Shown: positions 1-64,000 of the stretch, piece by piece | Layout of the letters: each line of letters starts with the position of its first letter | Position numbering within the stretch: the stretch's first letter is position 1 | Assembly: GCF_028641065.1 (NCBI RefSeq) | Contig: NC_073381.1 | Span: forward strand, 23,870,001 to 23,934,000 | Reading direction: 5' to 3' | Origin: Leucoraja erinacea | Lineage: Eukaryota | DNA length: 64,000 nt | Translations under genes and position numbers: made by a program | The notes under the pieces: model-generated | Databases searched by the model: none | What the model saw: the letters and a program-made list of their open reading frames with translations, nothing else | Told to the model about the DNA's origin: nothing

Positions 1-105
1 CTCATTCCTTCTCTCCAGAGATGCTGCCTGTCCCGCTGAGGAACTCCAGCTTTTTGTGTTGATCTTCGGTTTAAATCGGCATCTGCCATTCCTTCTTACA
101 CAACA
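1..105 (+). mobile_element. 3' part of a Penelope terminal-repeat-derived element
   Basis: ttctctccagagatgctgcctgtcccgctgag..actccagc matches the tail after the hammerhead core in other copies (e.g. 47102-47171). Confidence 0.7.
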
Positions 106-607
106 TGTACTGTTTGTTCAGTTCAGTTTGAATACCTAGACCACCGATATGTATTAGCTGAATAAATTCCTAGTGTGTGCACTGACTTTAATTTACACAT
201 TTTCCAGAATGTGCTACTTCTCAATGCACTTTTCAAATAATTTACTACCTACTTCTTTGTTTCCAGCTGGTTTTGTTTCTTTTCATTCATTTTCTAATTC
301 AGGAAACATTGAGAATGCAACTGCAGGACATTTTCACACATCCTTAATTAAAGGTTTTTTATGTTCACATTTCTGTACAGAATCTGCTGAACACATTGGC
401 AACTTATGTTTTGGGTTATTTGTGAATTGGCAGATACTTCAACTTAACTGCGATTTTGTTTTACATATATGAACTTTTATAGTATCTTGCTCTCCACCAT
501 AAATTAGAGCACTGGCATGTACATGCGCAAAGTACTTTCTCTTCTGTTGCTGCAGTCAGTCTGACTAAATTCCTTTGGTTCCAACCTGACTAAATGTAAT
601 GCTGATT

Positions 608-2435
608 TAGTAAAGACAAATGTAGGCCCCTTGAAGACAGAAACAGGTGAAATTATTATGGGGAACAAGGAAATGGCAGAAGAGTTGAACATGTACTTTG
701 GTTCTGTCTTCACTAAGGAAGACAAAAATCAATCTTGCAGATGTACTAGAGGACAGAGGTGCTAGGGAGACAGAGGTACTGAAAGAAATTTGCATTGGGC
801 GATAAATCCCCAGGGCCTGATGGTCTGCATCACAGGGTACTCAAGGAGGTGGCTCTCGAAATTGTAGACGCATTGGAGATCATTTTCCAATGTTCTATAG
901 ATTCAGGATCAGTTCCTGTGGATTGGAGGGTAGCTAATGTTATCCCACTTTTCAAGAAATGAGCAAGAGAGAAAATGGGGAATTATAGATCAGTTAGCCT
1001 GACATCAGCGATGGGGAAGATGCTGGAGTCAATTATTTAAAAAAACTAATAATGGCGCATTTGGATAGCAGTCAAATGAACGGTCCAAGTCAGCATGGGT
1101 TTATGAAGGGGAAATCCTGCTTGACTAATCTTCTGTAATTTTTTGAAGATGTGTCAAGTAAAATGGATGAAGGAGAGCCAGTGGATGTAGTGCATCTGGA
1201 CTTTAAGAAAGCCTTTGATAAGGTCCCACACAGGAGATTAGTGGGCAAAATTAGAGCACATGGTATTGGGGCTAGGGTATTGACATGGATTGAGAATTGG
1301 TTGGCAGACAGGAAACGGAGTAGGAATTAACGGGTCCCTGTCAGAATTGCAGGCAGTGGCGCGTGTAGTGCCATCAGCATGGTGCGCTGACAACAACCTG
1401 GCCCTTAACTCCAAGACCAAGGAGCTCATTGTGGACTACAGAAGGTCTAGGGGTGGCACGCACTTCCCCCATCCATATTAATGGGAGGGAGGTGGAACGT
1501 GTTTCCAGCTTCAGGTTTCTGGGGGTCAACATCTCTGATGACCTCACTTGGACCCACAATACCTCTACACTGATCAAGAAGGCTCACCAGCGTCTCTTCT
1601 TCCTGAGGAGATTAAAGAAGATCCGTCTGTCTCCTCAGATTCTGGTGAACTTCTACCGCTGCACCTTCGAGAGCATCCTTACCAACTGTATGACAGTATG
1701 GTGTGGCAACTGCTCTGTCTCCGTCCGGAAAGCACTGCAGAGGGTGGTGAAAATTGCCCAACGTATCACTGGTTCCTCACTCCCCTCCATTGGGTCTGTC
1801 CAGAGCAAGCGATGTCTGCGAAGGGCGCGCAGCATCGTCAAGGACTGCTCTCACCCCAACCACAGACTGTTTACCCTCCTCACTATATATATATTACTGT
1901 TCCATTATTCTATATTCGCTCTTCTGGGTGAGATGCTAACTGCATTTTGTTGTCTCTATACTGTACACTGCACAATGACAATAACGATTGAATCTGAATC
2001 TGATAGGAAGGACTGGGCTTGGATTCACTGGGATTTAGAAGGATGAGAGGGAATCTTATAGAAACAAATAAAATTATAAAAAGGACTGGACAAGCTAGAT
2101 GCAGGAAAAATGTTCCCGATGTTGGGGGAGGACAGAACCAGGGGCCACAGCCTAAGAATAAAGGGGAGGTAATTTATAACTGAGATGAGAAAAAAAACGT
2201 TTGCACCCAGAGAGTTGTGAATTTGTAGAATTCTCTGCCACGGAAGGCAGTGGAGGCCAATTCACTGGATAAATTTAAGAGAGAGTTGGATAGAGCACTA
2301 GGGGCTAGCGGAATCAAGAGTTTTGGGGAGAAGGCATGTACGGGTTATTGATTGTGGATGATCAGCCATGAATGGCGGTGCAGACTCGAAGGGCCAAATG
2401 GCCTCTTCCTGCACCTATTTTCTATGTTGCTATGA
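608..2435 (+). mobile_element. CR1 LINE fragment, decayed, interrupted by a Rex1 insertion
   Basis: Similar to the CR1 at 57735-59390 (cccagggcctgatggtctgcat; LDF.KAFDKVPH coding; 3' UTR ...cctgcacctattttctatgtt). Confidence 0.88.
1374..2003 (+). mobile_element. Rex1/Babar LINE 3' fragment nested in CR1
   Basis: WCADNNLALNSKTKELIVDYRR and VSSFRFLGVNISDDLTW...KKAHQRLFFLRRL; (gaatct)n tail at ~1990-2003; homologous to 42155-43723. Confidence 0.88.
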
Positions 2436-2479
2436 TTTGTGGGTTGAAATAAAGCAGGATATAAAAGAGTTCTTCAAGC

Positions 2480-2720
2480 AAAACACAAAGGGTTTGAAAA
2501 ACTCAGTGGGTCAGGCAGCAACTGTGGAGAGAATGAACAGGTGATGTTTTGGGTCAAGGCCTTTCTTTAGACTGATCCCCTGTCTGAAGAAGGTTCCAGC
2601 CTGAAATGCCGTTGGGTCTGAAGAAAGTTCTCAAACCGAAATGACGTTTGTGTTCTCTCCCCAGATGCTGCCTGGCCCACTAAGTTCCACCATCACATTG
2701 TGTTTACTTGAGATTCCAGA
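2480..2720. mobile_element. Inverted pair of Penelope terminal repeats with two tandem decayed hammerhead cores
   Basis: minus-oriented arm 2480-2575; CTGAAGA...GAAA at 2584 and 2618; plus arm continuing with cagatgctgcctggccc. Confidence 0.65.
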
Positions 2721-2967
2721 ATTTGCTGAATGAATGTTTCCATTTCTGAAAACTAACTACGCCTGAATGAATGTTTCCATTTCTGAAAATGTCTTGGAAA
2801 ATGATTTTAATTTGATGGTAGAATTAATGTAAAGATGGATTTTTGTATGTCGGTCCTTCTGTAATCGAGGGATCCATTGTACTCCATCAGCTGCAAAGAG
2901 CTTAAAGTGGATCTGAGGTCATGAAATATATCCTATAAATAGCTCATGGACATAATCCTATTTGTTA

Positions 2968-3003
2968 CTAGACCAAGTGGGGACCCATTGGGTCCCGTTC
3001 TCC
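2968..3003 (-). mobile_element. Helitron 3' terminus fragment
   Basis: minus strand GGGACCCA-A-TGGGTCCC hairpin then CACTTGGT-CTAG|T, same end as 54300-55025. Confidence 0.65.
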
Positions 3004-3350
3004 GTCTCTATTCCTTTGACAATTATCTAAATTCAGTGACATGAATTGTGTTGGTTTTAAACAGCTCTGAAAATCACATTACAGAGATTGTCTTCACTTC
3101 TCACAAACAGTTTTACTGAAATAACAGCAGTAAAAAAAGGCCAGCATCATCAGTCTTCTGGATCCATCAATATCCATTGACAATCAAGCTCATGTCAGGT
3201 GCCATATTTCTTGCTCCATAAACAAGATACATTTCAGTCTTAAGCACCCATCTGATTTTTTTTTAAAGTAGAAATACATTGCCATCTAACTCAAACACTA
3301 CCGCCAACAGAAGATTAACTGATCATTCATCTGGATGCTTTTTGTGGGAG

Positions 3351-3653
3351 TTTAGTTTAGAGATACAGTGCGGAAACAGGCCCTTCGGCACACCGAGTCC
3401 GCGCCAACCAGCGATCCCCACACATTAACACTCCTCCACACATTAGGGACAATTTACACATTTACCAAGCCAATTAACCTACATACCTGTACATCTTTGG
3501 AGTGTCAGAAGAAACCGAAGATCTCAGAGTAAACACACGCGATCATGGGGAGAACGTACAAACTCCGTACAGACAGCACCTGTAGTCAGTTTCAAACCCG
3601 GGTCTCCGGCGCTGCAAGCACTGTAAGGGCGCAACTCTACCACTGCGCCACCG
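3351..3653 (-). mobile_element. tRNA-derived SINE (HE1/V-SINE-like family)
   Basis: tRNA-like head with B-box-like ggtttgaaa on minus strand, gtttcttctgacactccaaaga core, (ctaaa)n tail; many similar copies in the window. Confidence 0.85.
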
Positions 3654-4001
3654 TAACTGATGCAGAATGATTGAAGTCAGTTCTCATGCCTCCCTTACCT
3701 CTAAATATATTGCATCATGTGAAGTGATTTAAGGCATCCTTTGAAAATGGAACGCAGTATTTGTTATGTTTAATCTACACTAGGTGGATTGGACAGCATC
3801 AGTCTTTCTCCCAATCACAGGCTGTTTATATCACTAAATTGGTTTGTGATACCGCAGCAGGCCTTGACTTTCAACAGTTGCTTTGACATCAGTTATAAAA
3901 TATCGATTGGTTATAAGCTTTACTTTTGTTAATTACACATTTTACAACTCCAGTTTAAATGTGGCTGGTAACCTTTAATTTCTAATATGGTCAACATTTC
4001 A

Positions 4002-4579
4002 TCTAACTCCGACACAACCTATTTGTGCTCAAAACTCCGCAAAAACTGGACACGATAGTGCTACAATTTTAGGCCCACATTACTCACCATTGTCCTTTGA
4101 TGTGCAGTAGCAGGTTTTGTTCAGATTGATGGTATATTTTACGTTATTAACATGTAAAGCTTAAATTAATTTAAAACCGAGCCCCCACTTGTCGGCCGCG
4201 CCTGCGCAGTTGGGGGAGGGTTCCCGTGCACGTCACAACAGGGATCTCTGTCATCACAATGGGAACCCCTCAGCCGCGCCTGCGCAGTTGGGGCCTTTGC
4301 CGATTTTCAGATCGCCATTTTTATTTTTCCTTTCGCGTGTACTTGCCTGTTCACAATGGGGACCCAATGGCTCCATCGGAAAGATTTGTTCTATTTTACA
4401 AACACCTCCACGGGTCCTCTATTCACTTTATTAACTTTAACTTAATTTCTGCCGTCAACGGCACAACTTTGAACGCGGCAGTTGCGCCTGCGCAGTGTGG
4501 GTCCGCCACCCGTGCACGGCGCAGTTTGGTGGAATATTGTGTTGGGGGAACGGGACCAACGGGTCCGCACTTAGTCTAG
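4002..4579 (+). mobile_element. Non-autonomous Helitron
   Basis: A|TC start, subterminal hairpin gggaccaacgggtcc, CTAG|T end at 4576-4579; shares ggaatattg.gttggggga with 28345 and 54300 copies. Confidence 0.7.
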
Positions 4580-5080
4580 TATCAAATAAGATTATGTCCA
4601 TGATACATTTTGCTTTTCCCAAGTTGAGTTATTACCATGGAGAATATCCAATTTGTATCAACAGTATCCAACATGTATGCAAATAACGAAAAATGCAATA
4701 AAAATGGAAATCTTTGGAAACTGCATTTCATACCTCTGAAATAATAGTTTGATTGTTTACGACATGGATTTGTGAATAAACAACACCATGATTTTTGATT
4801 TGTTTTTGTTTATATTTCCTCCCTCTTGAAAGTCAAATAATTTGGCATTTTATTTCAAAGTTTATTCAATTTGCTAACTCTTGTGGGGCAAAATATAACA
4901 TATTGTGCATTTTTATAGCAGTAGAAAATGCTAAACAATACCTATTCTGGTGTTTTGTGTGGAAATGGGATGTAAAAATGGTATATATATATATATATTT
5001 TGCATGAAAATTATTTTATTAGAGTTAGCAGTAATGGTACGTAGCTTCCAAGCAGCAGTCAATTTCCTCACTTCCAAGTA

Positions 5081-5398
5081 GGGCGGTACGGTGGTTGGCG
5101 TAACAGTACAGCTACTGCCATACAGCGGCAGAGCCCCTGGTTCGATCCTGAGTACGGGTGCTTGTCAGTACGGAGTTTCTACTTTCTCCCTATGACCTGC
5201 ATGGGTTTTCTCCAAGATCTTTGGTTTCCTCCCACACTCAAGACGTACAGGTGTGTAGGTTAATTGGCTTGGTATAAATGTAAAATTGTCCCTAGTGTGT
5301 CCAGGGTGGTGTTAATGTGACGGAATCGCTGGTCGGTGCGGACACAGTTGGCTGAAGGGCCTCTTTCTGTGCTTTATCGCTAAACTAAACTAAACTAA
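5081..5398 (+). mobile_element. tRNA-derived SINE (HE1/V-SINE-like)
   Basis: ggttcgatcc B-box, ggtttcctcccacactc core, (taaac)n tail. Confidence 0.85.
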
Positions 5399-5774
5399 AG
5401 AAAGTTTGTGAACAAAATGTCAATTTTTGGAGTCTTTGGATAGTCCTTAAATTTGTGAATTACATAATAAGTTGAAAGCAAGCTGGCAGTCAATTGTACA
5501 TTTCTTCTGATCTTTACGTCCATCAATATTTGTGACCAGCATGGAGAAATAAACAAGGGAAGTGCAAACTCACTGACATACATCTTACACTATTTGACAA
5601 AGCCATTCTGGTCAGAGCTCCAAAACATTTTACCCTCAATTCAAATCACCTTGCTTCACAAAGTGGGGAGAATTCAGTGGTCCTAGCCTGTCCTTTGTTA
5701 AAAAGGTTCTTATCTACATTTGTACTTTCAGTCACACATTCTCACACATTTTTATTTTCTCCTTTGGTATATAG

Positions 5775-5818
5775 CTGACCAGACTGGAATGCTGTTTGTC
5801 GGAGATGCTGTGCTGCAA
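5775..5818 (+). CDS. SNTG2: gamma-2 syntrophin coding exon (44 bp), PDZ domain: (A)DQTGMLFVGDAVLQ
   Basis: atag|CTGAC acceptor; CAA|gttagt donor; peptide recognised as syntrophin gamma-2 PDZ; phase 1 start, phase 0 end. Confidence 0.95.
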
Positions 5819-5938
5819 GTTAGTGAGATTTTTGTACTCGTTTTGCATTTGGTGTATTTAACAGATGCTGTTGGCAAATCATTAGAGGAACTTATCTGTG
5901 GCATGTGTAGATATGACACGTTTTATTTAATTTTGCAG

Positions 5939-5980
5939 GTTAATGGCATTAATGTTGAAAATGCAACACATGAGGAAGTG
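5939..5980 (+). CDS. SNTG2: gamma-2 syntrophin coding exon (42 bp): VNGINVENATHEEV
   Basis: ttttgcag|GTT acceptor, GTG|gtgagt donor; PDZ 'VNG...ATHEE' motif in frame with neighbouring exons. Confidence 0.96.
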
Positions 5981-7189
5981 GTGAGTGTTAATTAGTTTGT
6001 TACATTTTTTTTAAGATTTAGGAGGAAATGATAATTGTGAGTTTGTAGTAACATTTCTGTCAGTGAATATGGCTTAGTGACATATTGTTGAAGCAAGGTT
6101 TTATGCCACCGCAAAAAGAGCAAACCTGATTTATAATCAAATTCCTTAGTGATGTTCCAAAATTAGGGCTGTCTTGTTTTGTCATACATCTTATTGCACT
6201 TGTGTTATTGATTGCAACACTGCCACCAAAATGGGACAAGACAGGACGTCACTAATCTTACAAATTGCCAGATAGTGAGTGCTGGAAATGTGAGGAACAA
6301 GGAGAAAGGATGATGGCTGATCGGACTAATGGTTAAATCCTGTCAGTTTAAGATGGAATAAATCAAATAAATATGTGGGACAAAGATTCATGGTTGCGAA
6401 AATAATGGTGTCACTTCAAAGCCAACATTGTTCTGTACAATTAGGACATTGTAAGAAGAGAAGTTAGAGCGTGGGGCAGTATCTCAACTCAAACTCATTT
6501 TTGTCACATATCCCTTGAAATTAAAAAACAAAAAGATCAGATTTTGTCTTGGACATTTAAATTTGTGTGTCATCCACAACCTTTAGAGAGAAACGAATTC
6601 AAGTGTGAGAATATTCCTTTGTACAAAAGAAGTACTTTTGTTTTCAGTTCCTAAGTGGCCCCTTTTTGCAATCCTTTGTTGTGGTGCACAACCATCACAA
6701 GGATGTAACATAAATTACTCCTTGGCATGTTTATACTTGTGCAACCTCAATGTGAACCATGATCTAGAAAGTAAATTCGGAAACCATTAATTATTTTTAA
6801 TCATATCTAAACTTATAGGAAGGATTTAGTATGTCTGCCTGGAATTTACAAGGATGTCCATTTGGTAGATTAGGCCAAAATGAATGGCTGCTTTATTTTA
6901 ATTTGTGAAATGGTACATGTGGAGTTTATATATTCTCCCTGTGACCATGCCAATTTCCTCCCGCTTTCATCAAGTTCCTCCCACATCCAAAGGTGTAAAT
7001 TAATTGTCTCTGTCATTTTCCCATGTACCAGTGAGTGGTAAAATCTGGGGAAGTTAATGGGAAAGCGGGGATAATAAAATGGGATCAGTGTAAGGTTACT
7101 GTAAATAGGTATTGATGGTTTGCAGGGATGTTGGCGAAGGGCCTATTTCTATGCATGCATGTCTCTTTGATTCTGTTAAATAAAAACAT

Positions 7190-7830
7190 TCAACACTCAG
7201 CGGGTCAAGCAGCATCTCTGGATGATATGGATAAGTGACTTTTTGGTTCGGGTCCCGTCTTCAGACATTGTGGTGAAGAGGGAGAAAGCTAAAAAAGAGG
7301 TGGGGTATGTATAATGCCAGGCAAGTAAAGGTGGATGCTGGTGAGGGTGGGTTTGATTGGTAGATGAGTGGACAACGATTACGGATAAATTGGGGTGTAA
7401 GATTGAGAGATGTGAAGTGAATTTTAATTTGTGAAATGTTAGCTAATGTCAGAGAACCCCATTTCCATGCCATTGGCTGGTAAGCTACTTAAATGGAAGA
7501 TGAGGTGCTCTTCCTCCAGTTTGCATGTGGCCTTACGCTGGTAAAGGAGGAGGCCCAAAAACAGAGAGGCCAATATGACAATGGAAGAATAGTTAAAATG
7601 ATTAACAGCCGGGAGATGCAGCAGCCCTAGATGGACCTAGCGCAAGTGTGCATCATAATGGTTGCCTAGTCTATATTTAGTCGCACCAATGTAAAGAGGG
7701 TTATATTGGAAGCACCAAATGCAGTAGATCAGCTAAAGGAGGTGCACCTGAACCTCCGAGTTGAATTACTTTAGCACTTTATGTATTATTTTTTTGTAAA
7801 CCAGCTTCTGCATTTCTTTGCATCTCTATT
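7190..7830 (-). mobile_element. Old Penelope 3' fragment (decayed GIY-YIG C-terminus + terminal repeat)
   Basis: terminal repeat 7195-7267; 7460-7735 is antisense-similar to 14620-14890. Confidence 0.6.
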
Positions 7831-8445
7831 ATTCAGTATGTTGGTAGATTAATTGACTACTAGAAATTACTCTCTCATGTTGTTAAATGGCGAAAGAATC
7901 AAAGGGGATTCAATGGACATGAGAGAGAGATTACGTTGCTTGGGTTCCAAGAATGAATAGAGAGGGGAAAGGATGGAAGTGCTCTGCTGGTAGCTGCATG
8001 GCTTTCTGCAGGTTGTAATAAATAGGTGATGTTGAAATTTCATGCCAATCCCAAACATATACTACAAAATGGAAATAAAAATCAACATTAAAAAAGCAGA
8101 AGAAAAAATAAGTAATTGAGACCAGTGGAATGAAGTTGAGTCCTGTGTGAAGAAGGAGAATCAGAACCTGAAGGCAACAATTCTTAGCATGAGTTACTAG
8201 ATGTTTTATTTTAAATCAAACTGTGTGCAAGCTGTTTTGATTTTAATGCATTTCTTACCGATGTTATGAAAATGAATTCAAAGAAATAAGCCCCCAACAA
8301 ATCATAAAGTTGATAAATAAAAAGATAAGCAAATTAAGTCACCTACGGAATATGAATTTGCTTCCTTTTTGTTGATTTTATTTTTTTAATTTATTTTAAA
8401 TTAATGTAGTTGTGGGAGGTTTGCAGACATGAAGAAGAGGGATAA

Positions 8446-8743
8446 GGGCCTGTCCCACGATGCAAATTTACCCAAGAGCTCTCCCGAGTTTAAAAAAAAA
8501 ATCAAACCTATGGGACTTCATCACGAGTATTTCTTTTACTCTTGGAAATATTTCACACTGTTGAGAAAACATCACAAGTTTCACGAAGTTACCGCGTTTC
8601 CTGAGTACCTGCCGTTAGCGTTACGAGCCGCTACAAGATGTCCACGAGCTCCGACGTACCCGTTACGTTCATTCTACGTACTTACCACGTGTTTGATTTT
8701 TTTTTTTACTCGGGAGAGGTCTTGAATAAACTCACATCATGGG
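8446..8743. mobile_element. MITE with ~55-bp imperfect TIRs (GGGCCTGTCCCAC family, PIF/Harbinger-like)
   Basis: left taa|gggcctgtcccacgatg...ctcccgagtttaaaaaaaaaatcaaac; right gtttgattttt...actcgggagaggtcttg...catcatggg; outer right end lost. Confidence 0.7.
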
Positions 8744-8777
8744 TTGTAATAAATAGGTGATGGGAGGTCATTTCTTA

Positions 8778-9502
8778 AAATCAGAATCAGAATAGCACTT
8801 TATTTGCAAAGTATGTTTTGCCACATACGAGGAATTTCATTTACCAAGTCAGTCATACAAATAAAAATCAACAGATCACCCAAAAGACATGTTAATATGA
8901 ACATCCACCACTTTCCTCACTGTGATGGAAGGCAAAATAAAGTTAAAATCTCTTCCCTTTGTTCTCCCGCGGTTGAGGGCCTCGAGTCCTCCGTTGCTGG
9001 GACAATCTCGACTCCTGTAGCCGGCGGTATTTGGACCCTCCAGGTCGAGACGATCAGCTCCCGCATCGGGACCACCAGCTCCCGCGCTGGATGATCAAAC
9101 CTCGCGTCGGGGCTGATCAAACCTTCTGCGTCTTTGAAGCTTCCCAACTCTGCCTCTCCCAAGACTGCGAGCTCTTGATGGCAAGTCCGCAGGCAAGGGA
9201 TCAGCTCCAATGTGAAGACCGCGCCCCGCGGTGGGGCTCAAAGTCAGTCCAAGGAGGCCTCCGGCTCCATCGATGGAAGGCCACAGAGTGCCTGGAGAAT
9301 GCGATGCGGAAATCAATCGCATCTCTGGCAAGTTAATAACCTGAAAAAAGTTTCCCCCCGATCCCCTCCCCCTGCCCCCACATAAGACAAACCGGAAAAC
9401 ATTAAAACAAACTTTTAACAAACACTAAAAATTAAAAATTAAAAGATGAAAAAAGGAACAGACTGCCAGCGGAGCTGCCATCGTACGGTGCCCCTGGTGG
9501 TC
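8778..9502 (-). mobile_element. Non-autonomous retroposon with GC-rich body and Rex1-like (ttctga)n tail
   Basis: Homologous end to end to 37895-38650; minus-strand aataaa followed by attctgattctgatt tail. Confidence 0.65.
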
Positions 9503-9866
9503 ACAAAATTAGCATTATGTGCCTTATTTAGGTATGTAAACAGCCCAGCATAGGTGGCCACTGGATTTCCCAAAAACTGTCGACTGAATGGGTCAGATCG
9601 TCTACTTTAGACTAATGTTTAGAGAATTTAGAGATACAACTTGGAAACAGGCCCTCTGATTCACTGATCCACGCCGACTAGCGATCACCTCGTACACTAG
9701 CATTATCTTATACACTAGGGACAATTTATAATTTACAGAAGCCAATTAACCTTCTGTGGGAGTGTGGGAGGAAACCGGAGCACCCGCAGAAAACCCACGC
9801 TGCTGAGATCACCAATTAGCTGCATCCTCAGTTGTGCTGTATTTCCCTTTCTCAATCCCAGGTACA

Positions 9867-10152
9867 GTTTAGTTTAGAGATACAGCGCTGAAACCGGCCC
9901 TTCGGCCCACCGAGTCCGCGCCAACCAGCAATCCCCGCACATTAACAATACCCTATACACACTAGGGATAATTTACAATTTATACTAACCTGTACATCTT
10001 TGGAGTGTGGGAGGAAACTGAATATCGGAGTAAACCCATAAGGTCACAGGGAGAACGTACAAACTTGATACAGACAGCACCTGTAGTTGGGGTCGAAACC
10101 GTGTCTTTGGATGCACCGTAAGGCAACAACTCTACCGCTGCACCACCGTGCC
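9867..10152 (-). mobile_element. tRNA-derived SINE (a partial copy also at ~9618-9800)
   Basis: gtttagtttagagatacag tail, ggaggaaac core, caactctaccgctgcaccacc head. Confidence 0.85.
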
Positions 10153-10679
10153 ACCGCCTTCTGCTGAGAGGTAAACTCATGAGTGCTCATGTGCAGCTCA
10201 TGTGCAGCCCAGTGCATTCAGGGCCTTCCCAGCACGTGGCTTCCTGAGTGGACCGTAGAACACAGTACTGGAATAAGGTCATATGTGATAGGTCGAATTA
10301 GGCCATTTAGCCCATCAAGTCGACTCCGCAATTCAATCATGGCTAATCTACCTCTCCCTCCTAACCCCGTCCCATTCCTGCCTTCTCCCCATACCCCTGA
10401 CTCTGCTATCTTTAAGAGCTCTATATAACTCTCTCTTAAAAGCCAGAATTGGCATTCAGGGCCTTCCCAGCACGAGGCTTCCACTGATTCACAAACCGTG
10501 GGTGAAAACACAGTCAATTCAATTCAATTAATTGTCATATGACCCCTTGAGGTCCAAACGAAATGCCGTTTCTGCAGCCATACATTACAAACAAACTCCC
10601 CAATTCAATCATGGCTACATTTTACACCTCTCCCTCACATCGCCCCGTCGAATTCCTGCCTTCTCCCCATCCCCTGACT

Positions 10680-10711
<32 letters not shown>

Positions 10712-11314
10712 CTTGAAAGCAAAGTCAGAATTGGCCTGGCACTGCCCCGCGGCCATTAAAGCCACAGATGATGCAAGGTGCTGGGGAAAAGCACAGACAC
10801 CTCTGTCCCCAGTCTAAACCTCTGGCACCAGTACAAATCAAATACTGGAGTAACTCAGCAGGTCAGGCCAGGCAGAACAGGGACAGGCAACATTTTGGGA
10901 TGGGACTGATTGTAGTAGGAGAGAGAAAACTGTAAAAGAGGTGGGGGCAAGACAAAGCCTGGCTGTTGAGAATAGGATACAGGTGAGGGAGGGTGGTGTG
11001 TTGAGATGAACTCGAGAGAAGAAAAGACAAAAGGATGACAAAAAGGGGTTAAATTAGACAAAAAGGAGACGAGTAGATATGGAGAGAAGAGGAGTGAAAT
11101 ATGAGTGAAATGTGAAATCTGAGGGAGTGATATAGATGAAAGGGGATGGGTGTGAATGGAGATGCGGTTGTGGAAGATTGGGTGCACACTAGGGTCAAAT
11201 AAGATATGGAGGGGAGAAGAAGAAAAAAAAAATGCTGTAAGCTGTTACCTAAAATTGGAGAATTCAATCTTCATACTATTAGGTTGTGAGTCGCCCATAC
11301 GGAATTTGATGATA

Positions 11315-11408
11315 AACATGAAATGCTGGAGTAACTCGGCGGGTCAGGCAGCATCCCTGGAGAAAAAGAAAAGGTGACGTTTCCAGTCGGAACCCTTCTT
11401 CAGACTGA
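11315..11408 (-). mobile_element. Penelope terminal repeat with hammerhead core
   Basis: minus strand 11403-11376 reads CTGAAGA A GGGTTCCGACTG GAAAC GTC. Confidence 0.75.
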
Positions 11409-12374
11409 AAGTTTCAGTGGAATGTGAAGTACTTCCAGTTTGTGGCTTCGCTGAGGCGGATGGCTTTGACAGCTTATGAAGTCTCGTTCCCAACCTCAGA
11501 GGCTGTCAGTGCGCTTGTCAGAAAGAAAATTTGCCATTCTCTCTAAATTTGCAAACATTCAACTAGGATCTGCTAAAAATATTTTTCAAAAATTGGTTTA
11601 AAAAATCTTCTAGGATAAAAAATATTTTAAAAAAATAACAGACTAAAATACAGTAAAATACATGAACTTAAATCAATTAAATCATTTAAACCTAGGATAT
11701 AAAATATAAAAAAATATAGTAAAATCCATGAATTTAAAACAATTAAATCATTTAAACTATCTTAATGCACACAAAGCCTTACTCACCCCATTCGCATTTC
11801 ATTGAGCGAGCTCTACCAGCAACAGAATTAAGAATGTTTGGTTATATGCAGATGACAGAGCAATGAAAGTTCTGCAGTTTTACAAGCACGTCAACAGGTT
11901 AATCTAGCAATAGTTCATGGGGTGAACTCTGGAAATTGTCAAAAGGCGATGCTGCCATGAAGTGGTCACTCAGGTTACTGAAGCCAACACCTGTAACCAC
12001 ACTGGAGGAAGCAGCCTGACCCAGGACATGGGTAATCGGTAATCACAAGCAGCAAAGATCTGCCCAATTGGCCTGGGCCATTTCTCAGGACTCCCTGGTG
12101 TACAACTAAGATGGGCATTAAGAACTTTACATCTCTAAAGGAGGAACATCAATTTTAAGGTATCACTCCATCGTGTTTCCACCGCACCATCCCCTGCACT
12201 CAAGAATAGCTCAGTGGAAGCTCCCACTACATTTGGACATGCCTGATATGGAATGGGCAATGGAGGACAGTATGGGAGAGAAATGACGTGGTAAAATATT
12301 TGCTATATTGTTGTTCTAATGACTGTCTTGCAGTTTCTTGGGAGTAAAGTTGTTGTTCTGCATCACATTGGCAG

Positions 12375-12462
12375 GTGCATCTACTACGAAATGCTGGAGA
12401 TGAAGTTACTATCACCGTTCAGTACCTCAGGGAAGCCCCATCCTTCCTTAAACTTCCATTAG
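12375..12462 (+). CDS. SNTG2: gamma-2 syntrophin coding exon (88 bp): VHLLRNAGDEVTITVQYLREAPSFLKLPL(G)
   Basis: ggcag|GTG acceptor, TTAG|gtaagc donor; PDZ C-terminal strand; not in the ORF track, translated by hand. Confidence 0.95.
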
Positions 12463-12481
12463 GTAAGCAACAAGAATGATA

Positions 12482-12878
12482 TGGTTCAGTGGTGTATTAT
12501 TGTCATGTGCACACACAGTGAAATTCTTCTTTGCATAGCACACACATGCACAAGTTGCCATATTGTGACGCAATTTGCAAAACGTCCAAAGTCCGGTTCA
12601 TGGTTCAAGTCCAGGTATTGGAGCAGCTCTGGATCCAGGTAAACCCCAGGCTGCTCTTGGCCTCCTGTGTCGCCCTCGACTGGCTTGGCCGGTGTATCGA
12701 CAACCCTCTCCTCGCCTGCCCACCTTTGTGTCCCAGGGGCGACTCCTGCAGCTGACATTGCAGGTGCTGGAGGCAATACCCCGGTCCTTCGCCTACCAGC
12801 CCACTCCTCATGTCTGATTATTGCCAGCAGTTCCCACCTCGTCGGCCCACAGCAGCTTCCGTTGTGACGTCGAGCCAA
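12482..12878 (-). mobile_element. Non-autonomous retroposon fragment with LINE-like 3' tail, just downstream of the exon donor
   Basis: 12482-12595 similar to 41914-42030 (tggttca..ttattgtca.gtg..gtgaaatt..cacacatgca..gccatat); GC-rich body. Confidence 0.5.
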
Positions 12879-12984
12879 GCCAGAATGATGTAGATAAGTG
12901 TTTGATTATTTCCTACTATGGCAGTAGGGGGAGGTGTTGGAGATTGACTACCAAGGTTACCTTTGATTGCTTGTAAAGCGCTGA

Positions 12985-15232
12985 GCAAAATAGCTAAGCC
13001 TGGTAGAGCTGCTGCCTCACAGGGCCAATGACCCGGGCTTGATACTGTCTGTGTAGAGTTCTCTGTGTACATTCTCCCTGGGACCGCGTGGGTTTCCTTG
13101 GGGTGCTCCGGTTTCCTCACACATCCCAAAGATGTGCAGGTTTGTTGGTTAATTGAACCTTTAATGGTGTAGGAACAAAGCTGAGGCCACGCGCCAACTC
13201 TCAGGCACCTCCTCCTACTTACCCCTGGACCATGACCCCACAGACGAGCACCAGGCCACTATCTCTAGCACCATCACTGACTTCATCAACTCCCACGCCC
13301 TGCCTGCCCCCCCCGAGCCTCCAACCTCATCGTTCCTCAGCCCCACACGGCCCGATTTTACCTTCTCCCCAAAATCCACAAACCTGACTGTCCTGGGAGA
13401 CCCATTGTCTCTGCCTGTTCGTGCCCCACCGAACTTATTTCCACATACCTTGACTCCATCCTATCTCCCCCCCTCCTGGTTAAATCCATCCCTACCTATG
13501 TTCAAGACACCTCAGACACTCTCCGTCATCTCCGGGCATTCCATTCTCTAGGCCCCCATCCCCTCATCTTCACCATGGACGTCCAGTCACTCTACACCTC
13601 CATCCCCCACCAGGATGGTCTCAAAGCCCTCCGGTTCTTCCTCGACCGGAGAATCAACCTACACCCGTCCACTGACACTCTCCTCCGCCTAGCGGAGTTG
13701 GTCCTTACCCTCAAAAACTTCTCGTTTGGCTCCTCCATTTCCTCCAAAAACAAGGCGTAGCTATGGGCACGCGCATGGGCCCCAGCTATGCCTGCCTCGT
13801 TGTCGGGTACGTCGAACAATCCTTGTTCAATACGTACCAGGGCCCCATCCCCGACCTCTACCTCCGCTACATCGACAATTGCTTTGGTGCCACCTCCTGC
13901 ACCCACACACAACTGACTGACTTAATCCGCTTCACCACCAACTTCCATCCGGCAGTCAAATGCACCTGGACCATTTCCGACACTTCATTTCTTGACCTCA
14001 CTATCTCCATCGCAGGTGATAGACTTCTTACCGACATCCACTATAAACCCACTGACTCCCATGGCTATCAAGACTACTCTCCTTCCCACCCTGCTTCCAG
14101 TAAGGACTCCATCCCTTATCCCAATTCCTCCGTCTACGCCGCATCTGCCCCCAGGATGAGGTGTTCCACACCAGGACATCGGAAATGTCCTCATTCTTCC
14201 TCATCCCCCTCCCCTACTATGGATGAGGCTCGCACCAGGGTCTTTCCATACCCCATAACACTGCTCTCTTTCCCCATCCCCTCACTCGCAACAAGGGCAG
14301 AGTCCCCCTAGTCCTCACCTTTCACCCCACCAGCCGTCACATACAACAAATAATCCTCCGTCATTTTCGTCACATCCAACGTGACCCCACCACTCGCCAC
14401 ATCTTCCCATCTCCCCCCTCTGTCTGCTTTCCACAAAGACCGCTCCCTCCGTAACTCCCTGGTGAATTCTCCCCTTCCCTCCCGCACCACCCCCTCCCCG
14501 GGCGCTTTCCCTTGCAACCGCAAGAGATGCAACACCTGTCCCTTTACCTCCCCCCTCGACTCCATTCAAGGACCCAAGCAGTCGTTCCAGGTACGACAGA
14601 GGTTCACCTGCATCTCCTCCAACCTCATCTATTGCATCCGCTACTCTAGATGTCAGCTGATCTACATCGGTGAGACCAAGCGTAGGCTTGGCAATCGTTT
14701 CGTCAAACACCTCCGCTCATTCCGCACTAACCAACCTGATCTCCCGGTGGCTCAGCATTTCAACTCCCCCTCCCATTCCGAATCCGACCTCTCTGTCCTG
14801 AGCCTCCTCCATGGCCAGAGTGAGCACCACCGGAAATTGGAAGAACAGAACCTCATATTCCGCTTGGGCAGTCTGCACCCTAGTGGCATTCAACAATTGA
14901 ATTCACCAATTTCTGATAGCCCTTGCTCTCTCCTCCCCTTCTCAGCTCTCCCTCAGCCCTTGTGCTCCTCCTTTTTCCTTTTTTCCTTTTTTCTTTTTCC
15001 TTTCTTCTTCCCCCCCCCCCCCCCCCCCCCCAACCCTACATCAGTCTGAAGAAAGGTTTGGGCTCGAAACATTGCCTATTTCCTTCGCTCTTTATATGCT
15101 GCTGCACCCGCTGAGTTTCTGCAGCACTTTTGTCTACCATAGGAATGGAACTAGTGTGAATGGATGATAGATGGTCAGCATGGATTCAGTGTGCTGGAGG
15201 GCTTGTTTCCATGCTGTATCTCTAAACTCTAA
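12985..15232 (+). mobile_element. SINE split by the Penelope insertion (5' part to ~13175, 3' part 15140-15232)
   Basis: head ggtagagctgctgcctcacag and core ggtttcctcacacatcccaaag before the insertion; tail tgtttccatgctgtatctctaaac after it. Confidence 0.75.
13176..15139 (+). mobile_element. Penelope-like retroelement (RT + GIY-YIG endonuclease + terminal repeat), 5'-truncated and frameshifted
   Basis: ARFYLLPKIHK..GRPIVS, MDVQSLYTSIP, MGTRMGPSYA, YLRYIDN (RT), CNRKRCNTC linker, NLIYCIR...IYIGETKRRL (GIY-YIG); terminal repeat 15041-15138; possible TSD taggaa (13170-13175 / 15140-15145). Confidence 0.93.
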
Positions 15233-15852
15233 AAATAAAATGACATAATCAATATTAAAACAACATGAAGCAGTTAATACATGAAGTTTGATGCTACTTG
15301 GACAATTCAATAAATCATTACACTTCACAAGATTCAGACGGAATTCAAAATGTGAAATTTAGAACAATTTATATGAGTTTGTGTTAATCAGTGTTAACCG
15401 GGAAAAAAAATCAAAAATTGGCAATCAAATTATTTTATGGAACACAAGATTACAAGACCATAGTAGCAGGAGTAGACCCCACAGTCCCTTATGCCTTCCC
15501 TGCCATTCAGTTGTGGTTGAAACAACAATTAAGTTTGATTTGCACAAGACTTCAGTCCTCTCAGTGCTGGTTTTCCATAGCCCTCAATTCCCTGATCTTT
15601 CAAAGATGTATCAACCTCCTCTTTGAATCTCTCTAATGATCCAGCCTCCATAACTTGCTGGTGCAAAGAATTCCAGAGGTCACCATCCACGGAAAGAAAA
15701 AAATATGCCCCTCTGTTTTAAGTGATCCCCACATATCTTCTGGCTATACTCCCTCATTTGAATCTCTCCCACAAGTGGAAAAACTCAAGACCATGCATGC
15801 TTCAATAAGATAACCCATCATTCCTGTACATTCCAACAAATACCGATGAAAG

Positions 15853-16110
15853 TTTAGTTTAGTTAAGTTTAGAGACATCGCGGAAACAAGCCCTTCGGCT
15901 CACCGAGTCCACGCCGACCAGCAACACACTGGCACTGTCCAGCACGCTCGGGACAATTTACAATGTTTTCTGAAGTCAATTAACCTACAAACCTGTATGT
16001 CTTTGAAGTGTGGGAGTGGACCGGAACACCCGGGGAAAACCCACATAGTCACGGGGGGAATGTACAAACTCTGTACAGACAGCACCCTTAGTCATGATCG
16101 AACCCAGGTC
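15853..16110 (-). mobile_element. tRNA-derived SINE
   Basis: same family motifs as 3351-3653. Confidence 0.8.
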
Positions 16111-16614
16111 TTTAGGTATTTATTTATAATTAAAAAAAACTCTCTCAGCCCAGAAGTTAGCACAGTTAATCTCTTCGGGATTGTTTCATTGCCGGTATAT
16201 CCTTTCTTAAATAAAGGGACCAAAACTGTACTCAGTCCTCTGGGTGTATGTTCACCAGCACTGTAACAATACCCATCCATTTCTAATCATCAAATCCCTT
16301 GTAATAAAGGTCTTTTAAAATTGTCTCAAATTACGCAACACTTCTTGTATTAACCATCAGTGGTACTCATTTTGAATAATTTAACATGTTTCTAGCAAAG
16401 TAAAAGACCTCCATGCACTGAATATCAATCCCATCAGCACTACAATAACTTTTTAATTATTATCTCCAGGGCAAAAAGGACAGGGGCCATGCTGTGGCCA
16501 ACATTAAAGGATTAGGTTTAGGTTTATTATTATCACATGTACCAGCGTATAGTGACAAGCTTTGTTTTGCATGCTAATTAAATATATAAGATTTTATATA
16601 CATAAATATAATCA

Positions 16615-16748
16615 ATGTTTCGGAAGGAACTGCCAATGCTGGTTTATACCGAAGATGGACACAAAATGCTGGAGTAAATCAACGGGTCATGCATCATCGC
16701 CGGAGAAAAGGTATAGGTGATCTTTCGGGACGGAACCCTTCTTCAGAA
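16615..16748 (-). mobile_element. Penelope terminal repeat, decayed hammerhead core
   Basis: acacaaaatgctggagta...ggtgatctttcgggacggaacccttcttcag. Confidence 0.7.
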
Positions 16749-17159
16749 TATAATCTAGTCAGACTCAAATACAATGTATAGGTAAAGCATAGGGGAAGAT
16801 ACAGAGTGGAGAATATAGTTGAATAAAGCGAAATAGATCAGAGACACACAGCTTGATGTCTTAACAGAATGTAGATTCTGGAAAATAATGCTGAGAGAGG
16901 ATTTCCAGGATATGGAAACATTATGAAGGAAAAAGCAAGTGTGCAGTAATCTAGCGTTTTAACACTGTTGATGAGGAAAGCGGTACAGAGAAAATAAGCA
17001 AGTGAAGCACAGAAGAATGTTGAAATTCTGGCAATGATAAACCATGCAATATTAATCAGAAATATGTTGAGAAGCAGACAAAACTTGTCAGGCTTTAACT
17101 GCTGAACGGTTGAAAGGGTTAAATATGTTGAAAGTTTGTGACATTGGATTGGATAGTTG

Positions 17160-17316
17160 GATTGGATAAATTGGATAGTTATATGGATGGGAAGGGAATG
17201 GAGGGTTATGGTCTGAGCTGAGGTATATGGGACTAGGGGAGATTATGTGTTCGGCACGGACTAGAAGGGTCGAGATGGTCTATTTCCGTGCTGTAATTGT
17301 TATATGGTTATATGGT
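17160..17316 (+). mobile_element. CR1 3' end fragment, (tatatggt)n tail family
   Basis: closely similar to 61654-61800. Confidence 0.75.
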
Positions 17317-17765
17317 TTGCGGAGGCCACTGAGAGCCTACAGCATGGTGTCCTAGAGTAATTTTATGATTGAAATGCTTGGTACAAAGCAGAGTTCAGAG
17401 AATGACCAATCAATAGTATGCTGCATGTGATCACATTTCATGCATTGCCACAGATATCATTGGATGCAAAATAATGGGAAGAGGTTATATTTTTTTAAAA
17501 CAAGGCTTGACCGACTTCTTTTAAGGTGAGAGAGGCAAAGTTTAAAGGAGATGTATGGGGCAAGTTTTTTTTTTTAAGGTGTGCGTGCGTGCCTCCACAC
17601 CTCCACTCGCAATCGTGCTTTGCGGGAAACACACCCAACGGGTCTGCACTCCGTCTAGTAACATTTAAAAGGCTTTTAGATGGATATGCAAAAACCTCTC
17701 TCACCTATACCTACCTATATCCACATCACTTCTCTTCCAGTTTCTCCCCCACCCCCCACTATAAT

Positions 17766-17885
17766 CTGTCTGAAGAAGGGTCCCAACGCGAAACATCCCC
17801 TATGCATGTTCTCCAGTGATGCTGCCTGATCTGCTGAGTTACTCCAGCACTTTGTGTCTTTTTTTGTAAGTCAGCATCTGCATTT
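17766..17885 (+). mobile_element. Penelope terminal repeat with hammerhead-like core
   Basis: CTGAAGA A GGGTCCCAACGC GAAAC ATC at 17770-17797, followed by gatgctgcctgatctgctgagttactccagcac. Confidence 0.72.
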
Positions 17886-18090
17886 TCGTTTGCCAAAAGG
17901 TTATGTCTGATATTTTTCTAACTATTTGTTAACAGTTGTAATGATCCTCGTGAATTTGTGCTTGTGTTTTAAAAACCCATTTCACGAACAATCTCCTGCA
18001 GAGCTGGCCAGAGACTGTATTGATGGTTGGCCTGTCTCTTGACAACTCCTTCAACATGAAAACTATTGCATTTCTTCCTTTACTGTCTAG

Positions 18091-18182
18091 GCTCACCAGG
18101 CCCGTCCAGTGATCACAGCAGTGGGACATCCTCACCCCTATTTGACAGTGGTTTACATTTAAATGGAACCTCTACAAATACA
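18091..18182 (+). CDS. SNTG2: gamma-2 syntrophin coding exon (92 bp): (G)SPGPSSDHSSGTSSPLFDSGLHLNGTSTNT
   Basis: pyrimidine tract + ctag|GC acceptor, ACA|gtaagc donor; phase 1 matches previous exon; SNTG2-type 'SSPLFDSGLHLNG' motif. Confidence 0.95.
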
Positions 18183-19627
18183 GTAAGCTCTTCTCGGTTA
18201 TCTTTTTACCAATAATACGAGCCAATGCTCACTGTTGATTTGTATTATGATTAGATTTGTTTTGATTTTGAATGATAATGCTTCGTGATTGTCGAGCAAA
18301 AGCTCTAAGGTAGCTCCACCTAAGTCTCTTTGCAACGGTGGTACTATATGCTCTCAGTTGAAAAATCCCATATATCACATGCTTTCTCTGACTATGATTG
18401 TGCTTAAGCCAAACAGATATCTCAGAGTGGACAAAACTGTCTCATATTCTCTGGAGGTAAAAGGTTGCCAAGAGGCTACGCAGTGCTGCTGGTAGACCTG
18501 GTGCTTCACAATGCCAAAGACCAGCCAGGGTTTGATCATGACCTCGGGTGCTGTCTGTGTGGAGATTTAGACATTCTGGTGCAGGGATGGTGCAGTCCCA
18601 AAATGCTGACTATCATTTTACCTTATTGAATGCTGCTTGACCCGCTGAGTTCTTACAGATTATTTTTGCAGCTGTAGACATTTGTGTTACAAACCCAGAA
18701 AAATTGAACAGGGAGGAACCCGCTTGATTGTCGTCAAATAAACTGCAAAATAGTGCAGGGCTTCTTCTAAATGTTTAACCTTCACATCTTGATACATGTG
18801 CTGCACCAAGTTGTCCATTTCAACCAGTACCCCCTTCTCCATAAAGATTTACCATTATTTGGTGGGCTGAAGAGCCTGTGTTTCTAAAGTCTGAAGCCAA
18901 AATGTAACTGCTAGCTCGCATGGTTTTGGACTTGGGAGGAAACTGGAGCACCCAAAGGAAACCCAAATAATCACAAGGAAATCGCACAAACGCCACGCTG
19001 ACAACGCTCAGGATCATGATTGCACCTGGATCTCTGGCGCTGTGAGCCAATAACCCCACTAGCTGTGCCATTGCGCTATCTATATATGTAATTCCCCCAT
19101 TAAGTGCTTGGATCAGTTCAAATGCAAATTACTAAATGGTTTAATGGGTTTTCCATTCTTTAACTTGTGTTGTATAAAGGTTTGAGATAAAGCTGGAGCA
19201 ATTGTACAAAGCCATTTCCAGTTCACATAGCCAATAATCTCTCACCAACTGAAACAGATTTAGACTAATTTACTGTCATATACATCTGGGTGGAATTAAA
19301 TTTCCTGTTCACTTGAAGCTCAGTGAGTACACAAGATAATTGATAATAATAGATATAACAATACAACGATGAATGCAAAACTGCAAAATGGTGCAAAAGT
19401 TATATTTGCAATCTGAGATAGTGCAAGAAAATTGAAAGTACCATAATGGCATAACTGAAAGAGTGTAGGAGATGTGAAAGAAGTGAGTGTTTGAGGAGTC
19501 GGAGAGCAATGGGGAAGAAGCAGTTACTGTGGCTAGATGTCATGGCTTTTAAGCTCCCGTATCTTCTCCTAAAAGGCAGAAGAGGGGGAAGGGCAGCAGG
19601 CATACTTGGTGACACTTCCAGCCTTCA

Positions 19628-22155
19628 TGATAGAAACATAGAAAATAGGTGCAGGAGTAGGCCATTCAGCCCTTAGAGCCTGCACCGCCATTCAATATGA
19701 TCATGGCTGATCATCCAACTCAGTATCCTGTACCTGCCCTCTCTCCATACCCCCTGATCCCTTTAGCCACAAGGGCCACATCTAACTCCCTCTTAAATAT
19801 AGCCAATGAACTGGCCTCAACTACCTTCTGTGGCAGAGAATTCCAGAGATTCACCACTCTCTGTGTGAAAAATGTTTTCCTCATCTCGGTCCTAAAAGAT
19901 TTCCCCCTTATCCTTAAACTGTGACCCCTTGTTCTGGACTTCCCCAACATCGGGAACAATCTTCCTGCATCTAGCCTGTCCAACCCCTTAAGAATTTTGT
20001 AAGTTTCTATAAGATCCCCCCTCAATCTTCTAAATTCTAGCGAGTACAAGTCTTTCTTCGAAAGTCTGACATCCCAGGAATCAGTCTGGTGAACCTTCTC
20101 TTCTCCCTCTATATGTCCTTCCTGAAAGTCCTGTACATACTCCAGGTGTGGTCTCACCAGAGCCCTCACAACTGCAGAAGAATCTCTTTCTCTGTACTCC
20201 CTCTATGTTATGAAAGCCAAATGTCCTTCTGTCTCACTGCCTGCTTACCGAACTTTCAAAACGGTGTACAAGGACGCCCAGGTCTCGCTGCACCTTCCCC
20301 TTACCTAACCCCATTGAGATAATAATCTGCCCCCTTGTTTTTGCCACCTGTACAACTGCAGTAGAACCTCCCTACTCCTATACTCAAATCCTTTTGCTAT
20401 GAATGCTAACATACCATTCGCCTTCTTCACTGCCTGCTGCACCAGCATGCCTACTTTTAATGACTGGTGTACCATGACACCCAGGTCTCGTTGCATCTCC
20501 CCCTTTGCTAATCGGCCACCATTCAGATAATAGTCTACTTTCCTGTTTTTGCCACCAAAGTGGATAACCTCACATTTATCCACATTATACTGCATCTGCC
20601 ATGCATTTACCCACTTACCCAGCCTATCCAAGTCACCTTGCAGCCTCCTAGCATCCTCCACACAGCTAAAACTGCCCCCCAGCTTTGTGTCATCCGCAAA
20701 TTTGGAGATGTTGCATTCAATTCCCTCGTCCAAATCATTAATATATGTTGTAAATAGCTGGGGTCCCAGCACTGAGCCTTGCGGTACCCCACTAGTCACT
20801 GCCTGCCATTGTGAAAAGGACCCATTTACTCCTACTCTTTGCTTCCTGTCTGCCAGCCAGTTCTCTATCCACATCAATACTGATCCCCCAATACCGTGTG
20901 CTTTAAGTTTGTATACTAATCTCTTATGTGGGACCTTGTCGAAAGCCTTCTGAAAGTCCAGATATAACACATCCACTGGTTCTCCCTTATCCACTGTACT
21001 AGTTACATCCTCGAAAAATTCTATAAGCTTCGTCAGACATGATTTACCTTACATAAATCCATGCTGTCTTTGTCCAATGATTTCACCACTTTCCAAATGT
21101 GCTGCTGTCCCATCTTTAATAACTGATTCTAGCAGTTTCCCCACTACCGACGTTAGACTAACTGGTCTGTAATTCCCCGTTTTCTCTCTCCCTCCCTTTT
21201 TAAAAAGTGAGGTTACATTAGCTACCCTCCAATCCTCAGGAACTACTCCAGAATTTAAACGGTTTTGAAAAATTAGCACTAATGCATCCACTATTTCTGG
21301 GGCTACTTCCTTAAGTACTCTGGGATGCAACCTATCTGGCCCTGGGGATATATCGGCCTTTAATCCATTCAATTTCCCTAACACCACTTCCCGGCTAACC
21401 TGGATTTCACTCAGTTCTTCCATCTCATTTGACCCCCGGTTCCCTGCTATTTCCGGCAGATTATTTATGTCTTCCTTAGTGAAGACAGAACCAAAGTAGT
21501 TATTCAATTGGTCTGCCATGTCCTTGTTCCCCATGATCAATTCACCTGTTTCTGACTGCAAGGGACCTACATTTGTTTTAACTAATCGTTTTCTCTTCAC
21601 ATATCTATAAAAGCTTTTGCAGTCAGTTTTTATGTTCCCTGCCAGTTTTCTTTCATAATTTATTTTCCCTTTCCTAATTAAGCCTTTTGTCCTCCTCTGC
21701 TGCTCTCTGAATCTCTCCCAGTCCTCTGGTAGGCTGCTTTTTCTGGCTAATTTGGTGGCTTCATCTTTTGTTTTGATACTATCCCTGATTTCCCTTGTTA
21801 TCCACGGATGCACTACCTTCCCTGATTTATTATTTTGCCAAACTGGGATGAACAATTGTTGTAGTTCATCCATGAGGTCTTTAAATGCCTTCCATTGCAT
21901 ATCCACCGTCAACCCATTAAGAATCAATTGCCAGTCTATCTTGGCCATTTCACGTCTCATACCCACAAAGTTGCCTTTCTTTAAGTTCAGGACCCTTGTT
22001 TCTGAATTAATAATGTCACTCTCCATCCTAAAGAAGAACTCAACCATATTATGGTCACTCTTGCCCAAGGGACCACGCACAACAAGACTGCTAACTAACC
22101 CTTCCTCATTACTCAATACCCAATCTAGAATAGCCTGCTCTCTCGTTGGTTCCTC
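19628..22155 (-). mobile_element. CR1 LINE, 5'-truncated in the endonuclease domain; ORF2 broken
   Basis: GPLGKSDHNMV (APE end), [60 protein letters not shown]; (ttctatgt)n tail. Confidence 0.95.
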
Positions 22156-23214
22156 TACACGTTGGTTCCTCTACATGATGTAACGCCCCTCTAAGATGAA
22201 CTGAAATGAATCAAAGGAAATGATGAACCAGTGATGGTCTAGACTATATAACACAGAGATAGACAGATTTGTGATTAGTAAGGATGTCAGAGGATAAGGG
22301 GAGAAGGCAGGAGAATGGGGTTGAGAGGGAAAGATAGATCAGCCAGGATTGAATAGCGGAGTAGACTTGATGGGCCGAATGGACTAATTCTGCTCCTAGA
22401 ACTTATGACCTAGGCTGTGTTCAGTTGGCAAGTTCAGGTGGTCAAGATCAGATCAATTATCCTACCATCAGAATATTTTCTCTTACACATCTGTGAGCAT
22501 TCTTGAGAATCTCCATGGCACTGCCGGATCTACTCAAATGGCTCATTAAGTAAATGCACAAAAGGTTTTTCTTCATCACCACATCATTGTGAAGGGAGCA
22601 GGTTAGCATGCTGGTGAATATGGATGACTGGGAACTTGAAGTTGTTGATCACTTCTGCAGCAGCTTAGGTGACAAGGACAGGGCCCCCGTCTACCCGCCC
22701 GCTCGTACACATGTCACAAAGAATTGCCTTGTAAAATCCACCCTCAGTGACATAGCCAGGTGGTGCTTTGTTAATAGACCAGAAATTCCTCCCTCACCTC
22801 ATCTGCTGCTTAAGCGTGCATGGAATCTTATACAAATTGACACTGGGGAGTTAAATTAATGCTTTGTGTATTTTCCCGTCTGTTCTACAATTTTCTGCCA
22901 TGCCAGGTTTCCCGTTCTCACATTTCTTGGAATTAATTAAATCACAGTGAATTCCAAACTGGTAATTTAAACTTTACAGCAAAGGCTTACAATTGCAAAT
23001 AGAAAATTCATCTGGCAGTTCACTCGGGTGGTATACCCTTGACTCCTGGTATAAAGATTGGTCTGCAGAAAGAAATGGTAAGGAGGAATATGAGGCCTTG
23101 TTTGTTCTGCAGTGTTAACGTGCAGGTTTGGTCCCAGAACGAAAAGGGCCATAAAAAATATGAGATGAGAATAATCCTGTTTGAAGAATACCTCTCCCTC
23201 CATTTAACTATTCA

Positions 23215-23497
23215 ATCTTTAGACTTTAGAGATACCGCACAGAAACGGCTTATTTGGTCCACCGAGTTCACGACAATACACAATCACCCATACACTAACA
23301 CTATTCTACACACTAGGGACAATTTACAATTTACAAAAGTCAATTAACCTACAAGTCTTTGTAGTGTGAAAGGAAACCGGAGCACCTGGAGAAAACCCCA
23401 CATGGTCACCGGAAGAACGTACAAACTCCATGCAGACAGCGCACACAGGCAGGGTTGAACCTGGGCCTCTGGCGCTGTAAAGCAGCCACTGTGCCAC
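23215..23497 (-). mobile_element. tRNA-derived SINE
   Basis: ctttagagatac tail, ggaaaccggagcacc core, tRNA-like head. Confidence 0.8.
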
Positions 23498-24239
23498 CGT
23501 TTTCTTTCTTCCTCCTTTCCCCACAATTGTCAAAAGGAAGATTAATTTATCCTCACACCATTTTCTCAGACTGTAACCACATTTTCTATGAACAATCCAA
23601 TGAAGAGTGACAGTGTTATTCAGATCAAATGAAAGGAGCTGGTGAATTTGCTTTCATCTTCAAATCCGAGATAATGTTTTGGATGCTCCTATTCATTGGC
23701 TTGAATAAAATTGAAAGTGAAAATCTGTTTATGTCTAAGATAAAAGCTTAATGCTTTGTGATGTGAAGGTAGATCTCAATTTCTCAACAATTTCCTCGAT
23801 AATTGTCCAGTGAAGGTGAGATGTGTGTTTTCTACAGCCACTGCCTGCTTTAGCCAGATGTACCAGGGAGTGCTATACTGCATTTCTGTGGCTGCGATAT
23901 TGCCCAAACCTGGAGTGAGTACTTGGGGCTTATCAGTGAGCAGTTTAGGTTGTAATGCTTTGCCTGTCAAATGCAAATTAGGATAAATGAGACTGGAATG
24001 GCCTGAAGTCACTTTGTAGTTTAACCCAAAAGATACTAGAGCAGAGCAAGATAGACCACTCCAGCAAAATGCAACCCCAATCCTGGCACTCCCTGCACAA
24101 GACGCTGTTCCCAGCGGAGAGAAACTGTCCTCACTATAAACCCGAACCCTCTCTGCCTCTCCACTCATGCTTTTCATTCATAACTCCGGGACAGGATGTG
24201 CGCAGAGAGGGGTAAACAAACACACGAGGAATCATCTCA

Positions 24240-24867
24240 CTAGATAACGTGCGTGAGATAACTCACAGAGAGCGGAGAGGGAGAGAGTGGGAGGGAGGAA
24301 GGGAGAGGGAGCAGGCAGGGAGATAAGGGGGAGAGAGGGGAGGATGCCGACGGGAGGAGAGGGCAGGGAGAAAGGGGGGGGAGAGAGAGAGAGGGAGGGA
24401 AGGTGAGAGAGAGGAGGGAAAGAGGAAGGGGGAGAAAGGGTGGAAAGGAGAGAGTGGGACGGACGGGGAAAGAGGTGAGAAGGGGAGGGAGAGGAGAGAA
24501 GGGAGAGGGAGGGAAGAACAGACAATAGGAAGAGACAAAGGTGGACACTGCGAGAGAGGGGAGTGGAGAGTGGTCACGGAAGGAAAGAGTGGGGGGAAGA
24601 GCGAGGGAAAGACAGGGTCAGAACGAGAGACAGCAAGAGAGAGGGTAGAGGGAGAGATCGGGGGAGGAGAGTGAGAGAACTGTGAGGACAAGCGGGTCAG
24701 AATGCGAGGCCATGAGAGGAGAGAGAGGGACAGGTGGGTCGGGGCGATGTGGGCAGATGGAGAGATTGAAATGAAACAGGGAGAAATAAAGTAGCGAGAG
24801 AGAGAGATAGAGAGGGTATGATGTGGGGTTTTACACTAGAGCCTGAGAGAAGGGACCAAATAAAAGA
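24240..24867 (-). mobile_element. Possible non-autonomous Helitron with a low-complexity purine/pyrimidine tract
   Basis: minus strand A|TCTTTTATTTGG start, GTGAG-TTAT-CTCAC hairpin ~10 nt before CTAG|T; interior GA-rich on plus strand. Confidence 0.4.
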
Positions 24868-25135
24868 TGATTCCTGTAGTATTTGGTAAAATAATAGCAA
24901 TATGAAGACGCCATGACCAAAGCAAAGATTAGATTAGCGGAGACAGAAGCCGATTACGGAAATGGCGCTAAAGATTAGTCATGATCTACTACGGCTTATT
25001 TGTCGAGTGGACTATCTTGCTCCGCTATAATATCTTTGGTTTAACCCAAATGTGACAATATCCCCAATTTAACAGTTTATAATCTGATTCACCACTTGTC
25101 CATATGGAACCTGATGGTTTCTCTCCATCATATAA

Positions 25136-25410
25136 AGGGGCTGTCCCACTTGGGCAACCTAATTGGCGAGTTTAGAAGAGTTTGAAAAAATGGCATGTTG
25201 AGGACCACCTTCGACCATGTTGAAGACCAGTTTCGACTAGCTATGACTAACTTCGGGAAAATTGGACACCGAATAGTGGAGAGTGAAGACGACCTCCTTT
25301 GACCCCTCCCCCCCCCCCCCTTCGACCTCCCTTCGACTATAATGAAGACTACCTTGATCAGGTTTGGCACATACCCAGAGATTCTCTCGAAGGTCCACAA
25401 AATGGGCAAG
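25136..25410. mobile_element. MITE fragment (GGGGCTGTCCCACTT TIR family)
   Basis: aaaggggctgtcccacttgggcaacct matches the TIR of 44480-45244; cgacta/ctatga-rich interior. Confidence 0.55.
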
Positions 25411-26160
25411 AGAAAATATTCTGATGGTATGCCAACTGCTCTCTCTCTGACTGCCTGAACTTGCAGAGACTGGTGAACACAATCTAGACCATCATTGGCT
25501 CATTGTTTCCTTCCATCCAGTTCAGTTCATCTTTACAGTACATTGCATCATGAAGAATGGAAATATCATCAAGGATGCCTGCCACCCTGGACATTCCCTT
25601 CCGTCTCTTCTACCTTTTAGGATATGATATTGTAGCTTAAAAGCCCGGATGTCTGGACGTAGGAACAGTTTCTTCCCACTGCTAAATGATTCTGAATAAC
25701 TCACTTCTTTTACACCCTTTTCCCTGCCACATACTCTAGGCTCTACCTCTTTCACTTACTCCATTTTTACAATTTCATATTTTTTGCACTGTTTCAGATT
25801 GCAATACCATATTTGACCCATTCTGCTTGTTTCTTATAATTGTACATTTTGTTTGTATGCACTTCCACTCCATCCCCAAAGACATGAAATTACCAGAAAT
25901 TCTGACCCATTAATTTTAAGATAGTCAAGGAGAGGAATTTGTCCTTAACTGCTTGTGTTGAAGATGCATATGTGTTTAGGCTGTGTGATGTGCTGTGTTT
26001 ATAAAATTCAGTTTCATGGCAGTCAACATTTCAGAAGTGGTGTATAATTGACAGACATGTTTGATAAAGGCAAATTCTTAACTATCATCTTGGACATCAA
26101 ATGCCTCTATATTCTAGCTTTATGACTCGGAATCAAGTCTTCCACCTTGGAGCATCTTGG

Positions 26161-26389
26161 ATAATAATAATAATAATAATAATAATCTTGTTTGTATAGC
26201 ACATTTTTAGTCAACTTGCATTGACCCCAAAGTGCTTCACATAATTACATTACATTTACACACAGGCAAAGGTGGGTGAAGTGTCTTGCCCCAAGGACAC
26301 AACGACTGTATGCACTCCAAGCGGGATTCGAACCGGCTACCTTCCGGTCGCCAGCCGAACACTTAGCCCATTGCGCCATCTGTCGTCCC
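26161..26389 (-). mobile_element. tRNA-derived CORE-type SINE with L2-like 3' tail and (ATT)n end
   Basis: minus strand: A-box TGGCGCAATGG, B-box GGTTCGAATCC, GTGTCCTTGGGGCAAGACACTTCACCC core, GTGAAGCACTTTGGG...GTGCTATAC tail. Confidence 0.8.
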
Positions 26390-27929
26390 ACTAGATGATG
26401 ATAAGATGATTAGAACAACAACTTTAGCTCATTTGGAGCTTTTATGTCATACAAGTATCCTAAGTTGCTTTAGAGGAGTATTAACATATATAAAGCACAT
26501 AGGGAGACACATGTGACAGTATTCAGGCTGATGCCCTGAGGTTTGATCAGAGGAATATTTTAGAAGAGAAAATTGAAAAGAGGCAGAGGTGGAGTCCAAT
26601 TTCGCCCCAATGCCTAAACTACCACACTGACACCACTATGCGGCCACGATTCAGGTATTGACATTTAAATCAACGTACTAGTAAAGTTTTATTAGGTGAC
26701 AGGCTTGCACTTATTGGAGGATTGCAAGCTTGCTTGGCATGGCTTGCCTGCCATGTACATGGATTGTTATGACTATAGCATATTTTCTTTGCACTAGGAA
26801 AAAGCAGTGCATATTTTCTAGAAAACAAGCTTATATAACAAATTTCATCTCTCCCATAAATTTTAACTTTTGCTATTGGCGGTTTTGTCTTTAATATGTA
26901 TTAATGTAAGCACCATACATTTGTTTCTATGTGTTTTGAATTGACAGTTTCATTGTGCATGCAACTATTTTCAAGGATGAATGAAATGCATATGAGCTAC
27001 TCAAATCTAGCTTCTGGCTGTAAGGCATAAGGCCTTCAATAAACATTATTTTGAGGCTTTATAGCTGAGTCTGCAGAAGTGGAAGCAGATTTGTTAGCTG
27101 AAAACTATTGCTGCTTCATCATGTTTTCACCTTTCTCTTTACATGTGTGTTATTTGGGTGGTTAATTCAGACTCAATTTCACTTCCTGGGAACACACATA
27201 GCAGAAGCCTGCCCTGAATTTGGGATGAAATGGTCTGCTTCAGCAGTCTTCTTCTGGCATGGTCAATAGCTTGTGAATGCACAATGAAAATATTATTGAT
27301 GTGCAGTAAGGGATTCTTTGGAGGACAAGGTTAAGCTGCACGATCAAGGAACTTTTGCTTCAGTGCTAATATATTTTGTCTTGCCCTTCACAATGTTTTT
27401 AAGGGCAAGTAGAGGATAAATTGTATGTTGTAGCACTAACCCTGTCTAATCCAACGGCAGCAACTTGAACCAAGTTAAAGGAACACAGAATTTGGTGGCT
27501 GAGAGAAAAAGACTAAGGATTATCAGCTCACCGTCAAATGACATGCTAGCAAACATAAAGTGTAACTGTTGTGATGTCCATGAATTGTTCTGCTGCCATG
27601 CATGGAACTAAGTCACATTCCCATTTTTGATATATTTATAATATGAGGCAAGATAATATACGTATGTTACAACCTAGGGTGCAACCTAATATTTCCAGGA
27701 GCATCCATATATTTACTTTTCAACTATTTGCTCAATTCATATTTAAACCTTTTGTGTTTTTTATTCCCAGTACTATGTCTGGTGCAAAATTCTGGGAAAG
27801 GTGGTGCTAGGTGACTTCCTAATCATCAGAAATGGCATCCAAAATGAGTATGCACAGTTCCATTGGAAGCCTCTCCACACACACCCAATGATTGTTGAAA
27901 GCATGCAAAGTGTAGGCAAACCATTCCAA

Positions 27930-28290
27930 TCAAGATAGATACAAAGTGCTGGAGTAGCCAAGCAGGTCAGGCGGCATCTCTGGAGAAAAGGTGACATTTC
28001 TGATTGAGACGGTTCTTCAGACTGAGTGTCAGGGGAGAGAGAAACGAGAGATATAAAAAGGTACAGAGAACAAATTAATGAAAGGTACGCAAAAGGACAA
28101 ATCGAAGCCAGCCACAATGATCAAGGAAAGGTGGAGCCCACAATGATTCATTGTTGGTTGTGGAGAATGTGATAAAGAGTGATACAAACTGTGAGAAGTA
28201 GCAGACTAGTACGACGACTAGGATGGGGGGAGGGACGGAGTTTTACTTCACTATCTTCAGTGCAAACCAGCATCTGCAGTTCCTTTCTAA
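27930..28290 (-). mobile_element. Penelope terminal-repeat-derived element
   Basis: caaagtgctggagtag..ggtcaggcggcatctctggag..gtgacatttc..ttcttcagactga. Confidence 0.65.
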
Positions 28291-28344
28291 ACAAAGCATT
28301 ACAATGATCAGCTAGTGGGCAACGTAGATTACCCACCAGTGCCA

Positions 28345-29566
28345 TCTATACATAACTAAAACTCTGATCTTGCACTCTTCCGGTTTGCGCGTTTTTCCTA
28401 TTTGCGCAAAAAACGGTACACAATAGCACTACGATTTTTTTGTCAGCTCACTCACCGTTCTCCTGTGCTGCGAGTCTCTCAAATTTCATTCCGATCGGTA
28501 GTATATTGTAAAAGTTAGCGAGGTTTAAAAATTGTAATAAATGCGCGTGCGCAGATCGATCTCCTTTCCTGTCAGTCAGTGCCACGCAGATTGGTCTCTT
28601 CTCCTGTCACTCCCCGGGATGGTCCGCCCCTTACTGCACCATAGCATCTTTACTGGAGCTGAGGAAGGCCGGCGGAGATCGGAGGGACAGGAAGTCGGAG
28701 ATGTCGCCAAAGGGAAAGCGGAGAGTCTGATCCCGGCGGAGGAGAGCGTCCAAGCCCACTGTGAGTCCCAAACGTGCCGCCATTGCACACCCCGCAGCTC
28801 CAGCCCCTTCCTCTCTGCTCCCCTTCCCCGTGATACCCCCCTCTTCCCCAAGGCTCTTTTCTCCAAGCTCTCCTCCCACCACCACATCCCCCCTCCGCCC
28901 ACACGCCAGCATGGCCATAGCTGCTGGTACTTCCGGGTCGATCCAAGGCCTGGCTCTAAGGGCGCTGACTGCTGATGCTCTTCAGGGGCATGCAAAAAGG
29001 GAGAGCAGCGGAAACCTCGAAATACTGGCGAGGGAGAGCAGGGGAGAAGAGGGGATAGAGGGAGAGGAGGGGAGTAGGGAGGGGAGAGGAGTTATGGAAG
29101 GAGGGAGGGGGTGACTGAGAGTAGGGAAAGGAGAGGCGAGCGAGGAATTCAGAGAGGGTAGGAGAAGAGGGTAAAGAAGGAGGATGGGGAATAGAGGGAG
29201 AGGTTGAGGAGGTAGGGAGTGAGGAATAGAGGGAGGGATTGGCAGTAGGGGAGGTGAGGAGGGATAGTGGGGGGAGGCAGGGGGAGGTGAGGAGTGGAAG
29301 ATAGAGGCATCGGAGGGTGTAAGGAGGGGAGAGGAGTTATAGAGGGAGGGAGTGACTGAAGGTAGGGTAAAGGAAAGGGAAAGAGGTGATGGATGGATTT
29401 GGAGAGGGGAAAGAAGAGGGAAGGTGAAGAGGAGGGGAGTCAGTGCTACGGATGAGAGGAAATGAGCTGCGCCTGTGCAGTTGGGGGTTATGGTGAGTGG
29501 TGGAATATTGCGTTGGGGGAGCAAGCTTCTGTGTGACAATGACCCAACTGGTCTCACTTAGTCTCG
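28345..29566 (+). mobile_element. Non-autonomous Helitron with GA-rich interior
   Basis: A|TCTATACATAACTAAAACTCTGATC start; ends gacccaactggtctcacttagtCTCG|T (CTAG variant); homologous to 54300-55025. Confidence 0.8.
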
Positions 29567-30107
29567 TCAATTCTAAGTGCAAAGGTCCAACGGGACTCTT
29601 CTTAACCTTCCTTCACTGAACTTGATGTTAGCTGGCAGGATGGATCCATGCCAGGGCTTTTTAAACATATTTGGAATATCTAAGAGGTTAGCTCCAGCTT
29701 ATGTCTACTGGCTATCTTTGTAACAAAGGACAGCATTTGGGGGGCTTCCCTACCATTGCATAATTCTGGACCTCTCATTTTGGCAGGCCTGTTTTTTTTT
29801 AAATGTAAACTTCCAGGCAATGAAGGACATGAGATTGAATGAGCATGGAAGGCTGGAAAAAGGCCCAACAGAACAATCATGAGCCAAGAGATAGAATCAG
29901 AATATTCAACATGGAGGCCAGTTTCTGTCAGGAATTCACAATGGCATAATTCACTTTATGTCGGTCTCAGTGAGGAAGTTTTCATTTCAGTAAGGAATTT
30001 GCATCTGAAATCTGCTAAGCACACATAGAACTCCAGAGCAAAGTAAAAAGATCACACTTCCTACAGATATCAAGGGTGACCGAGACACTTGACTACCATA
30101 TCACCTA

Positions 30108-31935
30108 CAGTGCATCGAGAAAGTATTCAGAGTTACATTATAGCTTTAATCTAAAATTGATTACAGTCATTTATTTTATCATCAATCTACGCACAATACC
30201 TCATAATATAAAAGCGAAAACAGGTGTTTAGTAATTTTTGCAAAATAATTAAAAATAAATAACTGAAATATCACATTTACGTAAGGATTCAGACCCTTTG
30301 CTGGGACTCTCAAAATTGAGCTTCGGTGTATCCAGTTTCCATTGATTATCCTTGAGATGTTTCTACAACTTGATTGGAGTCCACAAGTTGTAAATTAAAT
30401 TGATTGTACATGATTTCGAAAGGCACACACCTGTCTATATAAGATCCCACAGTTGACAGTGCATGTCAGAGCAAAAAACAAGCCATGAAGACAAAGGAAT
30501 TGTCTGTAGACCTCCGAGACAGGATTGTGTTGAGACACAGATTTGGGGAAGGGTATAAAACAATTTTTGCAGCATTGCAGGTCCCGAAGAGCACAGTGGC
30601 CTCCGTCATTCTTAAATAGAACTTTGAAACCACCAGGACTCTTCATAGAGCTGGCCGCCCGGCCAAACTGAGCACTGAGGGGAGAAGGGCCTTGGTCAGG
30701 GAGGTGACCAAGAACCCGATGGACACTCTGGCAGAGCTCCAGTGTTCCTCTGTGGAGATGGGAGAAACTTCCAGAAGGACAACTATATCTGCAGCACTCC
30801 ACCAATCAGACAGAAGCCACTCCTCAGTTAAAGGCACATGACAGCCTGCTTGGAGTTTGCCAAAAGGCACCTAAACAAGATTCACTGGCCTGATGAAACC
30901 AAGATTGAACTCTTTGGCCTGAATGCCAAGTGTCATGTCTGGAGAAAACCAGGCAACGCTCAACACCTGGCCAATACCATATCTACGGTGAAGCAAGCAC
31001 AAGGACCTAAAGCTCACGTCCAAGACAACGCAGGAGTGGCTTTGTGACAAGTCTGTGAATGTCTAAGTGGCCCAGCCAGAGCCCGGACTTGAACCCGATC
31101 AAATATCTTTGGAGGGACCTGAAAATAGCTGTGCATCGACAATCCCCATCCAACCTGACAGAGCTTGAGAGGATCTGCAGAGAAGAATGGGAGAAATTAG
31201 CCAAATACAGGTGTGCCAAACTTGTAGCGTCATACCCAAGAAGATTTGAGGTTGTAATCACTGCCAAAGGTGCCTCAATAAAGTACTGAGTAAAGGGTCT
31301 GAATACTTATGTAAATGTGATATTTCAGTTATTTACTTTTATTATTTTGCAAATTATTTTGCAAATCACCAGATGATTTCTGGGATGTCAGGACTGTCTT
31401 ATGAAGAAAGACTGGATAGACTTGGTTTATACTCTCTAGAATTTAGGAGAGTGAGAGGGGATCTTATAGAAACTTACAAAATTCTTAAGGGGTTGGACAG
31501 GCTAGATGCAGGAAGATTGTTCCCGATGTTGGGGAAGTCCAGGACAAGGGGTCACAGCTTAAGGATAAGGGGGAAATCGTTTAAAACCGAGATGAGAAGA
31601 ACTTTTTCACGCAGAGAGTGGTGAATCTCTGGAACTCTCTGCCACAGAGGGTAGTTGAGGCCAGTTCATTGGCTATATTTAAGAGGGAGTTAGATGTGGC
31701 CCTTGTGGCTAAGGGGATCAGGGGGTATGGAGAGAAGGCTTTACTGAGTTGGATGCATGATCTGTGAATGGCGGTTGCCGAAGGGCCGAATGGCCTACTC
31801 CTACCTAATTTCTAATAAAACATCACTTTTTTATTGTGGGTTACAGATTGCTGATTTGTAATCCATTTAGAATAGGCTGTAACGTAACAAAATGTGGAAA
31901 AAGTGAAGGGGTCTGAATACTTTCTGAATGCACTG
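30108..31935 (+). mobile_element. Tc1/mariner transposon (IR/DR type); defective transposase 30485-31289; CR1 inserted in the right TIR
   Basis: TA|CAGTGCATCGAGAAAGTATTCAGA ... TCTGAATACTTTCTGAATGCACTG|TA; inner repeats 30257-30300 / 31291-31335; MKTKELSVDLRDRIV HTH start, WPDETK, WPSQSPDLNPI motifs; catalytic middle deleted. Confidence 0.93.
31365..31812 (+). mobile_element. CR1 3' fragment nested in Tc1
   Basis: LSYEERLDRLGLYSLEFRR.RGDLIETYKILKG; near-identical to reverse complement of 19720-20090. Confidence 0.9.
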
Positions 31936-32330
31936 TATGTTGCCAGAGATATAAATAACATCACACAAGCTGTTGTACCATTATGCATGAAGATGGTCGT
32001 CATGAAAGGAGAGACATTCATTCCGTCCAGGCAAAGACAAGCAGTTGGAATAAACATACAGATTTACAGGGAGTGCATGATACCTCTGACTGGATGCACT
32101 TTGTCAAGTTAACATGAGGTGCAAACATGAACTAAACATGGTGCTGGGGTGAGATCAAGGCTGAGCATCTGGCAACTATTATCCCAATAAAGTTCATTGG
32201 TCCTTCACTCTGCCACAGTCCTCTGACACCTATGTCTCAGCTATCACTGAAGAACAACAGTTACCTACTTTGCAAGACTCTAAACTGGGTTGTAAGCCAT
32301 AGAGGAGTGAACAGCAAGCACAGTGAGGGG

Positions 32331-32535
32331 TGTAATGTTTGAGACCACGTAAGGCCCTGTTGTGACTAGTACAAGCAAAAGGAGAACACGTCCGACATCT
32401 TGTAAGTATGATTTATTCTGCCCCACCCAGGGACACTGCTCCAAGGTCACCTGCTCTCGATCACGAGGCAAAGCCCTTCATATTAAAGGGGCACAGGCAT
32501 TTACATATACATCACATCTCCCCCTTTACATCACA
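32331..32535 (-). mobile_element. LTR retroelement remnant: LTR (32331-32516) + polypurine tract + 8-bp LTR stub, 5-bp TSD
   Basis: minus strand TGTGATGT...AATAAA...ACATTACA; PPT AAAGGGGGAGA; agggg flanks both sides (32326-32330, 32536-32540). Confidence 0.7.
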
Positions 32536-32899
32536 AGGGGAATATTGTGACTGGTCAATATTTGCCCGCAAGCAATGCCTCACTGCCTGGACTGGGCGGA
32601 AGATGCTCTCCAGTGCTGAGTGGGGCTTTAATTGCACCATGAAGCACAATTTGTCATTATGAGAGAGCAAACTTTGTCACCAGATCCCTGGTAAGATGCT
32701 GAAGAGCAGGGCCTGACCCAGCCCCAGCCCCAGCCCCTTAGGTTCCAGCAACCTGACTGGCTGCTAAATGGTTGACAATCAATACCAAGGGTGTCAGTGG
32801 ACTGATCAGGGGAACATGAGTGCACTCATCTGGAGCAAAGACATCCTGAACTTTGGAGAAAACCTGACTAAACCATTATCCTGACTAACAACCATTATC

Positions 32900-33117
32900 T
32901 TGTGGAATTATCTGCGACAGAAGGCAGTGGAGGCTAATTCACTGTATGTATTCAAGAGAGTTAGATTTAGCTCTTAGGGCTAACAGAATCAAGGGATATG
33001 GGGAGAAAGCAGGAACGGGGTACTGATTTTGGATGGACAGCCTTGATCATATTGAATGGCAGTGCTGCCTCAATGGGCAGAATGACCTACTCGTGCACCA
33101 ATCTTCTATGTTTCTAT
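32900..33117 (+). mobile_element. CR1 3' UTR fragment
   Basis: ggcagtggaggc...ggagaaagcaggaacggggtactga...ttctatgtttcta. Confidence 0.8.
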
Positions 33118-35121
33118 CCTGCACTGCGGAAGTTGAATTGCTAATGTAAAAGTAAATTTGTACAGAGCTAAAGATTAAATAGACATTTAAGCAGCCATCT
33201 CCAGAGGATGACCTTTTTGGGTGGGTTACAAATAAATGCTGGCTGATTCACTGACTCTCTCGAGCAAGTGGAGAGAGTCACCCTCTCACATTGACATGTA
33301 ATGTAGGCACCCTTTGTAGAAAGATAGACCTGCAGAATTAAGCTCGGGAATCTCCTGCAACAAAAATAAAAATCCAGGAAAGTCACAAGATCAGCTCCGA
33401 CAGCAGGATAGGATGTTGTGGACCTAGCACCGTTCTGGCTCATGGGCTTCAGAGATTGCATCTGTGATGCCGGATATATGGCTGGTGATAAGTGCAACTT
33501 TATGTTACTGGAATCCTTTATATTTGTGCGTTTATGTCAATGTTGTTCCAGTACTTGTGTTGAAATAAAATGATTACGAATTTATGCCTTAATATTTCTA
33601 TGCTAGTACAATATATAAAATGCTTAGTTGATCAATGGGTAAATTATTCTATGCTAGCATCATTTACCAATAATGAGAATGTCAGATGAGCTAGGTTTTA
33701 TGAAGGGAAATTTATGAAGGAAACTCCTGCACCCATTGTCTATTGTCTAAATCATTGATGTAGATGACAAACAGTAACGGGCCAAGCACCGAACCCTGAG
33801 GCACACCACTAGTCACAGACATCCAATCTGAGAAGCAACCTTCCACCATTACCCTCCGCTTGAGAAAAACAGTTTAAAGAGAGAAATGACTCGGGTCGTT
33901 AAGATGATGAAAAGTGTAGAGAGTAGATACGCACAGGCCATATAACATCACTCACAATCACAGAACACAAAGGGAAACTGACATAAACACATCAAGTTTC
34001 ATGTGAAGCTATGGATAAGATTGTTTAAAATTTCCTTTCAGAGCAGTGGAACAGCAACATTATATAATGTGATATTGATCAGCCCCTTCAATATCATTAT
34101 GGATAAATATTAGGTTAGAATTAAATCAAACCCCGTTTATTGAAGTCAGCCACTTCGATAAATATTATGGATAGATATTATGTTAGAATTTAAGTTTTCT
34201 AGAAGAGGTGATCAATGGAAACTCTCATCTGCTTATTGCTCAAACCTAAGGGCCATACCTACGGAGAAGAGCAAGTCGGGCTTCAATAACAGAGATCACT
34301 TATGTGGTGCAGGGCAGTTAATGTACTAACCCGTCCTTTATTAGTTTGAATAACAAGAGTATGCTGCATATCAGTTGAGAAGCAGGGCAATGGACCTTTC
34401 AAGTTAAAATTAAAGATGAAATGAAGAAAGCGAATATTGGTAAGGGCTTGGATTAATGGGTTGAGAGGGCTCTGCAGATGGGAAATTGGAATGATTGGTG
34501 AGTCAAGAAGAAATAAATGAGTAGATGCAGTCACAAGAGTCACTGGGAAGAAAAGTTATGAGTTGATTCTTAAAGGTGAGGAGGCCTGCAGAGAATTCTA
34601 TAAGCAAGGTCAAGAGAGATAACAGCTGGAGACATGAAAGAAAAGAGGAATTAATGGAAACCCAGGGTAGAAAGGAACTGCACACTATATAGCCCTCTCT
34701 GGTTTTCTTTCAGATTTCCAGCATCAATAGGTTTTGATTTCCACTCAAATGCTGCTTAGGTTTTGTTGCGATTTTATTTTGCAGAGTAAGAAGAAACTAA
34801 GAAAACAACATCTGTTACTAAACACAATAGATCAATTTTTTAAATCGGCACTGATATAGTTGATGTTGAATGGTATTGTTTAGCACGCAATAAAAAGCTT
34901 ATCACTGTACCTTGGTACACGTGACAATAAACTAAACTGAAACTGAGGTATTTGTACTTTAGATTTTTAGGACCACAGAATATGAGCAGCTCATAGGTGG
35001 ATAAAAAATATTCATCCAAGTCTAATGGCAGAGCAACAAACCGATTACATTGGGAACTAATGGATTCTCATGTATTCAGTTGTCAAACACAAAGTTGTGA
35101 ATAAGACATGCTGACTGGTAG

Positions 35122-35220
35122 GTTGACACAAAGTGCTGGAGTACCTCAGTGGATCAGGCAGCATCTCTGGAGATAAAAGATGGGTGGCATTTCAGGTTAG
35201 GACCCTTCTTCAGACTGAAA
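35122..35220 (-). mobile_element. Penelope terminal repeat, decayed hammerhead core
   Basis: acacaaagtgctggagtacctcag...acccttcttcagactgaa. Confidence 0.7.
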
Positions 35221-37894
35221 GACTGACTGGTAGGCTAATTGGCTACTGTATGTAATCCCAAATATAGGTGCATTGCAGGAGAATCAGATGCTAAGAGAGA
35301 GAATGGGTTAGGTGGAAAATGTGAGGAATGGGATTGATGGGATTTCCCGAAGAGCCAGGATCGCTTATACCCATACGAAGTTGTGAGAACATAGGGAAGC
35401 AGAGCAGGTCTCCTGTATGAAGAGAAAGCAGTAGTTTGAAATATAACTCTTGGTTGGAAGTTTCAATCATTGAAGGTCCATAAGGAATAATTTCCCGACA
35501 CCAATCTAAATGAGGGGCAACATGCAAGGAAATTACAGTTCTAAATCAGTTCTGATCAGCCATGATCATAATGAATGGCGGTGCAGGCTCGAAGGGCTGA
35601 ATGGCCTACTCCTGTACCTATTTTCTATGTTTCTATGTTTCTATGTAAAAGGAGGTGCGCGCAGAAAATTGGCATACAGCTGCCACTACAGGTGTCCCTT
35701 GTGGGATCACATTACAAGTCTCCAGTCAGACAATTTCTGTATCAGTTAATTTAATGTGTAGCTCTGAGCTGCAAAAAAATCTTTTGTGAAATGGTTGGCT
35801 GCATTAGAGGTTGATGGATATGATGATAAATTGGGTATGTAGGGTCAAAAGGAGACACGCCAGTTGGGGCTAATGGCATTTTCTTCTTCATCATCTTCTA
35901 CATTTATCTTGTTATATGTTACACAAACATTATATCATCATCTCCCTAAAGATGGAATGTCTGTTCAAAATTTTAGTGTATGATTAACACGAATGTCCCT
36001 GGTGGATTTTCAGCTCGTAGTAATATTTGAGGTTTTTTTCTGAGGTTGTGTTCATATTATGTGAAAGTAATTTCCTATTCTCTCTTGAGATCTTTTGTGT
36101 GAAAGGTTCAATTGCCTGAAACAATCATTCTCACATCTGTCGAGTTTCCCTGTCCTGCTTGTGGCTTCCGTAAATATGTTTTGTTTTTAGTCCTCATCTG
36201 ACCATATGCCACAAGTTTGTATAGAAATTAGTCTCTAGTGAAGGATCTGAATTTAGGAGCTGGCTTGGTTATGTTCTTTGATAATTTTGATGGAGTGCTA
36301 AAGATCAAAGCAACCAGAACCAAGAAGTAACATTTTCAGATTTAAGACAATGTTGTTTTTAGGGGTGTCTTAATGAATTAACATCAGCAAAATGATAAGA
36401 AGGATGATTGGCCTAGAGTTCTTCTGTGCCTGCAAAGGTTGTGATAAATATGCACCGTGACCCAAATACAAATTCATCAGTGGAGAAAATCAGGGCAGCT
36501 TGTGGAAAGGTGCAAATAAGCAGAATGGTGCAACATTATAGCACAATCAACATTAGCGCAAAAAAAAACCTAGCGTTGTATAACAGAAAACCAAAAGAGG
36601 TAGAGTCACGTGTAAGAGCACATGGCAGCACCTAGGGAAGCCAGTGAAAAAGAAATCATTGGTTCAGGGATCTGATAACACTGGAGAAGAAACTGTTCTT
36701 AAATCTTGACATCCGGGCTTTCAAGCTCCCTATCTTCTTGCAGAAGGTAGAGGAGAGAAAAGGGAATGTTCAGGGAGTCATGCAGCCTTGATGATAATTC
36801 CAGCCTCCCTGCTGAAACACAGCGGGAAGATGGACAGGATTGAAGGAAATGGCGAATGTTTGATGGAGTGGGCTGTGTTCACCACTCTCCACAGGTTTAC
36901 TAGAAACAGAGCTAAAGATAGCTTTCTTCTATTTGGCTGTCTCCTGTTCATGCTTATTTTGCATGCCGCTACGACCATAATAACCTTCTATATTTTTCAT
37001 TCTTTTAGCCAGTACTTTTGAAATGTTAGTGGTATTCTCCCATTACTTTTACTTTTAGTGAAATCAAGTTGAGCAGTTCTTATATTTTTCTGAAGTTCTG
37101 AGTCTTGCCTCTTTCTCTGTTCTCTGCTGTCATTAAAATACACCACCGTACTCAACCTAATATCGATTGATAACATATTTTTTAATGCCAGATTTGAATG
37201 GTATTTATTGCTGAATTTAATCCCCATTTTCTTATGGAATTACTGCCAACATTAGCAATGTTGCGGCAACAACATTATCATATGTTCTCACCAGTGAGCT
37301 GATCACAAAGCCCACCTGAAAAGCCACTCTAATTCTTTCTTGTTCATGAGACTATGCGGATTTTCCTTCACTCTTGGTGCAGTTGTGACATAAAACATAG
37401 ACACCTTATTGGAAATTTCAGACAATCAATGTGTCTCACAGCCTAATCTGTCATACAACAGGGAAAATGCTCAGATTCCCAAACTCTGAGCTATATTGCA
37501 AATCTGCCGACTCCTCTCCCTGGAGTCGTTTCATGCCTAGCTCAGATAATCTTCACTTTTCTTCAGAATTCATCGCGCCTCGCTACGCTGGTGATTTCTT
37601 TATTAGATGAAAGATCGAGAACTGAGCAAAGTTCCTGTGATAGGGATGGATCGAGCTGAAGTGCCATATCTCAGGAATTCTTCATTTTCCAACACAGTTT
37701 TCCTGATGCTTTAGTGAAGAGGGAGATAAATCCAAAAGGTTAATGTTTAAAATGTCAATAAGTGTGAAGCGAAAAGGAATTGAATACAAGTGTTCTTGTG
37801 CAAAAGAGAAACAATATTTTATGTGGCAACTTTGTTTTGGTCTCAGGTCCCAATAAATACTCAAATTGATCGAGTGATTATAATACAATGGACT

Positions 37895-38650
37895 AATACT
37901 TTGTTAGCCAAGTATGTTTTACAACATACAAATAATTTCATTTGCCAAATTAGTCATACAAATAAAAAGCAACAGAACACACAAAATACATTTTAACATA
38001 AACATCCACCACAGTGAGTGAACCCTCCACATTCCTCACTGTGATGAAAGGCGAAAAAAAAGTTCAATCTCTCCCTTCTTCGTTCTCCCGAGGTCGGGGG
38101 CCTTCTGTTGATGTGGCGATCTTAACTCCCGTAGCCGGTGGTCGAGCCCTCCGCATTGGGGCGAACAGCTCCTGTATCAGGGGGGATTCTCAGCTCCCTC
38201 ACGCTGGCGATCGGACCCCGGGTCGGGACTGGTCGAACGTCATGCGGCTTCTGGACCTCACTACTCGCTCTCTCCATAGACTGCGAGCCTTTGATGGTAA
38301 AGTCCGCAGGCCGCGGTTGAAGCGATCCCAGGCAAGGGGTCAGCCTTGATGGTAAGTCCATGCCCCATGGTGGGGCTCAAAGCCAGACCCAAGGAGGCCT
38401 CTATCTCCATGTTAGGCCGCTGAGCGACGGGTGAGATGACCCAAATAACAAACGCATCTCTGGCAGGGTAAGCGACTGAAAAAAACAGTTCTCTCTCCCC
38501 CTCCCCCCTCCCCCTCCCCCCCCCCCCCCCCCCCACATAAAACAAACCAGAGAACATTTTCACAAACATTTAAAACACACTAAAAATAACAAAGAAAAAG
38601 ATGTAAAAACAGAGGCTGTTGACGAGGCTGCTCATCGTACGGAACACCTA
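37895..38650 (-). mobile_element. Non-autonomous GC-rich retroposon (family of 8778-9502)
   Basis: shared caagtatgtttt, aacatccaccac..ttcctcactgtgatg, ggtggggctcaaag, ccaaggaggcctc, atcgtacgg motifs. Confidence 0.65.
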
Positions 38651-40509
38651 GCAGCCTCCCTTTATTTTCAGACCTGCATAAAAAAAAATCTATCAAAAAA
38701 TATTAAAAAGCAGAGGAGACATTGTTACGATATGTTTGTTCTCACTAGGGGATCATCCAGTCTTCTATTAACAATGTTCTTGTACCGTACCTGGTGCTCT
38801 GCCGTGCCCAGAGCAGATACAAGTAGCAAGATTATCACAAAGTGAAGTGGCAGTCAAATCCCTTGAGGGTTGTTGATCCACTGCTCTAGAAGATAAAGCA
38901 CAGAGAGGCCAGCAGGCAATGCTGGCATCAGGCTTTGAAGTAAAATTAGATTCCCTCCAGGAGAGAAAAGGAATCAATTCCAATATGACAAATGGAACAC
39001 AGTGAAATGTGTGTCCAATGATCAGTTATGACACGAGGTTGAAATAGAAGCACCTTTCCTGCTAATCAGAAATGTCATTCCTGTGCATTGTGAACAGATG
39101 ATTGCTTTTAATTAACACCAAATCATTCATTGTCGCCAGCACAGCCCTCTTCCTTCTATTCTTCTGATCACTGAGAATACGAGAATTGTTGATTGCAAGA
39201 GTCAATTTATAAACAGCTCAGAACAAGAGGGTTAGCAGAAATTGGCCCGGGTCAGCTTTTCCCTTCCCTTCCCCCTGTCTTCCTATAGCCCTGATTAAAG
39301 TATCCAACCTCTGATTTGAACATTCTCAGCAACTGAGCTTCTCTGCCTTGATAGAGAATTTTCAAAGATTCACATTCCTCTGCATAAGAAATTTCATTTC
39401 ATCACTATCCTAAATGACTAGTCCCTTTTCACAAATCTTTGACCTCTAGTTTTAGACACCACAACCAAAGTAACTATACTAATTCATTCATCATCGTTGA
39501 AAACATTAGCGATGCAGTGGTGCTGGTTTCCAACGGGAACAGTGACAGACGCACCGCACATCTGTGTCCTCCGATTCCTGCGGACTTCTGCTGCTGGAAG
39601 TGTAGGATTTTGATGTGTGTGCTTTATCATCATTCCTTACAATGCTATGTACAACAGTGATCTCAACTTCTACTGAAGTGTGGATGACCATTGGCACGCT
39701 AGAATCTCATCCGCCCTTTGACAGGTCTTGTTTTTGGTCCTGCTGGAGGTCCACAGCCCCCTCTTCACCTGGTAAACCAGGTGGGGGAGATGGTTTAGTC
39801 GCCGACTATCCGACCATGGAGCAGATAGCACGGGATTACACGATACCCTAGGCGGGGGTAAGTCCCCCCGACCTGACCGTCAGGGTGAGATGGCATGATT
39901 ACTAGTGGCATGATTCAATGTGGTCTTATCTCTTCTTTTGAACTCTTGGGAATGATGCTCAAGGCTGTACTTGTTGAAAAAAATACTTACTCCTAGTTAG
40001 CCCCTAACGTCTATGTTCACCATCTAAGGCAAAAGTATTCTTCTTTGACCAAAACTGTACACAATTTTCTGGGTGCAGTCTCACCAATTCTCAATGAAAT
40101 TAGTTCTAAGACATTATCAGTCTGTTTTCTTTGAGCTGTTAATTTCCTGATTTTTTTTAGAGCCTTTAATAAAATATAAATCTGGCACTGGTATGTTGCC
40201 AAAGAAAATTGAATTGTTATGTAAGTTAAGACTCCACTAAAATAAATAATTTAGAACAAACAAGCCAAATTGGCAGGCATGCAATCTCCTTTGAAATCTA
40301 TCAGTTTTTGATCCTGATGTCTGACGAGTTAGAATCTCAAGCTGGAGAATTCCAGCAAGACTGGCTCTTATCTTTAGACTTCATGTGTGGAGCCAACTGA
40401 TATTATTTCCATTCACACCCAGTATTTGTTCCCACTCCTTTTCAAATCTCTCAATGCACAATTGAGAAATCTAGGATTCATTTCAAACCAAATAATGGTG
40501 GTTTTGGAA

Positions 40510-41240
40510 CAGCATGGTGGAGTGGTGGTAGAGTTACTGCCTTACAGCGCCAGTGACCCTGGTTCGATCCTGACTACAGGTGCTGTCTGTGCAGAGTCTG
40601 TGCATTCTCCCTGTGGTGACATAGGTTTCCTCCCAATTGCCAAAGTCTTACTGGTTTGTAGAATAATTGGCTTTGGTAAAAAAAATTGTAAAATTGTCCC
40701 ATGTGTGTTAATGTATGGGGATCACTAGTCGGCATGGACTCAGTGGGTCAAAGGGCCTGTTTCCACACTGTATCTCTCAACTAAACTTGTCGAGACCAGC
40801 CAGTCAAAATCAGCTTTGCTTGCCCCATTACTTGTTCTACCTCTGGTCCAATCCTGTGATTATCCTTGCTAGATTCTAAAATCCTACCATTATATTTTTT
40901 TGTAAACATTGTAAAGCTCATTCTTTGATACTTGGGTAGCTCAGTAGTGTGACTGGTGGATCTGCTGGCACACAGCACCCAAGACCCGGGTATGATCCAG
41001 ACCTTGGCTGCTGTCCATGTGGAGTTTGCCTATTGTGCCTGTGACTGTATGGGTTTCCTCCAGATGCTCCGGTTGTCTCCCACATTCCTTAGATGTACTG
41101 ATATGTAGGTTAATAAACCTCTATAAATTGCCCCTAATGTGTAGGGAGTAATGAGAAAGTGGGATAACACAGAAGTAGTTTGAGTCAGGGTGGACTCAGT
41201 GAACCAAAGGTTTTGTCTCGATTATGAATCTCTCAGCTAA
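40510..41240 (+). mobile_element. Two tRNA-derived SINE copies (40510-40786, ~40930-41240)
   Basis: ggtagagttactgccttacagc, ggttcgatcc, gggcctgtttccacactgtatctct. Confidence 0.75.
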
Positions 41241-42154
41241 AATATTTTTTACTTCTCTCTGTAAACCATGTAGAACAGCTTTATTATGAATTTTGTTTAT
41301 TCTCTTGGGGATTATGAATTTTTTTAAATGTTTGTGATGTAATCTTTCATTATGTTGTTTATGAAATTTTGTCAATCTGCCTTGCCAACCTTCCCCTTTA
41401 AGACCATTTAATTTGTTTTAAAATCCTAGTTTTAACAACATTAACTAAATTCTCAGTCAATACAAAGTCCCATCACATCATGTTAACACTTCCCCAGAGA
41501 ATTCCCTTTATTACAAGGTTGTTATAAGCCCTATCACACATTGCACTTTAAATGGAATAGAAATTCCCTCGATAGTTCCTTATCAATATGCTATGGACAT
41601 CTATCTTAAATGCCTTCCATGAACTTATCCTTTTATAACACATTTTTTCGTGTCCCCTCGATGGACATGAATGGACCACAGATAGGCTAACTAACATTTC
41701 CACACTGTCTGTGTGTTCGGCATACGAAAACATCTCAAGCTCATGTCAGATTGCAAACCATATCTCTTAAGCATCGGCCTGCTGTGAGTCAGGACTTAAC
41801 TCTTTTTAGACCATGCTTTTAATTTTCAAAACGTTGTTTATATTTTTATGACATTAGTGAAGGCTGGCTCTCATTTGTATTCGCAGCAACTAAATCTTAA
41901 ACTTTATACATCAATGGTTCAACGGTGCTTTATTGTCACGTGTGCACTGTATGGTGAAATTATTTTTGCGGAGATCACACATGCATGAGCCGCCATATTT
42001 AGGTGCCATTTACAAAAAGTCCATGGTCTAGATATACTGAAGTGACACCTCGATCACATTGACTATGGCTACTACTTCTCAGCAGTTTGTTTGAAGTCTA
42101 CACTCTCCTCTGATTATTCTGCTACCCGGATCATACTTTCTCATCATCAAATTC

Positions 42155-43958
42155 GTGAAAACCATCAGGAAAGCCAAGAGAGACTACAGACACAAAGTGG
42201 AATCTAACTACTACAGCTCTGACCCCAGACGCATGTGGGGTGGATTATGCTGCATCACAGATTACAAAGGGAAAAACAGGAGCACTGTTCAGCCTGCTGC
42301 GTCGCTTCCGGGCGAGCTTAACACCCTTTACACCCGGTTCGATGCAGACAACACAGCGCCCACCATGAGTCCACAGGTGTGCAGGGGGACTACCACACTG
42401 ACCCTACAAACGGCAGACACGAGGCGGTCCTTCAAAACGGTCAATGACCGCAAAGCTCCAGGGCCGGATGGTATTCCAGGGCGGGCTCTCAGGGCGTGCG
42501 CTGATCAACTGGCAGAGGTGTTCACCAACATCTTCAACCTCTCCATGAGTCAGTCTGTGGTTCCCACCCCCTTCAAAGCATCCACCATCATTCCTGTTCC
42601 AAATAAACCAGTAACCTCCTGTTTAAATGACTATCGTCCTGTCGCACTGACATCAGTCACCATGAAGTGCCTCAAGCGACTAGTCAAAACTCACATCTGC
42701 CCCTCTCTCCCTGACACCTTGGAACCGCTTCAGTTTGCATATAGACCAAACAGGGCCACGGGTGATGCCATTGCCATGGCAACACACACTGCGCTCGCCA
42801 ACCTGGACAAAGGGAATACATATGTGAGAATGCTCTTCATTGACCACAGCTCGGCATTCAACACCATAATTCCCTCAAAAATCGTCCCCAAGCTCCTTGA
42901 TCTTGGACTGGAGACCTACATCTGCGGCTGGATAATTGACTTCCTGACGGGCAGGCCCCAGGTGGTGAGTATTGACAGCCGCACCTCTTCCTCACAGATC
43001 CTCAACAGAGGCGCACCACAGGGCTGTGTGCTCAGTCCTCTCCTGTACTCCCTGTTCATGCACGACTGTAATGCCAAGCACAGCTCAAACATCATCCAAA
43101 CGTTTGCTGATGACACAACCATCCTGGGCCTCATCACAGACAACAATGAGATGCCCTACAGAGAGGAGGTAAGGGCACTATATAGCTGGTGCCAGGAAAA
43201 TAACATCTCTTTCAATGTCAGCAAAACTAAAGAGATGATCGTGGACTACAGGAGACAGCAGGGGAGTGGACACCTCCCCATCCACATCAATGATGCTGAA
43301 AATGAAAGGGTCAGCAGCTTCAAGTTCCTCGGTGTGCACATCACTGAGGACCACCCTTGGACACTGCACCCGGACACAATAACTAAGAAAGCCCGGCAGT
43401 GGCTCTTTTTCATGAGAAGACAGAGGAAGTTTGGCATGAATGGCAGCTTCCACAGAGGCACCCTGGAGAGCCTGCTGATGGGCTGCATCATAGTCTGGTA
43501 CAGAAACTGTTCTGCCCAATGCTGCAAATCACTACAGAGAGTGGTGAAGGCGGCACAGCACATCACTGGCAACTGTCTCCTGGCCATTCAGGACATTTTC
43601 CACCGGCGGTGCCTGCAGAAGGCACAAAGCATCATCAAGGACCACAGCCACCCAGCACGCAGACTCCTTGTTACCATCAGGCAAGCGATACAGGAGCATG
43701 GCTGCATGCACCACCAGACATGAACTGTTTTTACCATCAGGCCATCAGGCTTCTGAACTCATAAACACATTTCATATCATATATGTTAATTATTTTATTA
43801 TTGTCTTTTTACCTTACCAATGACATTTTTATCTTATTTTATCCTTGTTATATTATTGCTGAGGTGACCCGTTGTCTTGTCAAACACATTTCATTGCACT
43901 GTTGACCCGGTGTTAACCTACATATGGCAAATAAAACTGAATTGAAAACTGAATTGAT
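42155..43958 (+). mobile_element. Rex1/Babar LINE, 5'-truncated, with a 522-codon open RT frame (42155-43723)
   Basis: KAPGPDGIPGRAL, LNDYRPVALTS, LQFAYRPNR, RMLFIDHSSAFNTI, GAPQGCVLSPLLYSL, FADDTTI; aataaa + (aactgaattg)n tail. Confidence 0.93.
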
Positions 43959-44479
43959 TTGCAATACTTATGCACAGGAGATAAGACCAGTCAAAATCTG
44001 TTCTTATCTCAATGCCAGTAGCTGTAATTCTTTTCACTGTTCCTACTGCTTAAATCATGTTGTATCACAAGAGACTTCACGCTTGCTTCACTCATTAGAA
44101 TAAAAGTAACATCAGCATGAAAAGGCCCTTTGGCCTCTTGCACTGACTTAGTTGCTGAATAACCATTCATCTCAGTCCCATTTTCATAATTACAATGATT
44201 CCTTTAATATTTCAAAATCTATTAATCACTTTCTTAAATATACTCAATAACTCAGCATCAACAGCTCTTCTGTGAAAATTACAAAGATTAACTATTCCCT
44301 TGTGTAGAAATTTCTTCTAATTTCAGTTCCCTCATGGAACAACCTCCCCACCAAGAAGCCAATCTTTCATTCCATTTTGTGCAGATATATTCTTCTTTGG
44401 TTGGGTGAGCTGATGTGTACGATATATTGCAGGTTTGGCTTCACAAGGAATCTGTATACTTGCAATAAGATTCCTGTAA

Positions 44480-45244
44480 GGGCCTATCCCATTTGGGCGA
44501 TTTTTCAGCGGACTGCCGGCAACTATCAAGTTCGCGGCACTCGCTGAAAAACCGGAAACAGGAACAGCGAGGTCATAGTGGAACACACAAACGCACACAC
44601 AAACAAATCGCAAAGGCGGCGGCCAGGGAAAGAGTGGAAGCGCTGTCCGAAATTCACATGGTGCAAAGCCAAGGTGATACAGGCACACACCGCGATGAAC
44701 TGGAAGGTTAAGACGGCTAGCACGGTGTACGGTAAGTCCTTTAAAAGAAGGGGGGAGGGGAGAAGGAGGGGGGGGGGCGAGAAGGGGGGAGAAGGAGTGG
44801 AGACACTTTTCAGAAGCCAGACAACTTTTAATAAGCCAGAGATACACAGCTGTTAAGTTCGGCAGGCATTTAACATTACCGGTGTGTTCTCCTTGGTTCT
44901 GAAAGCTTGTGCTTCCTTTTTTTTCCCCCCAATGAGCCAATGAAAATGCCCGGTCAGCAAAGGCGATTAACTAAAACTACCTATGACCAGCTCGGCTACC
45001 TATGACTACATGGCGACCCCACTACAACTGCACCTATGACTACAAAAGTATAGATTTTCTCCATGGCGACCAACTTTTGGTCGCAAAAATTTTTTAATCA
45101 TGTTGAAAGTGAGGCAGCGACTAGTTCCCAGAATGCGGGAACTCCTCGCAACCATGAAGGAGATTCACCAGAGACCACCGGCGATCACGTGATGATCATG
45201 TGGTGATCATTTGCCTAAAAAGTTGCCTAAGTGGGACAGGCCTT
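44480..45244. mobile_element. Complete MITE (PIF/Harbinger-like TIRs)
   Basis: left agggcctatcccatttgggcgattttt; right aaaagttgcctaagtgggacaggcctt; no coding capacity. Confidence 0.75.
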
Positions 45245-45440
45245 CACTCTTGTACTCAAATTCAATTAAGGCCAATGCATTAATTGGCAGCAAATAAACA
45301 CATTGCTGGAAGAACTCATTTGGCCAGGCAGCATCTGTCGTGGGAAGCAGACCGATGACATATCATGACAGGACACTTCTGCAGACTGATCATTTGCCTT
45401 CCTAACCATTTGTGGTCCCTTCTCATTCCAAGTAGATGTT

Positions 45441-45621
45441 AGAAACATAGAAACATAGGAATTAGGTGCAGGAGTAGGCCATTCGGCCCTTCGAGCCTGC
45501 ACCGCCATTCAATATGATCATGGCTGATCATCCTACTCAGTATCCCGTACCTGCCTTCTCTCCATACCCCCTGATCCCCTTAGCCACAAGGGCCACATCT
45601 AACTCCCTCTTAAATATAGCC
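45441..45621 (-). mobile_element. CR1 3' end fragment
   Basis: near-identical to 19632-19805. Confidence 0.85.
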
Positions 45622-46840
45622 GTATAAATGTTGCCGTGCCTTCGGTACAGAATGATCCTACAGCAGGTAGGAGGATTAAATAAGCAGAGAGATGCAAGAA
45701 AAGAGAATTAATTAAAACTAATTCAATTTCTTACATCCACATAGATAAATGTAAACGTAAACAGATATTGTAAAGACTATAAATGAAAAATGGAGAGAAA
45801 ATGCAGGAAAATGCAGGAAATAATAGGTCAGGTTGCATCTGATAGAACAAATCCCCTAGAAACATTCCCTCTCTCAACTGAAAACTATGCCTTTCAGAAT
45901 TTGATATTTATATCCTGGGAAAAAAGATTCTGACTGTCTACCTTATCTATGCCTCTCACAATTTTTTGAACTTCTATCAGGTTCTACCTCAGGCTCTGAC
46001 AGTCTGGAGAAACTGTTCCAAGTTTGTCCAACCTATCCTTATGGTTAATACACTCTAATCCAGGGTGAATCTTTTCTGCACCCTTTCTCAAGCCTCCATT
46101 CCTTTCCTTCAATGGGGTGACCAGAACTGCACACAATACCAAATTACCAAGCCCAACCAAAATGTTATGAAAACTTCAATGTGATTTCCTGAGTCTTATA
46201 CTCAATGCCTTCACCGATGAAGGCAAGCAAATCATATGCCTTCTTTACCACTTTAGTTACATGTGTAGTCGCCGTCAGGTAGCAAAAGCTATGACATTAC
46301 TTATTTTAACATATTATTTTCATAAAAAGACAACTCCTTTTTGAATATTGAAGGGTTTTACAAATTATTGCACTATGCACATCAGATTCAGATCAAATGT
46401 TCAGAGGCTGCTGGCAACCATTCTTATGTTTTGTGCATGTATTCACTTAGTCTGAAACTTGTGAAATATTAGACTGGTGATAGAAATGTATGCATTGCAT
46501 GCTTGCAAGCAGAATGATTGTTGTTGCTCTGACAAACCCATTATTCCATAAGAGTTCTCCTGAGAATCTTGCCACCACTTGAAGGAACGGAACCAGTGAT
46601 TTTTTTTTTCCGACCGTTTTAGTCATTTCCCATGGGGTTCTGGTGAACTGTCCCAGGAGTTACAGGCAGTATTTTGTAAAGGAAAGATACATCAAACACA
46701 TTGGTTTTCAATTCTGCATTTCTGCAAGTGCGATGTTTTAATTTAGTTAGTAAGTGAGGTCTTTTTTTAATAAAGGGCATTGAAATTAGAAATATATTTC
46801 TGTGAGAGTACAACATTCATAATTACAACAGTACAGTGTT

Positions 46841-47450
46841 AAGGGCCTGTCCCACTTGCGTGTCCTTGGCATGCAAATTACGCGACCTCATGGTCGCGTT
46901 GAGCCGAGGTGGCACTGCGAAGGTCGGGCGCGATTACATGCATACGCACAGCCGTCTGGAGCGCGTGACGTCATTTGAAGATGGACACAAAGCTGGAGTA
47001 ACTCAGCGGGACCGGCAGCATCTCTGGAGAGAGGCAATGGGTGACGTTTCACGTTGAGACTCTACTTCAGTCTGAAAAGAAGGGTCTTGACCCGAAACGT
47101 CACCCATTGCTTCTCTCCTGAGATGCTGCCGGTCCCGCTGAGTTACTCCAACATTTTGTGTCTATCTTCAATTTTCTTGGCCCCGCTCTGGGAGTAGAAG
47201 TGGGGGCGGAACCGGACCGCGGCGGCCGTGAGCCCCAGGCCGTGTTTGGCGAACGTTTGCCTGCTTCTGCTGCTGTTGAAGGTGAGACGTTGCATCGCGC
47301 CAGGGTCTTGGGCCTGTCCCACTTTGGCCGTCAGTTCCGCGACAGGCCGTTGGCACGTGAAGATTTCGTTCACTACAAATATTTCGGAACCCCGCGCGAT
47401 GTCACGCGCAACTACATACCCCTCCGCGCTTCTAAGTGGGACCAGCCCCT
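46841..47450. mobile_element. MITE (GGGCCTGTCCCACTT TIR) carrying a ~197-bp palindromic Penelope-repeat cassette (46975-47171)
   Basis: tt|aagggcctgtcccactt ... aagtgggaccagcccct; internal inverted arms centred on ttcag-t-ctgaa at 47071. Confidence 0.75.
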
Positions 47451-47489
47451 CGCGGCCATACGATACCCGTGCGCCTCAATGCGATAAGT

Positions 47490-50400
47490 ATAGTGACTGG
47501 ACCCTCTGTGCAGCTACAAGTGCCATCAACATGAGTGTTTTGAGCATAGATGGTTCCAGGTTGAAGGATCTGGCTGGTGGCCATCCCCTGAGGTATGTCA
47601 GGACCACACTGACATCCCATATATGGGTGTACCTTGGTCTAGGGGTTTAGAGTTGTAAATACCCTTCATTAGTTTGACCACCAGCTGGTGGGACCCCATG
47701 GCCTGTTGTCCTGGAGCTGGTTTTGAAATAGACAGGCAAGGCAATTCTAGCTGTGTTGATGGCTCTGTAGCTGAAGTCCTTCATCGTGGTGAAGGTTCAC
47801 CAGGAATTCCAGTACGTGGGTAACTGTAGCGGTTGAGTAGGTGGTCCCTGTATCCAAGCAGTACTTCTCCCATTTTTTGATGCTGGACAAGTGCTGTTTT
47901 TTAGTGGATGTTCAGAGGGATGCTGACATGGTGTCGACGGTTTGTTATTATAATCCCAGTCCCGGAAATGGTTTGTGCAGCATCTGCAACCCAGGAGTTT
48001 GATTTTCTCATGGCATGGGTGGCTTGTGCCCGACACTGGGTGTTAACAACTCTGGGTCACTGGGGAATACCATCGGAGTTTCAACAACCATGTCATGGAG
48101 TATTGGGAACCATGGCTGTGTAGGCCAGTCGGGTACTATCAAAATACCTGAAGCAGTGTCCATTTGTACTGTGCGTAGTCCCCGACTGATGAGGCAGAAG
48201 GGAGGAAATGCATAGAAGAAGAATTTCCCCAATCCAGCGCGAACGCATCTACCGCTGCTGCCTCAGGGTCTGGTTCCCAAGCGACTTACATAGGTACCTG
48301 GTGATTTAGCCTCGATGCAAATAAATCGATATCTGGCGTGCCATATTGCTTGATACCTTTTGTGAAAAATGTTTTGGGGTTTTAACATGCATTCGATGTT
48401 GTCATTAAATTTACGTGACCTGGTGTCTGCCACTTTATTTAGCTTACCTGGCAGGTAAGTGACTGATAGCCAAATATGTCTTTGGACACACCATTGTCAA
48501 ATTGTGTTGACCAACTTGTCGCATGATACCGATTTTATGCCGCCCATATGGTTAATGTAGGCCACCACCGTAGTATTATCTATTTATAACCATACATGCA
48601 AGTGATGCATATTTATGCATATGCTTTTAAACCATAAAAGTCACCCAACATCTCTAGATAATTAATGCCCAGTGTAAATGGCAACGATGATTCTGGGTTA
48701 GTCCATCTACTATTTGTGCTGGATATAGAGTTAGTTGCTCCCCAGCCTTGAGCACTGGCATCTGTTTGGATAACTGACGTAGGGTTAGTGATGATAATAG
48801 GCTGAAACTATGTCAAACGTTTTTTGCCCACCACTGTAGTTCTGATATTACTTCAGTGGGTAACTTCATGAAACGATCATAATGACCTGTATGCCGTTTT
48901 TGGTACAAAGGTCCGAATTATGTAGCTGGAAATGCTGCTACCATTATCCCAATTACTCTGTTACTTGTCGAGTAGTTGGTAGTTTGTTGACCAGTAAATT
49001 GTTGCATGATTGTGCCAATTCAACTATGTTGTCTCTTAGCAATGTTACAGTCACGTAGACTGAATTAATTATGAAGCCCAAGTAGTCCATGATAGAGGAT
49101 GGCTTCAACTTAGATTTATCTGGATGTAAGACAACCCCAGGGTTTTGAATAACTGTTTGGTAGCTAAACAGCTAACAAAGTCAAATTCATGGTCTTGCCT
49201 ACCATTTAGGATATTATCAAGATATGCCATGACAATATGTTTTTGTCTTCTGAATATTGCCAAAGCTGGTTTTAGTGTCTGGGTGACACTCTTGGGCTGA
49301 TGTGAGACCATTGGGTAACACTTTAAACTGCAATAGCTGCCCCATCCAGGTAAATTTCAGGTATCTACAATGATCCTTGTGAATGGTACTAAATAGTAAA
49401 CATCTTTAAGATGAATGCTTGCCATGAAGTATCCTTTGGAATTTAGTTGTTTGGCAGTAACAACCGGTTCCATTTTGAAATGTATATACTTAACAAACAT
49501 ATTTAGTGAAGTTAAGTCAATGATGATGCGACATCCACCATCTTTTTTGGGTTTAGTGAATATATTTGATACGAATTGCAAGGGTTCAGGTTTTCCCAGG
49601 ATACCCTTTGTAATTATTCTCACCAGTTCAGCTTGTCCCTCTTGTTTCTTTAACGGAGAGGGAAAAATACCCTCTGGGGTGAACGTTGACCTGGTGGCAA
49701 TTTTTCTCGTGTGAATTGTATTCACTAATGCCATTGAGTATATACTGATCACTCGTGATAGACTCCCATGTGGTAGTATTACTCTATATACTGGTAGGAA
49801 CCAGACCCACCTACCTCCATGGTTATGGGTATTCTTCTGTTTCCTGCCGGTCCAACTAGTGTTGCACGTCGTCTGATGTGGCGGTGACATTGGGGGGTGG
49901 CACATTTTCCATGGGGTCCGCTCTGGGCCCTGGTCTAAAGAAGACTTTCGGTGATAGAATGCGGACCCCGAGCTTTCATCAGTCCGATATGGTAGACGTT
50001 GACTGATGGACGCGATAGGGTGCTGCTGTGTAGGAATTACTGTTTTTTATTACGCGTCCCGGTCCTGCCCTCATGAGCTGAAAGTTTTGTAAAACCTCTT
50101 GCATGCCTTCATATGCTTTGTGAGGTTTTTTTCCCCAAAGAGCAGTGGGTCTGGCTCAGTGGCTGGGGTATGCACAACCCCGCAATGTAGGATTTTTATG
50201 GCAGGTCTTATGACTTGTTTACGAAGGTTGTGGTCATCTCCGTATTTGTCCACGGAACGAGGAAAATGATGTGATGGTTGACATCAGGCTTTTAACGGCT
50301 TCCTGCACATGGGGTTTCCATGTGGCTGTCCACCACACCTAGCAGCACTTCCTGTTCCTGCACCCTTTGCATACTCCGGAGATCTTCAGCCATTGCCCCA

Positions 50401-51130
50401 GTTCCTGACCAGCCCAGCCCTGGTCACCAAAACTATCCTCTGGAAAGGAGGAAGCAATGGACAGTGCACAAGGCACTGTGGAGGGAGTGCCTGACCTCCC
50501 TCTGCGAGAACGCCCCTCCTGGGGTGCACCTCGCTGGAGCTCCTGCTCCGAGAGCCGCTCCATGTGGCTCAGGCGGCTGTCTCTCCCCCGCCTGGGTGGA
50601 GAGACGTCCCCATCCGATAGGTCGGAGCCATCGGCCGGAAAGCCTCCTCCTTGGCTTGTACATCCAGCCCGCTGCTCAGGCGCTAGCGGGGCTGTGCTCG
50701 GTCACGGTGTCGGGGTAGCGGACCGTCCGGTAAGCGGTCCTACCGCCTTGTTGCTGCCCCCGCGAGATGAAACGCTCCTCCGTGAAGTCGAGAGGGGGCA
50801 GGTCTGTGCAGGCGGCTGTCTTTCCTCCCGGGCGGGTGGAAAGACGTCCCGTCCGATAAGTCGGAGCCACCGGCCGGATGCCTCCGTGGCGTTACTTCCA
50901 GCCCGCTGCTGAGGCGCTAGCGGGGCTGGGGGCGCGGTTTCGGGATAGCGGAGCGCTGGGTTAGCGGTCCTCTACCGCCTTATTGCTGCCCCCGCGATGG
51001 AAAACGCTCCTCCGTGGAGTCGAGCGGGGTACAGGTTTGTTGCAGAGCCTTTCTTCTCTGCCGGACAGCAGAAGGCTCCCTGTGAAAGAAAACTGACGTC
51101 AGCTTACCTGACGGTCCGTTCTTTCACCTC
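47490..51130 (-). mobile_element. DIRS1-like tyrosine-recombinase retrotransposon, decayed (gag-like region, RT, RNase H, methyltransferase-like domain, truncated YR)
   Basis: FVSNIFTKPKKDGGCRIIIDLTSLN..HFKME and MAYLDNIL (RT); QTDASAQGWGA and DNTTVVAYINHMGG (RNase H); IDLFASR, YAFPPF, ILIVPDWPTQPWFP (MT-like); PRPRYTHIWDVSVVLTYLR, LMALVAAQRVQSL (YR N-part). Confidence 0.9.
50571..51045. repeat. Two-copy ~239-bp GC-rich tandem duplication in the DIRS 5' region
   Basis: aggcggctgtct...agacgtcc...gtcggagcca...ccagcccgctgct.aggcgctagcgggg...ttgctgcccccgcga...aaacgctcctccgtg repeated at 50571 and 50810. Confidence 0.85.
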
Positions 51131-51339
51131 CATAGGTTGGGGTAAGTACTCTTTTGAGTTTGAAAGGATGCTCAGAATCTAGGATTTATATTGCATCGTT
51201 CGGTATCATGGGGAAATTACATCTTCCAAGAAAATCGATCACTTATCCCATATACCATCTTGGATAAAATAAGGTTAAGTGAACAACATTTTAGTAAAGT
51301 AGTTACAGAGTAAAATATTCCCTATTGTCCGATAGATTA

Positions 51340-51456
51340 AGAGCGCAAATCAATTGGTACAGTAGTGGAGAACGGTAAGTGAACTGGCGAAAAATGGTAG
51401 CACTATCGCGAACCGTTTTTTGCGCTAATAGAAAGACCGCGCAAACTGGCAGATAA
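51340..51456 (-). mobile_element. Helitron-family fragment running into the assembly gap
   Basis: reverse complement similar to 28380-28470 (gtttgcgcg...gcgcaaaaaacggt...ccgttctcc). Confidence 0.6.
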
Positions 51457-51620
51457 NNNNNNNNNNNNNNNNNNNNNNNNNNNNNNNNNNNNNNNNNNNN
51501 NNNNNNNNNNNNNNNNNNNNNNNNNNNNNNNNNNNNNNNNNNNNNNNNNNNNNNNNNNNNNNNNNNNNNNNNNNNNNNNNNNNNNNNNNNNNNNNNNNNN
51601 NNNNNNNNNNNNNNNNNNNN
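51457..51620. other. Assembly gap (164 N)
   Basis: run of n characters. Confidence 1.
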
Positions 51621-51839
51621 TGGCTCGATTGTTATCAAAATATAACCATTTATATAAATGATTTGGATAAAAGCACTTAAGGTATTGTTGCTAAATCTGC
51701 TAAGGATGTTGGGAAGTAGATACAGCATGGAAAACGCCCCTTCAGCCCACCGAGTCCACACCGATCAGTGATCCCCATACAATAGCACTATCCCACATCA
51801 CAAGGGACAATTTTGCAAAGGAAGTTGAGAAGTGTTTAC

Positions 51840-52654
51840 AGAATGTTGCACGTAGATTACGTGAATGGCATAGATCTGGCAAATGTGGAATTATTCACTT
51901 TTGCAGGAAAAAATGGAACCTATATATTATCTAAATGTTGAGAGACTGCAAACCTTAGGTGCAGAGGAATCTGAGAATCTAAGCACATGAATCAGAAAAA
52001 AGGATGCAGATGTATTAAGTAATTAGGAAAATTATTATTAATTGTGAAGAGAATTGAATAATAATGCGGGGAGATCATGCTTCAATTATAAAGAGAATTG
52101 GTGAGACCACATCAGGATTACATTGTACAGTATTAGTGTTGTTCTTCAAGGAAAGATGTAAATCTATTAGAAGCAGTGAAATAAAGTTTAGTAGACTAAT
52201 ACCTGGAATGGGTGTTTTGCCTTGCAGGGGAGGATTGAACGTGCTAGGATTGTAGCTGCTGGAATTTAGAAGAATTACAGGTACTTAAATGAAACATTGA
52301 AAACCATCAGGGAATTGGCAGGATGGATATGCAGGGGAGGTCCTCCTGCGGGAGAATCTGTTCCGTCACTATAAATTGTCTATTTAAGACAGAGACTGAG
52401 AAGTGGTCACTTTTTTGTGTCAGAGGGTTGTGAGGTTTTGGACTTTTCATCCTTAAAAGCCAATAAAAGCAGAAACTTGGAACATTTCAAAGGCAGAATG
52501 CTGGGGAGGGAGTGAGTGGATTTGCTTTGGGGAAGAGGCGGGAGGAATTGGGGGAGGTGGAATTGGTCAGAGGTTGTTAAGGTTATTGGGGGGTGAGAAT
52601 GAAATGTTTCCAGAGTGCAGAAACACAGAGTTGAGATCATAAACTGATTGGCCA
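51840..52654 (+). mobile_element. Old, heavily decayed CR1 3' fragment
   Basis: residual ggtgagaccaca, ctggaatttagaaga, cagagggttgtg motifs shared with younger CR1 copies. Confidence 0.6.
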
Positions 52655-52671
52655 TATTATTAAATGACAGA

Positions 52672-53022
52672 TAGATACAAAATGTTGGTGTAACTCAGCG
52701 GGACAGGCAGCGTCTCTGGAGAGAAGGAATGGGTGCTGGTTCAGGTCGAGACCCTTCTTCAGGCTGATGTCAGGAGTGGGCGGTACCGAGATAAAATGTC
52801 GTCAGAGGCAGTAAGACAGGTAGGAGACCTGGGAAGAGGGAGGCAAAGGCTACTTGAAGTTAGAGAAGTCAATGTTCATACCACTGGAGTGTAAGCTACC
52901 CAAGTGAAATATAAGGTGATGTTCCTCCAATTTGCACTGGGCCTCACTGACAATGAAGGAGGCTCAGGACAGAAAGGTCAGTGTGGGAATGGGAGGGGGA
53001 GTTAAAGTGTTTAGCAACCGGT
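52672..53022 (-). mobile_element. 5'-truncated Penelope insertion with a 17-bp TSD
   Basis: TSD tattattaaatgacaga at 52655-52671 and 53023-53039; minus strand encodes PVAKHFNSPSHSHTDLSVLSLLH (cf. 14764-14815), followed by the terminal repeat. Confidence 0.88.
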
Positions 53023-54299
53023 TATTATTAAATGACAGAGCAGGCAAGAGGGATCCCAAGTGGAATACCACCTTCCTGATCTGTATGTTGATTTATTGAA
53101 AGTGAATTTGGTGCCGAATGTCCTAGCTCTCAAACTGATAGCAAATGCAGCTTAGGTAAAGAACTACTTGAGTTGAAAATAATGTACTGCTCTTGCTAAC
53201 TCTAAAATGAAGTGCAAGGTCAATGCCAGATGTAATTATTCATAACAAATATTCCAGCTTGTTGTAGGTTGAAATTGCAGAACTGTAACATTATATCAGC
53301 CTACTATCCTTCATTCTCAGATTTGTCTTCTGCACCTGTGTGTCCATTCTTACTCCAAAGGGCTCTGATGGATGTGTTGGGTGGGAATAGAGCAACCTTG
53401 ACAGCAAACATCTCAAAGGTTAAAGTAAATAGTGCATTCTATTTTTTTCTATCATTCAATATATATTGTCATGTTTAACAGATTAATTCAATGGATTATT
53501 ATGCCCAATAGCACAGAATGAATTTGCACCATAATCATTTAGACATCAAGAAACAAGGCTACACATGTTACAAAAGCCTGACAAGGCAAAACTATTATTC
53601 AAAACCAGCAAAAATATTATTGACAGATTCTGGTTTAGTAGGGGTGTCAGGGTTTATGGGGAGAAGACAGGAAACGGGGTTGAGAGGGAAAGATAACTCC
53701 TGACATCTTTACTAATCAATAATCTGTCAATCTCTGCCTTAAAAATATCCATTGACAGCCTCCATAACTGTCTGTGGTAATGAGTTCCACAGATTCACCA
53801 CCCTCTGACTTTCCTTTGTTGTCCACAAAGCAAAATCTGTGCCATAAATGTTACTTTATACCATGGAGCAACCTGCAATCCTCTCAAAACTATGTGCTCA
53901 TTCCTCCAGCTGCTCTCTGCCAGGAACAACATGTATTAAAAACATAGAAACATAGAAAAATAAGTGCAGGTGTAGGCCATTCGGCCCCTTGAGCCAGCAC
54001 CGCCATTCAATATGATCATGGCTGATTATCTAAAATCAGTACCCTGTTTCTGCTTTTTCCCCATAGCCCTTGATTCCTTTAGCCCCAAGAGCTAAATCTA
54101 ACTCTCTCTTGAAATTACCATCTCTCGCAATAGAATACATACATGGAAAAATGGCTACATTCAGTATTACAGATAGTTCCAACCCCAACCTGAAGGATTC
54201 TGACATTAAAGTTATGGTGAATGTGACCTTAAGGGCCAGTGGGAAAGTGATTCTCAGCTGTCTATTTGATTGCTGTTCTGGGTGAAACAAGTGGTTCTA

Positions 54300-54659
54300 T
54301 CTATACAAAACTAAAACTCTGATCTTGTGCTCTACCGGTTTGCGGAGTTTTTGCGCAAAAATGGTACACGATAGTCCTGCTATTTTACACCCCCTTACTC
54401 GCCATTCTCCTGTGTTGCGAGTGTAACAAGTTTTGTTCCAATCGATAGTATGTTGTAAAAGTTATCGAGGTTTAAAAATCATAAAAATGCGCATGTGCAG
54501 ATTGCTGTCAGTCGCAGCCACTCAGATTGGTCTCCTTTCCTGTCACTCAGGAAGGGGCATTGCTATGGTGAAGGAGCGGCACCGCTGCTCGAGGAGCTGT
54601 GGCCACACTGTACCTGGTGGGGAGGGTGGTGCCACGGGCTGTGCCCAGTGCCTGGGCCT

Positions 54660-54710
<51 letters not shown>

Positions 54711-55025
54711 ATGAGGGAGGGAGGGGGAGAGGGGGATGATGGAGGGAGAGAGGGATGGAGGGGGGAAAGGGGAGAGAGGGAGGGGGATGGAGAGAGGGAT
54801 GAGGGAGTGGGATAGAGGGGTAGTGGAGTGCAGGGGGGTAGGGAGGGGAGTATAACGGGTCTGGGGTGATGGGAAGGGTGGGATAGAGTGGGACGTAGAG
54901 GGTGAGTGTGACAGCGAGGGGAGGGGGATAGGCATGAGTGGTAGAATATTGCATTGGGGAACAGGTTGCGTTGGGGGACCAGTATTCCCATGTGACAGGG
55001 ACCCAATGGGCCCCACTTAGTCTAG
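54300..55025 (+). mobile_element. Non-autonomous Helitron containing a 50-nt poly-G tract (54660-54709)
   Basis: A|TCTATACAAAACTAAAACTCTGATC ... GGGACCCA-A-TGGGCCCC hairpin, ACTTAGT-CTAG|T; no TSD. Confidence 0.85.
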
Positions 55026-57210
55026 TATCACACTAAATTTGCAGATACTTAATAAATTGCTCTTCACCCTTCTAATGGAGGTTGCATTAGGAAATGCTGA
55101 AAAACAGCAGATGCTAGAATCTTCAGCAAGGTCAGATTCATTCAGTCTGAAGTGGGGTTGTGACCCAAAACATTGCCTGACCAATCCCTCCACAGATGCT
55201 GTGTGACTCATTGCAGTGTAGTTTCTCCCACACTTTCTCATTTTGATGCATTTGATCTCATTTTTGATTCATACAGGTGTCAGGGGTTATGGAGAGAAGG
55301 CAGGAAAATAGGATTCAGAGGGAAAGATAGAAACGCAATGATTGAATGGTGGAGTAGATTTGATGGGTCAAATAGCCTAATTCTGCCCCTAGAAGTATGA
55401 ATATGAACTATTTGGAAACTTGCCTCCCAAATATCCGCAGCAGATCCAGACTCAGAGTGCCCTTGACCCCATTCTACATTTCCCTCTACTTTGTCACTTC
55501 AGACCATCGTCTACTTCCTCATCCTTCTTCTCATTCTCCCCAACGCATTGCATGCCTTGAGAATACATGGAGCTACCATTTATTGCAGAAGCCTAAGGAC
55601 ATTGTCAACTCCTTCAACTGAATCAAAACAATGTTAAGTCGAAACAAAGATCAATTAGCCTTGAAGACCTGTGTTGCTGCAAAAGTAGGGTTTATTTTTG
55701 CTGCTCAACCCTTTAATCTATGAAAATTCATTCTGAAACTGCTTGTGTCACTTTTCTGGGAGAGCAGCAGGGGAATAGTTTACTTCAGCCCATGATTTGC
55801 AAGTAGCAATATTCCTGGAGCCTGAACAATTTTCTGTATAGTAACTATGTGCAAATTTGAGAGTCAAGCTGAGCACCACTTATAAATGCAACTTCCCGAC
55901 ATGATGACAGGTCTGCGAGTGATGATCACTGCAGAATACTTAGCTATTAATAGTTTTTTTTTCCCCAAGTCTGAACTGCTAAGGCTGTGTCAGAAGTTTC
56001 ACTGATACACTATTGCAGAGAGTATGGCCACTGGGGTGGGAAACATGGAGCAGTTAGGTCCAATTCCCATAGCTTATAAAGGCGGGAAGGTATCCTTAAC
56101 TGGACCATGGAGATAGCATTCCCTTTAGTGAGTATTCCACAGCTGGCTTTAGAGTTGGTCTTCTCAACGACGACTTGGGTAAAATGGGCTCTAAAACTTG
56201 CACTCAAGTAGTACTTTGTCCTTGAAGATATGAGATTCGTCCTATCAGGCAAATCAGACCAATTCTTAAAGATTTGGTCTCCATTTATCTTATTACAAGC
56301 ATATGGTGCAACACAACCTTAGAAATTAATTGTTTCAGAACCGGGGGAGGGGTGGGTAAAGATACGAAGGAGGCATATCCCTTTCAATTTCTCTCTTTTT
56401 TTTCTTTTCTCTTTTTCTCTCCTCTATTCTTTTCCTTTTTGCTTATTTCACATCACCTTCTTTTCTTTTTCGAGCTATATAATATTCTCTCTCTCTATAT
56501 TTCTTGCTTTTCTTAATCTTTTTTTCTACTATTAAATTTAAAATAAGAAGTTGTACATGAAATGTAATGTGTTATTTATGTCTTATATTATTGAACATCA
56601 CTTCTAATAAAAATATATTTTTTTAAAGTAGTACTTTGCTCAGCTTTGAGCTGAATTGCTCATCCCAGGCTTGCAATGGTGACAACAACAATTCCTTTCA
56701 TGCACATGGAGGACCTGTTTCATGGTGCACTCTTCAAATTATCTGCATGGCTCATAAAAGCCGTGTTCTACAAGATTGAATTTCATGCCCATAATGTCAA
56801 ACTAATACACACACTGATTGACTTCATGGTGGACACACTCAGTGATTCCCGAGATTGTTAGCATCACTTCCACTAATGTCCTTCCCAATATCACACTGGT
56901 ACAATCTGCATCTTGCATTTGCATACCTGCACTGGATGCGATTTAGGAAGCAAAATATTACCAGTGGTGATGAACGGTGTTGCCTGCTCAAATACTGCCA
57001 CGAGATTTTTCGGTGTTAAATATATCACCGGTTAAATTTCTTCATTGTTGCATTTGAAGAGTGGTGTAATCAAAACTTAATATTGAAGAGCAAAAGAGTT
57101 AAATGAGTCAGTTTAAAGATTTTAAAAGTCATCTACTTGTTGATGAATCATAGCTGATAACATGGTGACAGGTCACTTGGACCTGTTTTCCCATGTCCAT
57201 GCTAATCTTT

Positions 57211-57490
57211 TGTTTAGTTTAGTTTAGAGATACAGCACGGAAACAGGCTATTCGGCACACCAAGTCTGCACCGGCCAGTGATCCCCGCACATTAACTCAA
57301 GCCTATGCACATTAGGGACAATTTAAACTTATACCAAGTATACAAACACAAGCCAATTAACCGACAAACCTGTACGTCTATGGAGTGTGGGAGGAAACCA
57401 AGGATCTCGGTGAAAACATACGTAGTCATGGGGTACATACTCTGTGCAGACAGCACCGTAGTCGGTATCATATCCGGGTCTCCGGCGCTC
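57211..57490 (-). mobile_element. tRNA-derived SINE
   Basis: (gttta)n tail, ggagtgtgggaggaaacc core. Confidence 0.82.
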
Positions 57491-57734
57491 TTGTTTTTGA
57501 TACTGTCAACATGGAAAAGGGCTCAGACTATCTATCCTCCCTGCCTCTCGTACCTTATGTATCTCTATTATGTGAAATATCAAATATGTAAGCTTATATC
57601 TTCCTGAAGATGGGTAAGAATACTTTTCTGAATCTTTATTTTTTTTAGTGGCCAGAAATTAAAATTCTATGCGTTTTTGTTTTTAAGTTTCATTTTAACA
57701 AATCTGAACTGATCTGATATAGTAGTGGCCAGAA

Positions 57735-59390
57735 GATCTGGGATGACAGAGGAACAGAGGATATTAAGCAGGAAATGGTATTGGATAGACTGATGGGGAC
57801 TGATAAATCCCCAGGGCCTGATGGTCTGCATCCCAGGGTACTTAAGGAAGTAGCTCGAGAAATCATGGATGCATTGAGATATTTTTCCAATGTTCTATAG
57901 ACTCAGAATCAGTTCCTGTGGATTGGAGGGTAGCTAATGTTATCCCACTTTTTTAGATAGGTGGGAGAGAGAAAACGGGGAATTATGGACCAGTTAGCCT
58001 GACATGGTGGAGGGAAAGATGCTGGAGTCAATAATAAAAGATGAGATAGCCGCACATTTGGATAGCAGTAACCGGATCGGTCCGAGTCAGCATGGATTTA
58101 CAAAGGGGAAATCATGCTTGACTAATCTTCTGGAATTTTTTGAAGATGTAACTAGCAAAATGGACAAGGGAGAGACAGTGGATGTAGTGTACCTGGACTT
58201 TCAGAAAGCATTTGATAAGGTCCCACATAGGAGATTAGTGGGCAAAATTATGGCACATGGTATTGGGGGTAGAGTGCTGACATGGATAGAAAAGTGGTTG
58301 GCAGACAACAAACAAAGAGTAGGGATTAACGGGTCCCTTTCAGAATGGCAGGCAGTGACTAGCGGGGTACCAAAAGGCTCGGTGCTGGGACCGCAGCTAT
58401 TTACAATATATATCAATGATTTGGATGAAGGGATTCAAAGTAACATTAGCAAATTTGCAGATGACACAAAGGTGGGTGGCAGTGTGAACTGTGAGGAGGA
58501 TGCCATGAGAATGCAGGGTGACTTGGACAGGTTGGGGGAGTGGGCAGATGCATGCCAGATGAAGTTTAATGCGGATAAATGTGAGGTTATCCATTTCGGT
58601 AGCAAAAACAGGAAGGCTGATTACTATCTAAATGGCGTCAAGTTGGGAAAAGGGGAAATACAACGGGACCTGGGAGTCCTTGTACATCAGTATGAAATAA
58701 GCATGCAGGTACAGCAGGCAGTGAAGAAAGCGAATGGCATGTTGGCCTTTATAGCATGAGGAATCGAATATAGGCATAAAGAGGTCCTTCTGCAGTTGTA
58801 CAGAGCCCTAGTGAGCACACCTGGAGTATTGTGTGCAGTTTTGGTCCCCTAATTTGAGGAAGGACATTCTTGCTATTGAGGGAGTGGAGCATAGGTTTAC
58901 AAGGTTTATTCCCGGGATGGCAGGACTGTCATATGCTGAGAGAATGGAGCAGCTAGGCTTGTACACTCTGGAGTTTAGAAGGCTGAGAAGAGATCTCATT
59001 GAAACATATAAGATTGTTAAGGGTTTGGGCACGCTAGAGGCAGGAAACATGTTCCCGATGTTGGGGGAGTCCAGAACCAGTGGCCACAGTTTAAGAATAA
59101 GGAGGAAGCCATTTAGAACAGAGTCGAGGAAACACTTTTTCTCACAGAGAGTGGTGAGTCTGTGGAATGCTCGGCCTCAGAGGGCGGTGGAGGCTGGTTC
59201 TCTGGATACTTTCAAGAGAGAGCTAGATCGGGCTCTTAAAAATAGTGGAGTCAGGAGATATGGGGAGAAGGCAGGAACGGGGTACTGTTTGGGGATGATC
59301 AGCCATGAACACATTAAATCGCGGTGCTGGCTCAAAGGGCCAAATGGCCTACTCCTGCACCTATTGTCGATTGTCTATTGTCTATTGTGA
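57735..59390 (+). mobile_element. CR1 LINE 3' portion (RT domain) ending ~95 bp upstream of an SNTG2 exon
   Basis: QHGFTKGKSCLTNLLEFFE, YLDFQKAFDKVPH, SGVPKGSVLGP, KFADDTK; (tattgtc)n tail. Confidence 0.95.
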
Positions 59391-59483
59391 ATGTTAATGG
59401 GGTGAAACATCCAGCTAATAAGATGCATTGTAATATTCCTGGGTTAAGATATGTTTCTGATGTGTTATATTTATTCCATCCAG

Positions 59484-59611
59484 GCACCATCATCACCCTC
59501 TTCACCTTCAGCTAATGAACCAAAATTTGAGAAACGTTGGTTAGATGCCTTATCGGTCCCTTTGACAATGGCTCGAGTCTCAAGATACAGAGTTGGACCA
59601 GATCAATTAAG
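59484..59611 (+). CDS. SNTG2: gamma-2 syntrophin coding exon (128 bp): APSSPSSPSANEPKFEKRWLDALSVPLTMARVSRYRVGPDQL(R)
   Basis: tccatccag|GCA acceptor, AG|gtttgt donor; phase 0 start matches previous exon; 'EKRWLD.LSVPL.MAR' recognised as SNTG2; preceded by a 41.3-kb intron. Confidence 0.94.
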
Positions 59612-60034
59612 GTTTGTAATCCTGAGAGATAAAGACTCAGCAAATTGGAACACTTCTGATATTGCTCTTTTTGTACAGATGTTCGGTTACAATATGGTAC
59701 AGAGTTGTTTACAATAATGATGAATGATCATATTTCTAAATATCCCCCAAGATGCAGTTTTCTTCAGATTAATTGAATGTAGGAGGAAGTCGATTGAAGA
59801 AAAGTTAAATATGACAGTTTCTTGGCTGTACTGGCCAGCAGTAGCCCCGTCAAAATTGCATTTGATCAAACAGCAGCCCAATAACATCTTCTTTTGAAAA
59901 ATAATTGTAGCTTTGTGAAATTGGGTCTAAAATGAGTCATTTCACAGCTTTTTAATTATTGGCAAATATCCTGTATGTTTCTCTTTACACTGTTTCCTGC
60001 AAGAATATTGTGCTTCATTATTTATAATTTATTA

Positions 60035-60700
60035 TAGAGTCATAAAGCACAGAAACAAGGCCTTTCAGCCCAGCATGTCCTTGCCAAGATGTCCCATCTA
60101 AGCTAGCCCTATTTGCCCACATATTCCTCCAAGCCTTTCCTATCCATGTGCCTGTTCAATGTTTTTTAAATGTTGTTATGTGTTCATTCAAATTCGTTCA
60201 TTCAAAACATAGCCCTCAGTTAAATAATTCTTACCCTTTGCCCTACAGTTCTTGATTCCCCCAACCTGGGAACAAGACTGTGAATTTACCTATCTATTCC
60301 CTAATGATTTTCTTTATCTCTACAAAATCACTCCTAAGCCTCCTGTGCTCCAAGGAATAAAGTCCTAAACTGCCCATCCTCCGCTATAGCTCAGGCCCTT
60401 AAGTCCTGGCATCATTGTCAAAAATCTTCTCTGCACTCTTTCCTGCTTTAAAGCATTTTTCTGTAGCAAGGTAACAAAAACTGAACCCAATACTCCAAGT
60501 GCAGCCACACCAACATCTTGTACAACTGTAACATAACGTTACGACTTCTATACTCAAGTCCCTGACTGATAAAGGCCAGGGTACCAAAAGCATTTGTCAC
60601 CACCTTAGGTAACTGTGACACCACTATCTGGAAACTATGTAACTGTACTTCTAGATTCCTCTGAGTCACAACACTCCCCAGGGGCCTAATCATTGGCAAG
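60035..60700 (-). mobile_element. Old CR1 3' fragment
   Basis: LEYRSRNVMLQLYKMLVWLHLEYWVQF resembles the CR1 ORF2 C-terminus. Confidence 0.75.
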
Positions 60701-61406
60701 TCAGCTGTTTCAATCCGTACACTGCCTCTGGTTATCAAACTGTTTGTCCAATATCTAGTCCCAGGTGGGTCAGGTCTTTCCGAAAGTTAACTTCACAAGG
60801 ATTGCTAACCATTAAATTCAGCCGCCATCACAGACTCCTTTCCCTATCCACCAATTTCATCCACTCATGTTTACTCGAGTTGAATAGTTTACTATTTTGC
60901 CATTTTGTTTTACCCAAAGATTAACCTCCATCTTCCATTCTCTCTGCATTATGATCATCTAATTCTACCTCTGTCCAACAAAGGGTCTTGTCTCATCATC
61001 TGTTCTTTTTTCCTAAGATGCTGTCTGACCCCGCTGAGTTGCTGTTTCTGTCTATCTCTGTAATGTTGTCGATGTACGTCCTGACGTTCTCCAAAAACTG
61101 CAAAAACACACCTGCTGGCTTCACAATTTCCACTCAGCTACCATCACAAATTCTGTTCATTCAAAATCCATTATTTCCATGCTCCTTATACTTATTCACC
61201 TACAATAACTCCTGATTTACAACACCTCATTTCTATAATTCATTCATGCATCCAACTCTCACTTTTCCTTTCATCTGTAATGTCTATCGATCCAATAATC
61301 TTCCTCCAAATTTGATTTCCACTATCTCTGGTCTCTTGCTCAACTCAAGTTTGTCACCCAGCTGAACATGATGTTAGATTCATAGAGTGATACAGAGTGG
61401 AAACTG

Positions 61407-61800
61407 TTGTTAAGGGGAGACTTGATAGAGGTCTTTAAAATGATGAGAGGGATAGACAGCGTTGACGTGGATAAGCTTTTTCCATTAAGAGTAGGGAAGA
61501 TTCAAACAAGAGGACATGATTTGAGAATTAAGGGACAGAAGTTTAGGGGGAACTTCTTTACTCAGAACATGAGGGGGAACTTCTTTACTCAGAGAGTGGT
61601 AGCTGTGTGGAATGAGCTTCCAGTGGAGGCAGGTTCAATTTTATCATTTAAAAATAAATTGGATAGTTATATGGACGGGAAAGAAATGGAGGGTTATGGT
61701 CTGAGTGCAGGTAGATGGGACTAGGGGCAAATAAGTATTCGGCACGGACTAGAAGGGCTGAGATGGCCTGTTTCCGTGCTGTAATTGTTATATGGTTATA
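61407..61800 (+). mobile_element. CR1 3' fragment with 9-bp TSD
   Basis: LRGDLIEVFKMMRG..TRGHDLRI..FFTQRVVAVWNELP; TSD tggaaactg at 61398-61406 and 61801-61809. Confidence 0.88.
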
Positions 61801-62712
61801 TGGAAACTGGCCCTTCAGCCCAACTCGCCCACACCGGCCTAAATGTACGAAAGGATAATCTATAATTTTGGCTTCTTTGTTTGGGGGGTGGGGGATGACC
61901 AATAATTCACTCTTCTAGTATTTTTGTTGTATATTAGGTATGAACTATCCATTCACTTTGCAAGCTACAGCTTGAAACAGTGTATGTCTCATAGGAGTTG
62001 TTAAATATTCATGTTATTGGGAAGAGGACGATACAATGTGGGTTGCCATACTGCATCAGAGGAAGGATGCACCCAACTGTGTTTGTTTTCTACTGCCTTT
62101 GGAGGTAAAAGCAGTGGAAAAGTAGAGGCTTTGCTTTCTCAGCAGCTTATAATAATGGTGCAGGTTGTAATTTGACCAGAACGTGAGTTTCAAGATAGCA
62201 TACTAATTCCTGTGGCTATTACAAAGTATCTTTCAATTTTCAAATTTTGTGCAAATTTCAATTTGCACAAAATTTCGTTCAGACCGTAAGGTCTGAATGA
62301 CAATAAAGGAAATTCAATTCAATTCAATTCAATTAAAAAAAATTATCCTTTAGGCTTATTCTAGGGTGCTGCTCGAAACGCAGTGATCTGTGCTCAGTTA
62401 ATAGTGCACAGATGTTCTGAGCATGTAACAGATGCATTGTGCTGCCACAAACAGCAATGTTGTCATTTTCCCCGTGGACAACCAGCTAGAAAGAATCTAC
62501 ACGTATTATATCTCATGTTTTCAGGATATCCCAAGTGCTTCCAGCCAATGGGGTTTTATTGAAGTTAGATCAAAGTGCAGTTCAACACATTCCAAGATCT
62601 GCTGGTGTATAGGACAATACGGATGGCATCTGTGTAGCCCCAAGTGTTTCAATGTACAATAACTATTCATGAAACACAAGAGCCTCTGCTCCATCAATTC
62701 TGAGTGCATCTG

Positions 62713-62884
62713 TGTTGTGTATTTGGTGCTGGAAACAGACTTTAAATAAGGCTCAGACACTGGAGTTAGCTATCAAGCTTCTTTTATTCTGAATGCCACG
62801 ACGAGTCTCCCTTGCGCATGCATACCACTGCGCAAGACATCAAATATGTTAATCATATTTCATACATAACACTCCTCCCCCTTT
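62713..62884 (-). mobile_element. Short LTR (62713-62871) preceded by a polypurine tract
   Basis: minus strand AAAGGGGGAGGAG|TGTTATGT ... AATAAA ... ACACAACA; 7/8 terminal inverted repeat; no TSD found. Confidence 0.6.
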
Positions 62885-63075
62885 AACAGGCAGGTAACAC
62901 AATTTCCTCTGCATCTGTTATAATGTCTCACAGCAAAGAAAGAGGCCCTTTGGCCAACTATTACTCATTTCTCACTACTTCAACAATAATCCCAGAGCAG
63001 GGTTGATTTTCAGATTGGAGGCCTGTAACCAGAAGTATACCGCAGGGGTTAGCCCTCTATCCACTGTTTGTCATC

Positions 63076-63888
63076 TTTAGTTTAGTTTAGAGACACAGCA
63101 CGGAAACGTGCCTTTTGCCCCACCGAGTCCGGGCCAACCAGCTATCCCCGCACATTAACACTATCATACACGCACCAGGGACAATGTACAATTATACCAA
63201 GCCAATTAACGTACAAACCTGCACATCTATGGAGTGTGGGAGGAAACCGGAGACCCTGGAGAAAAACCACACAGGTCATAGGGAGAATGTACAAACTCGG
63301 TACAGACAAGCACCCGTAATCAGGATGGAACCCGGGTCTCTGGCTTTGTAGAATTACAATTAGAATTTCCTTTATTATCATTCAGACCTTATGGTCTGAA
63401 CGAAATTTCGTGCCTGCAGTCATACATACAATAATACAATAATAATCAACAATAAACACAAATTAACATCCACCACAGTGAGTCCTCCAAGCACCTCCTC
63501 ACTGTGGTGGAGGCAAAAATCTTAGGGCTGCAGTCTCTTCCCTCCTCTTCTCCCTCTGCGCTGAGGCGATACCCCACCGGGCGATGGTACAAACAGTCCC
63601 GCGGCTCACCGAACCCCGCGAACGGGCCGGCTCAAACACCGCGGCCCGGGGTGGTCAAAGCTGCCGCCCTCCAGTCCAGCGGATGCAGCCACTGGCCCGC
63701 GGCTGAACCCCGGACTCAGGTCACCGCCGCCAGAACGCCGTCCCAGCCACCAGAGCACCGTTGCAGCCCCGAGCCGGATCGCCCTCACGTGAGTGCCGTT
63801 CCTCTCTCGAGCTGGGCCGCTCCGACGGGAGCGCCGTTCCAACCACGGGCTGTAAGGCAGCAACTCTACCACTGCACCACTCTGCCAC
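63076..63888 (-). mobile_element. SINE interrupted by a GC-rich non-autonomous retroposon (~63351-63847)
   Basis: SINE tail/core 63076-63350; head resumes gctgtaaggcagcaactctacc at ~63849; insert shares aacatccaccacagtgag..ctcactgtg with 38001-38043. Confidence 0.75.
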
Positions 63889-64000
63889 CCATCCATTTGA
63901 AAGATTTTGATGATAACGTAGGTGGCATGATTAGTAAGTTTGTGAATGATGTAGTATGGTGGACAGTGGGGTAGGTTACCTAAGGTTACAACAAGATCGA

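Follow-up and report, generated by a model that had tools for sequence, protein, structure and literature searches.

The DNA considered here is a stretch of 64,000 nucleotides from the skate Leucoraja erinacea, referred to as the window. Its plus strand carries exons of the gamma-2-syntrophin gene SNTG2, which confirms the earlier placement of the repeat copies discussed below in SNTG2 introns. The gene spans at least 211 kb, and the following exons lie in the window:

5774..5819, plus strand: SNTG2 PDZ exon, limits approximate.
12375..12464, plus strand: SNTG2 exon; best PDB match gamma-2-syntrophin 7qql (E 8.6e-8); 100% identical to the devil ray SNTG2 model P0004.
18087..18194, plus strand: SNTG2 exon; 94% identity to P0004.
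59484..59612, plus strand: SNTG2 exon; 88% identity to P0004; named homologues are gamma-2-syntrophins.

Scattered among these exons are copies of a short repeat bearing a motif that resembles the core of the hammerhead ribozyme. A sequence-only reading of the window had placed this motif at 12 positions and singled out one copy, here called the flagged copy. The motif is present at all 12 positions with an offset of at most 1 nt; when 10 window copies were combined into a profile, it matched at 19 places, and seven of these copies had been overlooked (marked "added" below). The copies and the remnants of their parent element are distributed as follows:

3..65, plus strand: 3' portion of a copy, truncated at the window edge (profile; added).
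2478..2707, mixed strands: inverted copy (2581-2478, minus strand; added), motif fragment at 2584 and plus-strand copy at 2618, all decayed.
7175..7732, minus strand: old endonuclease remnant (7732-7451; 45% amino acid identity to the young domain), then a decayed motif at 7264.
10837..10906, minus strand: partial copy without the 5' core box (profile; added).
11310..11417, minus strand: whole short pseudo-LTR copy bearing the flagged motif (profile E 4.3e-31).
11376..11403, minus strand: flagged minimal hammerhead motif, C3 to H17, antisense to SNTG2.
13175..15136, plus strand: 5'-truncated, frameshifted Penelope-like element with RT, CxxxxCxxC linker, GIY-YIG, 3' UTR and the hammerhead motif at 15046.
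15034..15139, plus strand: terminal pseudo-LTR of the element above, assigned to subfamily B; neither helix II nor helix III is preserved (profile, alignment).
16653..16758, minus strand: short copy in which none of the three helices is preserved.
17760..17860, plus strand: short sense copy, helices broken.
18583..18657, plus strand: strongly decayed partial copy (profile; added).
27933..28031, minus strand: short copy, helices II and III broken.
35120..35226, minus strand: short copy, U16.1 lost.
45296..45392, minus strand: strongly decayed copy (profile; added).
46979..47167, both strands: head-to-head inverted pair, joined at a TCAG-N-CTGA palindrome (minus-strand copy 46979-47078 added).
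52669..53021, minus strand: endonuclease and 3' UTR remnant (68% nucleotide identity to the young element), then a decayed motif at 52762.
55135..55239, plus strand: short sense copy, core broken.
60973..61056, plus strand: strongly decayed partial copy (profile; added).

Because it lies antisense to SNTG2, the flagged copy is not a hammerhead in the SNTG2 pre-mRNA. The reverse complement of 11376-11403 reads CTGAAGA-A-GGGT-TCCG-ACTG-GAAA-CG-TC, in which the core boxes, the palindromic helix III, the NUH site and the 2-bp helix I are all intact and helix II lacks its G10.1-C11.1 pair, with G10.1 facing G11.1. The earlier statement that every copy in the window carries at least one lesion holds, as none of the 18 aligned window copies preserves the core together with helices II and III. 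Ordinary decay would give this result, since in a wider sample of introns from five genes (see below) 30 of 305 motif-spanning copies preserve core and both helices, and at this rate the chance of finding no intact copy among the 14 spanning copies of the window is about 0.23. The window copies are decayed passengers. The plus-strand copy of the pair at 46979-47167 has a 2-nt insertion in its core, and the pair is predicted to fold as a single long hairpin (-157 kcal/mol). An Rfam scan of the window returned no hammerhead family at E<=1, its single match being an unrelated chance hit.

The proposed architecture, that of a minimal type I hammerhead whose helix III is the loop-less palindrome ACGU, is supported by pattern matches that agree with the published consensus of minimal hammerhead ribozymes (min-HHRs). 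The core boxes CUGANGA and GAAA, U16.1 and H17 are present in the family as well as in the flagged copy. The majority of the family also has an extra nucleotide after A9 and a G10.1-C11.1 pair closing helix II, which in the flagged copy is replaced by G.G; among the 305 copies, positions 10.1 and 11.1 read GC in 179 and GT in 68, the latter reflecting CpG decay. In young copies the palindrome places C-G at 15.2-16.2 and leaves no loop III, and helix III is formable only between two copies; of the intronic copies, 55/138 in sense and 74/167 in antisense orientation still have the palindrome. The motif consensus drawn by eye in the sequence-only reading recurs exactly in the 2.19-Gb genome (18,833 matches versus 0 in the reversed control). 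In that consensus, helix II should instead be read as 4 bp capped by a tetraloop (CUCG or UUCG), a 2-nt loop being sterically excluded.

Two subfamilies are the dominant forms: subfamily A, with GGGU-CUCG-ACCC and a putative cut after GUC, and subfamily B, with GGGU-UUCG-GCCC and a putative cut after GUU. Helix I has 2 bp, the third position being A.C in 176 copies. The helix changes between A and B keep pairing and are one-sided only (U-A/U-G): the 10.4-11.4 pair is U-A in 213 copies and U-G in 54, the 2.1-1.1 pair U-A in 146 and U-G in 67, and two-sided changes occur in at most 4 of the 305 spanning copies per pair. We also observed an older, decayed relative whose helix I has 3 bp (GUC/GAC) and whose core is mostly CUGAUGA (21 genome matches versus 0 in the control), in a search whose pattern required helix I pairing and did not require the helix II sequence common to many of the matches. 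Both sides of helix I differ between the young families and this relative, and the comparison suggests that the young families may have lost one whole C-G pair in a single event, with the register kept. Among intronic copies, core positions are mutated at 5.6% versus 8.4% downstream (p 1e-4), which fits selection in the source elements, although alignment ascertainment may be responsible instead. In an energy model that leaves out the tertiary core and includes no active control, the double-hammerhead fold of four intact copies lies 15-24 kcal/mol above the dimer minimum, and that of the flagged copy 34 kcal/mol above it; the predicted stable fold is a different one, which we regard as weak evidence.

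The motif is far more abundant in the genome than expected by chance. A loose core pattern matches 117,950 times versus 482 in the control, and requiring helix II, the palindromic helix III and a 2-bp helix I in addition to the core leaves 44,344 intact copies versus 0. Extrapolation from 598 copies per 1.604 Mb in the introns of five genes gives a total of roughly 800,000. There is no family with a longer palindromic helix III in the genome, where 16 pattern matches stand against 48 in the control. A direct tandem of two core-intact copies, 103 nt apart, was noted at locus L025 (G000:C1:2477692 and 2477795), which is a naturally occurring dimer fit for cleavage assays.

The origin of the motif in Penelope terminal repeats, likewise proposed earlier, is borne out: in the window the motif is found behind remnants of RT/GIY-YIG, and a young copy has it at either side. 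The element at 13175-15136 has 87.3% identity to this young copy, L068, over 1986 nt, and its motif at 15046 has the same sense as the ORF. L068 comprises an inverted end, the motif, the ORF, a further motif 4,143 nt after the first and a 37-nt tail. A genome search with the endonuclease domain yielded 100,595 first-look candidates, 150 of which were scored, and 20 loci were picked for long open frames, their RT-EN parts being ~97-99.5% identical to L068. None of these 20 loci has an intact full-length ORF, the longest frames measuring 771-778 aa. Three young loci match Pfam RVT_1 (E about 4e-6) and, weakly, GIY-YIG (E about 0.006), both under the curated cut-offs, and Atlas neighbours at 0.98 carry RVT_1, HTH_animal and GIY-YIG; the domain assignment comes from young copies, with 0/4 of the window's broken Penelope-like element (PLE) frames matched by Pfam. 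The CxxxxCxxC linker, which is found in the window element and in young copies, is named as a defining feature of Neptune and Nematis (Craig et al., bioRxiv 10.1101/2021.04.23.441226), and by this linker motif only the parent element would be of the Neptune type.

In related elements the motif lies 93-197 nt past the endonuclease domain, and it trails domains that are 45-99% identical to the young one, with 3' UTRs of varying length. By regular expression it is found within 450 nt of the endonuclease in 24 of 43 cases in the DNA examined; some of the others have a motif that the expression narrowly misses, and some are truncated. A tail motif follows 168 of the 481 copies that reach the 3' end. 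In two near-full-length copies, at L068:5831-7601 (minus strand) and L064:3813-7596 (plus strand), a proline-rich, internally repeated N-terminal part is in another frame than RT-EN, which reflects either copy-specific frameshifts or a true two-frame layout.

The arrangement and the ends of the 598 intronic copies bear on how they arose. Head-to-head pairs account for 227 of them, against a mean of 21 and a maximum of 44 under random placement; tail-to-tail neighbours in the same set are at chance level, and 35 copies lie within 100 nt of a tandem neighbour, where 40 are expected at random. The TCAG-N-CTGA palindrome is found at 11 of 125 head-to-head junctions. Among the 371 solo copies, 227 begin at or before C3, and 10 begin within 2 nt of the putative cut site versus a background of ~12. 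The core-anchored solo copies mostly share little upstream sequence (139/189), and similarity fades over -1 to -6. Since the 5' ends cluster just before the core instead of at the putative cut site, copying of the templates likely ran through an uncut site, as it does in vitro for the anole element (Frangieh et al. 2024, PMC11167929). The stop just 5' of the core may represent either a transcription start or a fall-off at the palindrome, and the case for a promoter or run-off step comes from the copy boundaries, which spread over ~6 nt; the promoter of D. virilis Penelope is described as internal to the pseudo-LTR (pLTR; PMC2377424). In four raw-read runs from a related species the motif is thousands deep with no pile-up of ends, in fragmented or oligo-dT libraries that cannot map cut ends.

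The sequence-only reading had also raised the idea that sense copies are disabled by selection, as they would be part of the host pre-mRNA. The sample used for this question consists of introns of SNTG2 and four further large genes (1.604 Mb in total), the latter placed by Pfam exon matches and strand. The four added genes belong to the Vinculin and Glypican families and are presumably CTNNA2, CTNNA3, GPC6 and GPC3; introns understood to host nested opposite-strand genes were left out, as were DPPIV_N genes, for which the exon search gave too few exons. The sample contains 598 copies (0 in reversed sequence), 286 of them in sense and 312 in antisense orientation (p 0.31). Of the 305 motif-spanning copies, 61/138 in sense and 63/167 in antisense orientation have an intact core (OR 1.31, 0.83-2.07). 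Full integrity is found in 9/138 versus 13/167 (OR 0.83, 0.34-2.00), and with the values of this strictest class a ~3-fold sense depletion is still compatible. Once head-to-head pairs are removed, 173 sense and 198 antisense solo copies are left, of which 6/96 versus 8/119 are fully intact. Core mismatch is 4.9% in sense and 6.2% in antisense copies. Four CpGs, inside and outside the core, are retained at 40-52%, alike on both strands, and no transcription-linked asymmetry is present when they are summed (268 versus 263). By a strict regular expression, 7 sense and 14 antisense copies are intact (p 0.19), and in SNTG2 alone it finds core boxes in 0 sense versus 4 antisense copies. The proposed purging of sense copies thus finds no support in the introns of the five genes, where alignment-based integrity is equal across strands and total counts are similar. 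A strong purge is not seen in this small test, and a mild purge restricted to perfect copies is possible. Since intact copies are no rarer in sense than in antisense orientation, harmful cutting of host RNA is unlikely; this first strand test gives no sign of host harm by intronic sense copies, and in SNTG2 nothing points to any role for them.

We consider it highly probable that a very abundant Penelope-like retroelement of the Neptune type is the source of the motifs, which would be dispersed and since decayed copies of its ~100-nt pseudo-LTR; the minimal type I hammerhead motif is likely kept for replication of the element and likely has no meaningful effect on SNTG2 RNA. The RT/GIY-YIG protein would start cDNA ~70-110 nt downstream of the motif, for which the anole element provides an in vitro precedent, and would copy back through the uncut motif, often stopping a few bases 5' of the core and thereby generating short solo copies; alternatively, the cDNA would fold back and give rise to head-to-head pairs. 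Once inserted, copies on either strand would decay neutrally. Cleavage would require a second copy for helix III and probably the protein of the element too, both of which a lone intronic copy lacks. In a head-to-head pair, the motif would be buried within the long hairpin.

Other readings differ from this one in what the motif does and in what the copies are. Intact sense copies might cut host pre-mRNA, alone or in trans, and be purged or disabled by selection in consequence; there are 44,344 intact copies in the genome, RNA reads of a related species are rich in the motif, and both counts by the strict regular expression (7 versus 14 in the sample, 0 versus 4 for the SNTG2 core boxes) lean in this direction. 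Set against these, alignment-based integrity is equal on both strands, the total copies (286 versus 312) and the core mismatch (lower in sense) speak against it, and helix I has just 2 bp, all of which makes such an effect improbable. Even less credence is due to the short copies being a SINE or retrozyme family that acts autonomously and replicates via self-cleaved circular RNA. Most copies are indeed short with similar boundaries, and retrozymes are reported as PLE derivatives, including one chondrichthyan case (bioRxiv 10.64898/2026.07.22.740005), yet retrozymes are defined by tandem units and tandem neighbours here are at 35/598 versus 40 at random, the short copies belong to the same subfamilies as the ORF-linked ends, and copy ends do not lie at the cut site.

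A more serious contender, though one that we would back only tentatively, is that the hammerhead of the young families is vestigial as a catalyst and that the 100-nt segment is conserved as an internal promoter or as a binding or start signal for the RT. The internal promoter of D. virilis Penelope (PMC2377424) would be a precedent, and the missing peak of 5' ends at the cut site and the reduction of helix I from the 3 bp of the older relative (21 matches versus 0, with pairing required by the pattern) to 2 bp in the current families are consistent with it. So are the lack of two-sided changes in helix II between subfamilies and the predicted folds, which pair core purines with pyrimidines 3' of the cut site and leave the double hammerhead of four intact copies 15-24 kcal/mol above the dimer minimum. 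These points are balanced by the preservation of all core nucleotides across divergent lineages and by changes that retain pairing (U-A to U-G at 10.4-11.4 and 2.1-1.1). Furthermore, the shortening of helix I looks like the loss of a whole C-G pair with its register kept, 2-bp helix I variants are given for Culex, Oikopleura and several Drosophila (PMC4209133), and nearest-neighbour energies leave out the tertiary core and come with no active control fold. It is also conceivable, at a similarly modest level of confidence, that catalysis is retained and held in check. The RNA of the element would start at ATCAGT, 3-6 nt 5' of the core, which we take to resemble the initiator consensus; the hundreds of thousands of copies of 100-140 nt would be run-off cDNAs of the uncut 5' end, and the 2-bp helix I together with a conserved alternative pairing across the cut site would hold the ribozyme off until the protein of the element or a second copy is available. 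If so, the tolerance of a vertebrate for introns with tens of thousands of intact hammerhead cores would be understandable, and the copies would record in the genome where PLE transcription starts and how pLTRs form.

Elements of this kind have been in print since 2014, and the finding adds a family, not a concept. The min-HHRs of metazoan PLE pLTRs, as described by Cervera and De la Pena (2014, PMC4209133), share with the skate family the CUGANGA/GAAA boxes, the extra nucleotide before G10.1, the G10.1-C11.1 pair, the loop-less C-G palindrome of helix III, the NUH site and the pLTR position, as well as the occurrence of many dispersed single copies from truncated elements and of opposite-strand pairs; in that account, monomer cleavage was undetectable and multimer cleavage low. 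In contrast to the 3-6 bp described there for vertebrates, helix I has 2 bp here, at the low end of the published range, helix II with 4 bp is shorter than most, and the 44,344 intact copies compare with about 4,000 in coelacanth and 9,000 in Xenopus (PMC4209133). A search of supplement file 2 of that work for chondrichthyan names gave none. With EN+ PLEs of the Neptune type, as characterized by Craig et al. (bioRxiv 10.1101/2021.04.23.441226), the parent element shares an RT with C-terminal GIY-YIG, a Zn-finger-like linker, a partial tandem making pLTRs, an inverted 5'-truncated copy, a 30-40 nt tail and a pLTR hammerhead.

In the anole Poseidon element PAc (PMC11167929), as in the skate element, the hammerhead lies where pLTR and ORF meet, the tail is delimited by two 3' ends, and RNA-seq reads do not pile up at the cut site, the reads here being from a related species and from libraries unsuited to this comparison. 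PAc belongs to the Poseidon clade and its ORF begins inside the ribozyme, whereas in the young skate element the first ATG lies 164 nt past C3. The anole motif is reported to need protein and to be dispensable for insertion in vitro (PMC11167929); its protein-assisted cleavage has been measured. The non-LTR retrozymes described in bioRxiv 10.64898/2026.07.22.740005 are similar as PLE-derived, short non-coding units with a type I hammerhead, but form tandem arrays, whereas the copies here are solo or head-to-head; with no tandem excess (35/598 versus 40 expected), they do not fit the retrozyme definition. Literature searches, with the repeat databases Repbase and Dfam outside their scope, found no paper on this PLE family. 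Because the family is very large and young, it offers statistical power on the role of the PLE hammerhead. Its copy ends, like the in vitro result for the anole element, suggest copying of uncut RNA.

Some further observations concern related or neighbouring sequences. Residues ~1-57 of the devil ray model P0004 resemble the antisense translation of a related repeat, and this N-terminus gives weak matches to 11376-11402 and 52741-52764 of the window and dozens of scattered matches in the genome; part of the model is thus likely repeat-derived, and that ray likely has a related family. It is from this protein that conservation across species is judged here. The window also holds a second dispersed repeat, which is SINE-like, ~270-300 nt long and present in at least 8 copies, and several remnants of other elements. 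The four LINE remnants have what we take to be a CR1-like appearance, and some of their 3' pieces are 93-96% alike; the RT-like stretch at 49357-50046 resembles DIRS-type elements.

3349-3654, 5106-5401, 9627-10149, 15853-16113, 23215-23498, 40512-40787, 57206-57489 and 63073-63350: SINE-like repeat.
19627-22170 (minus strand), 57802-59390, 31366-31814 and 607-1358 (all plus strand): LINE remnants.
49357-50046, minus strand: 229-aa frame with the RT-like stretch, 0 Pfam matches.
51457-51620: run of 164 N.
42095-43723, plus strand: 542-aa reverse transcriptase frame with RVT_1 (E 8e-30) and ALKBH8_N matches.
1369-2046, plus strand: fragment related to the frame at 42095-43723.
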